From a virus (lineage: Duplodnaviria > Caudoviricetes): 64,000 nt of DNA. Numbering within the stretch: position 1 is the first letter of the stretch; every line of letters starts with the position of its first letter. The position numbers and the translations under genes are program-made. The DNA lies in the IMG/VR virus record IMGVR_UViG_3300046694_000619; one strand, given 5' to 3'. Of this stretch, positions 1 through 64,000 are shown one piece after another. The notes below the pieces were generated by a model, which was not told the DNA's origin, searched no databases, and saw only the letters and a program-made list of their open reading frames with translations.

Positions 1-590
1 CTGAGAACCGCAAAACTGTCGCCATAGGCCTCATGGACCAGCCCGTGAAGTGCTGCGACAGCCATGTGCTTCGATTCCTGCCCCGTCGCGGTCCGGACTG
101 CGTCAAGGACGTTATCGGGAATGGAGCGCTCCCAGCCATTGACCGCGTGGCCATCAGTCGGGTCGGGCTTGAAGTCGCGAGCGCCATTAGGTTGCACATC
201 GAGCCGGCTGAGATTGGCGTGTCCTTCCTCGTGCACGGTCAGAACCGCCATCGCAGTCTCGGCGTCGAAGCCCTTCAGCGAGGCGCTCGTCAGCTCTTTC
301 GCCGACAGGGTCACCACGCCACTATCCAGGTCCGTATGACTGCGCTTGCCGTTGGGCAGTGCGATGTCGTCCATCGCTTCCAGCACAGGCGAAGGAGGAG
401 CGCCGGCCGCGCTTCGTTCCTTGAGCGTATCCTTCACCAGCTGGATTTTCTCCTGTATCGACGCAGAACTATCGTCGGCCGGGACGACAACAAACTCTTT
501 GGGGTTGTTTGATAGAGCGGTGTCACTGTACCGGGTTGCAACCTGCGCAATGCGGGTGACGATGTCGGCGGTGGAGGCTACGTAAGGCAT
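1..590 (-). CDS. Zincin-like metallopeptidase, runs off the left edge (absent from the ORF track)
   Basis: Own translation from ATG at 590: MPYVASTADIV...VLTVHEEGHAN...LVHEAYGDSFAVL, no stop before position 1. HExxH motif plus a downstream E..xD motif; CTATAC motif 29 nt upstream. Confidence 0.65.
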   Translation of the reverse strand, partial: MPYVASTADIVTRIAQVATRYSDTALSNNPKEFVVVPADDSSASIQEKIQLVKDTLKERSAAGAPPSPVLEAMDDIALPNGKRSHTDLDSGVVTLSAKELTSASLKGFDAETAMAVLTVHEEGHANLSRLDVQPNGARDFKPDPTDGHAVNGWERSIPDNVLDAVRTATGQESKHMAVAALHGLVHEAYGDSFAVL

Positions 591-701
591 TGATGGGATT
601 AAACCATTGAGTTATCCCGTATAGGTAGCGCGCGCTCACGCCGGCCGGTATCTGGCGTGGCCTATACCGGTCAGATACCCAACTGAACAGAGGACAATTC
701 A

Positions 702-989
702 ATGGCTCACACCAAGGTGAAACGCGACGCGCACGGGCTCTATGTGCGCACGGACGGAAATCTGTATCGGCCAGTCAGGACAGTCCACTCGTATCCGCTC
801 AGCCTCGCCGCCAATTCGCGCGACGACGGCACCAGTGCCTACGTGGAGGGCAGCCAGGTACAGGCTCGGCATCTCAGCGGCACGCCATTCTGTGTCGTGA
901 AGGATGGTGCTGGCGCCGAAGAGCACTGGCACAGCCATGGCATGTATCTGGGCGTGACGTCCACCGCCTGCTGGCACCCTGTGACGTAA
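702..989 (+). CDS. Hypothetical protein
   Basis: GAGGA RBS, upstream CTATAC motif, terminator-like hairpin at ~1011-1042. Confidence 0.65.
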   Translation: MAHTKVKRDAHGLYVRTDGNLYRPVRTVHSYPLSLAANSRDDGTSAYVEGSQVQARHLSGTPFCVVKDGAGAEEHWHSHGMYLGVTSTACWHPVT

Positions 990-1146
990 CCGCCTGACCA
1001 AGCAGTCTCCAGCCGGTCCTCGACAGAGCGACCGGCTTTTTTACACCATGCCCGAGCGGTCCAGACGTAGACTTATTGCTTTTTCACGCTATACTAAAGG
1101 CGCAGCAACCGGCTGCGCTTGTGCTTTCTGCGTGAGACAAATTGCG

Positions 1147-2118
1147 ATGAGTTCACTGGCTATCGGGTCGTCGATGACCCTGTTCGATGTTTCTGAAGTT
1201 GAGAAGGCAATGGCGGACCTGGGTGACGGCCCGCAGGCCTCGTCCGATTCACTGCGCCGCGTCTACAAGAAGATGCTCACCCGCGGTCCCGACCGCTTCG
1301 TTACCAAGCCGGCGAGCGCCGCGCCGCTAGCGCAGGTCATGGAGACCTGCCCAAACTTCCGCGGTGTGCTGGAAGACCTCACCAATCACATCGAGCTGGC
1401 GACCGTGAACAAGCGCGGGCTCAAGCTGATTCCTATCATCCTTGCGGGCGACCCAGGAGTCGGAAAAACGCATTTCGCAAAGCAGCTCGCCGGCGCGCTG
1501 GGACTCTCCTTCCAGTTTCTCTCGATGGGCACCATGAGCGCTGGCTGGGTTCTGGGCGGCTCCGCGCCAACCTGGCAGGGCGCGCGCCACGGCAAGATTG
1601 CCGCAACGCTCATCGAAGGCGAATTCGGCAATCCCCTCTACGTGCTCGACGAATTGGACAAGACGGGCGGCGATAGCCGGTATGACCCGTTTGGCGCGCT
1701 GCTGCAGTTGCTCGAGCGCGATACCGCGCAGCACTTCAAGGACGAGTATCTGGACGTCGCCATGGACGCGTCGGCCATCGTCTGGGTGGCGACGGCCAAC
1801 GACCCGTCGCTCATTCCGCAGTACATCCTCTCGCGCATGACCGTCTACGACGTGCCCGCGCCCACTGAGGATGAGGCGTTCTTCATCGCGCAGCGCATCT
1901 ACGACAATCTGCGTGCAGACCTCGACTGGGCATTCGAGCCTGACCTGCCGGCCGAGCTTCACGACCTGTTCTCGGAAATTGCACCGCGCGACATGCGCAA
2001 AAAGCTGACCGACGCGATGGCGAGTGCCGTGCACGCGAAACGCACCCGCTTGCGGCCGGACGACATCAGGGCGACGCACGCGAAGCAGGCGCGCAGCATA
2101 GGATTCATGAGCGCCTGA
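1147..2118 (+). CDS. Lon-type AAA+ ATPase without protease domain
   Basis: Walker A GDPGVGKT, Walker B LDELDK, Lon-like ALLQLLE...FKDEYLDV.MD.S...VATAN. Start moved to ATG 1147. Confidence 0.85.
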   Translation: MSSLAIGSSMTLFDVSEVEKAMADLGDGPQASSDSLRRVYKKMLTRGPDRFVTKPASAAPLAQVMETCPNFRGVLEDLTNHIELATVNKRGLKLIPIILAGDPGVGKTHFAKQLAGALGLSFQFLSMGTMSAGWVLGGSAPTWQGARHGKIAATLIEGEFGNPLYVLDELDKTGGDSRYDPFGALLQLLERDTAQHFKDEYLDVAMDASAIVWVATANDPSLIPQYILSRMTVYDVPAPTEDEAFFIAQRIYDNLRADLDWAFEPDLPAELHDLFSEIAPRDMRKKLTDAMASAVHAKRTRLRPDDIRATHAKQARSIGFMSA

Positions 2119-2187
2119 CCGAGACGCCTAGGCGCAAAGAGGTCGCCTGGCTACAATCCCGGAGGTCCAATCCTCCGGAGTTGCGTC

Positions 2188-2853
2188 GTGGAAAAGAAAA
2201 TCATCGTTGATTCGCGGGAAAGTCGCAGCGGCCTGAGCGAGCTGCTGCGCTCGCGGGGCATCACGGTGCAGAGCGAAGAGCTCGAGTGCGCCGACTACAT
2301 CCTTGCGGATGGGCTGGCGGTCGAGCGCAAGACCGCCGTTGATTTCGTTGCCTCGATTCTCGACAAACGAATTTTCAGCCAGATAGAAATCTGCAAGCGG
2401 ACCTTCGCGAAGGTCGTGGTGGTTGTGGAAGGAAACCCGTACAAGACACGGTCGGCCATCACACCGGCGGCCATCACCGGCGCGCTGTCGTGGCTCATCG
2501 TCATTGAATCGGTGTCGGTGATTCGGACGGAGAACGTCGAGGAGACGGCTGACGCCCTGCAGGTCCTCCAGAGGCACGCGATAGACGGCCTTGGGTATGA
2601 GATTGCACTCCAGGGTGCGAAACCCAAGGACCGCTTCCCGCAGGCGCAGCTGCTCGTGGAGTCGCTGCCGGGTATCGGACCGGGTGCGGCCAAGAAGCTG
2701 CTCGCGCACTTCGGCTCGGCCGGCGCTGTGGTCAACGCCACGCCGGAAGAACTGAAAAAGGTGCCCGGCATTGGTCCGAAGACCATCGCGTCAATCCGCG
2801 AAGTCATTGAATTCGACACGCGACCGCATCTGGCCAAAGTCGGTGAACTCTGA
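2188..2853 (+). CDS. ERCC4/XPF-family nuclease with HhH tail
   Basis: VDSRE, ADYI, AVERKT motifs; two helix-hairpin-helix motifs (LPGIGP, VPGIGPK). Confidence 0.9.
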   Translation: MEKKIIVDSRESRSGLSELLRSRGITVQSEELECADYILADGLAVERKTAVDFVASILDKRIFSQIEICKRTFAKVVVVVEGNPYKTRSAITPAAITGALSWLIVIESVSVIRTENVEETADALQVLQRHAIDGLGYEIALQGAKPKDRFPQAQLLVESLPGIGPGAAKKLLAHFGSAGAVVNATPEELKKVPGIGPKTIASIREVIEFDTRPHLAKVGEL

Positions 2854-2957
2854 TAATTGATATGAATGCATGATTAATGCTATACTATGCTCATGAAACG
2901 TAAAACTTCATCCATGCAGGAGGGCTTTCCCTAGTGACCATTCACTAGGAGCCTCAA

Positions 2958-3527
2958 TTGCATCAAATCCCCGAGTATCAAACCGCTGTCACCCTGTTTT
3001 CCCGTGACGGCGAAGTCCAGGTGTACCGGACGATGAAGGAAGCGCTCAAGGCGCTCGGCACTCGCTGGATTGCCGCCAACGTTGGCGCGCACTTCCGGGT
3101 GTTCGACCACAATGCGCGCCACTTTGACACCGACCGACGCACCTGGGTGAGTGAGCCGCAGTACGTCGAGCGCAATTACATCATGCGCAATGACGCTGGC
3201 GAGGTGGTGACCGCTGCGGACTTCTATCCGCTGGCCGAACGCCGTCGCTGGCGCGGCTGGTATCGCTGGGGCCGCGCGCTCGAGAACTGGAACGGCGTTG
3301 GTCCGGTCCCGTGCATCGGTCGCCCGCGCGGTGGCCACTATTACCGCCGGCCGGAAACCATGATGGAGCGTCGTCAAGCCGCCATGGTGCTGAAGGAAGA
3401 GGGCGAAGTGGCGCCGCGCGGCAAGCGCAGCCTCAAGCACCTGCCCAACGCCTGGGACGACTACCGCGTGGCGGCGCGTGACGAACGCGGCTGGAAGCGC
3501 CATCGTCGCACCCAGTACCGTGGCTGA
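2958..3527 (+). CDS. Hypothetical Arg/Trp-rich phage-type protein
   Basis: AGGAG RBS before TTG; basic C-terminus LPNAWDD...RGWKRHRRTQY; TTGATA-N18-TATACT promoter at 2857-2886. Confidence 0.65.
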   Translation: MHQIPEYQTAVTLFSRDGEVQVYRTMKEALKALGTRWIAANVGAHFRVFDHNARHFDTDRRTWVSEPQYVERNYIMRNDAGEVVTAADFYPLAERRRWRGWYRWGRALENWNGVGPVPCIGRPRGGHYYRRPETMMERRQAAMVLKEEGEVAPRGKRSLKHLPNAWDDYRVAARDERGWKRHRRTQYRG

Positions 3528-3529
3528 AC

Positions 3530-3570
3530 AAAAAAGGCCGGCAAGCATCGCTTGCCGGCCTTTTCCTTTT
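3530..3570 (+). terminator. Intrinsic (possibly bidirectional) terminator
   Basis: AAAAGGCCGGCAAGC-ATC-GCTTGCCGGCCTTTT. Confidence 0.8.
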
Positions 3571-3650
3571 GGGCCACCGCTCTCTTTGCGTGACTCATAC
3601 GTTAATTCATAGTATACTGTTGGCTCTTTTTCAACTTCAAGAGCGCCGCA

Positions 3651-3848
3651 ATGGTTGACACTAGCGAGCAGCGAATCCTCGAAAACGGGCACGAGTTCGT
3701 GACCGGCAAGGCGGTCGGTTTCCGGTCGGGGAGCGTTCTGCACGACAAGCATGTCTGCCTGAATTGCGGTGTTGTGCGCCGCATCGACGGCAAGAACAGC
3801 CAGTGCAAAGGCAAGGTGCACGTCACGACGCGCGGCACCACCCGATAG
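3651..3848 (+). CDS. Small putative Zn-binding protein
   Basis: H...CLNCG...C motif; TATACT upstream. Confidence 0.55.
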   Translation: MVDTSEQRILENGHEFVTGKAVGFRSGSVLHDKHVCLNCGVVRRIDGKNSQCKGKVHVTTRGTTR

Positions 3849-3868
3849 CCGGCTCTTCAGGACATACC

Positions 3869-4387
3869 ATGACTGCAACTGCTGCAAAACTTCCCGCAAA
3901 GCCTCTCGTTACGCCGCTGCGCGCATATTTCTTCGTTACCCTCATGCTGGTGCTGGTGGTCACGGCACCATTCACAGTCGGCGTAGGCGTGGGGCGGCTG
4001 TGCGATGCGATTAACAGTTGGGACGCGGCAAACAGGGCGTGGGCAATTGCTTCGCCGCTCGCAAGCTGGCTCGTGACAGGCGGTCTCGGTTTCCTCGGAG
4101 CCAGCTATGTGCTGGCACTGTGCCTGAACGAAAAGGTCGTATTCAAGACTGTACGCAGGGGAACCGCGGCTATTCTAGGCGTGGTGCTTATCGGCGTGGT
4201 GCTGGAATATCTGTTCACTTGCCTGCCGGCTATGGAAGCGCTGTACGACGCATTCGGTGCTGCTGGCGGAACCCCTGTCTGGCTGAACGGTATCGCCAGT
4301 TTTGTTGTGGTGGCCTTTGCCAATATCTTGCATGTTGCTGTCGTGGTGGGTATTCTCGCCGCGTTTGCCTGCGCTGATTTCAGCTAA
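3869..4387 (+). CDS. Membrane protein (about 4 TM)
   Basis: Four hydrophobic stretches; AGGA RBS before ATG 3869. Confidence 0.65.
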   Translation: MTATAAKLPAKPLVTPLRAYFFVTLMLVLVVTAPFTVGVGVGRLCDAINSWDAANRAWAIASPLASWLVTGGLGFLGASYVLALCLNEKVVFKTVRRGTAAILGVVLIGVVLEYLFTCLPAMEALYDAFGAAGGTPVWLNGIASFVVVAFANILHVAVVVGILAAFACADFS

Positions 4388-4401
4388 GTTCAGGGACCCA
4401 T

Positions 4402-4944
4402 ATGACCTGGCTTTCACCCATTCCGCTTGCACTCGTTCCGACTACGGATAGCGAGTCCTTTGCCGCGATGAAAGCCGGTGAGACAGGCCTGCCGCTCGCC
4501 CCGCACCCCGGTGCGTTCGGAGTGAAGCGCAAGTACCACACGCACGAAGGCGTTGACCTTTACGCGCCTGAGGGTACCGTCGTGTTCGCAGTCGAGACGG
4601 GTACGGTCGTGGCGGTCAAGCCATTCACCGGGCCGCACGCTGGGCCGACGCTTGCGCACTGGCTGGACACGTGGGCGGTCTTCGTCGAGGGTCCGTCGGG
4701 CGTCGTGGTGTACGGCGAAATCAAGCCCTGGTGCGAAGTCGGCGCGCAAGTCGACGCCGGGATGCCGCTGGGCCACGTCATCCCGGTGCTTCGCAAGGAC
4801 AAAGGCCGGCCGCGCGCGATGCTGCACATCGAGCTGCGCGAACCCGGCAACACCGTCGACATCGAGTGGCTCGACGAGCACCACCCCGCTGGCCTGCTCG
4901 ACCCCACACCCTTCCTGCTGGCGAGCGTTCCCCGGAGCGCATAG
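4402..4944 (+). CDS. M23-family peptidase, no signal peptide
   Basis: FG..R....HEGVDLYAPEGT.V.A...G.V and LHIELR; the first His of the HxH motif is replaced by Met. Confidence 0.8.
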   Translation: MTWLSPIPLALVPTTDSESFAAMKAGETGLPLAPHPGAFGVKRKYHTHEGVDLYAPEGTVVFAVETGTVVAVKPFTGPHAGPTLAHWLDTWAVFVEGPSGVVVYGEIKPWCEVGAQVDAGMPLGHVIPVLRKDKGRPRAMLHIELREPGNTVDIEWLDEHHPAGLLDPTPFLLASVPRSA

Positions 4945-4997
4945 CGCTCTATACCTAGTAGGCATTTTTGATTTGACACCTACTGGAGAGGCCACAC

Positions 4998-5330
4998 ATG
5001 AAAGACCGCCATACCGAAGGACCTTGGGAAGTATTCATTGCTGACGACGGAGGCGAGTGGACAGGCTGGCCCCTGTCCATCGAAGCAGCCAATGAGGTCG
5101 ACAAAACTGTCGTCCGCCCTGGTGGCTTCTATCCGTACACGTGGGACGCATCGGTAAGCCAGACAGAAGCCGTGGCGAACGCCCATCTGATGGCCGCGTC
5201 GCCCGACATGCTGACAGCACTTCGCGCGGCATTGCCAGCTCTCGAGCTGGCGGCCAAGGCTGGAGACGCCGCAGCAATCGACGCGCTCGCGCTGACTCGC
5301 GCCGCCATCGACAAAGCAATCAAACACTGA
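4998..5330 (+). CDS. Phage-type hypothetical protein
   Basis: HTEGPW...ANAHLMAASPDML pattern common in small phage proteins; GGAGAGG RBS. Confidence 0.7.
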   Translation: MKDRHTEGPWEVFIADDGGEWTGWPLSIEAANEVDKTVVRPGGFYPYTWDASVSQTEAVANAHLMAASPDMLTALRAALPALELAAKAGDAAAIDALALTRAAIDKAIKH

Positions 5331-5352
5331 CCCGCAGAAGGAGCGAACCGTC

Positions 5353-5661
5353 ATGGATTTACGTCAACTGTGGGAGCAGGACCTGGTGTTTGGCTTCAGC
5401 CGGCTGCTCGAAATTCATGAGCTCGGGCTGACCGCGGACAACACCGACTTCGTCTATGTCGACGGCGAAGAAGGGGACTTCGGCACCATCCGTTACAAGG
5501 ATGCCTCCGGCCAGGTCGTGGTTATCCGCGAAATCGAAGGCGGAGATGTGGAAAGCCTCGAGCTGACCGACTACGGTCGGCCAATCGTGGCAAAAGTGAT
5601 GTTGGACATCTTCAAGCAGAGCCTCGCCGAAAAGCTGCAGGTGCCGCTGGATTCGCTGTAA
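5353..5661 (+). CDS. Hypothetical protein
   Basis: AAGGAG RBS, acidic globular ORF, terminator at ~5686-5713. Confidence 0.65.
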   Translation: MDLRQLWEQDLVFGFSRLLEIHELGLTADNTDFVYVDGEEGDFGTIRYKDASGQVVVIREIEGGDVESLELTDYGRPIVAKVMLDIFKQSLAEKLQVPLDSL

Positions 5662-5765
5662 CCCTCCGCTGCACGATTCTCTCAAGCCCCGCGCGTCATG
5701 CCGGGGCTTTTTCATGCCCGAACTCTATACGGAGACAGGCCACAACACTTTTTAAGGAGATTACC

Positions 5766-6932
5766 GTGCCCGATTTGAATCAATTCCTCTCGCTGTCGGA
5801 CCTGCAACCGTTCTTCGATAACGCCAAGCCCGACGACACCGTTACCGACGCCTGGCGCACGCAGAATTCCAAGAACCTCAAGCTCATCGTGGTACCGCCG
5901 CTGATGTCGTTTTTCAAGGCGCTGAAGGCCGAGGGTCGTATGGCCTCCATCCCGAACGGTGAGGGCTATTCCACGCGGTTCTGGAATGCCTGGAATAACG
6001 TCGCGGGGCTAGACCTCGCCACCGCCGAGCAAGCCGATGCGGATGAAAAGCTGACAAGGCTGGCAGACAAGTTCGCAAGCTACATCACTTTCCGCATAGT
6101 CAGGCCGTATGAGCGCGTCCTGAAGGCTGAGGGTGCTACCGCGGCCGCTGCGTTCGACAAAAGTGTCGCATTCGTCGACATTGTGGGTACATTCAGCAAG
6201 GGCAGCTATGAGCCCTATGAGTTCTCGCACGAAACCTGCCAGAACACCGGGTTGCCGCTCTCTCTGGGCTTTACGGAGTGGGTGCCGCAAGGCTGCTATA
6301 TCGACTCGGAGAAAGGCGGCTTTGTCCCGATTGCCCCCGCAGCGCCGGCGACCCTGCAGGAAACCGTTGTGGAACTGAAAACGGGAAATCTGCTCTGCTC
6401 GGACTGGTTCCGGATTAAGGAATTCACGGACGCCACGAAGGAGAAGTACATCTCGCTGGAGTCACGCCAGGGCATCGAGGAGAGCGCCCGCTACCTCGCT
6501 CAGCAGTTTGGCGTGGTCAGCGTGTATGTCGGCAATACGAGCCCGGACGTGTTTCAGGATGGTAACCAGCTCATCATCGGTCACCACTACGAAGATGACG
6601 GCGATATTCCGGCACGGTTTTCGAAGGTAGGCAGCGTTTGCACGGACCTGTGGGCAGCCTCTTTCGTCGAGTATGAAACCCTCGTCGAGATGGTCGGCCG
6701 CACGCTTCCCGATACGGCAAAAGACGTGGTCGACACGTATCTTGCCGAACGTGTAGTCGCCCGGCATACACATCGGATTACGGTGGAACCAGGCACCTAC
6801 TACCTGTATCACTTCGGTGACTTTCAGGACTTCCCGGAAATGGCAAAGAAGGCAGGCATCGAGCTCGATACCGGCGTCATCGAGCCATTCTTTGTGCTGA
6901 CTCGCACCCGGCTATTGCAGCCGAGCGCCTAA
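5766..6932 (+). CDS. Hypothetical protein (388 aa)
   Basis: AAGGAG RBS, CTATAC motif, terminator AAAAGAGCCTTT-TCT-AAAGGCTCTTTT after the stop. Confidence 0.8.
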   Translation: MPDLNQFLSLSDLQPFFDNAKPDDTVTDAWRTQNSKNLKLIVVPPLMSFFKALKAEGRMASIPNGEGYSTRFWNAWNNVAGLDLATAEQADADEKLTRLADKFASYITFRIVRPYERVLKAEGATAAAAFDKSVAFVDIVGTFSKGSYEPYEFSHETCQNTGLPLSLGFTEWVPQGCYIDSEKGGFVPIAPAAPATLQETVVELKTGNLLCSDWFRIKEFTDATKEKYISLESRQGIEESARYLAQQFGVVSVYVGNTSPDVFQDGNQLIIGHHYEDDGDIPARFSKVGSVCTDLWAASFVEYETLVEMVGRTLPDTAKDVVDTYLAERVVARHTHRITVEPGTYYLYHFGDFQDFPEMAKKAGIELDTGVIEPFFVLTRTRLLQPSA

Positions 6933-7064
6933 AAGTTGTTCCCTCAAAAGAGCCTTTTCTAAAGGCTCTTTTTCTATTGCACCGCGATTTCCCATGCTGC
7001 GCGCCGCGAGTGATGGCACCTGCTTCGACCTATACGGAGCAGGGCAAACCATCGGAGAAGCGCA

Positions 7065-7313
7065 ATGGAGGTGAACCGTATCACCAAGAAGCTTGATACG
7101 TCGGCAGTCGAGCCGGTCGGACCATCAGCAAACATGCAGAGCTTCTCGGACTTTCTGTCCGGGTATCTCCCGCCGGAGCTGCGTGGCATCAAGTCGGAGC
7201 GGGCGAGCGTGCAGCGCAAACCCACCCAGCAACAAGAGTCGGTCGTGCGGCCGCAGTCCCTGGCTGCCGATGAACCGTACCGTCCGGGCGCATTGCTCAA
7301 CATCGAAGCATGA
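7065..7313 (+). CDS. Hypothetical protein
   Basis: GGAG RBS; CTATAC motif 30 nt upstream. Confidence 0.5.
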   Translation: MEVNRITKKLDTSAVEPVGPSANMQSFSDFLSGYLPPELRGIKSERASVQRKPTQQQESVVRPQSLAADEPYRPGALLNIEA

Positions 7314-7324
7314 GGAGACAAATC

Positions 7325-7909
7325 ATGAAGAGTTCCAAATCGACGTGTGAGATGTATCGTATCAGCGCCAACGGCGAGTATGCGACGGTCTGCCTGAGTG
7401 ATTGGTCCCGCGATGTGGTGGGCCATCCGTCAGAACAGCGGTACGGCGGCGAGATTCTGGTGCATTCGAGCTTCGGGGTCTTCTGCCATCAATGGAGTAA
7501 CTGCGGCTTGCCGTTCAAGGCGTTTCTGCTCGAAATCGAATTCGAGAGCTTCATGTCGAAGTGCCTGGGCAATGATTTCTTGCAGTTTGATGGACGCGCA
7601 TCGGTGGACCGGGTGAAGAAGGCGATTCTGGAGACCCGTCACGCAGAAGGCCTATCCGCCGAGGAAGCGCGCGAGCTCTGGGATGATGTCAGCTTCGCAA
7701 GCGATACGGCCGAGGGCTCTGAGCCCGCGTTCTATGTCGCGTTAGAAGACATCTGCTCCGAAGAAAACATTGGTTCGACATCTGAGTTTGTCGTGCGCAA
7801 ACCGAGCAGCCAGGCCCAGAGCTTCTGGAACGAACTGTGGCCGCATTTCTTGGCCATGCTCGAGGCAGAGTTCAACTCGAAGACTGAAACAGCCGTTCAA
7901 GCTGCTTGA
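7325..7909 (+). CDS. Phage-type hypothetical protein
   Basis: GAGGAG RBS; terminator at ~7923-7951. Confidence 0.7.
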   Translation: MKSSKSTCEMYRISANGEYATVCLSDWSRDVVGHPSEQRYGGEILVHSSFGVFCHQWSNCGLPFKAFLLEIEFESFMSKCLGNDFLQFDGRASVDRVKKAILETRHAEGLSAEEARELWDDVSFASDTAEGSEPAFYVALEDICSEENIGSTSEFVVRKPSSQAQSFWNELWPHFLAMLEAEFNSKTETAVQAA

Positions 7910-7996
7910 CGCTGTTCTCCTGGCCCCGACTTGTTCGGGGCTTTTCTTTTTGTCGCGGCTATACCCAACATCGAATGTTTCAACCAGAACCGCATC

Positions 7997-8476
7997 GTGA
8001 AAATCCTACCCATATTCTTGATTGCTGCAGCATTTAATTGCCACGTCGCATTCGGCGCCGTTTCCAACACGACGAAAACTCATTGCACCAAAGATGAGAC
8101 GACGCTGTTCAGTTGTCGGATTGGCCAGAAGATAGTTAGCGTTTGTGCGGTGGGCAAACAACTGCGCCCTCAATACCGTTTTGGAAAGCTTGGGCATCCG
8201 CTCGAGCTACAGTATCCGGTGGACATTGCTAGTTCGGAACGCATTTCTATCGAGGAGCAGACTGATTCATTCCCTCGAGCGCATTATTCCGAGTGGTCGA
8301 TTGAATTCGCAAACGGTGGCTTCAGCTACACAGTCCAGGCTTTAGAATCAAGAGCGGCTGCTGATTTAGGTTCTTCTTATATTGAGATTTCCAGCAGGCC
8401 AGGCCAACTGGAGTGTGCGAGAGGTAGTGAGATGGTCAATGAGGCTGCATTGCATCAACTCGCGAAGCCTTTTTGA
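7997..8476 (+). CDS. Secreted Cys-containing protein
   Basis: Signal peptide; C....TLFSC....KIVSVC...YRFG pattern; lower GC. Confidence 0.6.
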   Translation: MKILPIFLIAAAFNCHVAFGAVSNTTKTHCTKDETTLFSCRIGQKIVSVCAVGKQLRPQYRFGKLGHPLELQYPVDIASSERISIEEQTDSFPRAHYSEWSIEFANGGFSYTVQALESRAAADLGSSYIEISSRPGQLECARGSEMVNEAALHQLAKPF

Positions 8477-8501
8477 CTAATCGACGCGACCTCATCGCCG
8501 G

Positions 8502-8882
8502 TCACGCGGTCACGATTTCGTGACCTTGGCAGAGCGCTTCCTTGCCGTCCTCATACACGTACACGTACCACTCCGGCCAGTCGGGCGCGGTGACAACCTT
8601 GAGCCCCGGGCCAAGGTCTTCGCCGGCTTCCGCGCGCGCAATGAGGCTAGGCAGCGTGCGCATCTTTGCGCTGAACAGCGTCAGAAAGTGGAGCACGCCG
8701 TCCCGCTCGACCGCCCAGTCAAAGGAGTCGAGCAGCGTGCGTCCAGGCACGGCCATTCCGTCGAACTCGGAAGCGGGCAGGCCTTCTGCATCAAAAAGCT
8801 CAGGATTTGATTCCCAAAGCGCCTCGAGCACCGGGCGGTGCAGACGAAACGCATAGCTCGACGCGTTTATCAGAACTTTCAT
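8502..8882 (-). CDS. Phage-type hypothetical protein (last gene of the PurA-like cluster)
   Basis: MKVLIN...LKVV..PD...W.V..YEDGKE pattern; AAGGA RBS. Confidence 0.65.
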   Translation of the reverse strand: MKVLINASSYAFRLHRPVLEALWESNPELFDAEGLPASEFDGMAVPGRTLLDSFDWAVERDGVLHFLTLFSAKMRTLPSLIARAEAGEDLGPGLKVVTAPDWPEWYVYVYEDGKEALCQGHEIVTA

Positions 8883-8899
8883 TGAACTTCCTTTCTTGT

Positions 8900-10150
8900 T
8901 CAGGCCGCGACGGCAACAGGCCTCACCGACGATTTGCGACAAGGCACAATCGTGTCGCGTGTTGGTCCCCACGAGCAAAACGCAACGGGCAACACCCGGT
9001 GGCTGGCCATGAAGACCAGTTCGTCCGGCGAGACTACGTGCGTTTCGGCATCCAGTCGCACGCGCGCCGCCGCGCCAACCTGGTCCAGACATGTCACAGC
9101 CGTCTGTGCGGTGATGTCGATGCGCGCGCCGAACGCTTCGGCTAGGTCAGACCCGATGGCAACTGCAAGCTGGTCCAGGTCCAGGTCGGCGAAGCGCAGG
9201 GACCCTTGGTACTCGTTCGGTTGATTCGTGAGGTCGACAACGCCTTCATAGGGCCGACCAGGCAACTCGTTTGCCAGCGGCCCGGCACCATGCCGCGTTA
9301 GGTACGCGCGGGTCACGTAGGTGACATCCAAGGCCTCGATGCCGGCTTCGCTTGCTACGTCGAGAACGTTGCGAAGCCCCGTGTTCGACCGGGTCACATA
9401 GGGGAATGCACCCTGATGCTGGTCGAGCAGCAGCCCCTGCGCGCCTTCGAACACGACATTGTCCGAGAGCAGGATAGGCGCCGCGGCACCCGACAACAAC
9501 GTGACATCACCCAGGAATTCCTGCGCGGCCTCGATAAAGGCGTCCACCAGCACGTCCGTTGTGCACAGCTTATGATGCTTGCCAAAATCCGGCAGCCCCA
9601 GTTCCTTGATGCGGACGGGCAGGTGGAAATCGCGAATCTCGATGAGTTTTGCGCGCAACGCGTCAACGTCTTGCAGGTCACCAGCCGTCAGCGCAAACGT
9701 GCCGGCTTCCATGCGCCCGATGGTCTCGCCAAAACCCATGCCGCAGCTGCCGTGTCGCTTCGCACCGCGAAAATCCTCGACGAGCTGGTTCACCAGCATG
9801 TCGAAGAAGGTGGTCACTGGCGCGCGCTCGTCCACGTAGAGCGTCGTAAGCTTGCCGAGGAGAGGCAGGAGTTTCGCGCGCTCCTTGAGATAAAGCATGG
9901 GATTGACCGCAAAGTGCCGCGACAGGTACGTCTTCGCGCCCGCGAACGTGCCGGCGCCGAAATGGCTGAAAGCATGTCGCGTGCCGTCCGGCGTGGTGAC
10001 GGTGTGACTCGCCTGGCAGCCACCGTTGAAACGCACGACGAGGCTGTTATCGCTCTGTGACGCGAAGTAATCGGTCATGAGACCCTTTCCTTCATCCCCG
10101 TAGTTCGCGCCGATGACCACTTTTGCCGAGCGCTTGCGAAGCTGTGTCAT
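8900..10150 (-). CDS. Divergent adenylosuccinate synthetase (PurA)-like protein
   Basis: GANYGDEGKG P-loop, RFNGGCQASHT, FEGAQGLLLD, PYVTRSNTG, YLTRHGAGP; the aspartate loop GATTGR is absent. Confidence 0.9.
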   Translation of the reverse strand: MTQLRKRSAKVVIGANYGDEGKGLMTDYFASQSDNSLVVRFNGGCQASHTVTTPDGTRHAFSHFGAGTFAGAKTYLSRHFAVNPMLYLKERAKLLPLLGKLTTLYVDERAPVTTFFDMLVNQLVEDFRGAKRHGSCGMGFGETIGRMEAGTFALTAGDLQDVDALRAKLIEIRDFHLPVRIKELGLPDFGKHHKLCTTDVLVDAFIEAAQEFLGDVTLLSGAAAPILLSDNVVFEGAQGLLLDQHQGAFPYVTRSNTGLRNVLDVASEAGIEALDVTYVTRAYLTRHGAGPLANELPGRPYEGVVDLTNQPNEYQGSLRFADLDLDQLAVAIGSDLAEAFGARIDITAQTAVTCLDQVGAAARVRLDAETHVVSPDELVFMASHRVLPVAFCSWGPTRDTIVPCRKSSVRPVAVAA

Positions 10151-10163
10151 GCTGGGTCTCCAG

Positions 10164-10454
10164 TTACAGAATTTCGCAGCCGTATTTCTGGCGGAACTGG
10201 ATAGCCAGCTCCTGAAATTCGGGCATATTGCCCATATTGGTTTTCACTTCAGCGAGTAACCCGGGCCGACCGTACGGAAGGTCGGCGTGCAACTCGAAGC
10301 AGAATCCTTCTGCCGGTGTTGGGTATTCGCTGTAAAGCTCGGCTGAAATGCCCTTGTCCAGCGCACCTCGCACCTGGCGAATTATGTTGGCCGCCCACGG
10401 CTTCCACTCTTCGGCGTCGCGTGGCCCAGCTCCCACCTTGTCATTCGTGTCCAT
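10164..10454 (-). CDS. Hypothetical protein
   Basis: GGAG RBS before ATG 10454 (MDTNDK); lies within the operon. Confidence 0.55.
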   Translation of the reverse strand: MDTNDKVGAGPRDAEEWKPWAANIIRQVRGALDKGISAELYSEYPTPAEGFCFELHADLPYGRPGLLAEVKTNMGNMPEFQELAIQFRQKYGCEIL

Positions 10455-10483
10455 CACTCGCTCCACTTCGAATTTTGGTGCGC

Positions 10484-10954
10484 TTAATCTGCGTAAGCGA
10501 TGATTCCGACTTCCCAAAATGCCTCGACGCCGAAATCCTTCTTCAACATGTCGACGAATTCACCGTATTCGCGCTGGGCCTTTTCGAGCATCGCCGTGCC
10601 GTCAAGGGAAGAAAAGAGCACCGGCTTGAACCCGTCTTCCGTGTCCTGCTCGAGCGTGAGGCCGTGCTCGTTGTGGTTCGGCAGCCAGATGTCGCCCTTC
10701 GGATGATTCTTTCCATATTCCGGGCAGTGCATGAAGTCCTCCCACGGGCCGGTGAGCTTGTGGATGGGAAACGGCTTCACCACTTCCGTGGGCACGTCCC
10801 GCTCAAGCACGGTACCGCCGCAGTTTCCGCAAAACTTCGCGGGCTTGCTGACCGCCGGCGCGTTGCAGTTGTTCGAGCAGCTGCGCTCAGACTTGGTCCC
10901 CTTCACGGGTGAAGGGGGAATGACCAGGTATGGGCCGATGAAAAACGACGTCAT
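10484..10954 (-). CDS. Zinc-ribbon protein
   Basis: CSNNC...KFCGNCG; AGGA RBS. Confidence 0.7.
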   Translation of the reverse strand: MTSFFIGPYLVIPPSPVKGTKSERSCSNNCNAPAVSKPAKFCGNCGGTVLERDVPTEVVKPFPIHKLTGPWEDFMHCPEYGKNHPKGDIWLPNHNEHGLTLEQDTEDGFKPVLFSSLDGTAMLEKAQREYGEFVDMLKKDFGVEAFWEVGIIAYAD

Positions 10955-10968
10955 AAAAATCCTGTTGA

Positions 10969-13242
10969 TTAAGCGAGGTAGTCAGCGATGAGCACTTCTG
11001 CGTCGTAGGCCGTGACCACTTTCTGGTCAGCCTTCACCGGCACGATGGCGGTCGGCAGCTTGCTTGTGAAAACGATGTCCGCTTCCAGCGCGGTGGCCAC
11101 CCGCTCGCCACGCGCGTTGACGTGGTCAGCGAGCAGGGCGCCTAGCGTCGGTCGAACCGGATTGACGATGCCGCGCGCCATCTGCGTCGTCAGGATGGTC
11201 GCCGTCTCCACAGCATTGAAGCCGCTGCAGCGTGCCGGCAGCACCAGGTCCGCCCATACGAACTGACGTCGCGCGATGTCCACATAGCCAACCAGGATGC
11301 GCTCGCCTGCCGCCGTCAGGTCGACCTTCTGGCGCACGGTGCGTGCGTCATAGATGGCGCCGCTCTGTTCGTCGACGCGCGACATCCAGCCCAGATACGC
11401 TTCGGGCATATCGCCGAAGTTCTGCTTGGTGTACGAAAATGCGACCAGCGCGATGTACGCGGCGTCAACAGGGAGTTTGCGGAAGTCGATGTCGATGAAC
11501 TCGCACGCGCCCTCCGGCGCCGACGTAATGTCGCCGCTGTGCGTCATGCCTTCCGCGCGCAACTGCGTGAAGCTGCAGTGCGTCACATAGTTGAAGCTTT
11601 CGTCGAGCACCGAGCAGGACAGGTCCAGGTCGGTACGGCCGATGGAGTAGGGCTCGCCACTCTTATCGAGGCCTTGCTCATTCCACCACAGGAACGCGCG
11701 CATGATGGAATCGGGGCCCAGGTCGATACGCGAGCCGCGACCTACCGTCAGCAGCGACTTCTGCGCGGTACGCTGCGCAAACGGAACGCTGATGCCGTCC
11801 AGTGCAGGGTCGATATACACCTTGCCCATCGCCGGCAGCTTGGCGAAGCGCGCCGCCAGCACGTCGGACACCGTTTTGACGACGAATTCGTTGGCGCTCT
11901 CGGTCAGCCGCGGCGAACCGTTCTGCGGCACCCACATGCGGGCAGCGCCGCCCTTCGGCGAGAACGCGCGCACACCATCCTGGTCCACCGCCATGCGGTG
12001 ACGCAGTTGCACGAGGACCGGCGTCGAGACCTTGTCGGCCACAGTTGCGAAGGCCTTGAGCACCGCTTCCTTGTTCGCGCCCGTCGCCTTGCGTACGGTT
12101 TCATGCAGCTTGCGAGCGAACACACCCGGACGCTGCACGAGAAGGTCGATGGCAGCCAGGGTGTTGCGCGATGCAAGGCGCGATTCCACCGTACCGGCCC
12201 AGCTCACGGGCATGTCGTTCTTGCGCAGCGCCGTGAAGTGCTCGTAGGCACGCTTGAAGCGGGCTTGATACTCGCCCGGATGCAGCGCTTCCCCCAGGCG
12301 TACCCATTGCTCGCGTCGCTGGAACATCTCCGAGCGCACCGACTCAGCGCTGAGGCTGTCGAGGAGGCCCAGCAACAGGCGGCGCAGGCCACGAGAGACC
12401 TTGCCAAAGCGCGGCGGCTTGGACAGCGTCAGGTCTGCATCCTTGAGGTTGGCCGCGCCGACAGCGGCGGCCAGGCGCAGCACGTCGGTTGGTGTCTGGA
12501 AGAAGCGCGCGAACTCAGCGGCTTCGAACGTCGCCGGCGTGTGCGTCAGCAGCCAGCCGCCGACCAGCGCGCGGTGTTCTTTTTGCGGGATGGTTGCCTG
12601 TTCCTTGAGCATTTCGAGCAGGCGGCCAGGATAGACTTCGCTGAAATACGAGAGCAGCTCGAGCGTCACTTCCTTGTTGGCCACCGACATCGAGGCATTG
12701 CCGTTGATAAGGCGCAGCAACTGGTCATAGACGGCCGTGCGCGGTGCAAGCGCCAGGGTGGTCGGCTTCATGTGCTCGAGCATCTTGAGCGCCGGTCGCT
12801 TTGACGCCGTGTACCGAGGCAGCACACGCACCCCCATCCAGTCGCCACGATAGTGCGCCCAGGCGTTAGAGAGCAATTCCGCGTCGGAAGCTTCGAGCAC
12901 CTGTTCCGGAAAATCCGGGTACATCGGGGAATACACGCGATGCGCGCCCAGAGCGTGGCTCAGGATGTGTACGAGGTTGGTGTGGACGTGAACGAGGTCG
13001 ACTTCGGGCATCCACGACAGCGTCAGGATAGCGTCCTGGCCGTAGACGAAGCCGAGATACTCGAGAGTCAGCTCGCTGTGAAGAGCGCGGTCCATGCTGG
13101 GACCGGGATTGCCGAGTGCGCTTTCGCGCTGCGAAGCAGCGTCAACGGCGGGCAGTGCCAGCTTGCCGTTGCGAACGAGAGCCGCGAGAATGTTGAATTC
13201 ACGGGTGTTAACTCGAAATCCTGCGTCAGCGAGCGTGAGCAT
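10969..13242 (-). CDS. Large helical-domain protein with C-terminal TerD-like domain (757 aa)
   Basis: YSPMYPDFPEQV, RREQWVRLGEALHPGEY, RPGVFARKL; TerD motifs DLDLS, HSGDITSAPEGACEFIDID, FVWAD. Start set at ATG 13242 after GAGGA. Confidence 0.85.
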   Translation of the reverse strand: MLTLADAGFRVNTREFNILAALVRNGKLALPAVDAASQRESALGNPGPSMDRALHSELTLEYLGFVYGQDAILTLSWMPEVDLVHVHTNLVHILSHALGAHRVYSPMYPDFPEQVLEASDAELLSNAWAHYRGDWMGVRVLPRYTASKRPALKMLEHMKPTTLALAPRTAVYDQLLRLINGNASMSVANKEVTLELLSYFSEVYPGRLLEMLKEQATIPQKEHRALVGGWLLTHTPATFEAAEFARFFQTPTDVLRLAAAVGAANLKDADLTLSKPPRFGKVSRGLRRLLLGLLDSLSAESVRSEMFQRREQWVRLGEALHPGEYQARFKRAYEHFTALRKNDMPVSWAGTVESRLASRNTLAAIDLLVQRPGVFARKLHETVRKATGANKEAVLKAFATVADKVSTPVLVQLRHRMAVDQDGVRAFSPKGGAARMWVPQNGSPRLTESANEFVVKTVSDVLAARFAKLPAMGKVYIDPALDGISVPFAQRTAQKSLLTVGRGSRIDLGPDSIMRAFLWWNEQGLDKSGEPYSIGRTDLDLSCSVLDESFNYVTHCSFTQLRAEGMTHSGDITSAPEGACEFIDIDFRKLPVDAAYIALVAFSYTKQNFGDMPEAYLGWMSRVDEQSGAIYDARTVRQKVDLTAAGERILVGYVDIARRQFVWADLVLPARCSGFNAVETATILTTQMARGIVNPVRPTLGALLADHVNARGERVATALEADIVFTSKLPTAIVPVKADQKVVTAYDAEVLIADYLA

Positions 13243-13271
13243 GTATGTCCTCGGATAGCGTATAAATAACG

Positions 13272-13445
13272 AACAGGCTACCCGCAGGAAAGCAATACGG
13301 GATGCCGTCTGGCATCCCGTATCACCACTTCTGGAGCAGGAGAGCAGCGCCGCTAGTTTCCAATGTGAGTTGAGTAGAAGGAAGCCGCGCAATAGCCTGC
13401 AAAACCTGTCAGCTGCCGAATACTTTCGTTCAACAACCGACTTGA
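13272..13445 (-). ncRNA. Candidate structured RNA or leader upstream of the TerD-domain gene
   Basis: Own sigma70 promoter; 5' hairpin; CAGGCTA/TAGCCTG closing stem; perfect 12-bp internal hairpin at 13295-13322. Confidence 0.6.
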
Positions 13446-13451
13446 GAGCAC

Positions 13452-13480
13452 AGTATATACCGATAACGCGCTCGCGTCAA
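13452..13480 (-). promoter_or_regulatory. Sigma70 promoter
   Basis: TTGACG-N17-TATACT on the minus strand. Confidence 0.75.
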
Positions 13481-13498
13481 CCGCGATTTTAGTATATC

Positions 13499-14404
13499 TC
13501 AGAATCGCGTCAATGCCGTTCCTGCGGCGCGTCCCGGCTGCAGCGCATTCAGTCCGCGTGCGACGACCATCGACGTGCTGCCCGACCACGACTTCACCGT
13601 GGCGTCGACACTGGTGCCTTCGATAACCTGAATGGTCGACACGATGAGCTCAGCCATCTTCGTGTGGTCCGACAGCGGCAGTGCGCGCTCGCCGAGCAGT
13701 GCCTTCCAGTTCGCCTTGACTGACGAATCGCACGAGTTGCTTTCTTCGACGAGCAGATGGAAGACGTGATAGCTGCGGCTGGCCATGGTCAGCAGCTCTT
13801 CCGAAGTCAGGTCGCGCTCGATGTCGTCACCAAACACACGCTGGACCTGCGCGCGAGTGAGCACGTTGTGCGGATTCTCGTCGCCGACCGTGAAAAGATA
13901 GCCCTTCTTCTTGCGCTTTTCGAAACAGTCGATGGACGTATGACGCGCGGCGAAGTACCACGGCAGGTGGTAGCTCTCGCCGCCGTTGCCCCCGCCATGG
14001 CCTTCCAGCCAGATTTGCGACAGCTGCGTAGCGATGCGGATGTCGGCCTCGAACTGCGTCACCTGCAGCGGCGCCTTGTCCGAGTACGCGTCACCTACAC
14101 CCATGCACGCGATATGCGGGTCGGCGACCGGCTTGCGCGCAATCAGTTCTTCGACGAGGACGCCCATACCCGTTCTCACCAGGACGTCCGCGAGTTTGCC
14201 CATTGAACCCGTTACGTCGCCAGCGACGATGATGGCAGTCGAATTCGGATTGGCCGCTGAGTCGCGCGATTCACGCATCGCGACACCGTGCGGATTGAGG
14301 TCCGGGTGCATGTGGTTTTGGCTGAACACCTGTGCGGTCGACTTCGTGCTTGTGCTCGACGAGAACGAATCCCAGTCGGTGGAACTCCAGTTGCTTGAAC
14401 CCAT
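13499..14404 (-). CDS. vWA-domain protein
   Basis: MIDAS DVTGSM, MGVGDA..D.APLQV.QFE, EGHGGGNGGESY, FTVGDE; AGGAG RBS. Confidence 0.85.
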   Translation of the reverse strand: MGSSNWSSTDWDSFSSSTSTKSTAQVFSQNHMHPDLNPHGVAMRESRDSAANPNSTAIIVAGDVTGSMGKLADVLVRTGMGVLVEELIARKPVADPHIACMGVGDAYSDKAPLQVTQFEADIRIATQLSQIWLEGHGGGNGGESYHLPWYFAARHTSIDCFEKRKKKGYLFTVGDENPHNVLTRAQVQRVFGDDIERDLTSEELLTMASRSYHVFHLLVEESNSCDSSVKANWKALLGERALPLSDHTKMAELIVSTIQVIEGTSVDATVKSWSGSTSMVVARGLNALQPGRAAGTALTRF

Positions 14405-14452
14405 GATTTACTCCTGTGCGTTGTGCGGTTAGTGCGTTGTTTTGCTGTTTGT

Positions 14453-14878
14453 TTAAGCTTCCGTCTTCCGGGATGTATCGCCAGCGAGCCGGCGCAGCGA
14501 CTGCTCGAAGTGACAGAGCCACTTGAATTTGTCGGACACCCACGAAAAGCTTTGGTTGGCGTCGCTCTGCGCCCGGTTAATCCATGACCCGTACTCAGTC
14601 GTGCCGGGTTGCGGCAACTGCAGCGGGATGTGCTGTGCGGCGCTCCAGCACCCGCGCATTGAATACGCAGAGAACGAGGCGCGCTCGTATCGCTTGCCGT
14701 ATTCGCCCGTCATGTAGGCGTCGAAGTCGGCGGCGGCCGGTTCATCCTTCGGCGCCAACGCCGTGTTCACGATGCGCGAGATGCGGTCACGCAGCTGCTG
14801 TGTGTCGCGGTACTGAACCGCCGTGTCGCGCAACTCGTTCACGAGCGCGGTGATTTCGTGGTCTTTGAGGTCTTTCAC
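14453..14878 (-). CDS. Hypothetical protein
   Basis: GTG start overlapping the upstream stop (GTGA); AAGGA RBS. Confidence 0.6.
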   Translation of the reverse strand: MKDLKDHEITALVNELRDTAVQYRDTQQLRDRISRIVNTALAPKDEPAAADFDAYMTGEYGKRYERASFSAYSMRGCWSAAQHIPLQLPQPGTTEYGSWINRAQSDANQSFSWVSDKFKWLCHFEQSLRRLAGDTSRKTEA

Positions 14879-15945
14879 AGCGCAATTCCTTGTCGCGGGT
14901 CGTACAGCCTGTCATGGGACAGGTCCATCGGGACGAACTTGCGCGGGCCGAACGCCTCGATGAGAACGCGCGACTGCCAGTCCTTGTAAGTGGCCACCGC
15001 GCTCTGATGCGTGCTCAGCTGAAGCCAGTCGACCAGGGCGGCCGGAACAGACGCGTCCTTGGCCAGCCGAACACCGGTTGAGTCGCCGAGCAGCTCACGC
15101 CCGAGCGCCTGAATCATTTCCATGTCCGTGCGGGTGTCGCCGACCTTCTTCTGGAGCACGGCTGGCGGCGCGCACAGCATCATTCGTTGCGAGGCCGCCT
15201 TCATCGGAGCGCCCAGCGGCGTGGCAAACCACCAGCCACCAAAGAGGTGAGCGGTGTGCTCCTCCGGCGAAATGAAGACCGTGTCCGGGCCGATAGCGTT
15301 GTGCGAGACCTTGCCTTGAATCTCGAGGTAGCAGGCGATGTTCAGCAAGCGGCTGAGGACCCACGCGACATGCGCGGCAGGCATCTTTCCCTTGTAGAAC
15401 TCGAGCACGTCCTGAAGGAGCATCTCCTTGGCCGTTTTCTTGAGGACCAGCATGGCGCCGGTCGCCGTTTCGACCTTCTTCACCACTTCCGGGAAGTAGC
15501 GCGAGAACTCCTTGCGCATCGGGTCGTTGGCGTAGGACAGGCGCGCGATGCTGCGTTGCGCGTCGTCGAGCAGGTCCAGGTTGTCGGTGGAGATGTCGAA
15601 CGCCACTACGGTGCGGCCGACGTACATCGTTCCAACCTCGAGCGCCACCTTGCGTGAGAAGCGCAGCTCAAACTGCGTTCCGTCCGTGCCGCGGATGGCG
15701 AGCAGTCCCGGTGTCTCCCACGTGCCTTCGGCGGCCTTGCGCTTGGCCGCTTTGTTCAGCTTCTTGAGCCGGTCGAACACGTCCCATCCGCGTGGACCGG
15801 AGCCGTGGTCAGGATGCCACCTCATGAAAAGCTTGCGAGCTTCCTTCTCCGCCGCCGCCGCGCTCGAAAACAGACGCTCGGGCGCATCTTCAGGGATGGC
15901 CAGGATTTCGTCAGCAGTGAGGGCGGTTTGGTCGGCTTCGGTCAT
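14875..15945 (-). CDS. J-domain-like + kinase-fold (pseudokinase) protein
   Basis: N-terminal RWHPDH (HPD); HVAWVLSRLLNIACYL...SHNAIGPDTVFI...LFGGWWF aligns with the kinase catalytic and DFG regions but lacks the Asp residues. Confidence 0.7.
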   Translation of the reverse strand: MTEADQTALTADEILAIPEDAPERLFSSAAAAEKEARKLFMRWHPDHGSGPRGWDVFDRLKKLNKAAKRKAAEGTWETPGLLAIRGTDGTQFELRFSRKVALEVGTMYVGRTVVAFDISTDNLDLLDDAQRSIARLSYANDPMRKEFSRYFPEVVKKVETATGAMLVLKKTAKEMLLQDVLEFYKGKMPAAHVAWVLSRLLNIACYLEIQGKVSHNAIGPDTVFISPEEHTAHLFGGWWFATPLGAPMKAASQRMMLCAPPAVLQKKVGDTRTDMEMIQALGRELLGDSTGVRLAKDASVPAALVDWLQLSTHQSAVATYKDWQSRVLIEAFGPRKFVPMDLSHDRLYDPRQGIAL

Positions 15946-16105
15946 GTCCAGTTAGTTCTTAGTTGCGATTTACGAATAAGTATAGGTGAGCCATTGGGTG
16001 GAATGCAAGACCTTTCGTTCCTCCGGAATACCGGATGTCAAATCGAGCGCATGGTTGGCCAAATACGTAAATAACAGTATACTATATAACGATGGAGAGA
16101 AGCGA

Positions 16106-16606
16106 ATGTTTGAACCAATGGCGGCCGCGACTCGCGCGATTCAGTTGGCGCGCGCCGGCACACCCCTATATTTCGAAGATGGACCAGTCGGAGACATCGA
16201 ACGCGATGCGCTCGCCGAAGGTCTGCCGCTTTGGCTCGAGGCCAAGGCAGGGCATCTGTATCTCGCTGCAAATGCTTCGTGGCCCGGCCTGTTCAAACTC
16301 GGATGCACCCGTCGGAGCATTGCGTCACGCATGCGTAGCTTGAGCGGCGCCGGAGTTCCGACACCATGGGTGGCGGCACATACCTGGACTGTGCACGACG
16401 CCCATGGGCTGGAAGCGCTGGTGCATCGGGAGTGCGAGCAGTGGCGCGTCGAAAAGGAACTGTTTCATGCGCCGGTGACAACTCTAATTGCGACTGTTGA
16501 TTCAGTTGTCGCTCGAGAACGCGAAGCCCTCACAAAAGAGCTGTCGTTATACCTTCCTCAGAAATTCATGGGGAGCCTGCAGCCGCTTACGGATGAGCAA
16601 ATATAG
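16106..16606 (+). CDS. GIY-YIG / T5orf172-type nuclease-domain protein
   Basis: LYLAAN..PGLFKLGCT...R.R.L...GVPTP...LEALVH......RV.KELF. Confidence 0.75.
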   Translation: MFEPMAAATRAIQLARAGTPLYFEDGPVGDIERDALAEGLPLWLEAKAGHLYLAANASWPGLFKLGCTRRSIASRMRSLSGAGVPTPWVAAHTWTVHDAHGLEALVHRECEQWRVEKELFHAPVTTLIATVDSVVAREREALTKELSLYLPQKFMGSLQPLTDEQI

Positions 16607-16611
16607 CCGAT

Positions 16612-17100
16612 ATGAACAAGTCGATGTTTTGGCCGCCCCTGGTGATGTTGGCCATTATGGCCGCGATTTTTGCCTTTGCTGAATGGCATCCGACATATCG
16701 GGTGCCACCTGCGGAAAACTTAAAAACAGTGCAGGGTGTGCTGTCGCAGAAGTTGGGAAACTGTGGCCGCGGCGGGGGCTGTATGCAATATTTTGTGGTG
16801 GAGCCTGACGGAGGTCAGCTCACGTTTCGATGCAATTTCCGCTTGTGCGTCAGCTCAGATATAGACGCCTATTTCGGAAAGAATGTTCGTGCCACCGTGG
16901 ATGTGAAACATCCGGACCGTCTTGTTAAGCTATCCGGCGCTACTGACAACCGTGATATTTTCTCGTACGCCGACGCGGAGAAAGTGTATTCCGACAACAA
17001 GGTCGGGACTCGGTGGTTAAACATCAGCCTTATCTCGCTGTTGCTTTTGCTCTTGACTCTGCCGCCGAAGCGGCTGCCCAGAAGAGTTAGCCGACGGTGA
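16612..17100 (+). CDS. Membrane protein (2 TM)
   Basis: N- and C-terminal hydrophobic helices flanking a Cys-containing loop; lower GC. Confidence 0.55.
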   Translation: MNKSMFWPPLVMLAIMAAIFAFAEWHPTYRVPPAENLKTVQGVLSQKLGNCGRGGGCMQYFVVEPDGGQLTFRCNFRLCVSSDIDAYFGKNVRATVDVKHPDRLVKLSGATDNRDIFSYADAEKVYSDNKVGTRWLNISLISLLLLLLTLPPKRLPRRVSRR

Positions 17101-17158
17101 TTAGCCATTGAAAAAGCCCAGCAAACTGCCGGGCTTTTGAGGGTACTGATAGGCTAAA

Positions 17159-17809
17159 TCAGTTGAGTACTGTATGCGCCAGAACCATTGCAGCGGGGGC
17201 CGCAAGCTTCACACCGAAAATCCCGAGCATGCCACCAGAAACGGTCTCCATCTTTCTACGCTGGGTTGCATAGAACTGCATCACGAGCTTGGTCGTGAAT
17301 ACTGCCACGATACCGCTACGCATACCGGCGCTTACGATTGCGACGCCGACAACGCGGCAGATAGCTTCACGAAGGTCGGGCGAAGAGGACGCGGAACCGA
17401 TGAATAAAGTTGAAAAAAATAGTATCGCTTGGGCATTGAAAGCACCCGCAGTGAAGCCCAGCCGGTAGGCTAGGCTCAACGAGAGGTTGCCGGACGTTTT
17501 CTTGGCTTCCTGCGGCAGTTGAACCGCTTTCTGCTTAAGAACGAGACGCAGACCGCTATAGATGAACCACATCCCACCGAAGAGCGAAATCGCTTTTACG
17601 AGCAGAACGTTTTGCGATACCAGGGCAGCGAGCCCAGCGGTTGCCATCGCGGCGAACATGGTGTCGGCACTGGCCAGTCCGAGTGCGATGAAGAGGCCAG
17701 AACGGCGGCCGTGGGACATCGCGTTCGAGACGGTGAGCACAAAAGATGCGCCCGGCGTCATCACGTTTACTGCGAACAAACCAAGCATCACAAAAAATGC
17801 AAACGACAT
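17159..17809 (-). CDS. LysE/RhtB-family exporter
   Basis: MTPGASFVLTVSNAMSHGRRSG...ALG; FNAQAILFF; multiple TM segments. Confidence 0.85.
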   Translation of the reverse strand: MSFAFFVMLGLFAVNVMTPGASFVLTVSNAMSHGRRSGLFIALGLASADTMFAAMATAGLAALVSQNVLLVKAISLFGGMWFIYSGLRLVLKQKAVQLPQEAKKTSGNLSLSLAYRLGFTAGAFNAQAILFFSTLFIGSASSSPDLREAICRVVGVAIVSAGMRSGIVAVFTTKLVMQFYATQRRKMETVSGGMLGIFGVKLAAPAAMVLAHTVLN

Positions 17810-18049
17810 TGCTGTATTTCCTTATCCAGATATTTGGCCACATAGCCGAGTTGTGTCAAATCGACATATCGGTATAGGCCGAGACCCGCGCCCAGATTGG
17901 GTCTCCAGGCAATACGCGCGGAAAAGTCGGAAAGTCAGGAGTGGGCGGCCGCGGTCACTCGCACGGCCCCACCGGTTCGGACAGGTTTCCGGGTATGCGC
18001 CGACGGATTGCTCCTATACGACTACAGGAAATAACAACAGGAGCATTCC

Positions 18050-19813
18050 ATGAACAATTTAAATTCGACCAACATGCACGCACTCACGCTTCAGGCGCAC
18101 TTTGATTACAGTTACGTGCCGCGCACGGGAGACAACGCTGAAGGCGCCGATGTCACGGTGGCCTTCGCGACGGACTTCAACACGGCCGGCGAAAAGCTCA
18201 CGAAGCGTAAAGCAGGACCTCGCTATATCGGTATTCCCTTCGGGATTGATGTTTCCGAGGCGGCGGCGCGGCTTGTGGCGTTCATTGTCGGACGCAATGG
18301 CAGCACGCTGAACGTGGCGGGCAACGGCATCTACACGCTCACGGAGCACGGTGTCAATCAGGAGCGGGCCAATGCGTGGGTGCACAGCGTTCTCGCGGCG
18401 GTATCGCGAGGCGTGAAGCTCACGCTCGTTCGCTCAGGCGGGCAGACGGGCATCGACCAGGCTGGCCTGGTGGCGGCCCTCGCGCTTGGCATTCCTGCAC
18501 TGGGCTACTACCCGGCGCGCTTTCGTCGACGCAACGCGCAAGGCACGGAAGTGACGGCTACAGCCGCCGCGATTCGTGCCGAGCTCGAGGTGCAGGCTGA
18601 CGCGCTGAAGAAGAGCAAAGGCTGGGACTTTCACCAGGACGGGTCGCTGCCGACCGAACTCGAGAAGCAGGTCTTCGTGTTCGGCTCTAACCTGGCCGGA
18701 CGTCACGGCAAGGGTGCTGCGGCTGTCGCCAAGGAGCAGTTTGGCGCGCAGCCGGGTGTTGGTCCGGGGCGTCAGGGTCAAAGCTACGGCATCCCCACAA
18801 AGGATGGTCGGCCGCTGCCGGGAATGGAGCGTCCATCGTTCAACGACCCGAAGCAGACCCTCTCCCTGGCTGCCATCAAGCCCTTCGTCGACGATTTCAT
18901 CGAGTATGCGAAAGCACATCCCGATGAGCAGTTCTTCGTCACGCGTGTCGGTTGCGGTCTGGCCGGCTACGAAGACAAGGAGGTCGCGCCGATGTTCGCC
19001 GCGGCACCTTCGAACTGCAGCTTTCCGGAAGACTGGAAGCCGTGGCTCTCGGAGGCTCAGGACGCGCCGAAGGTCGCGCAAGCCATCAACATCTGGAGCG
19101 GTGCTTCGGGGTTGGGCGGCGCGCTGACCAACATGTCGGAGCGGGCGCGGGAGAAGGGCGGCATCAAGCACTCGTATCCCGTGAAGGTCAATGGTGTGAC
19201 TTACCCTGATTCCGAGGCGGCCTATCAGGCGCTGAAGGCTCCGGGTGAGGACGATTACAACGACGGCCTGATGATTGACCTCATCGCGCTGAAGTTCGTC
19301 CAGAACACCAAGCTGTATGACCTCGTGACGAAAAACGGTGGTGTGGCATGGCTGGAAAAATGCAGTCATTTCACGCAGGCTAAATCGGAGCGGTTCCAGG
19401 CCTGGGAAGGTCAGGGACACGGGTCCCGGTTCATCCGGAACCTGATTCACGGCTACGTGAAGGCAAAGACCGGCCGCGGTCCCGTTACCCGGGTCGTGCA
19501 TGTGAAGGAGGCTCCGTTTGACGTCTATATTGGGCGCCAGATGGGTTCGGACTACCCGCACTCCCCGTGGCATAACCCGCACAAGGTCGACAGCTCTCGC
19601 TCGCGCAATACGGCCGTCGCAGACTTCGCCGAAGACTTTTCGGGCAACCAGGAGTTACAGGCTGACGTGTACCTGCTTAAGGGCAAAACCCTGGGCTGCT
19701 GGTGCAAGGACCGCTCTGATGTCAACCGGCTATGTCACGGCGATGTGCTTGCCGCGCGCGCAGACGGGCGAGAATGGGTCGCTCCGCAAGAAGCTCAAGG
19801 CTGTCTGTTCTGA
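18050..19813 (+). CDS. Multidomain protein: SLOG(YpsA/MoCo-carrier-like) + macro-like (A1S_2505-type) + NADAR-like + DUF4326
   Basis: LNVAGN and SGGQTGIDQAGL; VFVFGSNLAGRHGKGAA...YGIPTK...FFVTRVGCGLAG; LTN...YPDSEAAYQ; DVYIGR...SPWHNP...LKGKTLGCWC...CHGDVL. Confidence 0.8.
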   Translation: MNNLNSTNMHALTLQAHFDYSYVPRTGDNAEGADVTVAFATDFNTAGEKLTKRKAGPRYIGIPFGIDVSEAAARLVAFIVGRNGSTLNVAGNGIYTLTEHGVNQERANAWVHSVLAAVSRGVKLTLVRSGGQTGIDQAGLVAALALGIPALGYYPARFRRRNAQGTEVTATAAAIRAELEVQADALKKSKGWDFHQDGSLPTELEKQVFVFGSNLAGRHGKGAAAVAKEQFGAQPGVGPGRQGQSYGIPTKDGRPLPGMERPSFNDPKQTLSLAAIKPFVDDFIEYAKAHPDEQFFVTRVGCGLAGYEDKEVAPMFAAAPSNCSFPEDWKPWLSEAQDAPKVAQAINIWSGASGLGGALTNMSERAREKGGIKHSYPVKVNGVTYPDSEAAYQALKAPGEDDYNDGLMIDLIALKFVQNTKLYDLVTKNGGVAWLEKCSHFTQAKSERFQAWEGQGHGSRFIRNLIHGYVKAKTGRGPVTRVVHVKEAPFDVYIGRQMGSDYPHSPWHNPHKVDSSRSRNTAVADFAEDFSGNQELQADVYLLKGKTLGCWCKDRSDVNRLCHGDVLAARADGREWVAPQEAQGCLF

Positions 19814-19947
19814 TTTAACCCGAGCTCACGCTCTCTCAAGCCCTCTGCTACCCAGCGGAGGGCTTTTTCATTTGTAACAGCACCCCCTCCGTAGTTGCGT
19901 AACGACCAGTTCATGGTATATTAATTCATCATCAATGAAGGAATGCC

Positions 19948-20427
19948 ATGGAACTGTCGTCGCCCATCGACGCGGTAGCCAGTGCGGTGCATCACGCCGC
20001 GCACCTGGGTTTGCCGGACGTCCAGTATCTCACACGCGATTTCGACGCCGCCCGTAACTGGACCGCGGCGCAGCTCGCTGAAGCAACACGAAACAACACC
20101 TATCCGCAGAAAAAGACGGCCCGTCGCCCGGCTGTGCACGAATGCGAAGTGCACGCGATGTTCGCCCAGACCTGGGGCTCCACGGCCCTGGGCTTCGGTG
20201 GTATCGGCGGCGCGGCCATGACACCGGCCTACACCGTGATTATCCGCGGTCCTGATGGCCATCTAGCCGTCTACTTTGGCACGCGGCTCGCGTATGTCGT
20301 CGACTGGAACACGCAAACCGATGCGCAGCGCAAGGCGTTCGATGAAGACCTGGCCAAACGCTGGGTGGTCAACGTCATAGAAGCCGCCAGCCGCTATGGG
20401 GCGGTCGAGGTGCGCCGCCGTGGCTGA
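19948..20427 (+). CDS. Phage-type hypothetical protein
   Basis: FAQTWGSTALGFGGIGGAAMTPAYTV motif; AAGGA RBS. Confidence 0.7.
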   Translation: MELSSPIDAVASAVHHAAHLGLPDVQYLTRDFDAARNWTAAQLAEATRNNTYPQKKTARRPAVHECEVHAMFAQTWGSTALGFGGIGGAAMTPAYTVIIRGPDGHLAVYFGTRLAYVVDWNTQTDAQRKAFDEDLAKRWVVNVIEAASRYGAVEVRRRG

Positions 20428-20722
20428 GCTGCCGCTTGTCATCTGCGTAGCGCCGGATGCCGACGCTGCCGCGGTAGCAGCAATGCTGGCTGAGCGCTTC
20501 AAGGACGTGGCGCGCGTACAGGTCGTGACGCACATCGCCGAGATTCCCGCGGACCTCCGCGCGCAGTCGGATGTTTTTCCGACTCTGCCGTCGGACGTGT
20601 TCGAACTCGTGCCTCAGTGGCCACAGGACTGTCCGGAACTCGTAACGCTCGAGCGACCGGCCACAACCGCGGGCTACGGTCCGCCGCGCCGCGGCAGGAA
20701 GGGCAAGCCGCTGCGCTGGTAA
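20420..20722 (+). CDS. Hypothetical protein
   Basis: GTG start overlapping the upstream gene; GAGG RBS. Confidence 0.45.
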   Translation: MAELPLVICVAPDADAAAVAAMLAERFKDVARVQVVTHIAEIPADLRAQSDVFPTLPSDVFELVPQWPQDCPELVTLERPATTAGYGPPRRGRKGKPLRW

Positions 20723-20776
20723 CGGCACCGAAGAGCATTTTTTCATATACCAGTTTCAACCCCCTCAAGAACAACC

Positions 20777-21259
20777 GTGATTGACTTCAACTCGATAAGT
20801 GACCGGCACCACGCCTGGGTCGAGCGCATGGGCTGGCACAACAAGACTGTGCTGGAGAGCCTTTCGCTCATTGCCTCCGAAATCGGAGAAGCCGCCGGCG
20901 AATGCCTCGGCGTAATCAATGTCTCGAAGTTCGGCGAAGAGCTGGCCGACATCATCCTGCGCTGCACGGACCTCGCCAAGACCGAGGGCGTGAACCTCAG
21001 CGTCGAGGTCGCCAAGGCCCGCTTCGAATGGGTGGGGCTCACGGCGCTCGAGCGCCTTTCCGAGGTTCTCGTCGACTACGCCAAATGGAGCAACACCGCG
21101 CGCAAGCCACAGCTTGGCCCGGACTTCGGTGAAGCCATGGGCCGCGTAGTCGCGCGCGTCATCGACATCGCCGAGACCTACGGCATCGACCTGCACAAAG
21201 AAGTGCAACTCAAGTTGGCAAAGAACGAAGTAAACGGCACGCGTGGCCGCCCCATCTGA
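20777..21259 (+). CDS. MazG-like NTP pyrophosphohydrolase (duplicated fold)
   Basis: SEIGEAAGE...FGEELADIILR; second degenerate copy ending YGIDL.KEV..K..KN..NG.RG. Confidence 0.75.
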   Translation: MIDFNSISDRHHAWVERMGWHNKTVLESLSLIASEIGEAAGECLGVINVSKFGEELADIILRCTDLAKTEGVNLSVEVAKARFEWVGLTALERLSEVLVDYAKWSNTARKPQLGPDFGEAMGRVVARVIDIAETYGIDLHKEVQLKLAKNEVNGTRGRPI

Positions 21260-21270
21260 AGGAGTCTCAC

Positions 21271-21921
21271 ATGCAAAAAGTAGTTGGATTGGTGGGCCTT
21301 CGCGGCTCGGGCAAGGACACGGCTGCCGGGTTTCTTGTCGCGCAGGGCTGGCATCGCATCGCGTTCGCAGATGCCCTCTACCTCGAAGTCGCCAACACGT
21401 TCGGCGTAACGCTCGAGTTTCTGTCGCGCCGGGAAACGAAGGAAACGCCGCTGCCAGAGCTGGCGCTTGTGAACTGCAAGGACCAGCTCTTCATCGCGGT
21501 CATGCTGTCGATTGCAGGCCTGCGCCTTGGCCACGACACCCGCAAAATTACGGCCTTCCTGCGCAAGCCGCGTAGCCCGCGGCAAATCATGCAGTACTGG
21601 GGCACGGAGTACCGTCGCCAGACATTGCGCGACGATTACTGGCGCGCGCAGGTCGCAGACTTCATTCACGCCCATCCGACGTGGAACTTCGTCATCACCG
21701 ACGTGCGCTTCCCGGACGAGGGTAAGCTGGTCGAAGGCGAGCTCAAGGGCGAGCTTGGCCGTATCAACCGCCCGGAGCTACCCGGCTCGAACGACAAGGC
21801 GCTGATGCACTCGTCCGAAGTCGCCATGCTCTCGTACCCCATCAAGAAGGAATTCACCAACGAAGAGGGCGTCGCGGGACTGGCCCGCTTCCGCCGCGAA
21901 GTGCTTCGCGCCTTCCACTAA
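21271..21921 (+). CDS. Phage-type deoxynucleoside monophosphate kinase
   Basis: GLRGSGKDT, FADAL, PRQIMQYWGTE, ITDVRFPDE, HSSE. Confidence 0.85.
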   Translation: MQKVVGLVGLRGSGKDTAAGFLVAQGWHRIAFADALYLEVANTFGVTLEFLSRRETKETPLPELALVNCKDQLFIAVMLSIAGLRLGHDTRKITAFLRKPRSPRQIMQYWGTEYRRQTLRDDYWRAQVADFIHAHPTWNFVITDVRFPDEGKLVEGELKGELGRINRPELPGSNDKALMHSSEVAMLSYPIKKEFTNEEGVAGLARFRREVLRAFH

Positions 21922-21973
21922 CGCAGGTTCCCGAGCCCACCCGCGCGGTGGGCTTCTTTTTGATGTAAGCAAG

Positions 21974-22002
21974 TTGTCACTTACGGGCCTAATCAGTATA
22001 CT
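21974..22002 (+). promoter_or_regulatory. Sigma70 promoter
   Basis: TTGTCA-N17-TATACT. Confidence 0.65.
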
Positions 22003-22032
22003 AAGCCTTACAGCACTACCCTTGGTCCATCC

Positions 22033-22440
22033 ATGTTCAACCTCAATCAACCGAATACCGGCAGGCCGGCGCACATCTCAGGCGCGAACCAGTCATCCCA
22101 GTTTCTACAGGCCGCAAAGGCCTTGCCGTGCTGGCGCACCATGCCTTACCGGTCCGTCGAAGTGTCGTTCCCGGAAGGCAGTTGCTTCCAGCTGCGCGCC
22201 TCGGACCTTGCCATCAAAGCCACCAGCCGCATCCTGATTCCCGGCGGCGAGCCCATGATGCATCTCCTGGTGCAGGTGGTACCCCTGCTACGCGAGCGCC
22301 CCGAGTTCCTCATCGAAGTCGCATCCGGGCTGAGCTGGCCGGAGCTGTGCGAGCTGGCCTGCGATGCATTCTGGCGCTCCCCTTGCACCGTGCTGGCACA
22401 GCAGTTCGGCAGGAAAGCGAAGCTTAGCCTGCACGCTTGA
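22033..22440 (+). CDS. Hypothetical protein
   Basis: ORF directly after the sigma70 promoter; weak RBS. Confidence 0.5.
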   Translation: MFNLNQPNTGRPAHISGANQSSQFLQAAKALPCWRTMPYRSVEVSFPEGSCFQLRASDLAIKATSRILIPGGEPMMHLLVQVVPLLRERPEFLIEVASGLSWPELCELACDAFWRSPCTVLAQQFGRKAKLSLHA

Positions 22441-22458
22441 CACGTATTGCAAGAACGC

Positions 22459-22487
22459 TTGACAGTTAACTATTAAATCCATATAAT
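22459..22487 (+). promoter_or_regulatory. Perfect consensus sigma70 promoter
   Basis: TTGACA-N17-TATAAT; CAGTTAACT (22463-22471) and AGTTAACTG (22507-22515) form an inverted repeat. Confidence 0.85.
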
Positions 22488-22493
22488 GTGAAA

Positions 22494-22617
22494 CATGAAT
22501 TCGGTAAGTTAACTGGTTTTCCTCCGTGGTCGGCAACGACTAGGTCAACAGGATTGAGCAGGGTGCTCTCCTTGCGACTTTCGCCCGATGAGTGTTGAGC
22601 TCATCGGGCTTTTTTTT
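22494..22617 (+). ncRNA. Candidate small RNA (~125 nt) with anti-SD motifs
   Basis: Lies between the perfect promoter and an intrinsic terminator; no coding ORF; GCAA tetraloop hairpin; TTTTCCTCC and CTCTCCTT motifs. Confidence 0.65.
22583..22617 (+). terminator. Intrinsic terminator
   Basis: GCCCGATGAG-loop-CTCATCGGGC followed by T8. Confidence 0.85.
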
Positions 22618-22619
22618 GC

Positions 22620-22907
22620 CTAGACCGCCTTGCCGTTCTTCACCTTTGCCTTGAATGCGCTGCCCGCGGTGAACTTCGGCGCCGTCGAGGCTGGAATCAC
22701 CAAAGCCTCGCCGCTGTTGGGATTGCGCCCGGTGCGCGCGGCGCGACTCGTGCGCGAAAACGCACCGAACCCCACGACGTTGACCTGCCCGCCGGCGGCG
22801 ACCGTGTCGCTGATGGACTCGAACACTGCGTCGACGACTGCCGCGACGACCTTGGTGGATTGACCGGTCTTCTCCGCGACCTGCACGACCAATTCAGATT
22901 TGTGCAT
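22620..22907 (-). CDS. hup: HU-family DNA-binding protein
   Basis: MHKSELV..VA, GFGAF...RAARTGRNP..GE...IPA...PKF.AG. Confidence 0.95.
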   Translation of the reverse strand: MHKSELVVQVAEKTGQSTKVVAAVVDAVFESISDTVAAGGQVNVVGFGAFSRTSRAARTGRNPNSGEALVIPASTAPKFTAGSAFKAKVKNGKAV

Positions 22908-23028
22908 GAAAATCTCCTTGCATCACTCGGACTGTTAACGATGTTAGTCGTTGACGCATATGTATCACGAGACCACGCGCTATACAAGAATGCAGTGGTT
23001 TTCGCTGCTTCTACGAGAGGAAACAGTT

Positions 23029-23154
23029 ATGTTCAATGATGATTACGGTGTGGATGTGAACGCTTTCGTTGCAACGCTCGACCGCCGTGAAGCGGCCCAA
23101 GCAGCGTTCGAGGATGCGGACACCGACAATAATCACGAAGACGACGACGAATAA
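23029..23154 (+). CDS. Small acidic peptide (41 aa)
   Basis: GAGGA RBS, CTATAC motif, downstream terminator at ~23180-23213. Confidence 0.5.
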   Translation: MFNDDYGVDVNAFVATLDRREAAQAAFEDADTDNNHEDDDE

Positions 23155-23222
23155 CGTCTCCAGTCGCCAAACTCTCCCAGAACCCTCCCGATTTTCGGAG
23201 GGTTCTTTTTTTTGTCCGTGCG

Positions 23223-23672
23223 TCAGACGTTGAACCGTTCTCGGCAGGCCTGGACCGCTGTCACAGCCTCATCCGGAAGGCCGGCTGGCAGCTTGGCCAC
23301 CCGTGCCGAGAACGCCGCCAGCGACCGCGGAGCACAGCCCTCTTCGAGCAGCGCCGCGAATCCTGCGCTTTCGCCATGCAGGTGCAGCTCGTCAAAGTTG
23401 CCATCGGAGTCCAGCTCGAACCACGCCAGGTCTACAAGGGTGCACTCGAGCGCGCGACATACGGCTTCCGCGTAGTCCAGCGCGCCATTGGTAACGCTGA
23501 CACCCGGGTTTTGCGGGTGGTCGGCCAGCAGACACCAGCCCAGGCCACCGCTACGAGCGATGACAGCCGTCACGCCTGGTCGCCCGCTGTGCGCGCCGTC
23601 GAGTCGCACGTTGTGCCGTATCGGCGCCGCAATGTTTTGTCGCAAAAAGTGCTGTATCGAAACTGTCGGCAT
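23223..23672 (-). CDS. Hypothetical protein
   Basis: AAGGAGG RBS; NPGVSVTNG motif. Confidence 0.65.
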   Translation of the reverse strand: MPTVSIQHFLRQNIAAPIRHNVRLDGAHSGRPGVTAVIARSGGLGWCLLADHPQNPGVSVTNGALDYAEAVCRALECTLVDLAWFELDSDGNFDELHLHGESAGFAALLEEGCAPRSLAAFSARVAKLPAGLPDEAVTAVQACRERFNV

Positions 23673-23817
23673 GGAGCCCTCCTTAACGGAAAGTCTATCA
23701 CGATGGTGGGCCAGTTGAGCCTATACAAAGAGCAGGCAATATATATCGTGAAATGCGCGTTTACATAGATGGCAGTCGCTGTCGATGTCTGCACGCGCGA
23801 AAAATACGGAGTGAATC

Positions 23818-24639
23818 ATGGAAAACGCAGAACGTGTTGAGAAAGTCACCACCCCCGACTGGTACGACCTGCTGGTGGATGCTGTGCACGAGCCGGGTCA
23901 ACTGGCGGCGGCACATCAGTTTTTCCATCAATACAGTCTGGCCAATCGCTGGCTGGCGAGCACGCAGCTCCGCGCTGCCGGCTTGCCGCTGATTCCCATC
24001 AATACCTTCAAAGGCTGGCTCAACGCCAAGCGTCCGGTACAGAAGGGGCAGAAGGCTAGCATCGCTCTCATCATGCCGGTGCCCATTCGGGCCAAGAAGG
24101 ACGAGGACGACGGTGATGAGAAGGGCAAGGGCGCGGTGAAGTTTACCAAGTTCATGCTCCGCAGCAACTGGTTCCACCTTAACCAGACCGCCGGCGAGGA
24201 GTACAAGCCGGAAGAAGTCACACGTGGCGACTGGAATCTGGCGTCGGCTTACGATTTCCTGGAAATCAAGGAGTCGCCGTTCGAGTTCACGAGCGTTTCG
24301 GACATGCGTCTGGGCTGGGCGAAGGGGAAGGAAATCGCAGTATCCCCGCTCGAAGTCCATCAAACGTATGGCCGTCTGCGGGAAATGGCGCGCGTTCTTC
24401 TCGGCCATACCGCGGAGGAGCCTGCCAAGTCGGTTCCGCAGGAGCAGGCAATGCGAGACATCGAGGCTGACACCGCAGCATACCTGTGCGCGGCGACTCT
24501 CGGTATCTCGGGTCTGGAAGAAGCTCGCTCGCGCCTGCAGGTGAATCTCGCCGACGGCGCCAAGCTTCGTATTCCGGACAAGTGCGCACATCGTGCGTTC
24601 TCGGCCGCGGACAAGCTCATCAACGCCGGCTACTGCTGA
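23818..24639 (+). CDS. ArdC-like ssDNA-binding/antirestriction protein with degenerate zincin
   Basis: FHQYSLAN, TFKGW...R.VQKGQKA; REMARVLLGH and IEADTAAY where HExxH/EAE are expected. Confidence 0.75.
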   Translation: MENAERVEKVTTPDWYDLLVDAVHEPGQLAAAHQFFHQYSLANRWLASTQLRAAGLPLIPINTFKGWLNAKRPVQKGQKASIALIMPVPIRAKKDEDDGDEKGKGAVKFTKFMLRSNWFHLNQTAGEEYKPEEVTRGDWNLASAYDFLEIKESPFEFTSVSDMRLGWAKGKEIAVSPLEVHQTYGRLREMARVLLGHTAEEPAKSVPQEQAMRDIEADTAAYLCAATLGISGLEEARSRLQVNLADGAKLRIPDKCAHRAFSAADKLINAGYC

Positions 24640-24809
24640 TAGGTCCATCAAAGCAATCCACTCGACAACCCGATTCGTTCGGGTTGTTTTTTGAATACAC
24701 GGAGATGACCTATGAATGAAGGAATCAATTTCGGCTCAGGCGAGGGTGCATTCGACGCAGATGAGGCATCGTTCTGCCGCGCCGCGCCGCGGCGCGTGAG
24801 CTGCGTGAG

Positions 24810-25157
24810 GTGCTAGCGCAGCCCAAGTCGTCACAGTTCACCCGCGCACGCTATCCGAAGGAGCCGCTCTATGCGTTGCATCAAAACGCATTGATGGTTG
24901 ACGGTATGTCCCCTTCCGGGCGGAAGGAACTTGCGATTGGCCGATTCGCGCATGCGAAGAAGGCCAGCGTTGGCGAACAAATCACCTGTCCTGGCTGCGG
25001 CACGCTGCAGACGAAGTCGAGCTATCAGCACGTTTTCTGCAAGGACAAGGTGAAGGGCCGCTCGACCTGCAAGGACTTCATCAACAACTGGCTCGACCCG
25101 GTCCGACTCGCGCGCACGCTCGAGAGGCTGGAGCGGGAAGAACGCAAAGCAGCCTAA
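24810..25157 (+). CDS. Putative Zn-finger protein
   Basis: CPGCG...FC...CKD pattern. Confidence 0.55.
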   Translation: MLAQPKSSQFTRARYPKEPLYALHQNALMVDGMSPSGRKELAIGRFAHAKKASVGEQITCPGCGTLQTKSSYQHVFCKDKVKGRSTCKDFINNWLDPVRLARTLERLEREERKAA

Positions 25158-25162
25158 AGGAG

Positions 25163-25423
25163 ATGACCATGAAAGGTATCACGGGCTTTCGCCTGAGGCC
25201 GCTATCGCGCGCGCTTGCACCGGTGGCGCCGCATGACTGGCGGACCTGTACCCAGGCCGAGTGTGAGGTTTGCGACGCGCTGGTGCGTGACGGCACGGTC
25301 ATCAGTTGCGATGGATGCGGGAATCCGGGCCACACCGACGCACCCGGCGGCTGGGTTCGCGCCGAAGACGGTCAGATTTTCTGTGAACCGTGTGCTGTAG
25401 AGCTGGAGGTTGTGGCTACCTGA
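25163..25423 (+). CDS. Cys-rich small protein
   Basis: C..CEVC, CDGC...H, CEPC; AAGGAG RBS. Confidence 0.55.
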   Translation: MTMKGITGFRLRPLSRALAPVAPHDWRTCTQAECEVCDALVRDGTVISCDGCGNPGHTDAPGGWVRAEDGQIFCEPCAVELEVVAT

Positions 25424-25510
25424 GAGGGAGCGTCGCAAGACGCGTTTTGGATAGTCAGACAGCATCATTTAACCACTGCGGCACGCCGCATCGCTACGTA
25501 GGAAGCTCAC

Positions 25511-25780
25511 ATGACCACAACCGTTTACATCGTTCCCGCCATGACGGACCAGGCTGGCCAGTGCCGTATCGTATCTCGCGAAGGCGAGTTCGATTCGGCT
25601 CGCGACGACTACCGTCTGAATCCCGACGCCTGGAAGGAAATCGGCATCATGAATTCGCGCGGCAAGCTCGTCTGCCTCGAGGCGGGAAACCTCGACATCG
25701 TTGACGAGCTCAAGGCCAGCGAACCCCTGATGGCCGGATTGGTGTTCGAGGTAGAAGACGTTCAAGCGCTCGTCGCTTGA
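25511..25780 (+). CDS. Hypothetical protein
   Basis: AGGA RBS; terminator GGCCGTC-TTT-GACGGCC-T7. Confidence 0.7.
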   Translation: MTTTVYIVPAMTDQAGQCRIVSREGEFDSARDDYRLNPDAWKEIGIMNSRGKLVCLEAGNLDIVDELKASEPLMAGLVFEVEDVQALVA

Positions 25781-26049
25781 TTTGCAGTCGAACTCCGGGC
25801 CGTCTTTGACGGCCTTTTTTTCGAGATTAGAAATTTCAACGGTACTCGGCGTCAGCACATCTTTTTGATGAAACACGCCTACAGAGCCTTGATGATTTTA
25901 AAACGTCGCAAATAGCACAGTCAAAAGCACGCCTGATTTCATAGTCATTTCCTAAACGCTCACATTTGGGTATCCACAAATGCCGATTTTGCCGTCGCCA
26001 GCCGTTCTATACGAATTAGGTCAAATTGGTTTTGAGTGAGAAGGCAAAC

Positions 26050-26589
26050 ATGAAAGAGCGAAAAACTGCAAGTCGTGCTGAGTTTGAGCTTTTGGCCGAC
26101 ATGCTGACAGACCTGGCGAAAGCTGAGTATCTGTCTTGTGTTGAGCTGATGCCCAAGCTTGTGGTGATGGGGCTGGACCCGTTGGTTTCGGGGCAACCCG
26201 GATACCGTTTTGGACAGGTTCCCATTGCGGAGTTGATGACGAGCACCGCCGGTATTCCCGGGGAGGTTGTCATCGCGGCGCTCATCGAGCGGCTGGCCCA
26301 GGACCCGGAAATACTGGTCGTGGGACATGTCGCCGAAGCGTGGCGCGCGCAATACACGAAGGAAGCCCGAGAGAAGCTGGGCCCCGTCGTGAATCCGGAA
26401 GATGCGCCGAATCGGGAAGAGGTGCTGCTGTTGAATCTGCATTCGACCAGCTGCACCGCGCTGATGACGTGCAAGCTGGTTCGGGAGGGCCTTACGACCT
26501 TGGTTCAGAAGGGCGATTTGCTTTTCCATCCACGGCCAACTGACGGTCATCTGGGCCGGTACACTAACACGACAGGAGAAAACACATGA
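26050..26589 (+). CDS. Hypothetical protein
   Basis: AAGG RBS; CTATAC motif 38 nt upstream. Confidence 0.65.
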   Translation: MKERKTASRAEFELLADMLTDLAKAEYLSCVELMPKLVVMGLDPLVSGQPGYRFGQVPIAELMTSTAGIPGEVVIAALIERLAQDPEILVVGHVAEAWRAQYTKEAREKLGPVVNPEDAPNREEVLLLNLHSTSCTALMTCKLVREGLTTLVQKGDLLFHPRPTDGHLGRYTNTTGENT

Positions 26590-26840
26590 AGGAACGGGAA
26601 GAGCTGATGTTCGGGTGCGACCCGAAAGCCATGATGGTTGAGCTTGAGCAACATATCAAGCGCAACGGTCTTGGCATGGTGCTCACGAGCATGTTGAGTG
26701 ATGTTCAGGAAATGCTCGAAATGCGCCGCGGCGAAGATGCTCGCAAGGCTTTGAACCGCATCAAGTACATCATCGGGGAGCAGGTGCCCAGCGTACGCGA
26801 TGTGCAAGATGCCGAAGAAGCAGGGCCGCCCGCAGCTTGA
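26586..26840 (+). CDS. Hypothetical protein
   Basis: AGGAG RBS, ATGA overlap, terminator at ~26866-26892. Confidence 0.65.
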   Translation: MKEREELMFGCDPKAMMVELEQHIKRNGLGMVLTSMLSDVQEMLEMRRGEDARKALNRIKYIIGEQVPSVRDVQDAEEAGPPAA

Positions 26841-26963
26841 AGTTGGATAGTTCGCAGTAACTCGAAAAGCCACTCTTATGAGTGGCTTTTTCATTGTCGG
26901 GTGTCGCGCGCCCCGCATAAAAATGGCCGCTCGGAAAGAGCAGCCATTGAGGGGTGAGGCGTA

Positions 26964-27347
26964 TCAGTAGATGTAGCCTTCGTACGTGTCGACGATGTCG
27001 ACCATGTTTGCCTTCGCGTACTCGTGAGCCTCGTCGACTTCATCGAATCGCCGGCCGGGAGCGAACATCGCGCGGTCGTTGTCGTAGCTGCCCGAGGTAA
27101 CGCGCATCGTTCCATCCTTGAAGTACGATTCCGTGGCATGACGCTTCGCCTCGTCGAGCACGGCCGGCGGCACAGCTTCGTAATAGCCGTACTCCTGGCT
27201 ATCGAAGGGGAGGTCAATCCAGTCCCACACGGCCTTGTTGACCAGTGTGACCTGGATGTCACCGCCGCCTTCCAGCACGACCAGATACAACTGCTCGCGC
27301 GGGGCTGCGATGTCTTGCTGGGCTGCTTCTTGAATTACTGCGGACAT
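26964..27347 (-). CDS. Hypothetical acidic protein
   Basis: GAGGA RBS; phage-like composition. Confidence 0.7.
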   Translation of the reverse strand: MSAVIQEAAQQDIAAPREQLYLVVLEGGGDIQVTLVNKAVWDWIDLPFDSQEYGYYEAVPPAVLDEAKRHATESYFKDGTMRVTSGSYDNDRAMFAPGRRFDEVDEAHEYAKANMVDIVDTYEGYIY

Positions 27348-27497
27348 GATGCTTTCCTCGGATGTGTTGTGCGCATTAGGCTGGCGCCTGGCGCGCGATT
27401 GAAGTGTGTTGCCTGCCTCGGAGTATAGAAATCAGCGTGTTCGGACCGCGCGCGCAAAAAGAAAACGCCGACACGGAGGTCGGCGCAGAGGTGATGC

Positions 27498-28103
27498 TTA
27501 AATATCTTGAAGTACCTTCTTTTCGTGCATGACGAAGTCCGCGTATCCCTTGGCATTGCCGGAATACCGGACCAGCGCCGGCTCTTCGTCTCCGTTCGTC
27601 TCCTTGATGTACTGCTCAAGAATCTGAGCACCCACGCGGATGTTGACGTGCGGGTCGAAGAGCGATTCCTTGTTGCCGAGCTTTTCGGCGTGCTCGCGCC
27701 GAACCACCTGCATCAGGCCTTCAGCACCGTAGCCGCTGACCACCTTGCGACGCAGGCTGCTCTCTTTTTGAATGACCGCAAGGATGAGCTCAGGCTCGAC
27801 ACCGGGGTGCCGGGCAGCTTCGCGCCAGGCCAGGTTCACATACTGATTTGCTTCATCCTTCGGTACCTTGTACTTCGAGGCAAGGTACTGCGTGATGTTG
27901 CGCTTTCGTTCCGCCACGCTCTTCATCGGCTTGTCCACCGGGCACGCCGCCGCGGGTAGCTCCTCGATGATGAAGGGCTCAAATGCCGGCGGCCGGGGTT
28001 GAACCACTCGAACCAGCGCCCATACCAGCAGGCCTGCAAGAACGAACCCGGAAACTGCTAGAAACAACTGACCACGACCACTACGAGTTGAAAAAGTCAT
28101 CAT
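27498..28103 (-). CDS. Membrane-anchored SLT lytic transglycosylase
   Basis: LILAVIQKESS, GAEGLMQV, DPHVNIRVGAQIL..Y, ALVRYSG; N-terminal TM; AGGAGG RBS. Confidence 0.9.
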   Translation of the reverse strand: MMTFSTRSGRGQLFLAVSGFVLAGLLVWALVRVVQPRPPAFEPFIIEELPAAACPVDKPMKSVAERKRNITQYLASKYKVPKDEANQYVNLAWREAARHPGVEPELILAVIQKESSLRRKVVSGYGAEGLMQVVRREHAEKLGNKESLFDPHVNIRVGAQILEQYIKETNGDEEPALVRYSGNAKGYADFVMHEKKVLQDI

Positions 28104-28213
28104 TTGTCCTCCTGCATCCGTATAGGTAACAACGGGAGGAGGGTGTGGCACTAGCAAATATTGCGTATTTTATGCTATAATCACAAAATACGATTATCCA
28201 GACGAAGTCAAAA

Positions 28214-28711
28214 ATGAAACACATCGAAGCAGGAAAAAACTATCTGTTCACCAAGTCCGGCAATGAAGTGCGCACGATTGCGCCGACGACGCGCTACCGT
28301 GGCCAGGCCATGTGGGAAGTGGAGCGTGTGAGCGGCCAGAGCGCTGGCAAGCGCATGGATGTGCCCGAGCGTGCGCTTGAGCCTGTCGCGAACAACAACC
28401 ATGTGCTGTTCCTGAACACACCCGAAGGCAATGCGTGTCTCGTGCTGGCGCGGCAAGGACGCTCTTACATGGTGCGGTCATTCGCCGTTCAGGACCGCGA
28501 TGAGCTCTGCCTGGCGTTTGCGCCGCAGGTGCCGGGGTTCGAGAATCTGGACACCGGTTCGTCCGTGGCGCAGCGATTCAAGCTGTCGACCATGGTTCGC
28601 TACGGCGACGTCGTGCTTACCAACACCGTGATGCGCGCCGATTCTATCGAGGACCTGGAGCAAACCTTGAAGCGAGCTCAGGTGCGCGTCTTCAACCACC
28701 AGGATTTCTAA
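28214..28711 (+). CDS. Hypothetical protein
   Basis: TGCTATAAT promoter upstream; biased codon usage. Confidence 0.65.
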   Translation: MKHIEAGKNYLFTKSGNEVRTIAPTTRYRGQAMWEVERVSGQSAGKRMDVPERALEPVANNNHVLFLNTPEGNACLVLARQGRSYMVRSFAVQDRDELCLAFAPQVPGFENLDTGSSVAQRFKLSTMVRYGDVVLTNTVMRADSIEDLEQTLKRAQVRVFNHQDF

Positions 28712-28832
28712 GCCAGTTCGCGGATACGTACCTGTGACCGACGTCACAGGTCGAGCAGCCATAGAATCGCTATACCCGAGAGTCATCCAGCCAGCCAACC
28801 GCGTTCACCCGCCAACGTCAGACTAATTGCAA

Positions 28833-29276
28833 ATGCCCGTAGTCGTATACATCCTGCCCTACATTTTCCTTACCGTGTACTGGTACGACTCGAATGCGCC
28901 TTGGTACGTGGACACCTACCTTGCGGGCATCAATATGACGGCGATGGTCGCGTTCTTCGTCGACAAGCAGCGGGCCGTCAACGGCGAATGGCGCATCCCT
29001 GAAGTCAGACTGCACCTGTTGACCCTCGCAGGCGGTGTGCTCGGCAGCGGTGCCGGAATGGTGCTGGCCCATCACAAGATTCGCAAGCTGTCTTTTCACG
29101 CCATGTACTTCGTGGGCGTCGTGACGTTTTGCCTGATTGCGAGCGCCCTGGCACCCTCAGCCTCGAAAGCAGGCGCCAACGCAGTGACGCCGGCTACGTC
29201 GGCGAGAAACTCCGGCACTTCGCACCAAGCACATCCGCATGCCCGGCACCACGTCGCGGGGCAGCACGCTTCCTGA
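28833..29276 (+). CDS. DUF1294 membrane protein
   Basis: DKQRA..GEWRIPE..LHLL.LAGG.LG......HHK.RK..F. Confidence 0.85.
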   Translation: MPVVVYILPYIFLTVYWYDSNAPWYVDTYLAGINMTAMVAFFVDKQRAVNGEWRIPEVRLHLLTLAGGVLGSGAGMVLAHHKIRKLSFHAMYFVGVVTFCLIASALAPSASKAGANAVTPATSARNSGTSHQAHPHARHHVAGQHAS

Positions 29277-29359
29277 GTCCAGCAGCACGCAACGGCATTT
29301 TGTTGCGGCATCGCGCAATTATCGCTATACTAGGGTAATCCCTAAGTATTCAGATAATC

Positions 29360-29545
29360 GTGAAGACTCTAACCAACGCACTGACCGGGCTCCTGTCCCG
29401 GATTTTCGACTCCCTGATGGACGCCGAACGCCGGCGTCGCGACGCCTATCTTGCGCGGGCGACTGACCTCGCAGACCTCGAGCGGCGTATTCGTGAGCTG
29501 AGCTCCGAGCAGGGCCAATCCTCTTTTTACCTCGCAAGGGCTTAA
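29360..29545 (+). CDS. DUF3563-family small protein
   Basis: ERRRRDAYLA.ATDLADLERRIREL. Confidence 0.75.
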   Translation: MKTLTNALTGLLSRIFDSLMDAERRRRDAYLARATDLADLERRIRELSSEQGQSSFYLARA

Positions 29546-29547
29546 TC

Positions 29548-29754
29548 ATGGGCATCATCGCTTTTTTGCTTGCGCGCTTCATGCCGCGCGCTCAGTTTCA
29601 ACCGAACGACCGGGTCAACCTGGTCGAACATGGCAACGTCGCTCGCTACGATGGCGTCGTGATTGCCGACACGCCGCAGGGCGTGCTGGTCGAGTGGCCC
29701 AAGGGCGGCTCACGCCTGAGCGCCCCGGGCGAGCTGGTCCGGCTCGTGGCATGA
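29548..29754 (+). CDS. Small SH3-like hypothetical protein
   Basis: FQPNDRV...GVV....GVLVEWP.GG. Confidence 0.6.
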   Translation: MGIIAFLLARFMPRAQFQPNDRVNLVEHGNVARYDGVVIADTPQGVLVEWPKGGSRLSAPGELVRLVA

Positions 29755-29918
29755 CAACCGAGCGCTCCAGTATTTGTTAACAAAGCCCGCCTCCCGCGGG
29801 CTTTGTTGTATTTGTCAAGGCGGAACTGTTAACTTAACGCGATTTTTCTGGTGTCAAGTGGAAAATGATGATATACGTTCGTCCGAGGTTCTCATAACCA
29901 CAGGAGTTAACAACCCCG

Positions 29919-30314
29919 ATGAGCACCAACACCATTTTTCAAAAACTCGGTCTTGTTGTCGTGAGCGAGGACAAGGGCGTCTACCAACTGCGGCCGCTCG
30001 AGGAACATGGCGACCGGAAAAGCGATTTGGTGGGACTGCTGTTCTCCGCAACCCCGCTCGACAAGCAGCCGGCCCATATTCAGCTGTTCCTGCAGGAAAG
30101 CTCGGCTGAAGTGCCGGCCGCGCGCATCGTCTACCACTGGCAAACGCTGGACGCCCGGCGCTTCGCCGAATCTGGACTCGAGCCGCGTGAACTGGAGGTA
30201 TCGGCGGACCGCATTCCCGAACGCGCCAACGTGAAGAATTTCACTCGCCCCGACGGCGTGCGCATGCGCCACGCGGTGACGCTGACCACAGGAGAGGTTG
30301 TTTGCTACAACTGA
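29919..30314 (+). CDS. Hypothetical protein
   Basis: AGGAG RBS; coupled to the next gene. Confidence 0.65.
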   Translation: MSTNTIFQKLGLVVVSEDKGVYQLRPLEEHGDRKSDLVGLLFSATPLDKQPAHIQLFLQESSAEVPAARIVYHWQTLDARRFAESGLEPRELEVSADRIPERANVKNFTRPDGVRMRHAVTLTTGEVVCYN

Positions 30315-31213
30315 TTTCGAAGCTCGCGCCTCCCTGGAGCGGCGCCGTCACCGCCGCGCTCGTCGGCGATGCTTTTGGTGTTCCTCACGAATTCAAGCAG
30401 CCCAAAGCCATTCCGCCCGCGCATGAGTTGGCGATGGTGATGCCTGCGGCCTATCCGAAGACTTACGCCAGCGTGCCGTACGGCATCTGGTCGGACGATG
30501 GCAGCCAAACGATGGCTCTGCTCGACGCGTTGCTCGCGAGGAACGGGCTTTACAGCGCTGACCTGTTCGGCCGCAACATGCTGGCCTGGCTACACGAGGC
30601 AAAGTATCAGCCCGGCGGCCGGGTCTTCGATTGCGGGAACCAGACGCTTGATGCGCTGACGCAGCTCGAGCGCGGTCTTCCGGTCGAATTCGACGAGTCG
30701 CGGTGCGGCAATGGCAGCCTGATGCGCGTGCTGCCTGTCGCAGCGCTGCCAGATTCGCTTGGCATCAATCCGGTTGATGCCCTCCGTTTCGCAATGGAGC
30801 AGTCTGCGCTGACGCACCCGCAGGCGCTCGCGCGCGTGAGCTGCGCGTTGTACGTCCAACTCGCCTGGCTCGCGCAGCCCGGCAGCCGGGGACTCCGCGC
30901 GCGAATGCCGGAAGCTGCGAGAGCACTCAAGGAATCGGGCGTGCTGACGGCGCGCGACCAGACCGCGCTGTCCACCATCCTTGCGTTCGGCGAGCAGCAG
31001 CCAACGAACTCGGGCTACGTCGTGGATAGCCTTTGGTCTGCGATTGATGCGGTCGACCACGCCAGCAGCCTGAGCGACGCGCTTTGTCGGGCGGTGAGTC
31101 TGGGTTCGGACACGGACACCGTCGCGTGCATCGCCGCTGGCCTGGCTGCCCTGGTGTTCGGATGGGATGAGACGGCGCACGGATGGCGCCGCCAGATGAC
31201 GATGCTGACGTAG
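30302..31213 (+). CDS. ADP-ribosylglycohydrolase (DraG/ARH family, Tri1-like)
   Basis: GDAFGVPHEF, VPYGIWSDDG, VFDCG.QT, GNGSLMR, QSALTH, DTDTVACIA. Confidence 0.9.
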   Translation: MLQLISKLAPPWSGAVTAALVGDAFGVPHEFKQPKAIPPAHELAMVMPAAYPKTYASVPYGIWSDDGSQTMALLDALLARNGLYSADLFGRNMLAWLHEAKYQPGGRVFDCGNQTLDALTQLERGLPVEFDESRCGNGSLMRVLPVAALPDSLGINPVDALRFAMEQSALTHPQALARVSCALYVQLAWLAQPGSRGLRARMPEAARALKESGVLTARDQTALSTILAFGEQQPTNSGYVVDSLWSAIDAVDHASSLSDALCRAVSLGSDTDTVACIAAGLAALVFGWDETAHGWRRQMTMLT

Positions 31214-31360
31214 GCTTCGAAGCAGGCGGACGAGGGTGTCCGCCTCAGGCCCCCGGGGAACCTAGCCACATAAGAGCCGCAGAAATAAGCATTGCGAGCG
31301 GCATTCCTCGTCGCAGTTCGAGCAGCGACAACATGACGAAGGTAAGGAATCGCATAGGCC

Positions 31361-31990
31361 TTAGTCGCGGCGAAGCCGGTTAGGCACGATGGCCTGGTGC
31401 CTCCAGTGGTCGTCCGTCTGAACGTGGTCCTTGCGGACCCACTTGGCCATCGACTGTGCAAAATCCTCGAAGCGGAACCGGCCGGCCAGGCGCATAACAA
31501 GGCCTTCTTCCACCTCAGTGTCGAGCTCGCGCACGACCTGATGAATCACCTTCTCGTCAAAGATACCTCGCCACTTTACCGGCACCGGCTCAATATCGAG
31601 CAGCTGGAAGACTTCGATTGTGTTGTCCCAGTCAAGTGAGGTGTTCGTCTCGTCCCAGACAGAAAACCCTTCGAAGTAGCTCTTCAGGTCTGTGTACGCA
31701 ATCGAATGCAGCGCGTACAGGTTCTCGCCGCAGATGCGCCAGCCTTCCGGGATGTCATGGGCGAACTTAGCGTGCCACGCTGCCACCCAGTCGCGCGACG
31801 GATGATGGGCGCTGTCGACCGACTTGGCGTGGAAGCCATCCCGGTACAGGTTCGTGTTCTCGCCGTCGCGCTTTGACGTGATGACGACAGGCTTGCCCTC
31901 AAAGTGGCTTAGCGAGCGCAGCACCTTGTCCTGGCGTCCGATACCAGGCGAGAAGGGCATGTGAGGCGTAGTCGGGTACTTTTGTCTCAT
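31361..31990 (-). CDS. ATP-dependent RNA ligase-family protein
   Basis: KYPTTPH.PFSPG...DK, motif I KRDGEN, CGENLYA.HSI.Y, EGLV.R, AKWVR..HVQTD.HW. Confidence 0.85.
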   Translation of the reverse strand: MRQKYPTTPHMPFSPGIGRQDKVLRSLSHFEGKPVVITSKRDGENTNLYRDGFHAKSVDSAHHPSRDWVAAWHAKFAHDIPEGWRICGENLYALHSIAYTDLKSYFEGFSVWDETNTSLDWDNTIEVFQLLDIEPVPVKWRGIFDEKVIHQVVRELDTEVEEGLVMRLAGRFRFEDFAQSMAKWVRKDHVQTDDHWRHQAIVPNRLRRD

Positions 31991-32078
31991 GGCAGGGTAC
32001 TGCTAGGTTCTTTCGGTGACTTGTAGTATACTGCAAATTACGCGTACCTGCACGCGCTTTTTCGACCTTGGGGCCTTG

Positions 32079-32519
32079 ATGTTAACTTTCATCGGTGCTG
32101 TTGCTCAGCACATGTTTCGTGTCGTGACCTTCCGGCATCCGGGCACGGGGTTGCCGTCGACTCGTGGCGGTGCGCTCTACGTGCTGATGGTCATGTGGGC
32201 GTTGAGCCGCATTGGCATCGACCTGACAACGCCTGAGGCGGAAGGCGGATTTGATGCGCTCAATTCCATCGCTTACGTCCTCGCATATATTGGTCTGACA
32301 GCTGTGTTTCTCCGGCCGCCCGCAATCGCGTTGCTGATGCTGGTGAACACGTTCAGCAATTTGCTGGAAGCGGGAATTCGCCTTTGCGGCATAACCGAGC
32401 CGGGTGTAGCCATCGCGCTCTACATCTGGACAGGTATCGCGCTTCTCCTCACGCTCAACCGTATCGTATCGAGCGCCATCCGCGCCAACCAGAAAAACCG
32501 AACTCCCGAAAAGAACTGA
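32079..32519 (+). CDS. Membrane protein
   Basis: About four hydrophobic segments. Confidence 0.6.
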   Translation: MLTFIGAVAQHMFRVVTFRHPGTGLPSTRGGALYVLMVMWALSRIGIDLTTPEAEGGFDALNSIAYVLAYIGLTAVFLRPPAIALLMLVNTFSNLLEAGIRLCGITEPGVAIALYIWTGIALLLTLNRIVSSAIRANQKNRTPEKN

Positions 32520-32521
32520 CC

Positions 32522-33196
32522 ATGGACCAACAAAAACTCCTTGCTGCATTGACCGCCGCCCAAGGCGCGCTCGAACTGATTGCGGCGCGTCAACGCCCGG
32601 ATGGTACCTACAATCGCGACCGTGAGGCCTGCGGAGTGCTCGCTCGCGACACGCTGAAGACGGTGACTGCGTTACTGAATCCATCCGCGGGAGCCGAAGC
32701 AGAGTCAGGCGCAGAAGCACGGCCAGTAGGGCACTCCAGCGGAAGCTACATCGTCGTGTCCGATGGGTCCAGCCTTGGAAATCCGGGGGACTCTGGCTGG
32801 GGCGTGGTATTGCTGGAGGGCGGTGATGTCAAATTCGCCGGAGGCGGGTATATCGGCGTGCAGACCAACCAGGTTGCCGAACTGACCGCGGCTATCGAAG
32901 GCTTGTCGCGTGTACCGGAGGGCGCGCGCGTCGAACTCGTATCCGACAGTCAGTACACACTCAAAGGCCTGACCGAATGGCGCGCTGGCTGGGAGCGCAA
33001 CGGCTGGCGCACGGCATCCAAGGAGCCAGTCAAGAATCTGGAACTTTGGAAGCGGCTCTACTCGGTCGCCGACAAGCGCAAGGTCACTACGCGGTGGGTG
33101 AAGGGGCACGCAGGTGATGAGATGAACGAGCGCGCCGACGCGCTTGCGAGCAAAGCGGCCAAATCCCGTCAGCCGCTTGTACTCGAAGCTGCCTGA
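32522..33196 (+). CDS. rnhA: Ribonuclease HI with N-terminal extension
   Basis: SDGSSLGNPG..GWG, TNQVAELTAA, SDSQY, W...GW......PVKN.ELW, WVKGHAG..NERAD. Confidence 0.9.
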   Translation: MDQQKLLAALTAAQGALELIAARQRPDGTYNRDREACGVLARDTLKTVTALLNPSAGAEAESGAEARPVGHSSGSYIVVSDGSSLGNPGDSGWGVVLLEGGDVKFAGGGYIGVQTNQVAELTAAIEGLSRVPEGARVELVSDSQYTLKGLTEWRAGWERNGWRTASKEPVKNLELWKRLYSVADKRKVTTRWVKGHAGDEMNERADALASKAAKSRQPLVLEAA

Positions 33197-33372
33197 CGTC
33201 CAGGCGACGTGACCGTGACGCCGTGAAGCCGCCATCGAGGGGGCTTTTTTGTTTTCGGCGTTGATATACCATGAAAGTTGCATTATGACGTTTCTTTGAT
33301 ATACTAAGTCGGTCTCCCATCCACTGACTCACGTATCCGCGTCGGCCGCCGGCCCGCAACCAAGGAATGCTC

Positions 33373-34191
33373 ATGAAGAAAACCCTTTTCGCCATCATGG
33401 CGCTGATGGCTGCCAGCTCGGCTATGGCTGTCACTTCGAACAACCCGTTCACGCGCGACATCCCGGAGCCGGTTCCCGCGCTGCCGTCGCCGTACACCTT
33501 CGAGCTTGGCCTGACGTCGCACCACGAAACCTACCGCGAGTACGGCGAGGACGGACGGCACATCATGCAGGAAGAAGCCTGGTTCACGGGCGTAAAGGGC
33601 GGCGTCACCCGCACCATCGGCGATACCGGCGGCTCGGTTGTGTTGACGGGCGAATACGCGCTCGGCAAGTCAAACTACACTGGCTCCTACATCGGCGGCA
33701 GCTACGGCGACCTGTCGATTCACAACCTGGACCGCAGCCTGCTTGAAGTGACGGCGATGTACAAGCAGACCGCGCCGCTCTGGAATGGTCTGTCGGCCGG
33801 CCTCGGAATTGGTTATCGCCGCCTGGTCGACGACCTCGAGGGTTTCGACGGTGGCTACAAGCGTACCAACGACCGGCTCTACCTGACCGTCGCGCTCGAG
33901 CAGTCGTTCAAGCTCAAGAACTGGACCATCACTCCGGGCGTGCAGTATGACCGAATCATCATGGGTAAGGCTAAGTCCGACCTGCTCGGTGGCGTCACGG
34001 TGAACCAGAACAACGGCTACGGCGCGAAGGGTTCGATTGTCATCACGCACAAGGACCGCTTCAATACGACCGTGGAGCCGTACTTCCGCTACTGGGACGT
34101 CAAGGCGTCCAACGTCGACGCTGCAACGGGCCTGTACGAGCCGCGCAACAAGACGACGGAAATCGGTCTCAACGTGACGTTCAAGTTCTGA
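33373..34191 (+). CDS. Outer-membrane beta-barrel protein
   Basis: Signal peptide, alternating amphipathic strands, C-terminal Phe (EPRNKTTEIGLNVTFKF). Confidence 0.8.
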   Translation: MKKTLFAIMALMAASSAMAVTSNNPFTRDIPEPVPALPSPYTFELGLTSHHETYREYGEDGRHIMQEEAWFTGVKGGVTRTIGDTGGSVVLTGEYALGKSNYTGSYIGGSYGDLSIHNLDRSLLEVTAMYKQTAPLWNGLSAGLGIGYRRLVDDLEGFDGGYKRTNDRLYLTVALEQSFKLKNWTITPGVQYDRIIMGKAKSDLLGGVTVNQNNGYGAKGSIVITHKDRFNTTVEPYFRYWDVKASNVDAATGLYEPRNKTTEIGLNVTFKF

Positions 34192-34243
34192 CACCTCTTC
34201 GCTGTCTAAAAGGAGCGCCGCCCGCAAAGCGGCGCGGAAACCC

Positions 34244-34564
34244 ATGATTTCAGGCTCCCTGTTTTTCATCCTCATGCTGCTTGCTGCGGGCGCCATGCTG
34301 AAGCTGTCTGAACGATTGCTGGTGCTGTTTCTCGGCGGCGCATGCCTGCTTGTGTTGATACCAACAGGCATCTTCATTGCCGAAAGCCAGAGCTGGCGTG
34401 AGCACGTCCTGAACAACACCACTACCGTCGGCCTGGTGCTCATAACGCTTGTCGCCATTGGCTCGATAGGCGCGCTCGCCTGCGCGCTGTCGGCGGTATT
34501 GCGGGTGCTCATCGCAACCGTTCGTGCACTTCGCTCAAAGAAGGGAAGGCAACAAATTGCTTGA
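34244..34564 (+). CDS. Small membrane protein
   Basis: Three hydrophobic segments. Confidence 0.5.
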   Translation: MISGSLFFILMLLAAGAMLKLSERLLVLFLGGACLLVLIPTGIFIAESQSWREHVLNNTTTVGLVLITLVAIGSIGALACALSAVLRVLIATVRALRSKKGRQQIA

Positions 34565-34589
34565 CACAATGTGATTGTCAAGCTATACT
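34561..34589 (+). promoter_or_regulatory. Sigma70 promoter of the tmRNA gene
   Basis: TTGACA-N17-TATACT. Confidence 0.85.
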
Positions 34590-34592
34590 AGC

Positions 34593-34860
34593 ATTCATCG
34601 TTGTAATTCCTCTGGAATTGAAATTCGGCGGAAAAGGGTTCGACTCCCTTCACCTCCACCAAATGCGCATTTGTCAAGTACGTATTTGATGGGGGTGCCC
34701 AGGTTTCGACGTCGTGCGGAGATGAAGGCGGCAACGCGGGCAGGCGACTTCCCGGTGAGCTTCGGCTTGCGAACAGAGCAAAATCGTTAAATGCAAACGA
34801 TGAATCGTACCTGATGGTCGCTTGACCGTCCGGGGCCGCGCCTGCCCTGTGAAATAAATG
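34593..34860 (+). ncRNA. ssrA: Circularly permuted (two-piece) tmRNA, tag ANDESYLMVA
   Basis: Acceptor piece AAGGGTTCGACTCCCTT-CACCTCC-ACCA ends at 34661, upstream of the 5' piece GGGGGTG...TTCGAC at 34691; G3.U70 pair; resume codon GCA at 34793 and TGA at 34823-34825. Confidence 0.92.
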
Positions 34861-34864
34861 CGTG

Positions 34865-34899
34865 GAAACCCAGGCCTCGCGGTCTGGGTTTTTCTTTTT
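34865..34899 (+). terminator. tmRNA terminator
   Basis: GAAACCCAGGCC-TCGC-GGTCTGGGTTTT followed by a T-run. Confidence 0.75.
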
Positions 34900-34939
34900 G
34901 AGCTATACCATGTGTCCTAGCCCCGTTGCCCAAAAGACC

Positions 34940-36955
34940 ATGCTGTTCAAGAACAAGATTTCAATCGCGGTTGCTTCCGCGCTGTTGCTGGCCGCCGGTC
35001 ACGCTATCGCGTCCGACTATTATGTCGTTGTGCCTGTCCCGAACCATACGGCGGATTCATCGGCCATCAACGTGACACTGGGCGGGGCGTCGCTACCGGC
35101 AGGGCAGGTCGGAATGCCGTATCAAGGCTTCGACCTCAAACCGTTGCTCTCGGTCACAGGTGACGCGACCTACACGGGTTATGGCGTGCGATGGAGCATC
35201 GCTTCTGGAAGCCTGCCCGCTGGGCTCACGCTCAACAGCAACGGCACCATCAGCGGCACCCCGGCCGCGGGCGGCACGTTCTCGTTTCAGGTGCTGGCCG
35301 CCTATAAGACGAAGGCCGGCCAGCAGGCGTATCAGATTCTCGTTGCCGACATCAAGGTCTCGCTCGATGCGGCTTCGCCGCCACAAGCCGTTGTGGGCGC
35401 TGCATACAGCTATGACCTGCGGCCGCTGCTGTCGGTCACAGGCGATGGCGCATACACGGGCCAGAACGTCACGTGGTCGATGGTCTCCAGTTCGCTGCCC
35501 GCGGGCCTGTATCTCACCTCCGATGGTTTCATCGGTGGCACGCCGAGCACCTCTGGAACTGGAAGCCTTACCGCGCGCGCGACGTACAGAAATAGCAGTG
35601 GCCAACAGACTTACCAGGTGGTGTCTGTCTACAGCATCAGCGTGGTGTTGGGCTCGAGCACGCCGACCCAGGCGATTGTCGGCCAGGCGTACACGTTCGA
35701 CGCGAAGCCTTTGCTGACCGTCACAGGCGACCCCGCATACACTGGAGACGGTGTGACGTGGGGCATCGCGTCTGGCAGCCTGCCAGCAGGGCTGTCTCTG
35801 TCGGCAAACGGCGTCATCACCGGGACACCGACCGCGGCAAGTAGTGGGCCGGTCACCCTGCAGGCGACGTATCGCGGCACCAATGGTCAGCAGACGTACC
35901 AGCTGGTCTCGCTCAACATCGTCGTCAACCTGGGGACGGCCACACTGCCGCTCGCCAACGTCGGCGCAAGCTACTCGTACGACTTCAAGCCCCTTCTTGG
36001 CGTAACAGGGGACTCGAGCTATGCCGTATCGGCGGTGCAATTCCACGCAGGCGCGCTCCCTCCCGGACTCAGCCTGAACGCGACAGGCGTGCTTTCGGGC
36101 ACGCCCACCGTGACTGCGTCTGCACAGAGTTTCTCGGTCGTGGCCGACTATCGCGGGCAGGATGGCACACAGCAGTACGCCATCACCGTAAACCCGGCGT
36201 TCTTTAATTTCAGCCCGACGATTGCAGCCTCTACGGCCAACTATAACCTCTACAACGCTGCGCGAGCCGCCGGCTGGGACGGCGTGGCGCCGCTGAAGGC
36301 GACGGTGACCGTCAACGCCGGTGTCTACGTTGGCGGCTCGTCGACGGGGAGCTACGCGTTCTCGACGGGTACGGGTTTTCCGGCACAGACCAGCCTCAAT
36401 CTGATTAACAACGGTGTCATCGTCGGCAAGGGCGGCGATGGCGGCAGCTGGGGCTTCGGCGGTGGCAATGGCGGCCCGGCTATGCTGGCGCAGTACCCAA
36501 TCAAGGTAACCAACAACGGCACCATCGCGGGTGGCGGTGGGGGCGGTGGCGGCTCCAACCGTGCGACGGTCGCCAACGTGCTGGCAGGCGGCGCGGGTGG
36601 CGGAGGCGGGCAGGGCTATGGAACCTCGGCTGGAGGAGCCGCGGACCCGGCTTTTTCGGGCACGCAATACCCGCAAGGACAACCGGGCTTGACTGGCAAT
36701 ATCACCACGCCGGGACTGGGCGGTACCGGTACTCAATCCGGCATGTTCCCAAACCAGTTTCAGGCGCCTTGGTATGCAATTTCGGGCAACGGAGGCAACG
36801 GCGGACTACTCGGGCAGGCGGGTGCTGCGTCGACGGCCGGACAGTGGGTGCCTAACGTCGGTAGCCTTTCAGGCGGTGCAGCGGGCTATTCCGTCGTCGG
36901 AGCGGCCAACGTAACCTGGTCGGCGACGGGCTCCGTGCTCGGTCCACGACAGTAA
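34940..36955 (+). CDS. Secreted adhesin: 4 putative-Ig repeats + Gly-rich C-terminal domain
   Basis: Signal peptide, DYYVVVPVPN, four SGSLPAGL.L...G.I.GTP-type repeats, tip with NNG.I.G.GG.GG glycine runs. Confidence 0.85.
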   Translation: MLFKNKISIAVASALLLAAGHAIASDYYVVVPVPNHTADSSAINVTLGGASLPAGQVGMPYQGFDLKPLLSVTGDATYTGYGVRWSIASGSLPAGLTLNSNGTISGTPAAGGTFSFQVLAAYKTKAGQQAYQILVADIKVSLDAASPPQAVVGAAYSYDLRPLLSVTGDGAYTGQNVTWSMVSSSLPAGLYLTSDGFIGGTPSTSGTGSLTARATYRNSSGQQTYQVVSVYSISVVLGSSTPTQAIVGQAYTFDAKPLLTVTGDPAYTGDGVTWGIASGSLPAGLSLSANGVITGTPTAASSGPVTLQATYRGTNGQQTYQLVSLNIVVNLGTATLPLANVGASYSYDFKPLLGVTGDSSYAVSAVQFHAGALPPGLSLNATGVLSGTPTVTASAQSFSVVADYRGQDGTQQYAITVNPAFFNFSPTIAASTANYNLYNAARAAGWDGVAPLKATVTVNAGVYVGGSSTGSYAFSTGTGFPAQTSLNLINNGVIVGKGGDGGSWGFGGGNGGPAMLAQYPIKVTNNGTIAGGGGGGGGSNRATVANVLAGGAGGGGGQGYGTSAGGAADPAFSGTQYPQGQPGLTGNITTPGLGGTGTQSGMFPNQFQAPWYAISGNGGNGGLLGQAGAASTAGQWVPNVGSLSGGAAGYSVVGAANVTWSATGSVLGPRQ

Positions 36956-36976
36956 CCAACAATCGGGTTCTCTATC

Positions 36977-37249
36977 ATGATTGTCTGCGTGTGCAAGTCC
37001 GTATCTGACCGCCATATCCACGCAGCCATCCGGGATGGTGCCCAGTCGCTCGAAGAGTTGCAGTTCGAACTGGGTGTCGCGCTAGGTTGCGGCAAGTGTG
37101 AGAGCCATGTACGCGGGCTGCTGGATGAGCCCAGCCGGTGTCCCGCCGAATGCAAAGAAAAAGAGCCCTGGATTCGGATGAACCAGGGCTCTTTGAGTGT
37201 CGAGCTGCATCAGGCGCGGACACACGGTCCGTCCTGCTTTCCCTCCTGA
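36977..37249 (+). CDS. bfd: Bacterioferritin-associated ferredoxin-like (2Fe-2S) protein
   Basis: MIVCVCKSVSDR.I...GV...CGKC. Confidence 0.85.
   Translation: MIVCVCKSVSDRHIHAAIRDGAQSLEELQFELGVALGCGKCESHVRGLLDEPSRCPAECKEKEPWIRMNQGSLSVELHQARTHGPSCFPS
37153..37194 (-). terminator. Terminator of the convergent gene, embedded in the bfd tail
   Basis: AAAGAGCCCTGG...CCAGGGCTCTTT with a T-run on the minus strand. Confidence 0.6.
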
Positions 37250-38278
37250 TTAGTCGGTTTCGCCATAGCGCGCCTTACGAGCTGCGCAAATCTCGTCTGC
37301 GGCGCCGGCAACGAAATCGGCATATCGCCTGCCAGTCACGTTGTCGTAGTCTTGCCCCGCGTACATGACAGGTTCGTACGCCACCCGCAGCATCCCCAGC
37401 CCGCGCGCCGCATACAGAAGCGACAATGGCGCCTCGCAAACCTCGATAAAGTGCGACACACACCGTCCGCCGTCGACCACTGCATCCACCGCCGCATCGA
37501 AGCGCCGGCGGAATAGCCACGTGATGGCATGCGTCTCGTCGCTCGACATTCGCATGCGCAAATGTTCGCGGAACGAGTCCTTACGAACAAAGCGCTTCAT
37601 GTCGTCTTCAACATCCGCCAGCTCCTCGGCGAGCTCAGCAAATGCCCGCGTGAAGTACACCTCGCGTGCAAAGGAACCATCCTCCGGGGTGGATTCAGCC
37701 AAGACAACCAGGCGGTTGAAGCTGACTTCGTGCATGACTGCAAGCTGCAACGGCCGCAACACCTGGCTGCCATTCGCGACAAACACGCGGTCTTCATTGA
37801 TTGCTTCCTCCAGCTCGTCCCATAGCGCGGTGGCTTCCTCAAAATCGAGGTGCTCGGGCGCGATGCTGTCAAGAAAATGCGTCTGTGCAGACAGCCGGGC
37901 GTGAAGCTTGGGAGCATGCTCCGCGGTGAGTGCCTTGAAGTCGAAAGCCTTATCGCGTTCGTCGGCCAGAGAGGTCGCCGCGCGATGAAACATCCCATTG
38001 TAGAACTCAGCCAGAATGGCTCTGTTCTCGGGCGTCTCGTCGAACGTGAACGTGCTGCAGTCCGAATACACTCCGCTGAGCAGCGCAGTCATCGCTCGCC
38101 AGTGACAGTCAGGGCTGCTCGCGGCGTTTCGAATTCCATACAGCTCTTGCTCCGTGTCGCCGAAAACCAGCTTGGCCGGCCGGAATGTCGAACGCTGGAG
38201 GATGACTGCGACACGGCACCGCTCGTTTTCGGCGATGACTTGACCGCTAACAAAACATTTGACGTTAAAAGAACCCAT
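37250..38278 (-). CDS. Phage-type hypothetical protein (342 aa)
   Basis: MGSFNVKCFVSGQVI; C-terminal P.MYAGQDYDN; GGAGG RBS. Confidence 0.75.
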   Translation of the reverse strand: MGSFNVKCFVSGQVIAENERCRVAVILQRSTFRPAKLVFGDTEQELYGIRNAASSPDCHWRAMTALLSGVYSDCSTFTFDETPENRAILAEFYNGMFHRAATSLADERDKAFDFKALTAEHAPKLHARLSAQTHFLDSIAPEHLDFEEATALWDELEEAINEDRVFVANGSQVLRPLQLAVMHEVSFNRLVVLAESTPEDGSFAREVYFTRAFAELAEELADVEDDMKRFVRKDSFREHLRMRMSSDETHAITWLFRRRFDAAVDAVVDGGRCVSHFIEVCEAPLSLLYAARGLGMLRVAYEPVMYAGQDYDNVTGRRYADFVAGAADEICAARKARYGETD

Positions 38279-38412
38279 GATTTACCTCCGAAAAGTGGTT
38301 TGAGCCTGTCCACGTATAGCGCCGGACATAGGCAGGCCCGCAAGCGTGTGCGGCGGTCAGGGCCGAAAGAAACAGCCTGGACTCGAGGGACCAGGCTGCT
38401 GAGGGTGAGGCT

Positions 38413-38679
38413 TTACTGCGCGGCGGGGACGTCGTAGGACAGCGGGACGCGCTGTCCCATGTTCCAGCACGAAAGCACCAGATGGTCCGGCTGCGGCGGC
38501 TTCAACAGACTGCGATGACGCACGATGTACCAGCCCGAATGCGTATGGCATTCGCCAGTCAGCATATTGCGGTGCTGGCGGGTCCAGGCGTCGAGCTCGG
38601 TCGAGCCAAAGACGAACTTCGGGGTTGCGGGGTCGTTCGCGAGTTCCAGAATGCGTGTGGGGGTCATGACCTTATCCAT
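38413..38679 (-). CDS. Hypothetical protein
   Basis: AAGGA RBS; CTATAC motif 35 nt upstream. Confidence 0.6.
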   Translation of the reverse strand: MDKVMTPTRILELANDPATPKFVFGSTELDAWTRQHRNMLTGECHTHSGWYIVRHRSLLKPPQPDHLVLSCWNMGQRVPLSYDVPAAQ

Positions 38680-38823
38680 GGTTGATTGTCCTTTTCGGGT
38701 GTGCCACGTGAAGGTATAGGCTCCCAAAAAGTAGCGAAAGTCGTCCGCGTCATTCGCTTAATTACCGTTTTGTGGTATACTATGTATTCTTCCCCAGTAA
38801 CAGTGCTACCACACAGGAGTATC

Positions 38824-39156
38824 ATGGCACGCGTAACCGCATACGAAGCAAGCGACGGCACCCTTCTCCGTGACCGCAAAGAGTATCTGCGCCACGAAAG
38901 CAATCTGCTCGTCGCAAAAAAGCTGCAACCCATCATCGAAGCACAGGCCGGCGACACGTCGAAGGCCGGTGAAATTCTGAACTTCATCGTCAAGGGCATC
39001 GGCCTGAACACGCTGCGCGACCTGTTCGCCATTCAGTTCAAGCCGGGCGCAGAAGACGGCGACGGCGAAAACGCAGGCGGTGCGCCGGCCGCAGAAGCCG
39101 GTGCGCCGGCCGAAGCTGGTGCCGCGGCAGCCGCTGACGCAGGCGGCGACATCTAA
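38824..39156 (+). CDS. Hypothetical protein with Ala/Gly-rich acidic tail
   Basis: AGGAG RBS; AYEASDGTL motif; first gene of the smpB unit. Confidence 0.7.
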   Translation: MARVTAYEASDGTLLRDRKEYLRHESNLLVAKKLQPIIEAQAGDTSKAGEILNFIVKGIGLNTLRDLFAIQFKPGAEDGDGENAGGAPAAEAGAPAEAGAAAAADAGGDI

Positions 39157-39178
39157 ACGGACAACACGAGGAAAAACC

Positions 39179-39637
39179 ATGACTACCGTGCTCGAAAACC
39201 GCCAGGCTCGCCATCTCTATCACATCGAAGAGAGCCTGGAAGCTGGTCTGGTGCTCGAAGGCTGGGAAGTCAAGGCTATCCTCGCCGGGCGCGCCAACTT
39301 CAACGGAGGCGGCGCGTTTATTCGATTTGCGGGCGGCGAGGCATGGCTCGAATCCATGACCATCACGCCGCTCCCGACGTCGAACCACGGTCTGCTGGTA
39401 GAGACCAACCCGACTCGCGCGCGCAAGCTGCTGTTGCGCCGCGCCGAGTTGACCAAGCTCTCGCGCAAGGTCGCCGAGCGCGGCTATACCGTGGTTCCGC
39501 TCGAGGTTTCGCGCGACCGCAAGCTCAAACTCCGCATTGGCCTGGCCAAAGGCAAGAACGTTGCGGACAAGCGCCAGACGTTGCGCGACCGTGACATGAC
39601 TCGCGAAGTTCAGCGGGAGCTGGCTGGCCGTGGCTGA
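39179..39637 (+). CDS. smpB: SsrA-binding protein SmpB
   Basis: NRQARHLYHIEESLEAGLVLEGWEVKAI, R.RKLLL, GYTVVPL, IGLAKGK...DKR. Confidence 0.95.
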   Translation: MTTVLENRQARHLYHIEESLEAGLVLEGWEVKAILAGRANFNGGGAFIRFAGGEAWLESMTITPLPTSNHGLLVETNPTRARKLLLRRAELTKLSRKVAERGYTVVPLEVSRDRKLKLRIGLAKGKNVADKRQTLRDRDMTREVQRELAGRG

Positions 39638-40052
39638 CATGTACGTCCCGCGCCGGCGCTCGCCCGGCCGCACGGCGCTTAACTTCATCAAATCGGCGCT
39701 GACTGTCGTGGTAACGCTCGCGACTATCCCGATGGTCATTGCCGTCGGCATGACGCCGAAATGCTCCGAGCAGGCGACACGCTATGTCGTCGTGCCGTCG
39801 GACGTCCACGGCAAGCTCGAGTACTGCATCGCCGAGTCGCATCTGGGCCGGTACACGCCGGACGGTTCGATATGGCGAAATGTCGTGCAGCCCGACGCCA
39901 TTTGCTCTCAGGCAAAACCGGAGTTGGTGCAGCGGGCCGCGAAGATGACCCAGACGTCCGCGCAGGCCAAGGATGCATGCGATACCCGCGCGCTTCATGC
40001 GACTTACGACACGTTCGTCGCACCTGTCGTTCGGTGGTTTCATCGTGCATAA
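39630..40052 (+). CDS. Membrane-anchored Cys-containing protein
   Basis: One TM then four Cys; overlaps the smpB stop. Confidence 0.55.
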   Translation: MADMYVPRRRSPGRTALNFIKSALTVVVTLATIPMVIAVGMTPKCSEQATRYVVVPSDVHGKLEYCIAESHLGRYTPDGSIWRNVVQPDAICSQAKPELVQRAAKMTQTSAQAKDACDTRALHATYDTFVAPVVRWFHRA

Positions 40053-40162
40053 TTCAATGCTATACTAGCGATATGAACTGACATCTATCTCCTTCTGGAC
40101 TTACACGAACTTAAAGCCTCTGGGCCATCCAGGGGTTCGTGCGCCCATTCGAAGGAGATTCC

Positions 40163-40444
40163 ATGCGCTACATCCGTCTGTCCAACGCAGCCGTCGCCAT
40201 CAGCGACGAGCAACCCATCAGCACCCCCAAGGCTCCGCGCGAGCCGTTACTCCCGACCGAGACGTACTGGGCCCGCAATGTGATGCGGGGAAAACTCGGC
40301 ACGTACATCGCCATCCGCGTGAGCGGCGAGCAGATGTGGGTCGGAGTTCGAGACACCAACGCCCTGGCCTGGGTCAAGGCCGACAAGGCGCTCTCGACGA
40401 GCGAAGCGCAAGCCTGGTTCAAGCGGGCAGGGTTCTCCCGCTGA
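40163..40444 (+). CDS. Hypothetical protein
   Basis: AAGGAG RBS; terminator at ~40447-40478. Confidence 0.7.
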   Translation: MRYIRLSNAAVAISDEQPISTPKAPREPLLPTETYWARNVMRGKLGTYIAIRVSGEQMWVGVRDTNALAWVKADKALSTSEAQAWFKRAGFSR

Positions 40445-40531
40445 CGCAAAAGCCGCCTCCCTGAAGGCGGCTTTTTTGTTGCTTATAACGTTATTAAACG
40501 ATATAATACACTATCTCTTTCGCACGTTATC

Positions 40532-41155
40532 ATGGCTAAAACCACTTTCGAACAGGACCTGATTTCCTTGGTCACGTCGCTCATTCATTTGCGCTTCATC
40601 GGCGAAGAGCTTCATAAAAAGCCGTTTGCGATTCCGCGAATGGAAGCTGCGCTGCACAATTCGATTAATGCCTTTCAAGACCTGAGCGTGTCGTTCGAGC
40701 GCGTCGAAGAAACGATGCAGCAGGATGCGCAGCCCTACATTGCGCAATGGCTTGCCGCGCGCCGCCTGCAAATTGGCGGAGGAGCGGCATTTGAAGGCAG
40801 GAACGGCTCGAATATCGCCCGGATTCGTGGACGTCTGTCGGTCGCACAGCTTCATCCGCGGATGCATGCAGGCAAGCGGTACGTCGAGCTGATTCTGGAT
40901 GACTTGAGCTTTTCCGTCGACACAAACTCTCAGTACGAGCTATTCGAGACATTCACTGCGCAACAGTTGTCTGCGGTACTGGGCAATACAACTGTGCGCC
41001 GCCTCCCTGTCACAAAAAGCGAGACCCGATTCCAATTTCGCACTGCTCCGGCGGACGCCGATATTGACCGCTATGTGGCACGCGTTCTTCTACCCATCAA
41101 GCAGGCGGACATTAAAGCGCTGGCGCTCGGTATCTGGCATTTCCGTCAGGTCTGA
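40532..41155 (+). CDS. Hypothetical protein (paralogue A)
   Basis: Similar to the next ORF: L.S...S.I.L...KKP...AQP....WLA...L..GG..F.G. Confidence 0.65.
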   Translation: MAKTTFEQDLISLVTSLIHLRFIGEELHKKPFAIPRMEAALHNSINAFQDLSVSFERVEETMQQDAQPYIAQWLAARRLQIGGGAAFEGRNGSNIARIRGRLSVAQLHPRMHAGKRYVELILDDLSFSVDTNSQYELFETFTAQQLSAVLGNTTVRRLPVTKSETRFQFRTAPADADIDRYVARVLLPIKQADIKALALGIWHFRQV

Positions 41156-41205
41156 CGCGGCTATCCGTACATGACCGATTTGGTTCGGTGACGAGGACAC
41201 ATCAA

Positions 41206-41805
41206 ATGGCAACCAAGGCTAACAAGCTCGAATCCACGCTGGTTTCAATGACAGGCTCGGTCATCTATCTGCACGACCTGTCGAAAACACTGGAGAAGAA
41301 ACCGATTGTCCCGCAGTCGGTCACAGAACTCATGCCGGAGACCCAGGCGCAGGTGGCGTCGTTGAAGTCACATTTCGAACGTTCGCTGGCCGTGGTGCGC
41401 AAAGAGGCTCAGCCCTTCCTCGACGAATGGCTGGCGCAACAAAGTCTACTGGTCGGCGGTGTGTTTCGGGGTAGCACGCGTGGTCGCACGTTTGGTCACT
41501 TCGACACGTTGACCGTTGAAGGCGGCATCGAGCACGCCCAGCTCCATCGTTATCTCATCGACGGGACGCGAACCGTGGATTTCACGCTCATTGGAGCGCG
41601 GCTGGGATTACCGGACGGCAGTGTAGTCAACTGCGTGAACGACGTTCCGACGACGCGTTGGCATTTCAATCTCACCGCGTTGCACGATGTCGTGGCAAAG
41701 GACCCGGCATCGGGTGCCGAGGCACGCACGGTGCACGTGCGCGTTCCGCTCCAGGGTCTCATGCGGGACCGGTGGGCGCGTGATGGCGAACTCGAACTGA
41801 CGTAA
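41206..41805 (+). CDS. Hypothetical protein (paralogue B)
   Basis: GAGGA RBS; similar to 40532-41155. Confidence 0.65.
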   Translation: MATKANKLESTLVSMTGSVIYLHDLSKTLEKKPIVPQSVTELMPETQAQVASLKSHFERSLAVVRKEAQPFLDEWLAQQSLLVGGVFRGSTRGRTFGHFDTLTVEGGIEHAQLHRYLIDGTRTVDFTLIGARLGLPDGSVVNCVNDVPTTRWHFNLTALHDVVAKDPASGAEARTVHVRVPLQGLMRDRWARDGELELT

Positions 41806-41862
41806 ATCTCAGGCCTCCCTCTCTCAGGGAGGCATTTTCTATAACCAGAAAGGACACACAAA

Positions 41863-42456
41863 GTGCTGATTGCAACATTGCTGGTGCTGCCGTGGTGGCT
41901 GACTGTCCCGACGTATTTTCTCATCGGGCTGCTGTGGGCAGTCATCTACCTGCCACATGCCATTGCCAGGAAACGGGTCGAATATCAGAACTGGAAGCAC
42001 GAGCAGCTTCGAGGCAAACGCCTTGATGAGTTGCTCGCGCCAGAAACGGTACGTCACGGAATCCAGCTATTGGCGCTGGCGCCCGAGGATTTCCTCGAGC
42101 TGTGTGCCACGCAGCAGAGCCACGGCAACTTCTCGTTTCTTCGCCTGGTTATCAGCTTCATGCTCGACATCGCATTCTGGCCGGTGCGCGTTCTGCGCTG
42201 GCTGCTGACGGAAATGCTCCGAAGCCTCTGGCGCGTGATTCGACGGGGCCTGCGGGCTGTTTGGAGAGCCCTCCGCCGGGTCCTGCGCGCACTATGGAAC
42301 GACGTCGTCGTGCCATTCTGCCGTTGGGTGTACCGGCAGGTTCTGGCGCTGTACCGCCGCGTAATGGTTGTCTATCAAGGCATTATCCAGCGCGCGAACC
42401 GCGAAGCCATTGCCGATATGGCGATTCTGAATGCCCGCAAGGGAGACAAGCAATGA
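41863..42456 (+). CDS. Membrane protein (paralogue A)
   Basis: YFLIGLLWAVIY and FWP motifs shared with the next ORF; AAGGA RBS. Confidence 0.65.
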   Translation: MLIATLLVLPWWLTVPTYFLIGLLWAVIYLPHAIARKRVEYQNWKHEQLRGKRLDELLAPETVRHGIQLLALAPEDFLELCATQQSHGNFSFLRLVISFMLDIAFWPVRVLRWLLTEMLRSLWRVIRRGLRAVWRALRRVLRALWNDVVVPFCRWVYRQVLALYRRVMVVYQGIIQRANREAIADMAILNARKGDKQ

Positions 42457-43181
42457 CGCTGCAACACTTCACGGACATCATCATCCTGCTTTGGCCGGCC
42501 ATCACGGTTGCGACCGTCATGGCCGTGCTGTTTATGCCAACCCGGGCAAGAGCTGGCTGGGGCGGGATAGCCGGCGCCGTTCTGTTCACCGCAGCGGTTC
42601 TGTGGGGCGTCTTCATCGAGTTCCTGCTCACGGTGCCATACCGAGGCGATTTCGACCATGTCGAATTCTGGGCGTCGGTCTCGCACGTCTGGAAGCCCGT
42701 CATTGCGCATATCACCGCGCCATGGGCGGTCACCGCGATGGTGAGTTACTTCGTCGTAGGCTTCGCATGGGCCGTCGCTTACTTCTGGCTGTACGCGCGC
42801 CGCCTTGGTCAGCGTTATGTGCTCGAGCGGGACATCTGGCTGCGCGCCCATCAACGCACCAGCCTCGAAGGCCTCACAGCGGAGCTTCGGCTGAAATTCG
42901 ACACGGTGGTTGCCACCGTCAAAAAAGAGATGATTTACGCGGGCGACTTTCCGCTGCGCCCGTTGCAGCAGAAGCGCTTCTTCGCAGCCAATCTGCTGCT
43001 CTGGCCGATGACGGTGCTCGCCTATCTGGTCGGCGACATGGCGCTCGACGTCGCACGCCACACCTGGTTCAGGCTGCGCAACTGGGTTCTCCAGCGCTGG
43101 GAGAAGGGCATGCCCGAGTTCTTCGCCGACGAAGCACTGTGCCGCGAGAAGCTGGCCGAGTTCGAGCGCGCGCAAGCCTAA
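42453..43181 (+). CDS. Membrane protein (paralogue B)
   Basis: GGGAG RBS, ATGA overlap; YFVVGFAWAVAY and LWP motifs. Confidence 0.7.
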   Translation: MTLQHFTDIIILLWPAITVATVMAVLFMPTRARAGWGGIAGAVLFTAAVLWGVFIEFLLTVPYRGDFDHVEFWASVSHVWKPVIAHITAPWAVTAMVSYFVVGFAWAVAYFWLYARRLGQRYVLERDIWLRAHQRTSLEGLTAELRLKFDTVVATVKKEMIYAGDFPLRPLQQKRFFAANLLLWPMTVLAYLVGDMALDVARHTWFRLRNWVLQRWEKGMPEFFADEALCREKLAEFERAQA

Positions 43182-43191
43182 CAGGTACGAC

Positions 43192-44352
43192 CTATTGCGC
43201 GCCGGGCCGTCCGCTCTTATCTACCTTGTAGATTCGGCCCGGTAAGTCGACGTCGACATGGTCGAGTTTTACTCGTGCCTGGTGTATCCATATGCGCTTC
43301 CGCAACTTATGCCCTTCACCGTAGGCTTGTTGTCGCCAAAACGATTTTCGCCAGTGCGGCCGAACAGTTCCTCCTGTTGGCGCTGAAGGCGCTCCTTCGT
43401 TGACCAGTTCCTTACCCAGAAGCCTGACGACGGTAAAATCCTCGCTCATGAGTTTGCTCTTCAGCTTTCGACGCTTTTCGGGCTTCGTTGCATTCCACTT
43501 TTCCTGCAAATCTGAGGGGACATCGCGACCCGGGGAGCAGGGCACCGTCACCGAATCTCGTTGGAGCGATTCGATGTAGTACAGCGAATTAAAAATCAGA
43601 CGTGAAGCGTCGCTGATTAGGCTAGCCGCATCCCTGTATCGCTGCTTCTGAATTTCGGTAATGGCTCTGACAGTAGCATCATCCACAGGGTCTTTATCCA
43701 ACTCGGCAAATCGGTGCTCCAGAGCACGTTGGATAGCTTCGTCCCTGGGTAACGCATGCGTGTCCGGGAAAAAATCGAGAAAATATCCCGGACAACGAAG
43801 ACCCGAACCGTCCTCTCTTACTGTCGTAATACCTATCTTCAGCCGAAATCCGTTCTCAGGGGACTCTACCGGCGCAACCGCTACGAAAGCACCATCCAGA
43901 TATTCAAACCGGGTCAGTTCATCAACGTATGGCAGGTGAATGTCGGCCTGTTTCCCGAAGCGCAGGAAGAAGGCGTAATGGGGTGGATGCCAGTCTTCGA
44001 GCGTGCACTCATTGACATCCGTATCCCAAAACATATCCACCAACTGTTCGGGTAAGTCGAATATTTCTCGACCACAGCCCTCGAATTGAGCGGCGAGAAC
44101 GATGAAATGATGCATTCCCCAAAGTGTGGCTAGCATTTCTCCAATGGCGTCTTCATTTCCTTCGGCACGCAGGGCCTGTACGTCGTCACGGGCCTTTGGG
44201 TCGGTGAATTCGACTCGTATCTTGTCCAGGATATTCGGGCCGACCATGCCCTCTGGCATCACCCAACCGTCCCGAGCCAGCCCTCGGGCATATTCCCACC
44301 AGTGGAGTCCTCGGTATCGGACCGGAGCATAAGGCGACAGCATGTTGGGCAT
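43192..44352 (-). CDS. Hypothetical protein with basic PHWR C-terminal motif
   Basis: VRPHWRKSFWRQQAYG.G..LRKRIWI; lower GC; GAGG RBS. Confidence 0.75.
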   Translation of the reverse strand: MPNMLSPYAPVRYRGLHWWEYARGLARDGWVMPEGMVGPNILDKIRVEFTDPKARDDVQALRAEGNEDAIGEMLATLWGMHHFIVLAAQFEGCGREIFDLPEQLVDMFWDTDVNECTLEDWHPPHYAFFLRFGKQADIHLPYVDELTRFEYLDGAFVAVAPVESPENGFRLKIGITTVREDGSGLRCPGYFLDFFPDTHALPRDEAIQRALEHRFAELDKDPVDDATVRAITEIQKQRYRDAASLISDASRLIFNSLYYIESLQRDSVTVPCSPGRDVPSDLQEKWNATKPEKRRKLKSKLMSEDFTVVRLLGKELVNEGAPSAPTGGTVRPHWRKSFWRQQAYGEGHKLRKRIWIHQARVKLDHVDVDLPGRIYKVDKSGRPGAQ

Positions 44353-44470
44353 GATGAACCTCGTACCTGGGGCTACGGCGGGTCGAAACAGACCAGACCT
44401 GCTCAGCTTGTAAGCTCAAATAATACTAAGTTTGTCGGCTATCCGATGAAGTAAACATCATAGTCGCTTC

Positions 44471-47400
44471 TCAGTGAAAATCGCGGCTGTGAGTCGACAG
44501 GTCGCCTAGCAGGTGGGACATGTCGACGAGGCGCTGGGCAATCAGGTGCCGCACGCCACCTTCACTCTGCCAGGTCCCATACACCGCGAGAAGCGAAGCG
44601 CCTAGCGCCTCCTTGCGATGTCGTTCGAGCACCGACTGCCACACAATCACGTTCACGTTGCCCGTCTCGTCCTCGAGCGTCACGAACATCACGCCGTTTG
44701 CCGTGCCCGGCCGCTGCCGCCCGACAACCAGTCCGCACCCGCGCGCGAGCCGGTTGTTCGGATACCTCGCAAGCGTCGACGCGGGCATCAGCCTATGCTC
44801 GCGCAACGCAGGTCGGAGCAGGGCAAGCGGATGCCGGCCAAGCGTGAGTCCCGTCGACTGGTAGTCGCTCACGATGTCGTCGACTTCCGACGGCGCGCCA
44901 AGCTCAGGTGTCGCGTCATCAACGCCTGCACCGGCCAGGATGTCCTTGTCGGGGATGGCCGCTGCAGATTGCCACAAGGCTTCGCGCCGGTTCCCCGCGA
45001 GGGAGGCCAGCGCGTTGGCCGCGGCCAACACCTGAAGGTCGTGGCGGTCGAGTTGCGCGCGCCGCGCCAGGTCGCTTACGGAAGAGAACTGCCTGACTGC
45101 GCGAGCATTCTCAATGCGCTCCGACGCGCCGTCGCGCATGCCGCGCAACAGCGACAGCCCGAGCCGAACCACTGGCCTTGGCTGCCCATCCGGATGCTCA
45201 AGCACGGAGTCCCAGGCGCTTATCGTGACGTCGACCGGCGCCACCCTCACGCCGTGACGCTTTGCATCCTGCACGAGTTGCGAGGGCGAATAGAACCCCA
45301 TCGGTTGGGAGTTCAGCATCGCAGCAAGGAACGCCGCAGGCTCGTGGCGTTTGAGCCAGCTGCTCGCATAGACAAGTAACGCAAAGCTCGCGGCATGGCT
45401 TTCGGGAAAGCCGTACTCTCCGAAACCCTTGATTTGCTCGAAGATGCCGTCGGCGAAGCTGCGCTCATAGCCGCGCGCGAGCATCCCGTTCACTATGCGG
45501 TCGTAGTATTTTTCAAGTCCGCCTTTACGTTTCCACGCGGCCATCGCGCGCCGGAGCTGGTCCGCTTCACCCGGCGAGAAGCCCGCGGCAAGGATGGCGA
45601 CCTGCATTACCTGCTCCTGGAAAATCGGCACGCCCAGCGTTCGGCCCAGCGCGGTCTCCAGGTCCGCACTCGGATAGCTTACCGGCTCAATACCCTGGCG
45701 CCGGCGAAGATATGGATGCACCGCGCCGCCCTGAATCGGACCGGGTCGCACGAGCGCGACCTCAATCACAAGGTCGTAGAAGGTCTTCGGCTTCAGCCGC
45801 GGGAGCATCGACATCTGCGCGCGCGACTCGATTTGAAAAACGCCCACGGTATCTGCGCGGGAAATCATGTCGTAGGTCGCCTTGTCCTCGACCGGAATAT
45901 CCTGCATCTCGAAGCGCTCGCCGCGCTCCTCGGACACGATGTCGAGTGTGCGCCGGATGGCTGACAGCATTCCGAGCGCAAGGATGTCGACCTTCAGCAG
46001 CCCGAGCGCCTCGAGGTCGTCCTTGTCCCATTGAATCGCGCTGCGCCCCGTCATCGCTGCATTTTCAATGGGGACCAGGCGCGTGAGCTTGCCGCGGCTG
46101 ATAACGAATCCACCCGAGTGCTGCGAGAGATGACGCGGGAAATTCAGTATCTGGCCGGCGAGCGACGCCCACGCCGCAATCAACGGATTCTCTGGGTCCA
46201 GGCCCGATTCCGCAAAACGGTTGAGCAGGTCGTGACTGCTATCGAACCATTGATGATTTTTGGCGACACGGTCAACGATTTGCGGGTCGATGCCGAGCGC
46301 CTTCCCGGTTTCGCGCAGCGCACCTCGCGGTCGATATGTGTGCACGGCCGCCGCGATGGCGGCGCGATTGCGGCCGTACTTTTCATAGATGTACTGGATG
46401 ACGATTTCACGTTTTTGATGCTCGAAATCGACGTCTATGTCGGGCGGCTCGTTTCGCTCAGGGCTCAGGAATCGCTCGAACAACATGGAGCTGCGCGAGG
46501 GGTCAACTTCGGTCACGCCCAGGCAATAACAGACCGCAGAATTGGCGGCGGAGCCGCGTCCCTGGCAAAGGATGTGCTCGCTGCGAGCGAACCGAACGAT
46601 GTCGTAAACCGTCAGGAAATACGGCTCGAAATTCAGTTGCCGGATTATCTTCAGCTCGTGCTCAATCTGCTCCTGCACTGCATGCGGGATACCGTTTGGA
46701 AAGCGGCGATGCGCGCCGATGTACGTCTCCTGACGCAGATAGTCTTCGTGTGTGATGCCGGGCGGCACAAGTTCGTCGGGATACTCGTAGCGAAGCTCAT
46801 CCAGTGAGAACGTACAGCGCTCGAGGATGCTGAGCGTCTCTGACAGCGTGTGCTCCGGATACAGGTTGGCCAGCCGCAGACGGGACCGCAGATGCTGCTC
46901 GGCGTTCGGCGCGAGGTCATAGCCACACTCGGCAATAGGCCTGCCGACGCGTATGGCCGTCATCGTGTCCTGCAACGGCTTCCTCGAGCGCACATGCATG
47001 ACGACCTTTCCCGTGGCCACCACGGGAACCCGATACCGGTCGGCAATGTGTTCGACGATGCCGCGATGAATGTCATCCATCGCGCGCTGGTGCAATGTGA
47101 GTCCGACGTAAGCACGCGTGGGAAACGTCTCGTTCATCCACTCGAGCTGCGCCGCGAGCGCGGCCTCCTTTGCCGGGAAGTCGGGCACGAGGATGGCGAG
47201 GCAGTCGGGCATGCCGCGCAGGTGCGCATAGTCAGGCTCCGGCCGTGCGATGTCCTGTGGCGTGAGCAGGTAGCTGCCTTTCTCCGCACGCATGCGACCG
47301 AGCGTGATGAACTCCGACAGATTGCCGTAGCCTTCACGATTCTGCGCAAGCAGAATCAGACCGAAAGCGGGGCGTTTGTCTGCATGTACCAGCTCGAAGT

Positions 47401-47620
47401 ACGCGCCGATGATGAGTGGCAGCTTCTCTTCTTTGGCCTGAACATGTGCGCGCACCACGCCGGCGAGCGAACACTCGTCGGTGATGGCGAGGCCCGCATA
47501 TCCGAGTTGCGCCGCGCGCGCGACCAGCTCCTCCCCGCGTGACGCGCCGTGAAGGAACGTGAAATTCGAGAACGCGAACAGCTCCGCGTATTCGGGCAGG
47601 ACGGAGAACGGCGTATCCAT
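44471..47620 (-). CDS. dnaE2: Error-prone DNA polymerase DnaE2
   Basis: YAELFAFSNFTFL.GAS, GRGSAANS, PPDIDVDFEH, FPRHLSQHSGG, YGFPESHA, C-terminal SRDFH. Confidence 0.97.
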   Translation of the reverse strand: MDTPFSVLPEYAELFAFSNFTFLHGASRGEELVARAAQLGYAGLAITDECSLAGVVRAHVQAKEEKLPLIIGAYFELVHADKRPAFGLILLAQNREGYGNLSEFITLGRMRAEKGSYLLTPQDIARPEPDYAHLRGMPDCLAILVPDFPAKEAALAAQLEWMNETFPTRAYVGLTLHQRAMDDIHRGIVEHIADRYRVPVVATGKVVMHVRSRKPLQDTMTAIRVGRPIAECGYDLAPNAEQHLRSRLRLANLYPEHTLSETLSILERCTFSLDELRYEYPDELVPPGITHEDYLRQETYIGAHRRFPNGIPHAVQEQIEHELKIIRQLNFEPYFLTVYDIVRFARSEHILCQGRGSAANSAVCYCLGVTEVDPSRSSMLFERFLSPERNEPPDIDVDFEHQKREIVIQYIYEKYGRNRAAIAAAVHTYRPRGALRETGKALGIDPQIVDRVAKNHQWFDSSHDLLNRFAESGLDPENPLIAAWASLAGQILNFPRHLSQHSGGFVISRGKLTRLVPIENAAMTGRSAIQWDKDDLEALGLLKVDILALGMLSAIRRTLDIVSEERGERFEMQDIPVEDKATYDMISRADTVGVFQIESRAQMSMLPRLKPKTFYDLVIEVALVRPGPIQGGAVHPYLRRRQGIEPVSYPSADLETALGRTLGVPIFQEQVMQVAILAAGFSPGEADQLRRAMAAWKRKGGLEKYYDRIVNGMLARGYERSFADGIFEQIKGFGEYGFPESHAASFALLVYASSWLKRHEPAAFLAAMLNSQPMGFYSPSQLVQDAKRHGVRVAPVDVTISAWDSVLEHPDGQPRPVVRLGLSLLRGMRDGASERIENARAVRQFSSVSDLARRAQLDRHDLQVLAAANALASLAGNRREALWQSAAAIPDKDILAGAGVDDATPELGAPSEVDDIVSDYQSTGLTLGRHPLALLRPALREHRLMPASTLARYPNNRLARGCGLVVGRQRPGTANGVMFVTLEDETGNVNVIVWQSVLERHRKEALGASLLAVYGTWQSEGGVRHLIAQRLVDMSHLLGDLSTHSRDFH

Positions 47621-47635
47621 GGCGACTGCCTGACC

Positions 47636-49099
47636 TTACCCGAACATGCCGTGCAGGAACCAGCGCACTTCTTCAGACGTCGCGCTTGGCCGCTCCCGGT
47701 AAATCCAGTAGCAGCTCTTGTCCGTTGCTTCTGCGACGTAATAGTCGCGTGCCGTCTGCCCGCCATCGAACCAGCCGCCTTCAATGCGCTCAGCGGTCGA
47801 GACGAGCTTCAACGGCGACCCGTAAAAAGGCCGATGCTGTTTGACCATCAGACGGATGGGTGTTTCGAGCAGCCAGGACGGACGCGGCAATTCGGAGGGT
47901 GGCGGCGCGAGCTTTACTGACTCCTGCACGGAGACCCAGCGGTTAGCGTTCTCCGGTCGATGGTCCGAGGTCGGAGCAGGGCGCAAGACGTTCTCGGCGC
48001 CGAGCCGCGCGACGAGTAGCTCGAGCAGCCGGTTGTGGTCTTCGCTTGAACCACCCGGGTCTGGAAAGAGGTCGTCTGAAGGCGGCTCCGCCGCTTGCAC
48101 TTTCGTCGCGCTCAACCGCACGGCAATCACAGCGGCGTCCAGCTCGATACGGCCCAGCCGTTCCTTGAGCAACCGCACCAGATGCTCTTCGTGCCATGTT
48201 GGCTCAGCAAGCGCGATTTCGACGGCGGTCGGGTCAATTGCGTCCCGGCCTCGCTCGTGCTCGAGCAGCACCGTCGCATGCGTGAGTGCGAGCTGCTGCG
48301 CGCTTAGCCACCCGCAAAGCTGGACCACGAGGCGGCGCGCCGAGAAGAGTATCGCTTCTGCGTGTTCGACCCGGTCGGGAAGCTCAACGCGCGCGCTGAA
48401 GGTCGGCGGCAATTCCAGCCACTCGTACACCTCGGGCGAAAGCCCATAGGCTCTATCCAGCGAATCCAGCAGGTCCACGCCGCACCTTTTCTTCAAACCC
48501 GCACGCGGCAGCCGGCGGATGTCATTGAGCACCTGGCACCCGAGTCCGGTGAACCAGTCGGAAAACCTGCGCACCTCAGGCACGACAGGATAGGGAAGTT
48601 GGTCCAGCACGCGCTCGAGGGAGGACATCTTGAGCACGCGCCGCCGGCCGCGCTTGGCCAGCAACCACGAACCCTGGCCGGTTGGCGCCACGCTCATACA
48701 CATCGTCACGCCTACGGCGGCGACAACCTGACGAATCAGATGGCAGATACGCAGCACGCCGCCGAAGAGTCGCAGGCTTGCCGAGACGTCGACGATGACC
48801 GTGTCCTCTTCCCGAACGCAGACCATCGGCGAGAACCGCATCAACGCTACGGCGACCTCACACAGCATGTTTTGCTCTCGGCCGGCATCCCGTTCATATG
48901 CCAGCGCGGCTGGCGCAAGTGTAAGGACCCCTCCGCGCTTCATGCCCATCACCACACCCGCGTCTTTGGCTACCGCGTCCGCGATGACAACCTTGTCCCT
49001 GTCCAGTACGACGCAGCCGTTTTCCGTCCTAGGCGACCACCTCGGACGGAACACCTCCAGCGAGAGCCGGGGCAGGTGTACGGCGACGAATACGGCCAT
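47636..49099 (-). CDS. imuB: ImuB (Y-family polymerase-like)
   Basis: VDVSASLRLFGG, RLPRAGL, L.ARLG...V, RPSWLL, ERIEGGWFD...RDYY, W.LHG.F. Confidence 0.95.
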   Translation of the reverse strand: MAVFVAVHLPRLSLEVFRPRWSPRTENGCVVLDRDKVVIADAVAKDAGVVMGMKRGGVLTLAPAALAYERDAGREQNMLCEVAVALMRFSPMVCVREEDTVIVDVSASLRLFGGVLRICHLIRQVVAAVGVTMCMSVAPTGQGSWLLAKRGRRRVLKMSSLERVLDQLPYPVVPEVRRFSDWFTGLGCQVLNDIRRLPRAGLKKRCGVDLLDSLDRAYGLSPEVYEWLELPPTFSARVELPDRVEHAEAILFSARRLVVQLCGWLSAQQLALTHATVLLEHERGRDAIDPTAVEIALAEPTWHEEHLVRLLKERLGRIELDAAVIAVRLSATKVQAAEPPSDDLFPDPGGSSEDHNRLLELLVARLGAENVLRPAPTSDHRPENANRWVSVQESVKLAPPPSELPRPSWLLETPIRLMVKQHRPFYGSPLKLVSTAERIEGGWFDGGQTARDYYVAEATDKSCYWIYRERPSATSEEVRWFLHGMFG

Positions 49100-49736
49100 A
49101 AGGGCTTAGCAGAGTGGGTGAAGGGTGCAGGGTGACGGAAACCGGCTCGATTCGGTCCGGGCCTCGCCGTTTGATGACATCGACGACGACACCGCCCGCG
49201 GAAGACCGCAGCCCGAGTCTCAGTGCAGCAGGAGAAGCGTCTGCGGCATTGGCCAGCGGCCTGACGAGGAAGAAGAGTGTCTCGGTCGCCTGCGCAGCCA
49301 GGTGTAACCGTCGCAGGGCATCTGTGCGGATGTGCTGCTGCCAAAGCAAGAGCGCGCCGCAACTTCGCGCGCGCAGGATTTGCTCCGCGCTCCATAGAGC
49401 GTCCGCGGTTGTCTTCGTCCGCACCCACATGAGCTTCTCGAGCGGCAGGCCCAGAAACGAGAAAGCCAGCGCGTTGGGTACATGCGGGGGCTGCAACAGC
49501 GCGATAGGCCGCTTGCTGACGTCAACCAGCGCCGGCTGCAACAGCCGGAGTTCGCCGACGCCGGGTTGCTGAACCAGCAACTCGACCAGCGCCGCGACCG
49601 GCCAGCCGCCGCCGGGCAACTCGCTCGAGAGTGCCGCGTATCCGGTGTCGACAGTCTTTCCCTGCGGACGCGCGAGTTGCGCCCCGCGCCAAAGCGCTGG
49701 GTGAATCGACTCGACTTCCTTCGGCAGGGCTGACAT
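49029..49736 (-). CDS. imuA: ImuA
   Basis: HPALWRG.QL, TGYAAL..ELPGGGWP, GVGELRLLQPAL, LRRLHLAA, ASPAALRL, KRRG. Confidence 0.93.
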   Translation of the reverse strand: MSALPKEVESIHPALWRGAQLARPQGKTVDTGYAALSSELPGGGWPVAALVELLVQQPGVGELRLLQPALVDVSKRPIALLQPPHVPNALAFSFLGLPLEKLMWVRTKTTADALWSAEQILRARSCGALLLWQQHIRTDALRRLHLAAQATETLFFLVRPLANAADASPAALRLGLRSSAGGVVVDVIKRRGPDRIEPVSVTLHPSPTLLSPYGRIRRRTPAPALAGGVPSEVVA

Positions 49737-49748
49737 GGTGGCTGAGTA

Positions 49749-49764
49749 CTGTATGCATGTACAG
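49749..49764. promoter_or_regulatory. LexA (SOS) box
   Basis: CTGT-ATGCATGT-ACAG, 13 nt upstream of imuA. Confidence 0.9.
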
Positions 49765-50021
49765 TGATTGTACTCCACAACGACACACCGCCTGGAGACC
49801 AGGGTTTACGCGGACTGCCCAGAGGGGTGCCGCGACCGCTTCGCCGGCCCAACTGAAATGACTGACCATACGGGTATGAAGTCTGCTGGGTGCGGACGAC
49901 GTGCAATCGCGCCGCCACCAGGCGCGCCGCCCGTGGTGGTAAGCTCGAAAATCCAGCAAGGGTTCCGGCCAGCTGCCTGGAGCCCCGCATAAGGCCCCCG
50001 CCGGCCTGCGAGGAGAAGCAT

Positions 50022-50936
50022 ATGGCTGCTCGTACTATCGCAACGTTGTCCCTCTCTTTCGGGCTTGTGTCCATCCCGGTGCGGCTCTATAGCGCCACCG
50101 AGAGCGATAAGGACATCAAGTTCAATCTGCTCGCACCCGACGGGTCGCGCCTCGAGCAGCAGTACGTTTCGAAGAGCAGCGGGAAGAAGGTAGAACGCGC
50201 GGAGATGAAAAAGGGGTACGAGTTTGAAAAGGACCAGTACGTCGTTTTCACTCCGGATGAATTGAAGGCCCTGGAAGAAAGTCCCACGCACATCGTCGAA
50301 ATTCTCGCGTTTCTGCCCGATAAGGCGGTTGACCCAATCTACTACGATAAGGCCTACTTCATCGCCCCCGACAAGCGCGGCGCGAAGCCTTATAGCCTGC
50401 TTCAGGATGCCTTGCTGGAGAGCCATCGCTGCGCACTCGCAAGCTGGAACACGAAAGGCAAGACGCACCTGGTTCAGGTCCGCGCGACCGAAGACGGGCT
50501 GGTTTTCCAGCAGCTGCTATGGGGCGACGCGGTGCGGTCGCAGAAAGACCTTCACATCGAGCACGTTTCCGTATCCGATGCCGAGTTGCAACTCGCGCTC
50601 AAAATAATCGAGCAGGGCGCCGCCGAGGCCTACGACCCCAGCCAGTACGAGAATGAGGAAAAGAAGCGCGTGCTTGCGGCCATCGACGCGAAGATTGAAG
50701 GCAAGCAGATTGTGACGCCGAAGGGCGAAACGGAAGCCGAGGGCGGGCAGGTCATTGACCTGATGGAAGCACTTCGAGCGAGTCTTTCGCGTGGCGGCAA
50801 GACAAAGACGCCCGCTACAAAGACTGCGGAGCCCGCGCCGGTCGCTACCATGCCGGCCAAGCCGCGTAAAACCGCCAAGCGCGCGGAAAGCACGCCTGCG
50901 GCCGCACCCGCGCCGGCGAAAAGGGCTCGTCGGTGA
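50022..50936 (+). CDS. ku: NHEJ protein Ku
   Basis: LSFGLVSIPVRLYSAT, KGYE, VDPIYYDKAYF.APD, VIDLMEALRASL, basic tail; AGGAG RBS. Confidence 0.95.
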   Translation: MAARTIATLSLSFGLVSIPVRLYSATESDKDIKFNLLAPDGSRLEQQYVSKSSGKKVERAEMKKGYEFEKDQYVVFTPDELKALEESPTHIVEILAFLPDKAVDPIYYDKAYFIAPDKRGAKPYSLLQDALLESHRCALASWNTKGKTHLVQVRATEDGLVFQQLLWGDAVRSQKDLHIEHVSVSDAELQLALKIIEQGAAEAYDPSQYENEEKKRVLAAIDAKIEGKQIVTPKGETEAEGGQVIDLMEALRASLSRGGKTKTPATKTAEPAPVATMPAKPRKTAKRAESTPAAAPAPAKRARR

Positions 50937-51880
50937 CCCGTCGGCATCCGGTGCACGGCTATTCGCTGCGAGACCTTCAGTCGCTTCTGGGCGTTTCGCG
51001 TCGAGTGCTGTCTGGCCTGGTTGCCGCGGGTTTCATTGCGCCATCGCGCGGCCGGCGCAACGAGCTTCGCTTTAATTTCCGGGACGTGGTGCTCCTTCGC
51101 ACCGCATTGAGTCTTCAGACGGCCAAAATCCCATCGCGGCGCATCCTGCAGGCACTGACGAAGCTCAGAAAGGAAATGCCCGATGAAGCGCCGCTGTCAG
51201 GATTGCGGCTCAGTGCCGTCGGCTCCGCAGTCGCGGTCCGCACGGGCCCGACACAGTGGGATGCAAGTTCGGGGCAACTGCTGCTCGACTTCGGTGAGCC
51301 CGACGTTCAGAGCGACATCACGTTCATGGAGAGCGCACAGGCAAGCCTCCGGGCCCGCGAGACGCAGGCTGATGCGTGGTTCACGCTGGCCGAGCAGCTC
51401 CAAGAAACGGACCCGGTCGGCGCGGAAAGCGCGTACAGGAAAGTGCTCGAACTCTCGCCCGAGCCGCACTATCAGGCGTTCAACAACCTGGGCGCGCTGC
51501 TTTCGCAAGACGAGTCTCGCTGTGCGGACGCGCTGCGAGTCTTCGAGGATGCGCTTGAGCACTTCGGTAACGAGGAACTGCTGCACTACAACCGCGCGGT
51601 GCAGCTCGAAAATCTCAATCGGTTGGAAGATGCGGCAGCGAGCTATCTGCGCTGCGTGCAGCTTAATGCACACAATGACGATGCAGTGTTTAATCGAGCA
51701 ACGATTCTCGAGGAGCTAGGCCAGGTTGATGAAGCCGCTGAAGGATATGTGCAGGCCCTTCGGCTTAACCCTGCCCATGAAGAGGCAATGCATAGGCTTG
51801 AGCAACTGATTGGAAAGCTCAAGGGCAATACACAGTCAGTTATCCGGCACCTCAGCGCGCTGCGGCGCTCGAACGCTTAA
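50933..51880 (+). CDS. MerR-like HTH + TPR protein
   Basis: YSLRDLQSLLG...RFNFRDVVLLR; TPR repeats (NNLGALL, HYNRA, FNRA). Confidence 0.8.
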   Translation: MTRRHPVHGYSLRDLQSLLGVSRRVLSGLVAAGFIAPSRGRRNELRFNFRDVVLLRTALSLQTAKIPSRRILQALTKLRKEMPDEAPLSGLRLSAVGSAVAVRTGPTQWDASSGQLLLDFGEPDVQSDITFMESAQASLRARETQADAWFTLAEQLQETDPVGAESAYRKVLELSPEPHYQAFNNLGALLSQDESRCADALRVFEDALEHFGNEELLHYNRAVQLENLNRLEDAAASYLRCVQLNAHNDDAVFNRATILEELGQVDEAAEGYVQALRLNPAHEEAMHRLEQLIGKLKGNTQSVIRHLSALRRSNA

Positions 51881-51903
51881 CGAAGCCGTTCAGGAGAAGA
51901 GCG

Positions 51904-52617
51904 ATGCTCGACGTAGCGATGTATCTGGAGGCTGTCGGAAAGATTGCTGACCGAATCATCCAGCTCTCAAAGCGCCGAGAAGAGCTTCGGCGAAGCGACT
52001 ACCTGGACTTCGTGGCGCCCATCATGGTGGATTTGGATGCGGTCCACAAAGACTATCTGGATAGCTTTCGCCGCTATCAAGTGTTACTCGACGATTCGTC
52101 TCATCGGATTACAAGCAAACATCCGATTTTCGATGCAATGGCAAACGACAACCTTCTTTCAGAGAACCTGCGAGAGCGACTCTACGAACCAGACACGCGG
52201 CTCTACCCTAAAAGCTTCCTTGATAAGCGCAGCGATTTGACTGAGATTTGGTTGGCCATTGTTTTATATCTTGACGGCTGGCAGAGCAACCCGGAAGCTC
52301 AGATTGACGCAATCATTCAAATGTTGCAATCAAGGCGACGAATCATCACTCCGGCAGCAGCGACCTTGCTCCAGGCGAGAAAGGCAGCTATCGAGGCAAA
52401 ATGGAATGAAGAGGACCGCAAGGGCGGTTGGCAAAATATCCGCGCAGCAGCTGCAATCAGCATGCTAGAGCTGGAGGACCTCAACTTGGCTGAAAAGAAA
52501 AAACGAGAATTGGCGAAGCTGATTTTGACCGAAGATGTGAGCCGGCTGCAGCGCAAATACGCGGCCGCGCTTAAGGCCCATAACCAGATAAAATTCAGCT
52601 TGCTGACTTCTCATTGA
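51904..52617 (+). CDS. Hypothetical helical protein, lower GC
   Basis: AGGAG RBS; inserted between the TPR gene and ligD. Confidence 0.65.
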   Translation: MLDVAMYLEAVGKIADRIIQLSKRREELRRSDYLDFVAPIMVDLDAVHKDYLDSFRRYQVLLDDSSHRITSKHPIFDAMANDNLLSENLRERLYEPDTRLYPKSFLDKRSDLTEIWLAIVLYLDGWQSNPEAQIDAIIQMLQSRRRIITPAAATLLQARKAAIEAKWNEEDRKGGWQNIRAAAAISMLELEDLNLAEKKKRELAKLILTEDVSRLQRKYAAALKAHNQIKFSLLTSH

Positions 52618-52618
52618 C

Positions 52619-54544
52619 GTGCCGACTTCTTTGAAATTGAAAATTGGTCATCGCGATGTCAGGGAAGCTGGAGTAATTCCCCAGACCATCCCTCCTCAAC
52701 TCGCCACCGCGGCCAAGCAGCCGCCCGCACAAGGCAACTGGTTCTATCAAATAAAATTCGACGGATTTAGGATGATGACCCGTATCGCGCGCGGGGACAT
52801 CAGACTCATCACGAAGGGCGGACACGACTGGGCGGACAGGATACCCAGGCTCCAGCAGGCACTTGCTCAGTTGCCCGTCGACGAGCTCTGGCTCGACGGA
52901 GAAGCCGTGGTGCTTAATGCAGCGGGCCGCCCGGACTTTGGTGCCCTGCAGAACGCATTCGACCGGCGCAGCACCTCAGACATCATCCTCTTCGTATTCG
53001 ACATCCTGTGGCTGAATGGCGTCGACCTGCGGCCGCTGCCGTTGCGCGAGCGCCGACGCAAACTCGAAGAGTTGCTTGGCCCCTACGAGGGTCCGTTGCT
53101 ACGCGTCGCCGAGGTGTTCCCACATGATGCGCACTCGTTGCTTGCTTCCGCCCGCCAGATGCAGCTCGAAGGCATCATGGCCAAGCGCGCCGACGCGCCA
53201 TACCGGTCGGGCCGCGGGACCGACTGGCTGAAATTGAAGTGCAATCTGCGACAGGAGTTCGTGATTGGCGGCTTCACGCGCCCGCGCGGCGCGAAAGCTG
53301 GCGTGCGCTCGCTCCTGCTCGGCGTGTATGAGCTGGATGGCTCCCTTCGCTACGCCGGCAGCGTGCAGCCTCATCTTTCACCTGCGAAGGCGGCGGCATT
53401 CTATGGCCAGGCGGTACAACTCGCCCAGCGCGCGCCGCCGTTTGCCCGGGAGCCGAAGCTGGAACGCGGTCGCGACTACTACTGGGTCCAGCCAGAGCTC
53501 GTCTGTGAGGTCTCCTTTCTCGAATGGACGCGCGGCGGAGAAATCCGGCACGCGAGTTTCCATGCGTTGCGCACCGATAAGCCCGCGCGCGAGGTCTCCG
53601 CTGAAATCGCGATTGACGTCGATGATGAGGCTCCCGTCGAGGCTACTCGAGGTGCACCTGTCGTACGCGGCATCCGCATCAGCAACCCGGAACGCATCGT
53701 CGACACAAGCGCAGGCCATACGAAGCTCGAGGTCGCACGCTATTACGACGCCATCGCGGAATGGGCACTGCCATATCTGCGCAACCGGCCGCTCTCGCTA
53801 GTGCGCGCGCCGGACGGCATCAGTGGCGAATTGTTCTTTCAGAAGCATGCCGAGCAGTCGAAGATTCCCGGCGTCGAGGAGCTGCCGGCGGGCCTGCATC
53901 CAGGCCACGCGCCACTGTTGGTCGCTAACAGCCAGCGCGCGCTTGTCGGCCTGGCCCAGATGGGCGTCGTCGAGCTGCACACGTGGAATGCCGCAGCTCC
54001 GGACCTTGTCCATCCGGACCGCGTCGTATTCGATTTGGACCCAGACCCCGCATTGTCGTGGCAGACCATGCTCGAGGCGGCGCAACTGCTCAAGCTGGTG
54101 CTCGACGAGCTCGGGCTCGCGTCGTTCGTGAAGACAAGCGGCGGCAAGGGGCTGCACATCATCGTGCCGCTCACGCAGAAGCAGGGGTGGGATGAGGTGA
54201 AGGCGTTTTCAAAGGCCGTCGCGCAGCATCTTGCGAAAGTACTGCCTACTCGCTTCTCTGCGGTCTCGGGACCAAAGAATCGCGTTGGCAAGATATTCGT
54301 CGACTACCTGCGCAATTCGAAGGGCGCTACGTCAGTTGCCGCGTTCTCAGTAAGAGCGCGACCAGGGATGGGCGTGTCAATGCCGGTGTCGTGGGATGAG
54401 GTTGCTTCGCTCAAAAGCGCCGACCAGTGGACCATGCAGTCCGCAGTCGAGCGTCAGCTGCGATTAGGCGGCGACGTCTGGACTGGGTACGCCGACGTGC
54501 GTCAGGGAATCACGGCGGCCATGCGACGCGCGCTAATCGCCTAG
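52619..54544 (+). CDS. ligD: LigD (ligase + primase-polymerase), no phosphoesterase domain
   Basis: IKFDGFR, LDGE, FDILWLNG, EGIMAKR, WLKLKC; FFQKH, FDLDP, KTSGGKGLH, IFVDYLRN. Confidence 0.92.
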   Translation: MPTSLKLKIGHRDVREAGVIPQTIPPQLATAAKQPPAQGNWFYQIKFDGFRMMTRIARGDIRLITKGGHDWADRIPRLQQALAQLPVDELWLDGEAVVLNAAGRPDFGALQNAFDRRSTSDIILFVFDILWLNGVDLRPLPLRERRRKLEELLGPYEGPLLRVAEVFPHDAHSLLASARQMQLEGIMAKRADAPYRSGRGTDWLKLKCNLRQEFVIGGFTRPRGAKAGVRSLLLGVYELDGSLRYAGSVQPHLSPAKAAAFYGQAVQLAQRAPPFAREPKLERGRDYYWVQPELVCEVSFLEWTRGGEIRHASFHALRTDKPAREVSAEIAIDVDDEAPVEATRGAPVVRGIRISNPERIVDTSAGHTKLEVARYYDAIAEWALPYLRNRPLSLVRAPDGISGELFFQKHAEQSKIPGVEELPAGLHPGHAPLLVANSQRALVGLAQMGVVELHTWNAAAPDLVHPDRVVFDLDPDPALSWQTMLEAAQLLKLVLDELGLASFVKTSGGKGLHIIVPLTQKQGWDEVKAFSKAVAQHLAKVLPTRFSAVSGPKNRVGKIFVDYLRNSKGATSVAAFSVRARPGMGVSMPVSWDEVASLKSADQWTMQSAVERQLRLGGDVWTGYADVRQGITAAMRRALIA

Positions 54545-54553
54545 CTGCGGAGG

Positions 54554-55009
54554 CTAGTTTGGAGCACGAGACTGAACGCTGAAGTACATGCGCGTGTACT
54601 TGCCCGCCGTGAATTTCCAACGCTCCTCTTGGTCGGACCCAGCATTTCCGCCAATGATAGTTATCGTTGGATGCTGGGCGTTCGACCGGCTGGTCCGAAT
54701 GACGTAGCCGGCCGCTTCAAACAGGACTTTCGGAATCGGACCGGACGTAACTATCCATACAGGAGCGGTAGCACTTCCCCAGCATGTCGAGCTTGTCGTG
54801 ACCGCATCAAGCCCCGCGTCGAGCGGATGCCGCTGGAGTGGTTTGCAGTCCACGTCACCAGGAAGCTGAGCATATTTCTGAATGAGATTGCTGAGATATG
54901 GTGACGCGGGCTGCCAATCCTTGCTTTCAACAGAAATTTCAGCGGCCAGGGTAAGCGATGCGCAACCCAGAAGGCCGAGAGCCAACGAGGCTCGAACGAA
55001 TTTCATCAT
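54554..55009 (-). CDS. Secreted protein (paralogue A)
   Basis: Signal peptide; EISVESKDW..ASP, two Cys, APVWIV, EERW. Confidence 0.65.
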   Translation of the reverse strand: MMKFVRASLALGLLGCASLTLAAEISVESKDWQPASPYLSNLIQKYAQLPGDVDCKPLQRHPLDAGLDAVTTSSTCWGSATAPVWIVTSGPIPKVLFEAAGYVIRTSRSNAQHPTITIIGGNAGSDQEERWKFTAGKYTRMYFSVQSRAPN

Positions 55010-55453
55010 TTATCGAATCCCGTCCCGGTAGAACTGGCGCGAGTATCGGCCTTCCCGGCGCTCCCACCGTTCTTCGTGGCCGATACCAGGTCGGCCGCCG
55101 ACGAAAGTTATGAGCGGGCGGTCATGTCCCATTCTGGTCGTTCGAATGAGCCCGCCCGTGCCTTCGACAATGACCGTCATCGTAATGGGGTCGACAATCC
55201 AAATCGGCGCTACGGCACCGAAATGGCAGATTGGGTTGGTCGTAAGGACGAAAAGGCCGTCCTCGAGCGCGTGCACCCGCAGCGGTCTGCATCGCACATC
55301 GAGCGGAACGGCTGACCGGGCTTCGATAACGTGCGTGAACACAGGAGAGGCGACGAGCCAGTCGTCACTGTCGATTGAGATTTCAGTTGCGAAAGCAGAG
55401 TGCGCAAGCATTGCGGTACCAACCGCCAGAGCGGCTCGGAAGAGTTTCACCAT
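55010..55453 (-). CDS. Secreted protein (paralogue B)
   Basis: Signal peptide; EISIDSDDW..ASP, two Cys, APIWIV, EERW. Confidence 0.65.
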   Translation of the reverse strand: MVKLFRAALAVGTAMLAHSAFATEISIDSDDWLVASPVFTHVIEARSAVPLDVRCRPLRVHALEDGLFVLTTNPICHFGAVAPIWIVDPITMTVIVEGTGGLIRTTRMGHDRPLITFVGGRPGIGHEERWERREGRYSRQFYRDGIR

Positions 55454-55455
55454 GG

Positions 55456-55896
55456 TCACGCTCCCGGGCACATAACGCGACCGCGCTTGACGTGCCGCTG
55501 GTCAACCAGCTTCGGGTCAATGGCCGCGGCTTGCTCGTACGCATAACGCGCTGTCACGCAATCCTTGCGCACCGCGCTGACGAAAGAGAGGTCCGCCTGG
55601 GCGTCACCGTTGCTTGGAGCCACGCGCGTGGCGGAGACGAGCACAGCCTGCGCGTTGTCGAAGTCCTGCAGGCGCATCAGGGCGCGCCCGAGCTCGCCCA
55701 TCAGTACGCCATCGGAGGAGTCGACAGACTGGATGAAGATGCGCACGCCGGCCTGGTAATCCGACTGGCTTTGGGCCTGGTCCCGGATGAACCGAATCTT
55801 CTCGAGGAAGAAATCATCGGGCGTGTTGGCCATAGCGCTCGCGACGGCCAGACCAAGGCCGAGCGCCAGCAGAGTTTTCTTGAACATCAGGAGCAT
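55456..55896 (-). CDS. Secreted TPR-like protein
   Basis: Signal peptide; ELGRALMRLQDFDNA...AP.N..A...L; AY.QA.AIDP. Confidence 0.7.
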   Translation of the reverse strand: MLLMFKKTLLALGLGLAVASAMANTPDDFFLEKIRFIRDQAQSQSDYQAGVRIFIQSVDSSDGVLMGELGRALMRLQDFDNAQAVLVSATRVAPSNGDAQADLSFVSAVRKDCVTARYAYEQAAAIDPKLVDQRHVKRGRVMCPGA

Positions 55897-55929
55897 TTCT
55901 CCGTGATAGAGGATGCTCCCGTATAGCTT

Positions 55930-56343
55930 TTACGATGACCCGTCTGAGTGGCGCTTGAGCAATTCCGTGATGGGCACAGAGACACTGCTGTCTATCGACG
56001 CCTCGAGCCGCGTCTTACCCCAGAGTCGGTGCCGGACTTCCTGGAACAGGGCCACGTTTTTGCGGCATCTCGCTTCCGTCTCCTTGCCCGGCGCCGAGTC
56101 TGCCAGTGATTGTTCCCACTGCTGCCCGTACAGAAGCGCGAGCATCGCGGCGCGAAGCTCGTTGGAAGTCATCTTCGCGAGCTTCTTTCCTTTGATGGCC
56201 GTGAGGCCCGCTATCTCTTCCCGAATGGTGTCGGCCGCAGGCCCTTCGCCCGAATAGGCATCGAGCAAGGATTCGCGGTCGAGCAGCGCCCATTCGCGCG
56301 CGCGTTGCACCAGGGTGTCGTCAGAGTAGCGGGGCACGTTCAA
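55930..56343 (-). CDS. Hypothetical protein
   Basis: Open frame with plausible codon usage; TTG start uncertain. Confidence 0.55.
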   Translation of the reverse strand: MNVPRYSDDTLVQRAREWALLDRESLLDAYSGEGPAADTIREEIAGLTAIKGKKLAKMTSNELRAAMLALLYGQQWEQSLADSAPGKETEARCRKNVALFQEVRHRLWGKTRLEASIDSSVSVPITELLKRHSDGSS

Positions 56344-56384
56344 TCACTCAGCGTAAATGGCGGGTCATTTGAGCATGAATGTGC

Positions 56385-56851
56385 TCAAGCGTCCACCAGG
56401 CCCAGCTTCGCCATGATGACCGCGAACACCGCCTCCCAGTCGCCTGTGAAGGGGATGAGCGTGCCTGGAAAATTCTGCGCGTTGGCCCACTTGGGCATGT
56501 CGTCGACCAGAAAGTCTCGCGCCGTGCCCACCGCGCCTTTGTCCGGCGAGATGATGACCTTGTCGTGCAGCTTCGGCAGCATGTCGATGGTCCACAACAG
56601 TTTTTCAGTCGCGGCGTAGGGGTTGCTTCCGGGAATCTTGGTGAGTCCCCACGGGTCCAGTCCGAGTGTTTCCACGCGGTCAACCGCTTCCGACGCACCT
56701 TTGATAGCGACAAGTGCCGGTAGGCGCCGGCCACGCGCTTGAATTGCGTGGGCGTCATCCCTTGGGCCGTAGCCGCGCCGATGAAGTCCCCCGTCGTGCC
56801 GTCAAAATCGAAATAGACGCGGGGCACGTCGCGATAGTTTCTGACTCCCAT
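56385..56851 (-). pseudogene. 5'(3')-deoxyribonucleotidase (HAD/NT5C-like), frameshifted
   Basis: VYFDFDG in one frame; EK..W...IISPDK....DFLVDD in another; the join needs one extra base at ~56706-56710. Confidence 0.75.
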
Positions 56852-56868
56852 ATCGAATCCTTACTTGG

Positions 56869-57243
56869 TCAATTGCATTGTGTGTTGCGCATAGGCACCT
56901 GATAGACGTCGAAATTGTCGTCAATCTGGTGCGCTTCAACGATGGTGACGACTGCATTGCAGACGTCGTCGTGCGGAAATTCCACCGTATGCACGGTGGT
57001 ATGCCGCAAACGTACCGGCGCAGTCCCTTCGTACCGCACAGGCTTGAGCTTGGTGTGGTACTTCGGCTCCCACGTCACCGAGATGCGTGCGTGCTGTGCG
57101 TTATCCACGGTCATCGTGTACTGGGTCGGTCCGCGGAATACAGCCGTTGCGTTCGCCATACACGCGGGACCGCATCCTTCCTGCGAGGCTAGGGCGGCAA
57201 GCGGTGCCAAGCTCAGCAGCGCGGCGAAAAACAGCTTCTTCAT
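56869..57243 (-). CDS. Secreted hypothetical protein
   Basis: MKKLFFAALL signal peptide; GAGG RBS. Confidence 0.65.
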   Translation of the reverse strand: MKKLFFAALLSLAPLAALASQEGCGPACMANATAVFRGPTQYTMTVDNAQHARISVTWEPKYHTKLKPVRYEGTAPVRLRHTTVHTVEFPHDDVCNAVVTIVEAHQIDDNFDVYQVPMRNTQCN

Positions 57244-57266
57244 CTTTTGCCTCTCGATAGTTCGGG

Positions 57267-57785
57267 TTACGCAGTGCAGGCGTCGCAGCGAACCTTCCGG
57301 TTCTGCATGCAATAAGACGGGGGAGTCGCGCACGCGTTGGTCACCGCGCTGACCAGGTTGTCGATGTTGCCCGGGTCGATGGCGTAGTGCACGAACTGCG
57401 GGCAGGCATCGTCCCAGGCCGTGACCGCCGTTACGCTCTCTCGAGCCTGATTGGCAGGCGCACCCGACAGAACCCCTTTCATTGCCGGCGACAGCCTCAA
57501 AGTCAGGTCGTTCGCGACCAGCGGAGAAACCTCGTGAACAGCGGCATCCACGCGGATGTTGCGTTCACGCAGCCAGGTCAACGCGGAAGCTAATCCGGCC
57601 GCAATGGGCTCACCCGTAAATTCAAAGCGATGTAGCACCGCACCCCGCGGGTCATGCAGCACCGCCACCCCCGGCGTTCCGAGACACGCGTGCCCTTGAA
57701 GTGCGAGCTCCGGCGCGCCACCGTCGACGACGCAGAGGGATAGCTCAATCCGGCCCGCCTTGGGCGCGAGAATCAAAATATTCAT
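57267..57785 (-). CDS. Degenerate acetate-kinase N-lobe-like protein
   Basis: MNILIL..., AL.WL....I.VDAAVHEV, W...CPQFVHY loosely echo the AckA N-terminal half; no C-lobe. Confidence 0.4.
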   Translation of the reverse strand: MNILILAPKAGRIELSLCVVDGGAPELALQGHACLGTPGVAVLHDPRGAVLHRFEFTGEPIAAGLASALTWLRERNIRVDAAVHEVSPLVANDLTLRLSPAMKGVLSGAPANQARESVTAVTAWDDACPQFVHYAIDPGNIDNLVSAVTNACATPPSYCMQNRKVRCDACTA

Positions 57786-57933
57786 GGGTTTGGGTCTCCG
57801 GGACGCCGATTTCGATAGCGAATTATACCATTAAATAAGCATCACGCCGCGTCGGTCTGCATCCGTATACCGTAAAATTGGCATTCGGCACATTTAACGG
57901 TATACTAGCGACGACCCACTCGAAAGCATCGCT

Positions 57934-59124
57934 ATGACCACTATCGCCCGCGCGAGGACCTCGCACGCCCACGAAAATCTCAACATCCTCGAAACCGTCG
58001 CCCGAGCCGGATGGCAGGATGCGAACGTTCTCCGGCCTGACCAGGTACTCGGTGGAGTTGTAAAGTTGCTACTCGGAAACCAATACATCTGCGTCCGCCT
58101 AGTGGTGAACGACGGCGGGGATACTGGCCCGCTACTTGGCGCCATTGAGCGAGACGTGCTCAACCGTTCGGACTACCTGGAGTCCTACATCATCCTGGCC
58201 GGGTACCCGAATGCAGAAATCAAGTCGTATAAAGCTAGGCTTTCAGCTATCAAGTCGAAACTGGTGACGGCGGGGTCGCCTGAAGCGTTTATCGTATGGC
58301 TCCGCGGTAGGCTTGGGCCATTGGCAAAGCTCCCGCTGTCCTCGCCTTTGCGAAAATTGGCTGAACCGTTTCGATGCGCAATCGGGAAGCCCGAGCCGCT
58401 TGAAAAACGGCCGATAGTCGGCTCATACGTGGGTTCGCCTATCGAGCCTTCGTACGCATTGGGTCAGTTGGGGGTACAGGCTATCGCGACACTTATCGGC
58501 TACACGAGGAGTGAAAGTGACGTCATCAATCTGGAAGCTGACCGCAAGTGGCAACGTAAAGATGTCGATTTGGAAATTCGCGAATTCACTACGCTGCTCA
58601 ATAGAATTCTTGTCGAAGTGAAAAACGAAGATAAATATACAGGGAACTTAGTTCTCGAGAAATACAGCAAATATGCTTGGAAGAAAGACTGGTTCGTCAT
58701 GAAAGACGGCCAGTACGTCGTAAAGAATGGCCGCTATGTTAAAAGGCCGGACCGGCACGACATGGGAAACGATAAAACGGCCGGGTGGTTCAAGTACAGT
58801 GAGGCGGAATGTCTCGTCACTTGCCTGTGGAAGTCGAAAGACGTCGTGATTTTTGACATGGAGAAGCTACGGGAATGGGTGGCATCCAGGCTCAAGAAAA
58901 TTCCGCTATTAGAAGGTACTGTACCGCAACAGGATTATCTGTCGCAATTCTATTGCGTGGACATCAACGAAGTCCTTACGGACCTGCCGGACGCGGTACA
59001 TCTTCGGCTTTCTGATTGGCTTCCGAATCTGTATGGGAATCAAGAGAGTTTGCAGCCCAGCTTGGTACACGCCAGTGTGCAAAGTGAGAAGACGCTGTTT
59101 CCGTTGCGTCTTGACTTTGCCTAG
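57934..59124 (+). CDS. PD-(D/E)xK nuclease-fold protein
   Basis: WQRKDVDLEI...LVEVKNED.YTGNLVLE...GWF.YSEA; lower GC. Confidence 0.7.
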   Translation: MTTIARARTSHAHENLNILETVARAGWQDANVLRPDQVLGGVVKLLLGNQYICVRLVVNDGGDTGPLLGAIERDVLNRSDYLESYIILAGYPNAEIKSYKARLSAIKSKLVTAGSPEAFIVWLRGRLGPLAKLPLSSPLRKLAEPFRCAIGKPEPLEKRPIVGSYVGSPIEPSYALGQLGVQAIATLIGYTRSESDVINLEADRKWQRKDVDLEIREFTTLLNRILVEVKNEDKYTGNLVLEKYSKYAWKKDWFVMKDGQYVVKNGRYVKRPDRHDMGNDKTAGWFKYSEAECLVTCLWKSKDVVIFDMEKLREWVASRLKKIPLLEGTVPQQDYLSQFYCVDINEVLTDLPDAVHLRLSDWLPNLYGNQESLQPSLVHASVQSEKTLFPLRLDFA

Positions 59125-59128
59125 TCGC

Positions 59129-59365
59129 CTACTTCCGGTTGCCGTTCTGGACGAAGTAGCCGGACTCGAAGGCGTGCTTAAGCCGCTTGTATAGGTCCAC
59201 TGCGCGCTCCGGACTACCCTCGTAAGGCATCTCGAAGCCGACGACCTTGTACATGTGCTGGCCCGTCACAGGACCAATCCGATGCTCAATCTGGAGACCT
59301 TCGGGAACAACAAACGGCACAGTCGGGGTTTCAGGCGTGGGGGCAGTCGGTTTGACGGAGGGCAT
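59129..59365 (-). CDS. Hypothetical protein
   Basis: Short ORF convergent with the nuclease. Confidence 0.5.
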   Translation of the reverse strand: MPSVKPTAPTPETPTVPFVVPEGLQIEHRIGPVTGQHMYKVVGFEMPYEGSPERAVDLYKRLKHAFESGYFVQNGNRK

Positions 59366-59429
59366 GATGTTGGACGCGGCTTATACTTTTGAATGACTTT
59401 CAGTATAACATAAAAGAACCTTTCACGAT

Positions 59430-61169
59430 ATGAAGCCCCGGTTTACCCTCTCCCGGATTTCGCTTGTCGGTGCCTTGCTCACAGCATCCGCCGCGGCATT
59501 CGCCTCGGACTATTTCGTCGTGGTGCCGGTGCCGAATCGCACTGCCACCGCAGGCAATATTCTCGTGACGCTCCACGGCTATTCGCTACCGGCCGGCGTG
59601 GTCGGCCGCGCATACCCGGGGTTCGACTTCAACTCCGCGCTGCAGGTGCAAGGCGACCCGAGCTATGACCCGGCCAATGTACGCTGGTCTGTTGCGGGCG
59701 GCGCGCTGCCCGCGGGACTCTCGCTTTCCGCCGACGGAAAGCTGGGCGGTACTCCAACAGCGGGCGCGACTTCGAGTTTCCAAGTCCTGGCTGCCTACAA
59801 AACGAAGGCTGGACAGCAGGCTTATCAGGTGCTGGTCGCTGACATCACCGTCGCGCTCGCGGCTGATTCAGCGATGTCTGCCGGTGTCCAGGGCGCACCC
59901 TACAGCTACGACCTGACTTCGCGGCTGACCGTCACTGGCGACGCGCAATACACGCCGGCACAGGTTACATGGTCGCTCGCCGGCGGCTCGCTGCCGGCAG
60001 GCCTGCAGCTGAACACGAACGGCACCATCACCGGCGTGCCGAGCGCGGAGGGGACGTTTCCATTCACGGTAAAGGCCAGCTATCTGAACAAAGCCGGCCA
60101 GCAAAGCTATCAGGTCATCGTAGGCGCCATCACGGTGAGCCTGACGGGCGCCGCGCTGCCGGCAATGCTGGCGGGGGCGGCCATTCCCGCGTATGACCTG
60201 AAGCAGAATCTCTCGATTTCTGGCGACGCAGCCTATGCCGGGGATGGTGCAGGGGTGACCTGGAGCGTCACCGGCTCGCTTCCCGCGGGCCTCACGCTGG
60301 GCGCCGATGGGCGTGTCACGGGCACGCCGACGGCCGTTGGCAACTCAAGCCTCGCGGTCACCGCCGGGTACAAGAGCAAGGTGACGGCCCCGGCCACCTA
60401 CACCATGTCGGTCACCGCCAATCTGAAGGACAACGGCAGCTACCGCGCGTGGTCCGACGGAACGTATGCGGCAAGCTGCCAGGCCTACCTGAGCGCGAGC
60501 GCGCCTTATAACTACGCCGGCGCAACGGGCAATGGGGTGTACCGCGTCAACATCGGCGGGACGCCGACAGACGTCTATTGCAACCAGACGCTCAATGGTG
60601 GCGGCTGGACGCTCGTTATGAAGCAGGCAGCCGGTGACGGCGGGACGTTGGAGGGCGATACGGGCTACTGGACAAGTGGCACGACGCTTAATGACACGGC
60701 GTCCGGGCGTAACACGAACGACGGAAACTTCGTGTCGACGGCCTTCGCGCGCATGAGCGCGACGCAATACATGCTGCAGGCAGCCAACGAGTCTACGGTC
60801 AAGACCTATGTGCGCAGTGCCTCGACGCCGCAATTCGCATTCAGCGATTCAACGCGCACCATGCGGCAAGACCCGAATGGGACCAGCGCAACGACGGACT
60901 GGTTCATCCACACGTCCGCCTATCCGAATGGACAGGCTCTGACGGTTGCCATATTCGGCGTGAACTTCCAGGAACTCTACAGCGCGAACGCCTTTGCGTG
61001 CGGCGCGCGCTGGGGATGGGCCGCCAACCAGGATTCTGGAAGCAGCTTTGTGGGCACGTTCGACGCTTGCGGTGGCTTGGGAGCCTATGGAGACGCCTAC
61101 GGCTCCTCTGGCATGAATGGGACCAAGAATGCCTGGCAGCCGGCCACGCTTTACCTCTGGGCGAAGTAA
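59430..61169 (+). CDS. Secreted adhesin: 3 putative-Ig repeats + fibrinogen-like domain
   Basis: Signal peptide, DYFVVVPVPNRTA; SC..Y...GNGVY...VYCNQTLNGGGWTLV. Confidence 0.85.
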   Translation: MKPRFTLSRISLVGALLTASAAAFASDYFVVVPVPNRTATAGNILVTLHGYSLPAGVVGRAYPGFDFNSALQVQGDPSYDPANVRWSVAGGALPAGLSLSADGKLGGTPTAGATSSFQVLAAYKTKAGQQAYQVLVADITVALAADSAMSAGVQGAPYSYDLTSRLTVTGDAQYTPAQVTWSLAGGSLPAGLQLNTNGTITGVPSAEGTFPFTVKASYLNKAGQQSYQVIVGAITVSLTGAALPAMLAGAAIPAYDLKQNLSISGDAAYAGDGAGVTWSVTGSLPAGLTLGADGRVTGTPTAVGNSSLAVTAGYKSKVTAPATYTMSVTANLKDNGSYRAWSDGTYAASCQAYLSASAPYNYAGATGNGVYRVNIGGTPTDVYCNQTLNGGGWTLVMKQAAGDGGTLEGDTGYWTSGTTLNDTASGRNTNDGNFVSTAFARMSATQYMLQAANESTVKTYVRSASTPQFAFSDSTRTMRQDPNGTSATTDWFIHTSAYPNGQALTVAIFGVNFQELYSANAFACGARWGWAANQDSGSSFVGTFDACGGLGAYGDAYGSSGMNGTKNAWQPATLYLWAK

Positions 61170-61196
61170 CCACCGCCCCCACGACACGGAATCACA

Positions 61197-63197
61197 ATGA
61201 ACAGATTCACGATGAAAAAAATCGCCATTGCAGCGCTGCTTTCGGCCAGCATGGCGCCGGCCTTTGCCGCTAACTATTACGTCGTGGTGCCAGTACCGAA
61301 TCGCACCGCTACCGCGGGCAACATCCTGGTCAGCCTCAACGGCTACGGTCTGCCGCAAGGTCAGGTTGGCGACGCTTACGCGGGCTTCGACTTCAACAGC
61401 GTGCTGCAGGTTAAAGGCGACCCGGGTTTCGACGCCAGCAGCGTGCGCTGGTCTATGGCCAGCGGTGCGCTTCCCGCGGGACTTTCGCTTGGCGCGGATG
61501 GCAAACTTACCGGCACTCCGACGGTGGCGGGCACAGCGAGCTTCCAGGTGTTGGCCGCCTACAAGACCAAGGCCGGGCAGCAGGCCTACACGGTGACCGT
61601 CAACAACCTGGTCGTGACTCTTGCGTCCGGCGGGCTTCCCACGGGTGTGCAGGGTGCCGCATACAGCTTCGACCTGAAAGCGCGGCTGTCGGTCAGTGGA
61701 GACCCCGCATACACAGGTGCGGGTGTGACCTGGAGTGTGTCATCGGGAAGCCTGCCCTCAGGCCTGAGTCTCGGAGCCGATGGCGTCATCTCTGGCGTGC
61801 CCACCGACGAAAACGCTGGAACTCCGTTCACTGTGAAGGCGGCCTACAAGACCCGAGCGGGTCAGCAGGTCTACCAGGTTGTTGTGGGCGCTATCGTCGT
61901 GACACTGAGCAATGCCGCGCTTCCCGCGGGAAAGCAGGGCGCTGCCTACTCGTTCGACTTGAGCTCAAAGCTCCAGGTGACCGGCGACGCGGCCTACGCA
62001 GGCTCGGCTGTGACGTGGAGTGTGGTATCGGGCAGCCTGCCCGCCGGCCTGAGGCTTGGCGCGAATGGCGTCATCTCTGGCGTGCCGACGGCGGAGAGCA
62101 CCGGTACGCCATTCACTGTACAGGCGACCTACAAGGCGAAGAACGGCCAGCAGTCGTATCTGGTGACGGTCCCCGCTATTGTGGTGTCGCTCTCCGCGAC
62201 GACCCTGCCGAAAGCCACCAACAACGAAGCCTACAGCTTTAATTTCAGCCCTTACGTGAGCGTTACCGGTGACGCAGCCTATGGCGGCTCCGGCATTACA
62301 TGGTCCGTTGCAAGCGGCACGTTGCCGGTGGGACTGACGCTTGATTCGACGACAGGCATCCTTTCGGGCAAACCGGTCGGTGCGACGACGGGCACCTCCG
62401 TGACGGTGCAGGCCGCATACAAGACCAAGACGGGGCAGTACGCCTACAGCCTGGTCGTGGCCACAACGCCGGTCGTTCTGGCACCGACGAGTTTTGCAAG
62501 CGGCGGCACGCCTCAGGCAATGTTCTACGAGGACCAGACCGTCGCTGCGTCCTGCAAGAACTATCACGCGGGCAACGCTAACTACGCGGCGGCGACCGCC
62601 AGCGGCTACTACTGGGTCAACATGGGCGCGGGTATCGAGCGCGCGTATTGCGACATGACGACCGCGGGAGGTGGATGGACGCTTGTCGCGCGCTCGGGCG
62701 GGGCAGTCGTGACCAATGCGACGTACTGCAACGCGGGCGTCTCGGGCGTGAATACGCCGTTCGGATGGTCAGTCGCGCGTGGTTCGCCGGGCGATACGAG
62801 CAACCCCTACTCGATGGGCGTATTCACGCGCAGCCTTGCCTTCTCCGAAGTCCTGATTGGCGATGCCTCGGGCACGTCCAACAGCTGGGGCGCGCACGTG
62901 TTTCAGCAGCCGGTTCCAGCCAACTTCAGGACCGCCCTGACGACGACCGACGTGCCACTGCCGGTGGCCGCCGCATTCCCGATGGCTCAATACATGGGCC
63001 ATACCACGGACGCCACGCAGTATTTCTTCCGGGATGTGCCTGATGGCACACGAAGCCAGGCGCAGGCCTACGGGCTTCACGCCGATGGTTGGCAGACCTG
63101 CTATGGCGACGGTCCGAACACGCTGTCGCCACAAGCGTTCCCCGCCAGCTACGGCGGAAGCATCAACTATCGTCACGGCATGTTGATGGTTCGGTGA
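61197..63197 (+). CDS. Secreted adhesin: 4 putative-Ig repeats + fibrinogen-like domain
   Basis: Signal peptide, NYYVVVPVPNRTA; SCK.Y...SGYYW...AYCDMTTAGGGWTLV; ends MLMVR. Confidence 0.85.
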   Translation: MNRFTMKKIAIAALLSASMAPAFAANYYVVVPVPNRTATAGNILVSLNGYGLPQGQVGDAYAGFDFNSVLQVKGDPGFDASSVRWSMASGALPAGLSLGADGKLTGTPTVAGTASFQVLAAYKTKAGQQAYTVTVNNLVVTLASGGLPTGVQGAAYSFDLKARLSVSGDPAYTGAGVTWSVSSGSLPSGLSLGADGVISGVPTDENAGTPFTVKAAYKTRAGQQVYQVVVGAIVVTLSNAALPAGKQGAAYSFDLSSKLQVTGDAAYAGSAVTWSVVSGSLPAGLRLGANGVISGVPTAESTGTPFTVQATYKAKNGQQSYLVTVPAIVVSLSATTLPKATNNEAYSFNFSPYVSVTGDAAYGGSGITWSVASGTLPVGLTLDSTTGILSGKPVGATTGTSVTVQAAYKTKTGQYAYSLVVATTPVVLAPTSFASGGTPQAMFYEDQTVAASCKNYHAGNANYAAATASGYYWVNMGAGIERAYCDMTTAGGGWTLVARSGGAVVTNATYCNAGVSGVNTPFGWSVARGSPGDTSNPYSMGVFTRSLAFSEVLIGDASGTSNSWGAHVFQQPVPANFRTALTTTDVPLPVAAAFPMAQYMGHTTDATQYFFRDVPDGTRSQAQAYGLHADGWQTCYGDGPNTLSPQAFPASYGGSINYRHGMLMVR

Positions 63198-63324
63198 TGA
63201 GCGCCAGTTGCCTGGCAGGTCGCGTTGCTCCACGTTGGAAGGTACCAGCGTACGTCCTCTATCTCGTGGCCGCGGGTATCACGATTTTTATCTAGTTTCC
63301 TATCAAGGATGGTTTGCAAACAGA

Positions 63325-63720
63325 ATGAGTAAAAGGCTTTTGTTCGTCTACGGGACGCTCAAACGCGGCGAGTTCAACGATTTGAGTCGATATAGGCCCA
63401 CCCCGGCATACCAGGGAGACGGCTGGGTGCGCGGACTCCTTTATGACCTGGGTCATTGTCCGGCAATGGTTCATAACGACGACGCAGGGGAGGTGTGGGG
63501 TGAGGTGTTTGAGCTTGATGAGAGTCTCTTCGAAGCGCTCGACCGGTACGAAGCACAGTGCGGTGACTATGCACTCGAGCACGTAACCGTCCATATGGCC
63601 GAGCGAACACTCACGGCGTGCGCTTACCTGTTCAGGCCGGATGTAACGAACTTGGGACCTGCCATTTCAGCCGGAAGGTGGTCGAACAGGCAGGCGTCGC
63701 GCGAAACAAGAGTTGCATAA
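63325..63720 (+). CDS. Gamma-glutamylcyclotransferase family protein
   Basis: LFVYGTLKRG..N, LYDLG..PA, V.GEV, LD.YE. Confidence 0.9.
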   Translation: MSKRLLFVYGTLKRGEFNDLSRYRPTPAYQGDGWVRGLLYDLGHCPAMVHNDDAGEVWGEVFELDESLFEALDRYEAQCGDYALEHVTVHMAERTLTACAYLFRPDVTNLGPAISAGRWSNRQASRETRVA

Positions 63721-63776
63721 GACAAGGCGTCACGGACCTAAGTCGGTGACGCCCTCAAACAGGTAGTTCTGTGCGT

Positions 63777-64000
63777 TCAAAGGTCCACTTCAACAAGGGC
63801 CCAGTCTGCATCAGCGTAGGCTGCGCTGCCGCGCAGTTCATTCAGGGTCGACGCCGAGAATACCGGGCGGCGACCGGTCTCGACCAGCGTGGCCACGTGG
63901 AGTTTGATGGCTTGCCGAACGTTGGTGAGCGCTTCTTCGAGACTATCGCCGGCGGAGTGGCAGCCCGGAATATCCGGGACGCTAACACCATAAGCGCTAC
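63777..64000 (-). CDS. HicB-like antitoxin (5' end outside the window)
   Basis: Own translation: SAYGVSVPDIPGCHSAGDSLEEAL.N.R.AI.LH...WALVEVDL*. Confidence 0.85.
   Translation of the reverse strand, partial: SAYGVSVPDIPGCHSAGDSLEEALTNVRQAIKLHVATLVETGRRPVFSASTLNELRGSAAYADADWALVEVDL

What the first reader, a model, noticed from the sequence alone, without database searches (positions are those of the whole stretch)
8502..15945. Candidate undescribed system: J-pseudokinase, vWA, structured RNA, helical/TerD protein, Zn ribbon and PurA paralogue
Seen: eight co-oriented minus-strand genes with short gaps, one internal promoter and one RNA-like segment. The first protein has an HPD J-motif fused to a kinase fold in which HRD becomes HNA and DFG becomes FGG. 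The vWA protein has an intact MIDAS (DVTGS). Known: J domains recruit Hsp70, and vWA and TerD domains act as metal-dependent scaffolds in Ter stress and anti-phage systems. Inference: this is a chaperone-assisted protein or ribonucleoprotein complex coupled to a GTP-dependent nucleotide-amine ligase, plausibly a conflict or stress system rather than purine biosynthesis. I know of no experimental function for this combination.
Basis: partly seen in the sequence, partly recalled or inferred. Interest (0 to 1): 0.85.

Follow-up and report, generated by a model that had tools for sequence, protein, structure and literature searches.

The report
NAD-linked PurA-like, vWA, J-pseudokinase cassette
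The flagged genes are real, but only three of them (a DnaJ-like inactive kinase, a metal-site vWA protein and a re-tooled relative of the purine enzyme PurA) form a gene cassette that recurs in many bacterial phyla and hundreds of large phages, often beside the ADP-ribose sensor NrtR, and I found no paper that describes it.

Summary
In detail: co-oriented minus-strand genes at 8502-15945, an HPD J-domain fused to a dead kinase fold, a vWA protein with DVTGS, a PurA paralogue, a TerD-like protein, a Zn-ribbon protein, an internal promoter and a structured RNA.

The eight genes are not one system.
- **Core.** The conserved unit is J-pseudokinase, vWA, PurA-like. It was adjacent in 80 genome loci from at least six phyla. 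It also occurs in about 200 Bixzunavirus mycobacteriophages. Vibrio and Rhizobium phages carry vWA plus PurA-like only.
- **Regulator.** A catalytically dead Nudix-wHTH regulator (NrtR type, an ADP-ribose sensor) is adjacent in 50 of the 80 loci.
- **Enzyme.** The PurA-like protein keeps its GTP and 6-oxopurine catalytic residues but has lost every aspartate determinant. Five genomes tested also carry a normal purA.
- **Insert.** The TerD-like 757-aa gene, the Zn-ribbon gene and a small gene are a Burkholderiaceae-specific insert. It has its own promoter and a roughly 200-nt covarying leader that hides the ribosome-binding site. This leader is the "structured RNA".

The function is untested. 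My best reading is an ADP-ribose/NAD-stress module built on a non-aspartate nucleotide-amine ligase. This scan had already noted the same cassette on other DNA (CPR bacteria and others), and I re-derived it independently. I found no paper that describes it.

The parts
14875..15945 (-). J-domain (HPD) fused to a pseudokinase; first gene of the conserved cassette
   Evidence: AlphaFold2 pLDDT 93 with a J-PKA chimera and kinases as best matches. HPD is nearly invariant. HNA stands for HRD and FGG for DFG, and there is no VAIK lysine. A homologue lies directly upstream of vWA in 72 of 87 loci.
15950..16000 (-). Likely promoter of the cassette (TTGCAT-18-TATACT) and a conserved short 5' UTR
   Evidence: Read directly. 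The block CTTGC[AG]...CTATACTTAGTCGTAAATCGCAA is conserved in four Burkholderiaceae relatives. No NrtR-type palindrome is evident.
14453..14878 (-). 141-aa protein, lineage-specific; its N-terminal 40 aa match a motif common in phage proteins
   Evidence: phrog_20174 and others, E 2e-12. Kept in L089 and partly in L007, absent in L090 and in all distant loci.
13499..14404 (-). vWA protein with MIDAS D63-V-T65-G-S67, a family-specific N-terminal extension starting Met-Gly, and no Pfam family
   Evidence: There are 823 clusters at 50% identity with E<=1e-30.
13452..13480 (-). Internal sigma-70-type promoter, TTGACG-17-TATACT
   Evidence: It is kept in relatives, including L090, where a recombinase gene separates it from vWA.
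13243..13446 (-). Structured 5' leader of the 757-aa gene: four helices, the last pairing with the Shine-Dalgarno sequence
   Evidence: 53 predicted pairs, 10 with compensatory changes among five sequences. No Rfam match. The covariance model found only one marginal hit (E 2.5e-4, not inspected) in 151 Burkholderiales genomes.
10969..13242 (-). 757-aa RING-less relative of the MXAN_6230/SCO0854 family with a TerD-like domain; part of the lineage-specific insert
   Evidence: NF041916 scores 365 bits against a cut-off of 600, matching residues 396-770 of the 807-aa ORF. TerD scores 19 bits. ESM Atlas TM 0.84 to SCO0854 RING proteins. It stands alone in other large phages.
10484..10954 (-). 156-aa protein with a C-x3-C-x12-C-x2-C Zn-ribbon motif; part of the insert
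10164..10517 (-). Small protein (96-117 aa, start uncertain); part of the insert
   Evidence: Homologues only in L007 and L090. No family match.
8900..10150 (-). PurA-family enzyme with intact GTP and 6-oxopurine catalytic residues but a remodelled aspartate pocket; last gene of the conserved cassette
   Evidence: It lies directly downstream of vWA in 79 of the 80 genome-contig loci, and a PurA-like match is present in 83 of all 87 loci held.
8502..8882 (-). Doubtful 126-aa ORF downstream of the PurA-like gene
   Evidence: No family match and no homologue in four close relatives.

Best explanation
The region holds a widespread, undescribed three-gene cassette: J-domain pseudokinase, then vWA/MIDAS protein, then PurA-like enzyme.

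**Shown**
- The three genes travel together across phyla and in large phages.
- In most bacterial loci they sit next to an NrtR-type Nudix-wHTH regulator.
- The enzyme is an extra copy alongside a normal purA.
- It keeps the residues for GTP binding and for phosphorylating O6 of a purine nucleotide, and it has replaced all known aspartate determinants with a different, conserved motif.

**Inferred mechanism**
- When NAD+ is broken down, ADP-ribose would release NrtR and switch the cassette on.
- The enzyme would use GTP to activate a 6-oxopurine nucleotide, either IMP-like or a hypoxanthine form of an NAD/ADP-ribose-derived nucleotide.
- It would then join that nucleotide to an amine other than aspartate, perhaps ammonia or another small amine. 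This would restore or modify adenine-type nucleotides.
- The vWA protein would be its obligate metal-site partner.
- The J-pseudokinase would be an optional subunit that brings in DnaK.

**In this window**
The cassette lies in a strain-variable, phage-like region of a Paraburkholderia-like rhizosphere bacterium. It has been split by a separately transcribed insert: a leader RNA, a TerD-like 757-aa protein, a Zn-ribbon protein and a small protein.
For: **Co-occurrence.** 80 of 80 loci found with the vWA profile carry the cassette. The PurA-like gene is adjacent in 79 of them (a match in 83 of all 87 loci held) and the kin-like gene is present in 72 of the 87. The taxa span Gamma-, Beta- and Alphaproteobacteria, Acidobacteriota, Cyanobacteria/Melainabacteria, Desulfobacterota and Bacillota.

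**Phages.** vWA matched 218 phage records and PurA-like 238, with almost the same host breakdown. The genes are adjacent in the Vibrio and Rhizobium phages. The full trio is in Bixzunavirus, genes 259-261.

**NrtR.** It is adjacent in 50 of 80 loci, and directly upstream of vWA where the kinase gene is missing. Its Nudix box lacks the catalytic glutamates. The palindrome TGTTATT-N4-AATAACA occurs 32 times in the upstream regions of 20 loci, against 5 times elsewhere.

**Enzyme.** The equivalents of E. coli D13, K16, H41, Q224, T239 and D333 and the GPxR motif are kept. N38, T129, R131, R143, V273, T300/T301 and R303 are changed, and in the aspartate loop region they are replaced by a conserved D-x-TN-x-PN-xx-QG-x-LRF motif. 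A canonical purA scoring about 600 bits coexists in 5 of 5 genomes tested.

**Context.** Flanking genes are varied and mostly metabolic. The phage copies and this window lie among NAD/ADP-ribose genes.
Against: - No biochemical or expression data exist, and the substrate and the nucleophile are guesses.
- No NrtR gene was found in this window (tblastn), and no NrtR-type palindrome was evident upstream of the kin gene. The only box-like site there has 4 mismatches. An NrtR gene is said to lie just outside the window, but only by an unchecked note.
- The operator motif was shown for one clade only (Competibacteraceae).
- A metabolic enzyme has no obvious need for a vWA partner or a J-domain pseudokinase.
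- The Vibrio and Rhizobium phage copies lack the pseudokinase.
- High identity across phyla (50-60% for vWA) fits horizontal spread, which is also typical of conflict systems.
Confidence: 0.45

Rival explanations
1. Counter-defence or defence module. In phages and mobile elements the enzyme would rebuild adenine nucleotides or NAD-related molecules destroyed by host immunity (NADases, adenine-nucleotide deaminases), or would make a modified nucleotide that acts as a signal or toxin. The bacterial copies would be domesticated or mobile versions.
For: - The cassette is present in about 200 Bixzunavirus genomes and in Vibrio and Rhizobium large phages.
- All core proteins match PHROG families.
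- The phage and window copies sit near NADAR, NMNAT/Nudix, phosphoribosyltransferase, DUF4326/SLOG and ADP-ribosylglycohydrolase genes.
- The distribution across phyla is sporadic but with high identity. Burkholderia/Paraburkholderia strains carry a copy at about 80% identity, yet none appeared among the 80 best representative-genome loci, whose top identity was 59%. This suggests the gene is strain-variable there.
- Inteins interrupt some homologues.
Against: - No PADLOC model matches any cassette protein.
- Chromosomal neighbours are mostly housekeeping, with few defence matches.
- Control by a housekeeping-type NAD regulator fits homeostasis as well as conflict.
- No effector-like domain is present.
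Confidence: 0.3
2. Protein-directed ligase. The PurA-like enzyme would attach a purine nucleotide through C6 to a protein amine, most simply the N-terminal glycine of its vWA partner. DnaK, recruited by the J-pseudokinase, would remodel the complex.
For: - The aspartate side-chain determinants are lost, but a new conserved loop takes their place.
- The vWA protein starts exactly Met-Gly in 131 of 150 diverse representatives and in all three phage groups. Profile position 1 aligns to residue 1.
- The enzyme and the vWA protein are essentially never apart.
Against: - This is purely an inference and no such chemistry is known.
- A few family members begin MA, MS, MF or MH.
- I could not model the complex.
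Confidence: 0.08
3. Ter-like metal or tellurite stress complex. The vWA, TerD-like and kinase-like proteins would form a metal-dependent scaffold with the PurA-like enzyme attached.
For: A TerD-like domain, a vWA protein and a kinase-like protein lie in one gene string in this window.
Against: - The TerD-like gene is missing from all 80 cassette loci outside this lineage.
- It has its own promoter and leader.
- It occurs in other phages without the cassette.
- No TerB, TerC, TelA or PP2C match was found among the gene-string proteins and flanking ORFs scanned.
- TerD scores below the Pfam cut-off.
Confidence: 0.05
4. An ordinary second adenylosuccinate synthetase for purine salvage that happens to lie beside unrelated genes.
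For: There is a clear PF00709 match, and the catalytic P-loop, His and Gln are intact.
Against: - It scores far below every PurA equivalog cut-off: 124 against 402 bits.
- All tested aspartate determinants are changed.
- A canonical purA is present as well in 5 of 5 genomes tested.
- It is linked to vWA across phyla and in phages.
Confidence: 0.05

Closest known systems
Adenylosuccinate synthetase PurA (EC 6.3.4.4, PF00709) and the phage paralogue PurZ
   Same: - Same fold.
- GDEGKG P-loop with the catalytic Asp, plus the catalytic His and Gln.
- Guanine-recognition Asp (TCxDQ in place of TKLD) and the C-terminal GPxR motif.
The first half-reaction, phosphorylation of a purine O6, is therefore probably kept.
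   Different: - The residues that bind aspartate in E. coli PurA (V273, T300, T301, R303) and several IMP-phosphate ligands (N38, T129, R143) are replaced by other conserved residues.
- It scores far below the PurA and PurZ NCBIfam cut-offs.
- It always comes with a vWA gene, and it coexists with a normal purA.
NrtR regulon of NAD homeostasis (Nudix-related ADP-ribose-sensing repressor; Rodionov 2008 and Huang 2009, as cited in PMC9503650)
   Same: An NrtR-type gene (PF21906 plus a Nudix domain without catalytic glutamates) is adjacent in 50 of 80 loci. Paired palindromes lie in the shared upstream region.
   Different: Known NrtR targets are NAD synthesis and salvage genes. No paper in the library mentions both NrtR and adenylosuccinate. 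This window has no adjacent NrtR gene.
ARG-centred, NrtR- or WYL-controlled systems with vWA 'chaperones', predicted by Iyer et al. 2022 (PMC9503650, section 3.8)
   Same: The logic is the same: an ADP-ribose-sensing repressor, a vWA peptide-binding protein and a nucleotide-processing enzyme, with variable add-ons.
   Different: The enzyme here is PurA-like, not an ADP-ribosylglycohydrolase. There is no phosphatase partner. That paper does not mention adenylosuccinate synthetase or J-domains.
Phage NAD+ reconstitution pathways NARP1, NARP2 and NARP3
   Same: All are carried by large phages and mobile elements and are linked to NAD+/ADP-ribose turnover. A NARP1-like pair is reported just outside this window by an unchecked note.
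   Different: No enzymes are shared. NARP3 is PnuC plus NadR. No NAD-forming step can be assigned to a PurA-fold enzyme.
MXAN_6230/SCO0854 RING-domain family and TerD proteins (relevant to the inserted 757-aa gene)
   Same: Same overall architecture, with TM 0.84 over about 705 residues and a TerD-like domain.
   Different: It lacks the RING domain, scores below the family cut-off, and sits behind a private structured leader.

Membership tests
Adenylosuccinate synthetase PurA (EC 6.3.4.4) | PF00709 fold with a GDEGKG P-loop and the catalytic Asp13, His41 and Gln224 | tested here: met
   PF00709, E 6e-42. D19, K22, H49 and Q238 align to D13, K16, H41 and Q224 and are invariant in 39 family members.
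Adenylosuccinate synthetase PurA (EC 6.3.4.4) | Aspartate determinants V273, T300, T301 and R303. Their roles are recalled from E. coli mutagenesis work (Gorrell et al. 2002), which I did not re-read here. | tested here: not met
   V273 aligns to an invariant His (H287). The pairwise alignment to E. coli PurA stops before the GATTGRPR loop. By my own motif register on the family alignment, D-x-TN-x-PN-xx-QG-x-LRF stands in its place, with T301 becoming Q315 and R303 variable.
Adenylosuccinate synthetase PurA (EC 6.3.4.4) | Score over the curated equivalog cut-off | tested here: not met
   NF002223 scores 124 bits against 402, and TIGR00184 scores 111 against 396.
Adenylosuccinate synthetase PurA (EC 6.3.4.4) | It is the genome's purA | tested here: not met
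   Five of five genomes with the cassette also hold a full-length purA of about 600 bits. The window's own genome is not held.
PurZ (succino-amino-deoxyadenylate synthase) | Score over the NF038379 cut-off | tested here: not met
   50 bits against a cut-off of 300. PDB PurZ 7odx matches only at E 1.5e-4 over 60 residues.
PurZ (succino-amino-deoxyadenylate synthase) | Linked dATP/dGTP-clearing partners (DatZ, MazZ) | not tested
   None was seen among the annotated neighbours, but I ran no dedicated search.
vWA domain with MIDAS | vWA fold | tested here: met
   Z 16.4, rmsd 2.8 over 191 residues to the integrin beta I-domain. NorD and Ku80 vWA domains also match.
vWA domain with MIDAS | D-x-S/T-x-S motif plus downstream Thr and Asp ligands | tested here: met
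   D63 and S67 are invariant and T65 is invariant or nearly so. D175 is invariant after beta4. Assigning the Thr ligand to T116 is an inference.
J-domain (DnaJ, PF00226) | HPD motif within a J-domain helical hairpin | tested here: met
   WHPD is conserved. PF00226 is matched by homologues (E 2e-8 and 3e-6), though not by the window's own protein. The best fold match is a DnaJ-PKA chimera.
Active protein kinase | Beta3 Lys, HRD Asp and DFG Asp | tested here: not met
   H-N-A replaces HRD, F-G-G replaces DFG, and there is no conserved beta3 Lys in 44 sequences. The Bixzunavirus homologue keeps the Lys, the Asn and an I-D-W motif but has H-G-A.
TerD family (PF02342) | Score over the gathering cut-off | tested here: inconclusive
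   19.2 bits against 25.3. ESM Atlas neighbours include TerD-bearing clusters.
MXAN_6230/SCO0854 RING-domain family (NF041916) | Score over the cut-off, and a RING domain | tested here: not met
   365 bits against 600. Only model positions 387-762 of 842 are matched, with no RING match. The fold is shared at TM 0.84.
Ter stress-response system | TerB, TerC, TelA or the TerY-PP2C-kinase triad in the cluster | tested here: not met
   No such Pfam match in the 8 ORFs of the gene string or in 12 flanking ORFs scanned.
NrtR regulon | An adjacent NrtR gene or an NrtR operator upstream | tested here: inconclusive
   Met for the cassette family: 50 of 80 loci, with operators in 20 loci. In this window, tblastn found no NrtR gene and no clear box lies upstream of kin.
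Known anti-phage defence systems (PADLOC-DB 2.0) | Any model match to a cassette protein | tested here: not met
   Zero matches for all eight proteins. Only the divergent T5orf172 neighbour matches PDC-S57.
Y RNA / Ro RNP or any Rfam family (for the RNA segment) | A match to an Rfam covariance model | tested here: not met
   No match at E<=1 over 8000-16500. No match to PF05731 or any other Pfam family in the gene-string proteins.

The most novel reading that the evidence does not exclude
The PurA-like enzyme is a nucleotide-protein ligase. It would phosphorylate O6 of a purine nucleotide with GTP and then let a protein amine attack C6. The amine proposed is the nearly invariant free N-terminal glycine of its vWA partner. 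This would create a previously unknown N6-linked nucleotide-protein conjugate, switched on by ADP-ribose and remodelled by DnaK through the J-pseudokinase.
Probability: 0.08. Interest if true: 0.92.

Novelty: new variant of a known kind. Interest (0 to 1): 0.72.

Why it matters
- **A new enzyme specificity.** A PurA-fold enzyme that keeps its purine-activating chemistry but has swapped its amine pocket would be a third specificity in this family, after PurA and PurZ. PurZ led to the discovery of a new DNA base.
- **A missing NAD-stress player.** The cassette is conserved from Acidobacteriota to Bacillota and in hundreds of large phages, and it sits beside the ADP-ribose sensor NrtR. It is therefore a candidate missing part of how cells and phages cope with NAD+ breakdown, which is currently a central theme in phage-host conflict.
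- **Directly testable.** The proteins are small and soluble-looking, and the host of the mycobacteriophage copies (M. smegmatis) is genetically tractable.
- **A second lead.** The private structured leader in front of the inserted TerD-like gene is a separate candidate cis-regulatory RNA.

Tried and rejected
- **DNA similarity.** DNA-level searches of the region against the phage (blastn) and plasmid (megablast) collections gave no match.
- **Whole genome.** It is not held for this window. The genomes of L007 and L090 are not held either.
- **Family scans.** PADLOC gave no match for any cluster protein. Rfam gave no match over 8000-16500.
- **PDB sequence search.** Searching with the vWA profile gave only chance kinesin hits.
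- **Fusions.** A search for fused forms of the PurA-like protein found only intein-containing versions and no informative domain fusion. Apparent kinase-vWA fusions in my crude ORF calls (L076, L077, L082) are open upstream frames in GC-rich DNA, not fusions; I checked the frames from the coordinates.
- **Phage upstream proteins.** The proteins upstream of vWA in the Vibrio and Rhizobium phages are not related to the pseudokinase (hhalign probability under 1%).
- **Neighbours of L005.** Tpt1, the metallophosphatase and the others are unique to that locus.
- **Leader RNA.** The covariance model found nothing else in the window. It found one marginal hit, which I did not inspect, in 151 Burkholderiales genomes.
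- **NrtR box in the window.** The Competibacteraceae box matches the window's kin promoter only with 4 mismatches, which I treat as chance.
- **ESM Atlas.** The look-ups added only 'adenylosuccinate synthetase family' and 'TerD family' cluster names.
- **Literature.** Eight searches found no paper on the cassette. NARP3 is unrelated, being PnuC plus NadR.
- **Sequencing runs.** No RNA holder is listed. All holders are rhizosphere metagenome DNA runs, so I did not use read laying.
- **Not possible here.** I could not model the protein complex or the PurA-like structure, because both structure-prediction jobs went to the vWA and kinase-like proteins.

Full report
**What is in the window.** The minus strand between 8502 and 15945 carries a tight string of ORFs. 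Reading upstream to downstream they are:
- a 356-aa protein, 14875-15945;
- a 141-aa protein whose GTG start overlaps the previous stop;
- a 301-aa protein, 13499-14404;
- a 256-nt gap;
- a large ORF;
- a 156-aa and a roughly 100-aa protein;
- a 416-aa PurA-family protein, 8900-10150;
- a doubtful last ORF.

The large ORF was listed from a TTG at 13392. The relatives are 752-761 aa, and an ATG at 13242 is preceded by GAGGA, so the gene is 10969-13242 and encodes 757 aa. The window comes from a rhizosphere metagenome. Its DnaE2 is 87% identical to one on a Paraburkholderia plasmid. No whole genome is held for it.

**The three core proteins.**
- *J-pseudokinase.* The first protein folds with pLDDT 93 into a J-domain plus a protein-kinase fold. 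Its best PDB match is the DNAJB1-PKA chimera, followed by Aurora and PAK kinases. Across 44 homologues the HPD is kept, but HRD reads H-N-A, DFG reads F-G-G-W-W, and no beta3 lysine is conserved.
- *vWA protein.* The 301-aa protein matches no Pfam family but folds with pLDDT 90 into a vWA domain. It matches the integrin beta I-domain at Z 16.4, rmsd 2.8 over 191 residues. D63-x-T65-x-S67 and D175 are invariant.
- *PurA-like enzyme.* The 416-aa protein matches PF00709 (E 6e-42), but only over the first two thirds of the model. It falls far below every PurA and PurZ curated cut-off.

**The real unit is three genes.** A profile of the vWA protein retrieved 80 loci from one-genome-per-species contigs. 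They come from Competibacteraceae, Massilia, Roseomonas, Dyella, Acetobacter, Acidobacteriota, Cyanobacteria/Melainabacteria, Geobacter relatives, Clostridia and other Bacillota.
- A PurA-like gene lies directly downstream of vWA in 79 of these 80 loci. Across all 87 loci held at that point (which also include four phage loci and three contig loci), 83 have a PurA-like match and 72 have the kin-like gene.
- None of the 80 has the TerD-like, Zn-ribbon or small genes of this window.
- The same order, kinase-like (with HPD), then vWA, then PurA-like, is in Bixzunavirus mycobacteriophages, genes 259-261 of TinyTim.
- Vibrio (phiKT1024 group) and Rhizobium (RHph_TM group) large phages carry vWA next to PurA-like, without the pseudokinase.
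- The phage records matched by vWA (218) and by PurA-like (238) have almost the same host breakdown.
- An exhaustive profile search counts 823 clusters at 50% identity with E<=1e-30, so the family is sizeable but not universal.

**Link to NrtR.** The only other recurrent neighbour is a Nudix plus winged-helix protein (PF21906 NrtR_WHD, E down to 5e-27).
- It is adjacent in 50 of the 80 loci, either divergent or co-directional. Where the pseudokinase gene is absent it sits directly upstream of vWA.
- Its Nudix box lacks the catalytic glutamates, as in sensor-only NrtR.
- In 20 loci, all of one gammaproteobacterial clade, the shared upstream region holds one or two TGTTATT-N4-AATAACA palindromes. 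There are 32 boxes in these short regions against 5 in all the remaining sequence.
- NrtR is known to release DNA on binding ADP-ribose, as cited in PMC9503650.
- In this window tblastn found no NrtR gene, and I saw no such box upstream of the kin gene. An unchecked scan note places an NrtR gene with Prs-like and Nampt-like genes about 3 kb before the window's start.

**What the enzyme can and cannot do.** I aligned the protein to E. coli PurA and compared it with 38 family members, phage copies included.
- *Kept:* the P-loop with the catalytic Asp (D13), K16, H41, Q224, L228 and T239; the guanine-binding Asp (TCxDQ for TKLD); and the C-terminal GPxR. GTP-driven phosphorylation of a purine O6 is therefore probably retained (inference).
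- *Changed, but conserved within the family:* N38 to Q, T129 to C, V273 to H. A new Arg follows T239.
- *Lost:* R131 and R143.
- *Aspartate loop:* the pairwise alignment to E. coli stops before the GATTGRPR loop. By my own register on the family alignment, the conserved motif D-x-TN-x-PN-xx-QG-x-LRF stands in its place, with T301 becoming Q315 and R303 variable.
- From E. coli mutagenesis work that I recall but did not re-read, V273, T300, T301 and R303 are the aspartate determinants. All are gone.
- Five of five genomes that carry the cassette also have a full-length purA of about 600 bits.
- Longer relatives are intein-containing versions only.

I conclude that this is a ligase of the PurA type with a different, still unknown, second substrate.

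**Context.** In bacteria the 66 genes flanking the cassette in 38 diverse loci share no family. They are mostly transporters and oxidoreductases, and only a handful match defence models. That speaks against a defence-island location.
- In phages and in this window the neighbours are often NAD/ADP-ribose enzymes. These include NADAR and TROVE in the Vibrio phage; a phosphoribosyltransferase and NMNAT/Nudix in the Rhizobium phage; a polynucleotide kinase in Bixzunavirus; and a DUF4326/SLOG protein and an ADP-ribosylglycohydrolase here.
- Iyer et al. 2022 predicted ARG-centred systems with NrtR or WYL regulators and vWA 'chaperones'. The logic resembles this cassette, but that paper names neither a PurA-like enzyme nor a J-domain.
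- Eight full-text searches found no paper on this gene set.

**The lineage-specific insert and its RNA.** Close relatives are B. ubonensis (L007), Paraburkholderia sp. (L090) and two metagenome contigs (L089, L091). They keep the kin-like and vWA genes and, where the contig extends far enough (L007, L090, L091), the PurA-like gene, with a variable block between vWA and PurA-like.
- The block always contains the 757-aa gene where the contig reaches it. The Zn-ribbon and small genes are usually present. L091 has an extra 399-aa gene, and in L090 a serine recombinase lies between vWA and the block.
- The block starts with TTGACG-17-TATACT (13480-13452) and a roughly 200-nt leader that is more conserved than the coding sequence around it.
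- RNAalifold predicts four helices with 53 pairs, 10 of which show compensatory changes among only five sequences. The last helix pairs TCCTGCGGG with the CCGAGGA ribosome-binding site.
- The leader matches no Rfam family. A covariance model built from it found only one marginal hit, which I did not inspect, in 151 sampled Burkholderiales genomes.
- The 'structured RNA' is therefore a private translational leader of the 757-aa gene, possibly a riboswitch or a protein-binding element. It is not a partner RNA of the cassette.
- The 757-aa protein is a RING-less relative of the MXAN_6230/SCO0854 family with a TerD-like domain. Its homologues stand alone in other large phages (XacN1, Weasels2, RcXuper and others) that do not carry the cassette.

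**An unexplained detail.** The vWA protein begins exactly Met-Gly in all bacterial and phage sequences aligned and in 131 of 150 diverse representatives. Most of the exceptions are fragments or mis-called starts. A fixed free N-terminus next to a ligase that has lost its amino-acid side-chain pocket is the basis of the speculative protein-ligase reading.

**Verdict.** It is wrong in treating all eight genes and the RNA as one Ter-like complex.
- My best reading, at about 45%, is an ADP-ribose/NAD-stress-responsive module. In it a GTP-dependent PurA-fold enzyme would join a 6-oxopurine nucleotide to a non-aspartate amine, with vWA as an obligate partner and the J-pseudokinase as an optional DnaK-recruiting subunit.
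- A counter-defence or defence role in phages and mobile elements is the main rival, at about 30%.
- The same cassette has already been noted by this scan on other DNA, including CPR bacteria and actinomycetes. I reached the NrtR and phage links independently before reading those notes.

Noticed in passing
window 13243-13446 (-): A candidate new cis-regulatory RNA. It is a roughly 200-nt leader with four covarying helices whose last helix masks the Shine-Dalgarno sequence of the 757-aa TerD-like gene. It has no Rfam match and was seen only in this Burkholderiaceae element lineage.
   Followed up: partly
vWA protein, window 13499-14404 (-), and its homologues: The family starts exactly Met-Gly in 131 of 150 diverse representatives and in all three phage groups. 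Residues 1-52 form a family-specific extension ahead of the vWA fold.
   Followed up: partly
window 15986-16606 (+), probable start near 16106: A T5orf172/MUG113 protein matching the PADLOC candidate PDC-S57 (E 2e-14) lies divergent from the cassette. It keeps this position in L007, L089 and L091.
   Followed up: partly
L090:8298-9695 (-): In a Paraburkholderia relative a serine recombinase gene sits between the vWA gene and the leader plus 757-aa block. This may show how the block entered the cassette.
   Followed up: no
homologues P0122-P0128; Bixzunavirus hits H29-H37: Some PurA-like homologues carry inteins with LAGLIDADG or Hom_end domains. In several mycobacteriophages the vWA gene matches in two pieces, and one of these is annotated as an HNH endonuclease.
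   Followed up: no
window 13452-13480, about 15979-16003, and 16055-16083: Three promoters in this stretch share the same -10 hexamer, TATACT. One serves the cassette, one the insert and one the T5orf172 gene. This suggests an element-specific promoter style.
   Followed up: no
window 18050-19813 (+) and 30302-31213 (+): A 587-aa protein with circularly permuted YpsA-SLOG and DUF4326 domains, and an ADP-ribosylglycohydrolase. These are further NAD/ADP-ribose-processing genes in the same region.
   Followed up: partly
window 34862-36955, 59430-61169, 61197-63197 (+): Three large proteins with repeated He_PIG Ig-like domains, one ending in a phage gp38 tail-fibre-adhesin-like domain. They hint at a phage-like or contractile-device element.
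   Followed up: no
window 44471-49099 (-) and 52619-54544 (+): A DnaE2 plus ImuB-like mutagenesis cassette and a LigD ligase/primase-polymerase. DnaE2 is 80-87% identical to copies on Paraburkholderia and Caballeronia plasmids.
   Followed up: no
L005:12542-13117 (+): In one distant locus an RNA 2'-phosphotransferase (Tpt1/KptA, an NAD-consuming enzyme) directly follows the PurA-like gene. The neighbour is unique to that locus.
   Followed up: partly

What the first reader, a model, noticed from the sequence alone, without database searches (positions are those of the whole stretch)
8900..10150. PurA paralogue with intact catalytic core but rewired substrate loops (neither PurA nor PurZ)
Seen: the P-loop Asp (GDEGKG) and catalytic His (QASHT) are kept. 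The IMP loop GTTxRGIG reads GSCGMGFG, the Asp-binding loop GATTGRxR reads LTNQPNEYQGSLR, and KLD reads CLD. Known: PurZ replaces the P-loop Asp with Ser, so this is not canonical PurZ. Inference: the same phosphoryl-transfer chemistry is applied to a different amine and/or nucleotide, giving an unknown modified purine nucleotide or a protein/RNA adduct.
Basis: partly seen in the sequence, partly recalled or inferred. Interest (0 to 1): 0.75.

Follow-up and report, generated by a model that had tools for sequence, protein, structure and literature searches.

The report
NAD-regulated PurA-like ligase with vWA partner
This gene is a real, probably active relative of the purine enzyme PurA that belongs to a large third branch of the family (neither PurA nor phage PurZ), always sits with a vWA protein, and in bacteria is switched by the NAD/ADP-ribose sensor NrtR; no paper I could find says what it makes.

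Summary
ORF 8900-10150 (-), 416 aa, is a PF00709 protein (E 6e-42). It keeps the GDEGKG P-loop with Asp, the catalytic His, Gln224 and the guanine-binding Asp. Its IMP loop, aspartate loop and KLD motif are rewritten.

These changes are not peculiar to this copy. They define a large clade with 3,408 clusters at 50% identity (E <= 1e-30) and relatives in at least 557 bacterial species and about 220 large phages. In a tree the clade separates from canonical PurA and from Ser-type PurZ with 100/98 support. In 5 of 5 genomes tested it coexists with a normal purA.

- A MIDAS-bearing vWA protein lies directly upstream in 72 of 80 bacterial loci. The other 8 were not scorable.
- A J-domain pseudokinase lies upstream of the vWA gene in 48 of 80.
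- The NAD/ADP-ribose regulator NrtR is adjacent in 37 of 80.

Here the operon runs J-pseudokinase, small ORF, vWA, an inserted TerD-like gene, two small ORFs, the PurA-like gene, then a 126-aa ORF. The best NrtR-box match in the whole window lies 11-30 nt before its first start codon.

My reading is a GTP-dependent ligase that uses a non-aspartate amine and/or an altered nucleotide, working with the vWA partner in an ADP-ribose-induced module. The product is unknown. This scan has met the same module before on other DNA. I found no paper on it.

The parts
8900..10150 (-). PurA-family ligase of the third (non-PurA, non-PurZ) clade, 416 aa
   Evidence: PF00709 E 5.9e-42. Below all NCBIfam PurA and PurZ cut-offs. 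AF2 model pLDDT 92.7, TM 0.77 to E. coli PurA. Separate clade with 100/98 support. Catalytic residues invariant across the family.
13499..14404 (-). vWA-fold partner protein, 301 aa. It has an intact MIDAS (D-V-T-G-S), GGGGN, a conserved N-terminal MG..RW...DW and a C-terminal G-x-V-R-F tail.
   Evidence: No Pfam hit; phrog_2971. AF2 model pLDDT 88; the top Foldseek hits are all vWA or integrin beta-I domains, including NorD. 41-47% identical to the gene directly upstream of the PurA-like gene in Rhizobium and Vibrio phages. Directly upstream in 72 of 80 bacterial loci. Conserved motifs are from alignment A2.
14875..15945 (-). J-domain (HPD) fused to a kinase-like domain that lacks the HRD and DFG aspartates, 356 aa. 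First gene of the operon.
   Evidence: Alignment A3 shows W-H-P-D nearly invariant, H-N-A-I-S in place of HRD, and L-L-G-G-W-W-Y in place of DFG. phrog_3043 kinase. Nearest Atlas clusters are DnaJ and Pkinase. Present upstream of vWA in 48 of 80 loci.
15956..15975 (.). NrtR-operator-like 20-mer, 11-30 nt upstream of the first start codon and downstream of a TATACT -10-like hexamer
   Evidence: A weight matrix built from NrtR-adjacent bacterial loci gives its best hit of the whole window here: score 17.0, above all 20 shuffles (max 15.1) and all 280 control windows (max 13.7). 18 of 20 bases match the Massilia box.
14453..14878 (-). Small ORF of 141 aa. Its GTG start overlaps the kinase stop. 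A similar ORF occurs in the Burkholderia ubonensis locus.
   Evidence: Read from the sequence. The resemblance to the 109-aa ORF of L004 was judged by eye; the BLAST run used a wrong frame for this ORF, so there is no score. Absent from other lineages.
10969..13392 (-). Large helical plus TerD-domain protein (SCO0854/MXAN_6230-related). A lineage-specific insertion between the vWA and PurA-like genes. The true start is probably the ATG near 13242.
   Evidence: NF041916 365 bits (cut-off 600) and a weak TerD match. phrog_33734. It occurs in a different set of phages from the module. Present in B. ubonensis L004 and absent from the 80 bacterial loci. A promoter-like TTGACG-17-TATACT lies at 13480-13452.
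10484..10954 (-). 156-aa Cys-rich (zinc-ribbon-like) ORF, specific to this lineage
   Evidence: No family hit. No counterpart in L004 or in phage Nappy.
10164..10517 (-). Small ORF just upstream of the PurA-like gene (about 96 aa from the ATG at 10454)
   Evidence: No family hit. Not similar to the small ORFs at the same place in L004 or phage Nappy.
8502..8882 (-). 126-aa ORF 17 nt downstream of the PurA-like stop, last gene of the co-oriented run
   Evidence: no family hit. Not conserved elsewhere.

Best explanation
The gene encodes an active GTP-dependent ligase of the PurA type. Shown: the fold, the P-loop with the catalytic Asp, the catalytic His, Gln224, the Mg/phosphate-binding residues and the guanine-specifying Asp are all kept, in this copy and across the clade. 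Inferred: like PurA, it phosphorylates a lactam oxygen of a 6-oxopurine-type nucleotide and lets an amine displace the phosphate. The amine is probably not L-aspartate, because the Thr/Arg-Arg aspartate loop is replaced by an Asn/Gln-rich loop with one Arg. The nucleotide is probably held differently at its 5'-phosphate (N38 to Q, T129 to C, the R143 region rebuilt, V273 to an invariant His). Shown by gene context: the enzyme works as one unit with a MIDAS-bearing vWA protein, usually together with a J-domain pseudokinase. Inferred from the HPD motif: the J-domain would recruit DnaK. Shown by context: in bacteria, and apparently here, the unit is under NrtR, the repressor released by ADP-ribose (established knowledge of NrtR). 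It would therefore be switched on when NAD is being consumed. Inferred role: an undescribed step of NAD or adenine-nucleotide maintenance, which large phages and this Burkholderia-type element carry next to their NAD-salvage and ADP-ribose-processing genes. In this lineage a TerD-like gene and small ORFs have been inserted between the vWA and ligase genes.
For: - Family and fold.
- Invariant catalytic residues in 42 and 82 sequences.
- This copy departs from the family consensus at only 4-5 mild positions.
- Separate clade with 100/98 support.
- Below the PurA and PurZ cut-offs.
- Coexists with a canonical purA (580-636 bits against 138-178 bits) in 5 of 5 genomes.
- Asp-using PurA and PurZ-like proteins keep T-x-T plus RR, whereas this clade has TN-x-PN-xx-QG-x-LRF.
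- vWA adjacent in 72 of 80 loci, J-pseudokinase in 48 of 80, NrtR in 37 of 80, and no other conserved neighbour.
- The same pair is adjacent in Rhizobium, Vibrio and cluster C mycobacteriophages. About 218 phage records carry the vWA gene and 238 the ligase.
- NAD genes lie next to the module in Geomonas (nadE-pncB-pncA-NrtR) and in the Rhizobium phage (PRTase-like, NMNAT/Nudix).
- The NrtR box is the best hit in the window, at the operon start.
- Inteins are inserted in some members, which fits a gene under functional constraint.
Against: - No substrate, product or phenotype is known.
- NrtR is adjacent in fewer than half of the loci. The proteobacterial box was found at only 4 of 34 loci without an adjacent NrtR.
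- In this window the NrtR gene itself lies outside the sequence I could read, and the box is a single site with 2 mismatches to the nearest bacterial box.
- An internal promoter-like site before the TerD gene could uncouple the ligase from NrtR here.
- One Arg of the aspartate loop survives, so use of Asp is not excluded.
- What the vWA and J-domain proteins do is inferred only from their folds.
- The NAD link rests on guilt by association.
Confidence: 0.55

Rival explanations
1. It attaches a nucleotide to a protein. The amine that attacks the phosphorylated purine would be a protein amino group: the conserved N-terminal Gly of the vWA partner after Met removal, or a residue of a client that the vWA MIDAS holds. 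The product would be a protein N6-linked purine nucleotide. The J-domain/DnaK would assemble or recycle the complex.
For: - The vWA protein has a nearly invariant M-G start and an R-W...D-W N-terminal motif.
- The rebuilt amine loop is rich in Asn and Gln and has lost one carboxylate-binding Arg. That would suit a peptide backbone better than a dicarboxylate.
- The two genes are strictly adjacent and often separated by only a few bases.
- No small-molecule pathway genes are conserved around the module.
Against: - No PurA-family enzyme is known to modify a protein.
- The conserved N-terminus may simply be a docking motif.
- No complex model could be made with the tools at hand.
- The vWA N-terminus has low model confidence.
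Confidence: 0.15
2. It is still an adenylosuccinate synthetase (IMP + Asp + GTP). On this reading it is a stress-regulated isozyme whose loops have drifted, supplying AMP for NAD resynthesis when ADP-ribose signals NAD loss.
For: - All catalytic and GTP-binding residues are kept, as is one Arg of the aspartate loop.
- Public records name it adenylosuccinate synthetase.
- NAD resynthesis consumes ATP (established knowledge).
Against: - It scores 111-124 bits against equivalog cut-offs of about 400.
- T128/T129, R131, R303, T300/T301 and K331 are all replaced, and the replacements are themselves conserved. This points to selection for something else.
- PurZ-like proteins are equally distant from PurA, use Asp, and keep the T-x-T/RR loop.
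- A canonical purA is present in 5 of 5 genomes.
- It does not explain the obligate vWA partner.
Confidence: 0.12
3. In phages and in this element it is mainly a counter-defence enzyme. It would remove or convert a deaminated purine nucleotide (IMP, dIMP or ITP-type products of deaminase-based defences) or another nucleotide signal. The bacterial copies would then be secondary.
For: - About 220 large phages carry the pair.
- This window is rich in ADP-ribose and NAD-handling genes: ADP-ribosylglycohydrolase, and a SLOG/DUF4326 polyprotein.
- Earlier notes place Prs-like and NAMPT-like genes just outside the window (not checked by me).
Against: - The module is chromosomal and NrtR-linked in many free-living bacteria from at least eight phyla. 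That argues for a housekeeping or stress role rather than a phage invention.
- No PADLOC hit.
- No experiment exists.
Confidence: 0.1
4. It is a non-catalytic GTP-binding switch or scaffold that regulates the vWA/J-domain pair.
For: Pseudoenzymes are common in such modules, and the kinase-like partner is one.
Against: The catalytic base Asp, the catalytic His, Gln224 and the substrate-loop residues are invariant over very divergent sequences at about 40% identity. That is not expected of a mere switch.
Confidence: 0.05

Closest known systems
Adenylosuccinate synthetase PurA (EC 6.3.4.4; E. coli structures 1ADE, 1CG0-1CG4)
   Same: Same fold (TM 0.77). It keeps the GDEGKG P-loop with the catalytic Asp, GHT with the catalytic His, FEGAQG (Gln224), VT (Thr239), TR-x-G-x-GP, the L-D guanine-specifying Asp and S-x-GP. 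GTP-driven O-phosphorylation followed by amine displacement is therefore the expected chemistry.
   Different: - IMP loop G-T-T-G-R-G-I-G-P becomes H-G-S-C-G-x-G-(I/F)-x-E-T.
- Asn38 becomes Gln.
- Val273 becomes an invariant His.
- The aspartate loop G-x-T-T-G-R-x-R-R becomes T-N-x-P-N-x-x-Q-G-x-L-R-F, with one Arg.
- T-K-L-D becomes T-C-L-D.
- It lacks the C-terminal insert of about 55 residues.
- It forms a separate clade and coexists with the real purA.
- It is always paired with a vWA gene and is NrtR-linked rather than part of the purine regulon.
PurZ / PurZ0 (succino-amino-deoxyadenylate synthase of Z-genome phages; 6FM1, 7ODX, 7VF6; PMC12884076)
   Same: A phage-borne PF00709 paralogue with a retuned nucleotide pocket. 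Public phage annotation gives it the same label ('2-aminooxy adenylosuccinate synthetase', phrog_1211).
   Different: - All 147 phage PurZ/PurZ0 sequences have Ser at the Asp13 position (PMC12884076); this protein has Asp.
- PurZ-like proteins keep the T-x-T/RR aspartate loop.
- The NF038379 score is 50 against a cut-off of 300.
- TM is only 0.58-0.62.
- It falls in a different clade.
- No DatZ, MazZ or DpoZ-type companions were seen in the operon.
- The PurZ-type label on cluster C mycobacteriophage, Vibrio and Rhizobium phage records therefore looks like a mis-transfer.
MoxR AAA+ / vWA activase pairs (NorQ-NorD, CbbQ-CbbO)
   Same: A MIDAS-bearing vWA adaptor encoded beside an enzyme and beside a protein that brings in an ATP-driven chaperone. 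NorD is among the top structural matches of the vWA partner.
   Different: There is no MoxR ATPase in the module. A J-domain pseudokinase, which would recruit DnaK, takes that place. The client here would be a PurA-like ligase. This is an analogy only and was not tested.
TerY-P triad and TerD systems (Anantharaman, Iyer and Aravind 2012, recalled from memory)
   Same: A vWA protein, a kinase-like protein and, in this window, a TerD-domain protein in one gene cluster.
   Different: No PP2C phosphatase is present. The kinase is inactive-looking and carries a J-domain. TerD is absent from the module in the 80 bacterial loci and in the phages. A PurA-like enzyme is not part of the described Ter systems as far as I recall.
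NrtR regulons and phage NAD reconstitution pathways (NARP1, NARP2)
   Same: It shares the regulator (NrtR) and the genomic neighbourhood: NAD salvage genes in Geomonas and in the Rhizobium phage, and ADP-ribose-processing genes in this window.
   Different: None of the three module proteins resembles a known NAD-pathway enzyme, and no reaction of NAD metabolism is known to need PurA-type chemistry.

Membership tests
PurA, adenylosuccinate synthetase (EC 6.3.4.4) | PF00709 domain and fold | tested here: met
   E 5.9e-42, but only profile positions 1-288 of 416. Foldseek TM 0.77 to 1cg3.
PurA, adenylosuccinate synthetase (EC 6.3.4.4) | Reaches the curated equivalog score (NF002223, TIGR00184) | tested here: not met
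   123.7 bits against 402, and 110.7 against 395.55.
PurA, adenylosuccinate synthetase (EC 6.3.4.4) | Catalytic Asp13 in GDEGKG, His41 and Gln224 | tested here: met
   D19, H49 and Q238 are invariant in the family.
PurA, adenylosuccinate synthetase (EC 6.3.4.4) | IMP 5'-phosphate cradle: Asn38, Thr128/Thr129 (G-T-T-G), Arg143 | tested here: not met
   Gln46, Ser135/Cys136 (H-G-S-C-G), and a rebuilt Arg143 region with a different conserved Arg (E-T-x-x-R).
PurA, adenylosuccinate synthetase (EC 6.3.4.4) | Aspartate loop T-T-G-R-x-R-R (Thr300/301, Arg303, Arg305) | tested here: not met
   T-N-Q-P-N-E-Y-Q-G-S-L-R-F. Only one Arg aligns. The loop is conserved in this form throughout the clade.
PurA, adenylosuccinate synthetase (EC 6.3.4.4) | Groups with canonical PurA in a tree | tested here: not met
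   Separate clade of 17 rows with 100/98 support. Canonical PurA of the same genomes falls elsewhere.
PurA, adenylosuccinate synthetase (EC 6.3.4.4) | Makes adenylosuccinate from IMP, Asp and GTP | not testable with these tools
   Needs an enzyme assay or purA complementation.
PurZ / PurZ0 | Ser in place of the P-loop Asp | tested here: not met
   G-D-E-G-K-G here. G-S-E-A-K-G or G-S-T-G-K-G in the PurZ-like phage proteins aligned. 100% Ser in 147 phage PurZ sequences (PMC12884076).
PurZ / PurZ0 | Reaches the NF038379 cut-off and groups with PurZ | tested here: not met
   50.1 bits against 300. Different clade.
PurZ / PurZ0 | Companion dATP/dGTP-pool genes (DatZ, MazZ/DUF550, DutZ/DmtZ) and DpoZ nearby | tested here: not met
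   No such Pfam or PHROG family among the operon genes or the flanking ORFs scanned. The rest of the genome could not be searched.
J-pseudokinase / vWA / PurA-like module under NrtR (undescribed; defined here and in earlier notes of this scan) | vWA gene with intact MIDAS upstream of the ligase, on the same strand | tested here: met
   13499-14404 (-). Here three inserted ORFs separate it from the ligase, whereas it is directly adjacent in 72 of 80 bacterial loci and in phages.
J-pseudokinase / vWA / PurA-like module under NrtR (undescribed; defined here and in earlier notes of this scan) | J-domain (HPD) fused to a kinase-like domain without catalytic Asp residues | tested here: met
   14875-15945 (-). 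W-H-P-D-H. H-N-A-I-G in place of HRD.
J-pseudokinase / vWA / PurA-like module under NrtR (undescribed; defined here and in earlier notes of this scan) | NrtR gene adjacent or NrtR box before the first gene | tested here: met
   Box-like site at 15956-15975, the best hit in the window (score 17.0, above all shuffles and 280 control windows). The NrtR gene itself is not in the window; earlier notes place it just upstream, which I did not check.
TerY-P triad (vWA + Ser/Thr kinase + PP2C) | PP2C phosphatase and an active kinase in the cluster | tested here: not met
   No PP2C family hit among the operon ORFs. The kinase-like domain lacks the HRD and DFG Asp residues.

The most novel reading that the evidence does not exclude
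The clade is a new enzyme class within the PurA superfamily whose amine substrate is not a free amino acid. It would couple a GTP-activated purine nucleotide to the N-terminal glycine of its vWA partner or to a client held by the vWA MIDAS. The resulting protein-N6-purine nucleotide mark would be made on demand when ADP-ribose signals NAD consumption. Alternatively, it re-aminates a hypoxanthine-containing NAD or ADP-ribose analogue in one step, which would be a true NAD-repair reaction.
Probability: 0.2. Interest if true: 0.9.

Novelty: new variant of a known kind. Interest (0 to 1): 0.68.

Why it matters
PF00709 is usually read as one enzyme (PurA) plus the phage PurZ exception. This gene belongs to a third branch that is large, old and under strong selection. 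The branch carries its own conserved substrate loops and an obligate vWA partner, and it is wired to the ADP-ribose sensor NrtR. If its reaction were found, three things would follow. It would add a step to NAD or adenine-nucleotide maintenance in many bacteria. It would explain a gene set carried by some 220 large phages, among them the well-studied cluster C mycobacteriophages. It would also correct a widespread annotation error, since these genes are labelled PurA or PurZ-type in public records. The module is compact (two or three genes), and several hosts and phages that carry it are cultivable, so the question can be tested directly.

Tried and rejected
- **Own genome.** None is held, so I could not look for a canonical purA, purB or the NrtR gene of this element. 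tblastn with E. coli PurA finds no second copy inside the window.
- **Near-identical DNA.** Nothing in the phage or plasmid collections.
- **Defence-system models.** PADLOC gave no hit for any operon protein.
- **Fusions that could hint at the substrate.** Longer relatives contain only inteins.
- **Further conserved neighbours.** After clustering all ORFs of 80 loci, only the vWA protein, the J-pseudokinase and NrtR recur. The next clusters are generic (ABC, GGDEF, LysR, SDR).
- **TerD-like gene as part of the core.** Rejected. It occurs in a different set of phages and in none of the 80 bacterial loci.
- **Small ORFs between the vWA and ligase genes.** They are not similar between this window, B. 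ubonensis and phage Nappy.
- **Profile search of the vWA alignment against PDB sequences.** It found nothing. The fold search did find vWA domains.
- **Literature.** Nine searches covered PurA-like and phage, adenylosuccinate synthetase with vWA, anti-defence or NrtR, PurZ0, SCO0854, NrtR with von Willebrand, and J-domain pseudokinase vWA. None gave a paper on this family or module. PMC12884076 counts 481 phage PF00709 proteins and classifies only the 147 PurZ ones.
- **Palindrome near 16065.** I first read the GTTAT...GTTAT sequence there as the operator. The weight matrix scores it only 3.9 and places the box at 15956-15975 instead.
- I re-derived the sites from the loci inside the script.
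- **Model coordinates.** They are not available to scripts, so I measured no distances in the active site.
Full report
The ORF at 8900-10150 on the minus strand is open, 416 aa, and has a GGAG ribosome-binding site 8 nt before its ATG. It matches Pfam PF00709 (adenylosuccinate synthetase) at E 5.9e-42, but only over profile positions 1-288 of 416. E. coli PurA chains match at about 4e-24. An AlphaFold model built on 42 relatives has mean pLDDT 92.7. Its best structural match is E. coli PurA (1cg3, TM 0.77); PurZ and PurZ0 structures score 0.58-0.62.

**Neither PurA nor PurZ.** NCBIfam's PurA equivalog models give 111-124 bits against cut-offs near 400, and the PurZ model gives 50 against 300. 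I built a maximum-likelihood tree of 26 sequences. It held canonical PurA from E. coli and from five genomes that also carry a relative of this gene, three Ser-type PurZ-like phage proteins, and 17 relatives of the window protein. The tree gives three clades, and the window protein sits in the third with 100/98 support. In all five genomes searched there is one full-length canonical purA (580-636 bits) and one copy of this paralogue (138-178 bits). The paralogue is therefore an extra gene, not the housekeeping enzyme.

**What is kept and what is changed.** I aligned 82 sequences and 42 sequences, then compared groups side by side.

Kept by the clade:
- G-D-E-G-K-G (Asp13, Lys16)
- G-H-T (His41)
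- F-E-G-A-Q-G-L-L-L-D (Gln224)
- V-T (Thr239)
- T-R-x-G-x-G-P
- the Asp of T-x-L-D (Asp333, which reads guanine in PurA)
- S-x-G-P-T-R

Changed, and conserved in the changed form:

| E. coli PurA | This clade |
|---|---|
| Asn38 | Gln |
| I-G-T-T-G-R-G-I-G-P | H-G-S-C-G-x-G-(I/F)-x-E-T |
| Arg143 region | rebuilt, with a new invariant Arg |
| Val273 | invariant His |
| G-x-T-T-G-R-x-R-R | T-N-x-P-N-x-x-Q-G-x-L-R-F |
| Lys331 | Cys |

The clade also lacks the E. coli segment of about residues 345-400. The PurZ-like proteins use aspartate and are at least as far from PurA, yet they keep a T-x-T motif and two adjacent Arg in the aspartate loop. This clade keeps one Arg. This is the best sequence argument that the amine substrate is not aspartate, and it remains an inference. 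The window copy departs from the clade consensus at only four or five mild positions, for example Ser for Gly in Q-A-S-H-T, which 6 of 80 relatives share. It looks like a working member.

**Size and spread of the clade.** An exhaustive profile-free search found 3,408 clusters at 50% identity with E <= 1e-30, all closer to the query than canonical PurA is. The closest named relatives (65-75% identity) are in Burkholderia ubonensis, B. multivorans and Paraburkholderia. The best 80 come from Pseudomonadota, Clostridia, Acidobacteriota, Chlorobiota, Melainabacteria, Planctomycetota, Bdellovibrionota and Myxococcota. Among phage records, 238 hold a relative: about 200 cluster C mycobacteriophages, 10 Rhizobium phages of about 200 kb, 6 Vibrio phages of about 190 kb, and a few others. 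Longer relatives differ only by intein insertions.

**Gene context.**
- In the Rhizobium and Vibrio phages, the gene directly upstream of the PurA-like gene is 41-47% identical to window ORF 13499-14404.
- In mycobacteriophage Nappy the order is kinase, a protein containing the same domain, a small ORF, then the PurA-like gene.
- The phage records that carry this second gene are almost the same set as those carrying the ligase.
- In the 80 bacterial loci, the second gene lies directly upstream in 72. Seven of the other eight are cut just upstream of the ligase, and in L063 the ligase ORF itself is cut short.
- A third gene, homologous to window ORF 14875-15945, lies upstream of that in 48 loci.
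- A Nudix/winged-helix NrtR regulator is adjacent in 37.
- Clustering all neighbouring ORFs gave no other conserved partner.
- In Geomonas the unit follows nadE-pncB-pncA and NrtR. In the Rhizobium phage it lies a few genes after a phosphoribosyltransferase-like gene and an NMN adenylyltransferase/Nudix gene.

**The partners.** The 301-aa protein has no Pfam hit, but its model (pLDDT 88) matches only vWA and integrin beta-I domains, NorD among them. It keeps a MIDAS (D-x-T-G-S, T-Q-F-E, G-D-E), a G-G-G-G-N loop, a nearly invariant N-terminal M-G-x-x-R-W-x-x-x-D-W and a C-terminal G-x-V-R-F tail. The 356-aa protein has an N-terminal J-domain with a nearly invariant W-H-P-D. Its kinase-like domain has H-N-A-I-S in place of the catalytic loop and L-L-G-G-W-W-Y in place of DFG, which makes it a pseudokinase.

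**The operon in this window.** On the minus strand, from first to last:
1. J-pseudokinase (14875-15945)
2. a 141-aa ORF (14453-14878)
3. vWA protein (13499-14404)
4. a large helical plus TerD-domain protein related to the SCO0854 family (10969 to about 13242)
5. a Cys-rich 156-aa ORF
6. a small ORF
7. the PurA-like gene
8. a 126-aa ORF

B. ubonensis has nearly the same arrangement. The TerD-like gene occurs in a different set of phages and in none of the 80 bacterial loci. I read it, together with the small non-conserved ORFs, as a lineage-specific insertion. A promoter-like TTGACG-17-TATACT precedes it.

**NrtR control here.** I built a palindromic weight matrix from the intergenic regions of bacterial loci with a divergent NrtR. 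Its consensus is close to TTGTTATTTGCAAATAACAA. Its best hit in the whole 64-kb window is at 15956-15975, 11-30 nt before the first start codon of the operon. The score is 17.0, above the maximum of 20 shuffles (15.1) and of 280 control windows from the bacterial loci (13.7). The site matches the Massilia box at 18 of 20 bases. The same matrix also finds boxes at 4 of 34 loci that lack an adjacent NrtR. Loci from other phyla probably use other box variants. The NrtR gene of this element lies outside the window; earlier notes place it next to Prs-like and NAMPT-like genes, and I could not check that.

**Nature of the element.** The window also encodes an ADP-ribosylglycohydrolase, a SLOG/DUF4326 polyprotein, a T5orf172 protein, ImuB-like and DnaE-type polymerase genes, LigD, and tail-fibre-like He_PIG/GP38 proteins. 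It has no near-identical DNA in the phage or plasmid collections. It looks like a very large phage-like or plasmid-like element of a Burkholderia-type host.

**Interpretation.**
- Shown: the gene is an intact member of a third PF00709 clade with a preserved phosphotransfer core and rebuilt, conserved substrate loops. It is genetically tied to a vWA protein and often to a J-domain pseudokinase. In bacteria, and apparently here, the unit is linked to NrtR.
- Established knowledge: NrtR is a repressor of NAD-metabolism genes that is released by ADP-ribose. J-domains recruit Hsp70/DnaK. MIDAS vWA proteins often act as adaptors that hold an acidic residue of a client, as in the MoxR-vWA activases.
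- Inferred: the enzyme uses GTP to activate a 6-oxopurine-type nucleotide and couples it to an amine other than aspartate. It does so as part of an ADP-ribose-induced response linked to NAD or adenine-nucleotide maintenance, which large phages have taken up alongside their NAD-salvage genes.

I put about 0.55 on this composite reading. The rivals are protein-directed nucleotide attachment (0.15), a drifted but genuine adenylosuccinate synthetase (0.12), a mainly counter-defence role (0.10) and a non-catalytic switch (0.05).

**Novelty.** Nine literature searches found no paper on this clade or module. The recent survey of phage PF00709 proteins classifies only the PurZ group and says nothing about the remaining roughly 330 phage sequences. 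Public records call these genes adenylosuccinate synthetase, PurA-like or '2-aminooxy adenylosuccinate synthetase'. The last label looks like a mis-transfer from PurZ. Earlier follow-ups of this scan reached the same module on other DNA: CPR bacteria, actinomycetes and a jumbo phage. My neighbourhood counts, tree, coexistence test and operator scan were done independently and agree with them. New here are the TerD-interrupted Burkholderia-type variant, the operator position in this window, and the loop comparison with Asp-using PurZ-like proteins.

Noticed in passing
window 13243-13498 (-): A 256-nt gap between the vWA stop and the likely ATG of the TerD-like gene. It holds a promoter-like TTGACG-17-TATACT (13480-13452) and short hairpins.
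   Followed up: partly
window 34569-34916 (+): ARAGORN calls a permuted tmRNA with tag peptide ANDESYLMVA. It overlaps the start of a 697-aa He_PIG/GP38 tail-fibre-like ORF (34862-36955). It may be a real element-borne tmRNA or a false call.
   Followed up: no
window 30302-31213 (+): ADP-ribosylglycohydrolase (PF03747, E 3e-45). Another ADP-ribose-processing gene on the same element.
   Followed up: no
window 18050-19813 (+): 587-aa protein with a circularly permuted YpsA/SLOG segment and a C-terminal DUF4326.
   Followed up: no
window 44471-49099 (-): A DnaE-type Pol III alpha (1049 aa) preceded by an ImuB-like IMS protein (487 aa). This looks like an ImuB/DnaE2-type error-prone polymerase cassette on a mobile element.
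   Followed up: no
window 52619-54544 (+): LigD-type fusion of an ATP-dependent DNA ligase and a primase-polymerase domain.
   Followed up: no
window 15986-16606 (+): A T5orf172/MUG113 (GIY-YIG-like) protein transcribed divergently from the operon. The same arrangement occurs in B. ubonensis L004.
   Followed up: no
L003 (Mycobacterium phage Nappy) 5995-7323; L002 (Vibrio phage Va1) 8986-10098: Phage members vary at otherwise invariant positions. Nappy has G-D-A-G-K-G. Va1 has Lys for the single loop Arg and T-W-Y-N for T-C-L-D, so it loses the guanine-reading Asp. This hints at a different nucleotide donor in some phages.
   Followed up: partly
P0271-P0277 (relatives of 759-833 aa): Several members of the clade carry intein/LAGLIDADG insertions.
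   Followed up: no
phage records (e.g. NC_023725.1, NC_070967.1, PP083314.1): Members of this Asp-type clade are annotated '2-aminooxy adenylosuccinate synthetase', the PurZ-type label of phrog_1211. This is probably an annotation error carried over from PHROGs.
   Followed up: partly

What the first reader, a model, noticed from the sequence alone, without database searches (positions are those of the whole stretch)
13272..13445. Promoter-driven, end-paired structured RNA directly upstream of the helical/TerD gene (Y-RNA-like architecture)
Seen on the minus strand: TTGACG-N17-TATACT, then the hairpin GTCGGTTGTTGAA-CGAAAGTA-TTCGGCAGCTGAC. A ~125-nt domain follows, closed by CAGGCTAT...GTAGCCTG. 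It contains a GCGCGGCT/AGCGGCGC stem enclosing TCC-TTCTA...TGGAA, a pyrimidine-rich linker (GCTCTCCTGCTCC) and a perfect 12-bp hairpin (13295-13322). The ORF track hides this by extending the CDS 50 codons upstream; the RBS and ATG are at ~13252/13242. Known: Ro60/TROVE helical ring proteins bind Y RNAs with paired ends encoded next to the gene. Inference: the ~500-aa helical N-terminus may be a divergent Ro-like toroid with TerD in place of vWA, and this RNA may be its ligand or a cis-regulatory leader.
Basis: partly seen in the sequence, partly recalled or inferred. Interest (0 to 1): 0.8.

Follow-up and report, generated by a model that had tools for sequence, protein, structure and literature searches.

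The report
Partner RNA of Ro60-like TerD protein
The gap in front of this gene encodes a small folded RNA from a large RNA family that is absent from Rfam and always sits beside one uncharacterised protein shaped like the RNA-binding ring protein Ro60, so the pair is probably an undescribed cousin of the Ro60/Y-RNA particle.

Summary
These are two tandem sigma70-like promoters, a 5' hairpin, a structured core, a perfect 12-bp hairpin, and the true start codon at 13242.

The core (13400-13336, minus strand) belongs to a widespread RNA family of about 65 nt. Its layout is P1 CAGG/CCUG, an internal loop CUAU/GCUUU, a covarying P2, and a loop that begins UUCCUUCUA. The family has no Rfam match. 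Covariation is strong: 94-95% of cells are paired, and the score is 0.58-0.74 against about 0.18 for shuffles.

In 151 evenly sampled genomes of one class, the RNA and the ~700-aa protein occur in exactly the same 10 genomes. They are always adjacent and on the same strand. Copies occur one to six times. They lie upstream of the gene or 1-16 nt after its stop codon.

The protein's residues 170-470 fold like Ro60/TROVE (Z 10.7-11.4, the only PDB representatives at Z 8 or more). A TerD sandwich follows where Ro60 has its vWA domain.

It may be an alternative conformer that frees the ribosome-binding site.

Binding and expression are untested. This scan has found the same system before on other DNA.

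The parts
13486..13513 (-). Upstream sigma70-like promoter (TTGACG-16-TAAAAT). It overlaps the stop codon of the preceding gene.
   Evidence: Consensus scan, 10 of 12 matches; pattern search. Function is not shown.
13452..13480 (-). Sigma70-like promoter (TTGACG-17-TATACT) that would start the RNA near 13445.
   Evidence: Promoter-like hexamers stand at the same place in L082-L085 in alignment A2.
13408..13441 (-). 5' hairpin at the start of the transcript (13 pairs, 8-nt loop).
   Evidence: MFE fold. Homologues L082-L086 keep a hairpin here with a different sequence (read by eye).
13336..13400 (-). Conserved 'handle' RNA, the family core. P1 is GCAGG (13400-13396) with CCUGC (13340-13336). 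The internal loop is CUAU / UGCUCU. P2 is GCGCGGCU (13390-13383) with AGCGGCGC (13354-13347). The loop starts UCCUUCUA.
   Evidence: Model R1 scores 64.8 bits. Leave-out model R2, built only from other phyla, scores 52.9 bits at E 1.8e-11 and gives the only hit in the window. Covariation.
13291..13326 (-). GC-rich hairpin (perfect 12 bp over 13322-13295) followed by UUUCC. It is a probable leaky terminator that ends the small RNA.
   Evidence: In L082 and L083 the equivalent hairpin of the first RNA copy is followed by UUUUGCUUUG and then a new promoter. The window's hairpin is not called by the terminator scan.
13248..13289 (-). Hairpin that sequesters the Shine-Dalgarno sequence (UCCU-CGGGUAGC ... 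GCUAUCCG-AGGA).
   Evidence: Fold at -17.7 kcal/mol, z -2.75. Analogous SD-pairing hairpins appear in L082-L086. Forcing the long-range helix costs 1-6 kcal/mol and opens this hairpin in the predicted folds of the window and L082-L085, but not L086.
10969..13242 (-). Gene for the 757-aa partner protein. It has an N-terminal region (1-168), a TROVE/Ro60-like helical domain (about 170-470), a TerD-fold sandwich (about 498-690) and a small C-terminal domain.

Best explanation
The intergenic region encodes a small non-coding RNA that is the dedicated partner of the protein encoded directly downstream.

Shown here:
- The RNA core (13400-13336) belongs to a family of about 65 nt with two covarying helices and about 25 near-invariant unpaired bases.
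- The family occurs only next to genes of one ~700-aa protein family, on the same strand, in about eleven phylum-level groups and in phage contigs.
- The protein's central domain has the Ro60/TROVE fold, followed by a TerD fold.

Inferred:
- The RNA is transcribed from its own promoter (13480-13452) as a molecule of about 150 nt, made of a 5' hairpin, the handle and a leaky terminator hairpin.
- Read-through transcription supplies the mRNA for the protein.
- The protein binds the handle (P1, internal loop and P2) to form a ribonucleoprotein, as Ro60 binds the stem of Y RNAs.
- In the read-through mRNA, a folded and probably protein-bound handle leaves the downstream UAGCCUG segment free to close a hairpin over the Shine-Dalgarno sequence, which turns translation off.
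- An unfolded handle can instead pair CAGGCUA with UAGCCUG, which frees the ribosome-binding site. This would give negative feedback on protein synthesis.
For: Family and structure:
- 89 copies align with 11 of 16 pairs showing compensatory changes.
- 93.8% of cells are paired against 73.6% for shuffles and 38-52% for slid partners. The covariation score is 0.575 against 0.18 and 0.11.
- An independent set of 112 copies gives 95.4% paired and a score of 0.744.

Membership of the window copy:
- A model built without any Burkholderia-type sequence finds only 13406-13329(-), at E 1.8e-11.

Linkage:
- There are 265 hits at E 0.01 or better across the 159 homologue loci, all on the gene strand.
- 75 of 80 species loci carry the RNA.
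- In four whole genomes the only hits lie at the gene locus; a fifth genome (L008's), like its locus, has no hit.
- In 151 evenly drawn genomes of one class, the RNA is in 10 and the protein is in the same 10. Each of the 20 RNA hits lies beside a gene copy.
- No other neighbouring gene is conserved across the loci.

Evidence that it is more than a 5' leader:
- 16 species have the RNA only 1-16 nt (one case 70 nt) after the stop codon. Several of these have the next gene far away or on the other strand.
- Brevibacillus has a second copy 1.8 kb away, ending in a U-run and followed by a terminator-like hairpin, with opposite-strand ORFs lying between it and the gene.
- Up to six tandem copies occur.

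Protein fold:
- Ro60 entries score Z 9.4-11.0 over 323-345 residues, against 5.9 or less for unrelated proteins.
- A Foldseek-independent search of 48,161 chains gives Ro60 of phage phiLo (Z 11.4) and Deinococcus Rsr (Z 10.7) as the only chains at Z 8 or more.

Feedback model:
-.
Against: - No binding, expression or transcript-end data exist, and no RNA-seq run holds this DNA.
- The protein does not match Pfam TROVE by sequence. A Z of about 11 for a helical-repeat domain is below the level at which fold alone proves homology.
- The RNA lacks the Y RNA hallmarks: it has no Rfam Y_RNA or YrlA match and no GNCGAA-type motif.
- The window's 3' hairpin has a weak U-tract and is not called as a terminator.
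- The feedback model rests on seven related leaders, and the invariant CAGGCUA cannot show covariation.
- The many conserved unpaired bases and the P1-plus-U-run arrangement would also suit a riboswitch.
Confidence: 0.62

Rival explanations
1. The RNA is purely a cis-acting autoregulatory operator. The protein binds the handle only in its own mRNA to control termination or translation, as ribosomal-protein leaders do, and no free ribonucleoprotein has a function.
For: 57 of 75 species loci have the RNA in the 5' leader. In Firmicutes, P1 is followed directly by a U-run. The window's leader has an SD-sequestering hairpin and an alternative long-range helix.
Against: In 16 species the copies lie only after the stop codon. 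Brevibacillus has a second copy 1.8 kb away with opposite-strand ORFs between it and the gene. Arrays of up to six copies occur. In L082 and L083 the first copy has its own promoter-like and terminator-like signals.
Confidence: 0.17
2. The handle is a metabolite- or ion-sensing riboswitch aptamer. Ligand binding stabilises P1, and P1 with the following U-run or hairpin terminates transcription before the TerD gene.
For: About 25 near-invariant unpaired nucleotides persist across phyla. Tandem copies are common. P1 abuts a U-run in many Firmicutes.
Against: The RNA is associated with a single gene family only, 10 of 10 genomes against 0 of 141. In 16 species the RNA lies only downstream of the gene. 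Brevibacillus has a second copy 1.8 kb away with opposite-strand ORFs between it and the gene. No Rfam riboswitch model matches.
Confidence: 0.1
3. The pair is a type III toxin-antitoxin-like system. The RNA neutralises a harmful TerD protein, and the terminator sets the RNA:protein ratio.
For: The order promoter, RNA copies, terminator, protein gene resembles ToxIN. The family occurs in phages and mobile contexts.
Against: Copies within a locus are diverged and covary rather than being near-identical repeats. Many loci have a single copy or a 3' copy. There is no PADLOC match. The protein shows no nuclease fold.
Confidence: 0.05

Closest known systems
Ro60 (Rsr; TROVE + vWA) with Y RNAs: Yrn1 of Deinococcus, YrlA/YrlB of Salmonella and mycobacteria (PMC4201824), and Ro60 of Thermus phage phiLo (PMC12135203)
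   Same: Both have a ring-type helical TROVE-fold domain followed by a second domain. Small structured RNAs, one to several, are encoded right beside the gene on the same strand. A stem interrupted by a conserved loop is the likely protein-binding site. Both are found in bacteria and phages.
   Different: There is no sequence match to Pfam TROVE. A TerD sandwich replaces vWA, and there is an extra 168-residue N-terminal region. The RNA is shorter (about 65 nt), has a different conserved 5' strand (CAGGCUAU, not GNCGAA/GGUCCGA), has no tRNA-like module in the window copy, and matches no Rfam Y RNA model. Canonical Ro60 genes in the same genomes lie elsewhere.
Autoregulatory ribosomal-protein leaders (for example the L1, S15 and L20 leaders)
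   Same: A structured element in the 5' leader of the gene for the protein that presumably binds it. Alternative pairing involves the Shine-Dalgarno region.
   Different: Here the RNA also occurs after the gene, at a distance, and in arrays with their own promoters and terminators.
Type III toxin-antitoxin loci (ToxIN)
   Same: The order promoter, RNA unit(s), terminator, protein gene. Both occur in phages and mobile DNA.
   Different: The RNA copies are diverged and independently folded, not identical 36-nt repeats. The protein is not a known endoribonuclease.

Membership tests
Y RNA (Rfam Y_RNA RF00019; YrlA RF02553) | Matches the family covariance model | tested here: not met
   There is no Y RNA hit at E 10 or better in 12900-13800 and none at the gathering score in the whole window. 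The only YrlA-like hit in related loci is 31.6 bits (cut-off 69), at L148:1497-1568, outside the handle copies.
Y RNA (Rfam Y_RNA RF00019; YrlA RF02553) | Conserved Ro-binding motif near the 5' end (GNCGAAN0-1G in bacteria, GGUCCGA in vertebrates; PMC4201824) | tested here: not met
   The invariant 5' strand of the family is CAGGCUAU. No GNCGAA-type motif is conserved.
Y RNA (Rfam Y_RNA RF00019; YrlA RF02553) | A stem formed by the two ends of the RNA, interrupted by a loop or bulge, next to a large loop | tested here: met
   P1 and P2 are separated by the asymmetric internal loop CUAU/GCUUU, with a terminal loop of 20-40 nt. In the window the primary transcript would carry extra hairpins on both sides.
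Y RNA (Rfam Y_RNA RF00019; YrlA RF02553) | tRNA-like D/T module (YrlA subfamily) | tested here: not met
   The window's terminal loop is about 27 nt with no tRNA-like arms. ARAGORN and Rfam find nothing there.
Y RNA (Rfam Y_RNA RF00019; YrlA RF02553) | Bound by a Ro60 protein | not testable with these tools
   This needs EMSA or RIP. Only genomic linkage to a Ro60-fold protein is shown.
Ro60 / TROVE proteins | Match to Pfam TROVE (PF05731) | tested here: not met
   The full protein has no hit. None of 47 N-terminal domains hits at E 1 or better. The genome search with PF05731 hits other genes, never this one.
Ro60 / TROVE proteins | TROVE helical-repeat fold | tested here: met
   Z 11.4 over 245 aligned residues (rmsd 4.1) to 9l5y_B, and Z 10.7 over 253 residues to 2nvo_A. 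These are the only two of 48,161 chains at Z 8 or more. Eight Ro60/TROVE entries score Z 9.4-11.0 against 5.9 for the next unrelated protein. The model is predicted (pLDDT 85-87), so this is fold resemblance and not proven homology.
Ro60 / TROVE proteins | C-terminal vWA domain with MIDAS | tested here: not met
   Residues 498-692 have the TerD fold: Z 15.3 to 3ibz and 15.5 to 9a6r_B.
TerD domain (PF02342) | Sequence match over the Pfam cut-off | tested here: inconclusive
   19.1 bits against a cut-off of 25.3, E 0.001. Some homologues carry a precomputed PF02342 hit. The fold match is clear.
Riboswitch | Sits in the 5' leader of the genes it controls, which share a metabolic theme | tested here: not met
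   Only one gene family is ever adjacent. In 16 of 75 species the RNA lies only after the stop codon.
Riboswitch | Binds a small-molecule ligand | not testable with these tools
   This needs in-line probing or ITC.
Type III toxin-antitoxin (ToxIN-like) | Array of near-identical direct RNA repeats upstream of an endoribonuclease toxin | tested here: not met
   The window has a single copy. Tandem copies elsewhere differ in P2 sequence. There is no PADLOC hit.

The most novel reading that the evidence does not exclude
The handle RNA and the TROVE-fold/TerD protein form a second class of Y-RNA-like ribonucleoprotein, independent of Ro60. It is spread over about eleven phylum-level groups and over phages. 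The RNA's invariant pyrimidine loop (UUCCUUCUA resembles the 3' tail of 16S rRNA, from my own knowledge) may act as bait or mimic for an RNA-surveillance or conflict function.
Probability: 0.45. Interest if true: 0.88.

Novelty: new variant of a known kind. Interest (0 to 1): 0.8.

Why it matters
Ro60/Y RNA is the only well-studied ring-protein and small-RNA quality-control particle. Its bacterial biology is known from a handful of species.

A second particle, far more widespread and built on the same plan, would open a new RNA family of hundreds of members with a clear covariation-backed structure. This one has a different RNA handle and a Ca2+/nucleotide-binding TerD domain instead of vWA. 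It would give the uncharacterised '~700-aa TerD family / cytoplasmic protein' a testable function. It would also link Ter-type stress and phage-conflict systems to RNA biology.

The pair is compact (one gene plus an RNA of about 65 nt) and occurs in tractable Bacillus, Paenibacillus and Burkholderia strains, so direct tests are easy.

Tried and rejected
- Rfam at E 10 or better on the region, at gathering score on the window and on 10 homologue loci, and at E 0.01 or better on 11 more loci. No family covers the handle.
- BLAST of the locus and of the leader against the phage and plasmid collections gave nothing useful.
- An exact-pattern scan of viral contigs found nothing.
- No whole genome is held for the window.
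Close relatives come from eight metagenome loci only.
- No RNA holder is listed among the sequencing runs, and read laying was not used, so there is no evidence on expression either way.
- PADLOC, and Pfam for the neighbouring genes, gave no informative hits.
- A PDB sequence search with the protein profile gave nothing.
- Literature searches (TerD+riboswitch, Ro60+TerD, TROVE+TerD, SCO0854, YrlA) found no description of this pair. The library lacks most subscription journals.
- Not supported: the TCC/TTCTA...TGGAA pairing, because the 3' partner is not conserved in A4.
- Rejected as probable chance: the 16-bit partial hit at 22438-22402. Model R2 does not find it.

Full report
WHAT IS IN THE SEQUENCE

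On the minus strand, the 256-nt gap between the preceding gene (stop at 13499) and the ATG at 13242 holds the following features.
- Two adjacent sigma70-like promoters, at 13513-13486 and 13480-13452. The pattern occurs twice in the window where 0.02 is expected.
- A 13-pair hairpin at 13441-13408.
- A structured core.
- A GC-rich hairpin with 12 perfect pairs at 13322-13295.
- A last hairpin that pairs with the GAGGA ribosome-binding site.

The 211-nt leader folds at -84.9 kcal/mol, z = -4.8.

The 807-codon ORF from TTG 13392 is an artefact. The 757-aa product from ATG 13242 is on record letter for letter, and its homologues (750-762 aa) align from residue 1.

THE RNA IS A MEMBER OF A LARGE FAMILY

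Upstream regions of eight close metagenomic relatives (54-77% protein identity) keep GCAGGCUAU..GCUUCCUUCUA..ACUAG..GCUCUCCUG invariant, while the stems between these blocks change in a compensatory way.

A loose pattern then found the same core in front of the homologous gene in distant bacteria, where the proteins are only about 35% identical.

An alignment of 89 copies gives the following consensus:
- P1, with core CAGG/CCUG, extended to 5-7 pairs;
- an asymmetric internal loop, CUA(U) / GCUUU;
- P2, of 8-10 pairs;
- a terminal loop that begins UUCCUUCUA and ends UAG.

Eleven of 16 pairs show double changes. On this alignment 93.8% of cells are paired, against 73.6% in shuffles and 38-52% when partners are slid. 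The covariation score is 0.575, against 0.18 and 0.11. A second alignment, made only from species-representative genomes, gives 95.4% paired and a score of 0.744.

A model built from that second set contains no sequence of the window's group. It finds exactly one place in the 64-kb window, 13406-13329 on the minus strand, at 52.9 bits and E 1.8e-11.

No Rfam 15 family matches.

THE RNA IS TIED TO ONE GENE

- Of 80 loci from different species, 75 carry it. In 57 it is upstream, and in 16 it is only downstream, starting 1-16 nt (one case 70 nt) after the stop codon. In those 16, the next gene can be hundreds of bases away or on the other strand.
- Copy number runs from one to six (L016).
- Brevibacillus species have a second copy 1.8 kb upstream. 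It ends in a U-run and is followed by a terminator-like hairpin, and opposite-strand ORFs lie between it and the gene.
- No other neighbouring gene is conserved across the loci.

These loci were chosen through the gene, so I also ran an unanchored test. In 151 genomes drawn evenly from one bacterial class, the RNA is in 10 and the protein is in the same 10. Each of the 20 RNA hits lies beside a gene copy on the same strand, including the second paralogues in two genomes.

Canonical TROVE/Ro60 genes occur in 8 of the 151 genomes. Only 5 of those are shared with the RNA-bearing genomes, and the Ro60 genes are never adjacent to the RNA.

In four whole genomes the only hits lie at the gene locus. 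A fifth genome (the one holding L008), like its locus, has no hit.

THE PROTEIN

- AlphaFold models are confident: pLDDT 84.7 with pTM 0.83 for the whole protein, and pLDDT 87.1 for residues 1-500.
- Residues 498-692 have the TerD fold, with Z 15.3 to 3ibz and 15.5 to 9a6r_B.
- Residues about 170-470 match Ro60. Eight Ro60/TROVE entries from phage phiLo, Xenopus, human and Deinococcus score Z 9.4-11.0 over 323-345 residues, while the next unrelated protein scores 5.9.
- A search that does not depend on Foldseek, against 48,161 representative chains, gives phiLo Ro60 (Z 11.4) and Deinococcus Rsr (Z 10.7) as the only chains at Z 8 or more. Xenopus Ro is at rank 7.
- By sequence there is no TROVE match, so this is a fold resemblance and not proven homology.
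- NCBIfam's RING_SCO0854 model hits below its cut-off, which shows a related family with an added RING domain.

HOW IT PROBABLY WORKS

Shown: the family, its fold, its exclusive linkage to the gene, and the Ro60-like and TerD folds.

Inferred: the RNA is made from its own promoter as a molecule of about 150 nt that ends at the 13326-13291 hairpin. In L082 and L083 the equivalent hairpin of a first copy is followed by UUUUGCUUUG and a fresh promoter. Read-through gives the mRNA. The protein binds the handle, as Ro60 binds the stem of Y RNAs (PMC4201824).

Its 3' strand does, however, form the 5' arm of an SD-sequestering hairpin that recurs in L082-L086. Forcing the long-range helix costs only 1-6 kcal/mol and opens that hairpin in the predicted folds of the window and L082-L085, but not L086. 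A handle held folded by the protein would therefore keep the ribosome-binding site closed, which would be a simple negative feedback. This part rests on seven sequences and is the weakest step.

RIVALS

- A purely cis-acting operator fits the 5' copies. It does not fit the 3' copies, the distant copy or the arrayed copies.
- A riboswitch fits the many conserved unpaired bases and the P1-plus-U-run arrangement. It does not fit the single-gene association or the downstream copies.
- A type III antitoxin fits the gene order. It does not fit the diverged copies.

COMPARISON AND NOVELTY

The closest known system is Ro60 with Y RNAs. This pair works on the same plan but fails the membership tests on both sides:
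- it matches no Y RNA model or Ro-binding motif;
- the window copy has no tRNA-like module;
- the protein has no TROVE sequence match;
- TerD replaces vWA.

I found no paper describing it, though the searchable library is incomplete.

Notes from this scan show that other agents reached the same reading on other genomes. I saw those notes only after my own structural and linkage results. They did not change my reading.

LIMITS

- There are no expression or binding data.
- Close relatives of the window's leader number only eight.
- Promoters and terminators are consensus matches only.
- The fold evidence comes from predicted models.

Noticed in passing
window 34547-34892 (+): A betaproteobacterial tmRNA gene: Rfam beta_tmRNA at 116.5 bits and tmRNA_permuted at 106.5 bits. 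ARAGORN gives the tag peptide ANDESYLMVA. It places the contig in a betaproteobacterium and may mark an island integration site.
   Followed up: no
window 22402-22438 (-): A small hairpin, GCAGGCUA-N7-CGCUUUCCUGC, that copies the P1 and internal-loop letters of the handle without P2 or the loop (R1 16.4 bits, E 0.033). It lies about 30 nt upstream of an ATG, and model R2 does not find it. It is probably chance, but could be a minimal binding site.
   Followed up: partly
window 13499-14404 (-): The 301-aa protein encoded just upstream carries VAGDVTGSMG, a MIDAS-like DxTxS motif. It has no Pfam or PDB sequence match. It is conserved only in the Burkholderia-type loci L082-L086, together with the 356-aa, 156-aa and PurA-like genes.
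   Followed up: partly
window 8900-10150 (-): A divergent adenylosuccinate-synthetase-like gene: Pfam E 6e-42, and PHROG 'PurZ-type' E 2e-58. It scores far below the NCBIfam cut-offs for both PurA and PurZ.
   Followed up: no
L097, L123, L126, L127, L132 (gut and other metagenome loci); L148:1497-1568: Genuine tRNA genes lie directly beside the handle-RNA arrays. One weak YrlA-like (tRNA-mimic) hit of 31.6 bits lies just upstream of two handle copies. This hints that some loci combine handles with tRNA-like modules.
   Followed up: no
L016:332-990: Six tandem handle copies, about 100-130 nt apart, upstream of the gene in an uncultured-bacterium contig.
   Followed up: no
window 13356-13382 (-) and family consensus: The invariant loop start, CCUUCCUUCUA, resembles the pyrimidine 3' tail of Firmicute 16S rRNA (CCUCCUUUCUA, from my own knowledge). 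It may be an anti-Shine-Dalgarno mimic. This was not tested.
   Followed up: no
window 35127-35800 and 59494-62448 (+): Diverged direct repeats with a 285-nt period. They are probably repeated 95-aa domains in large proteins.
   Followed up: no
L097:1802-1884: A RAGATH-27 RNA (88.7 bits, over the gathering score) lies about 1 kb upstream of the handle array.
   Followed up: no
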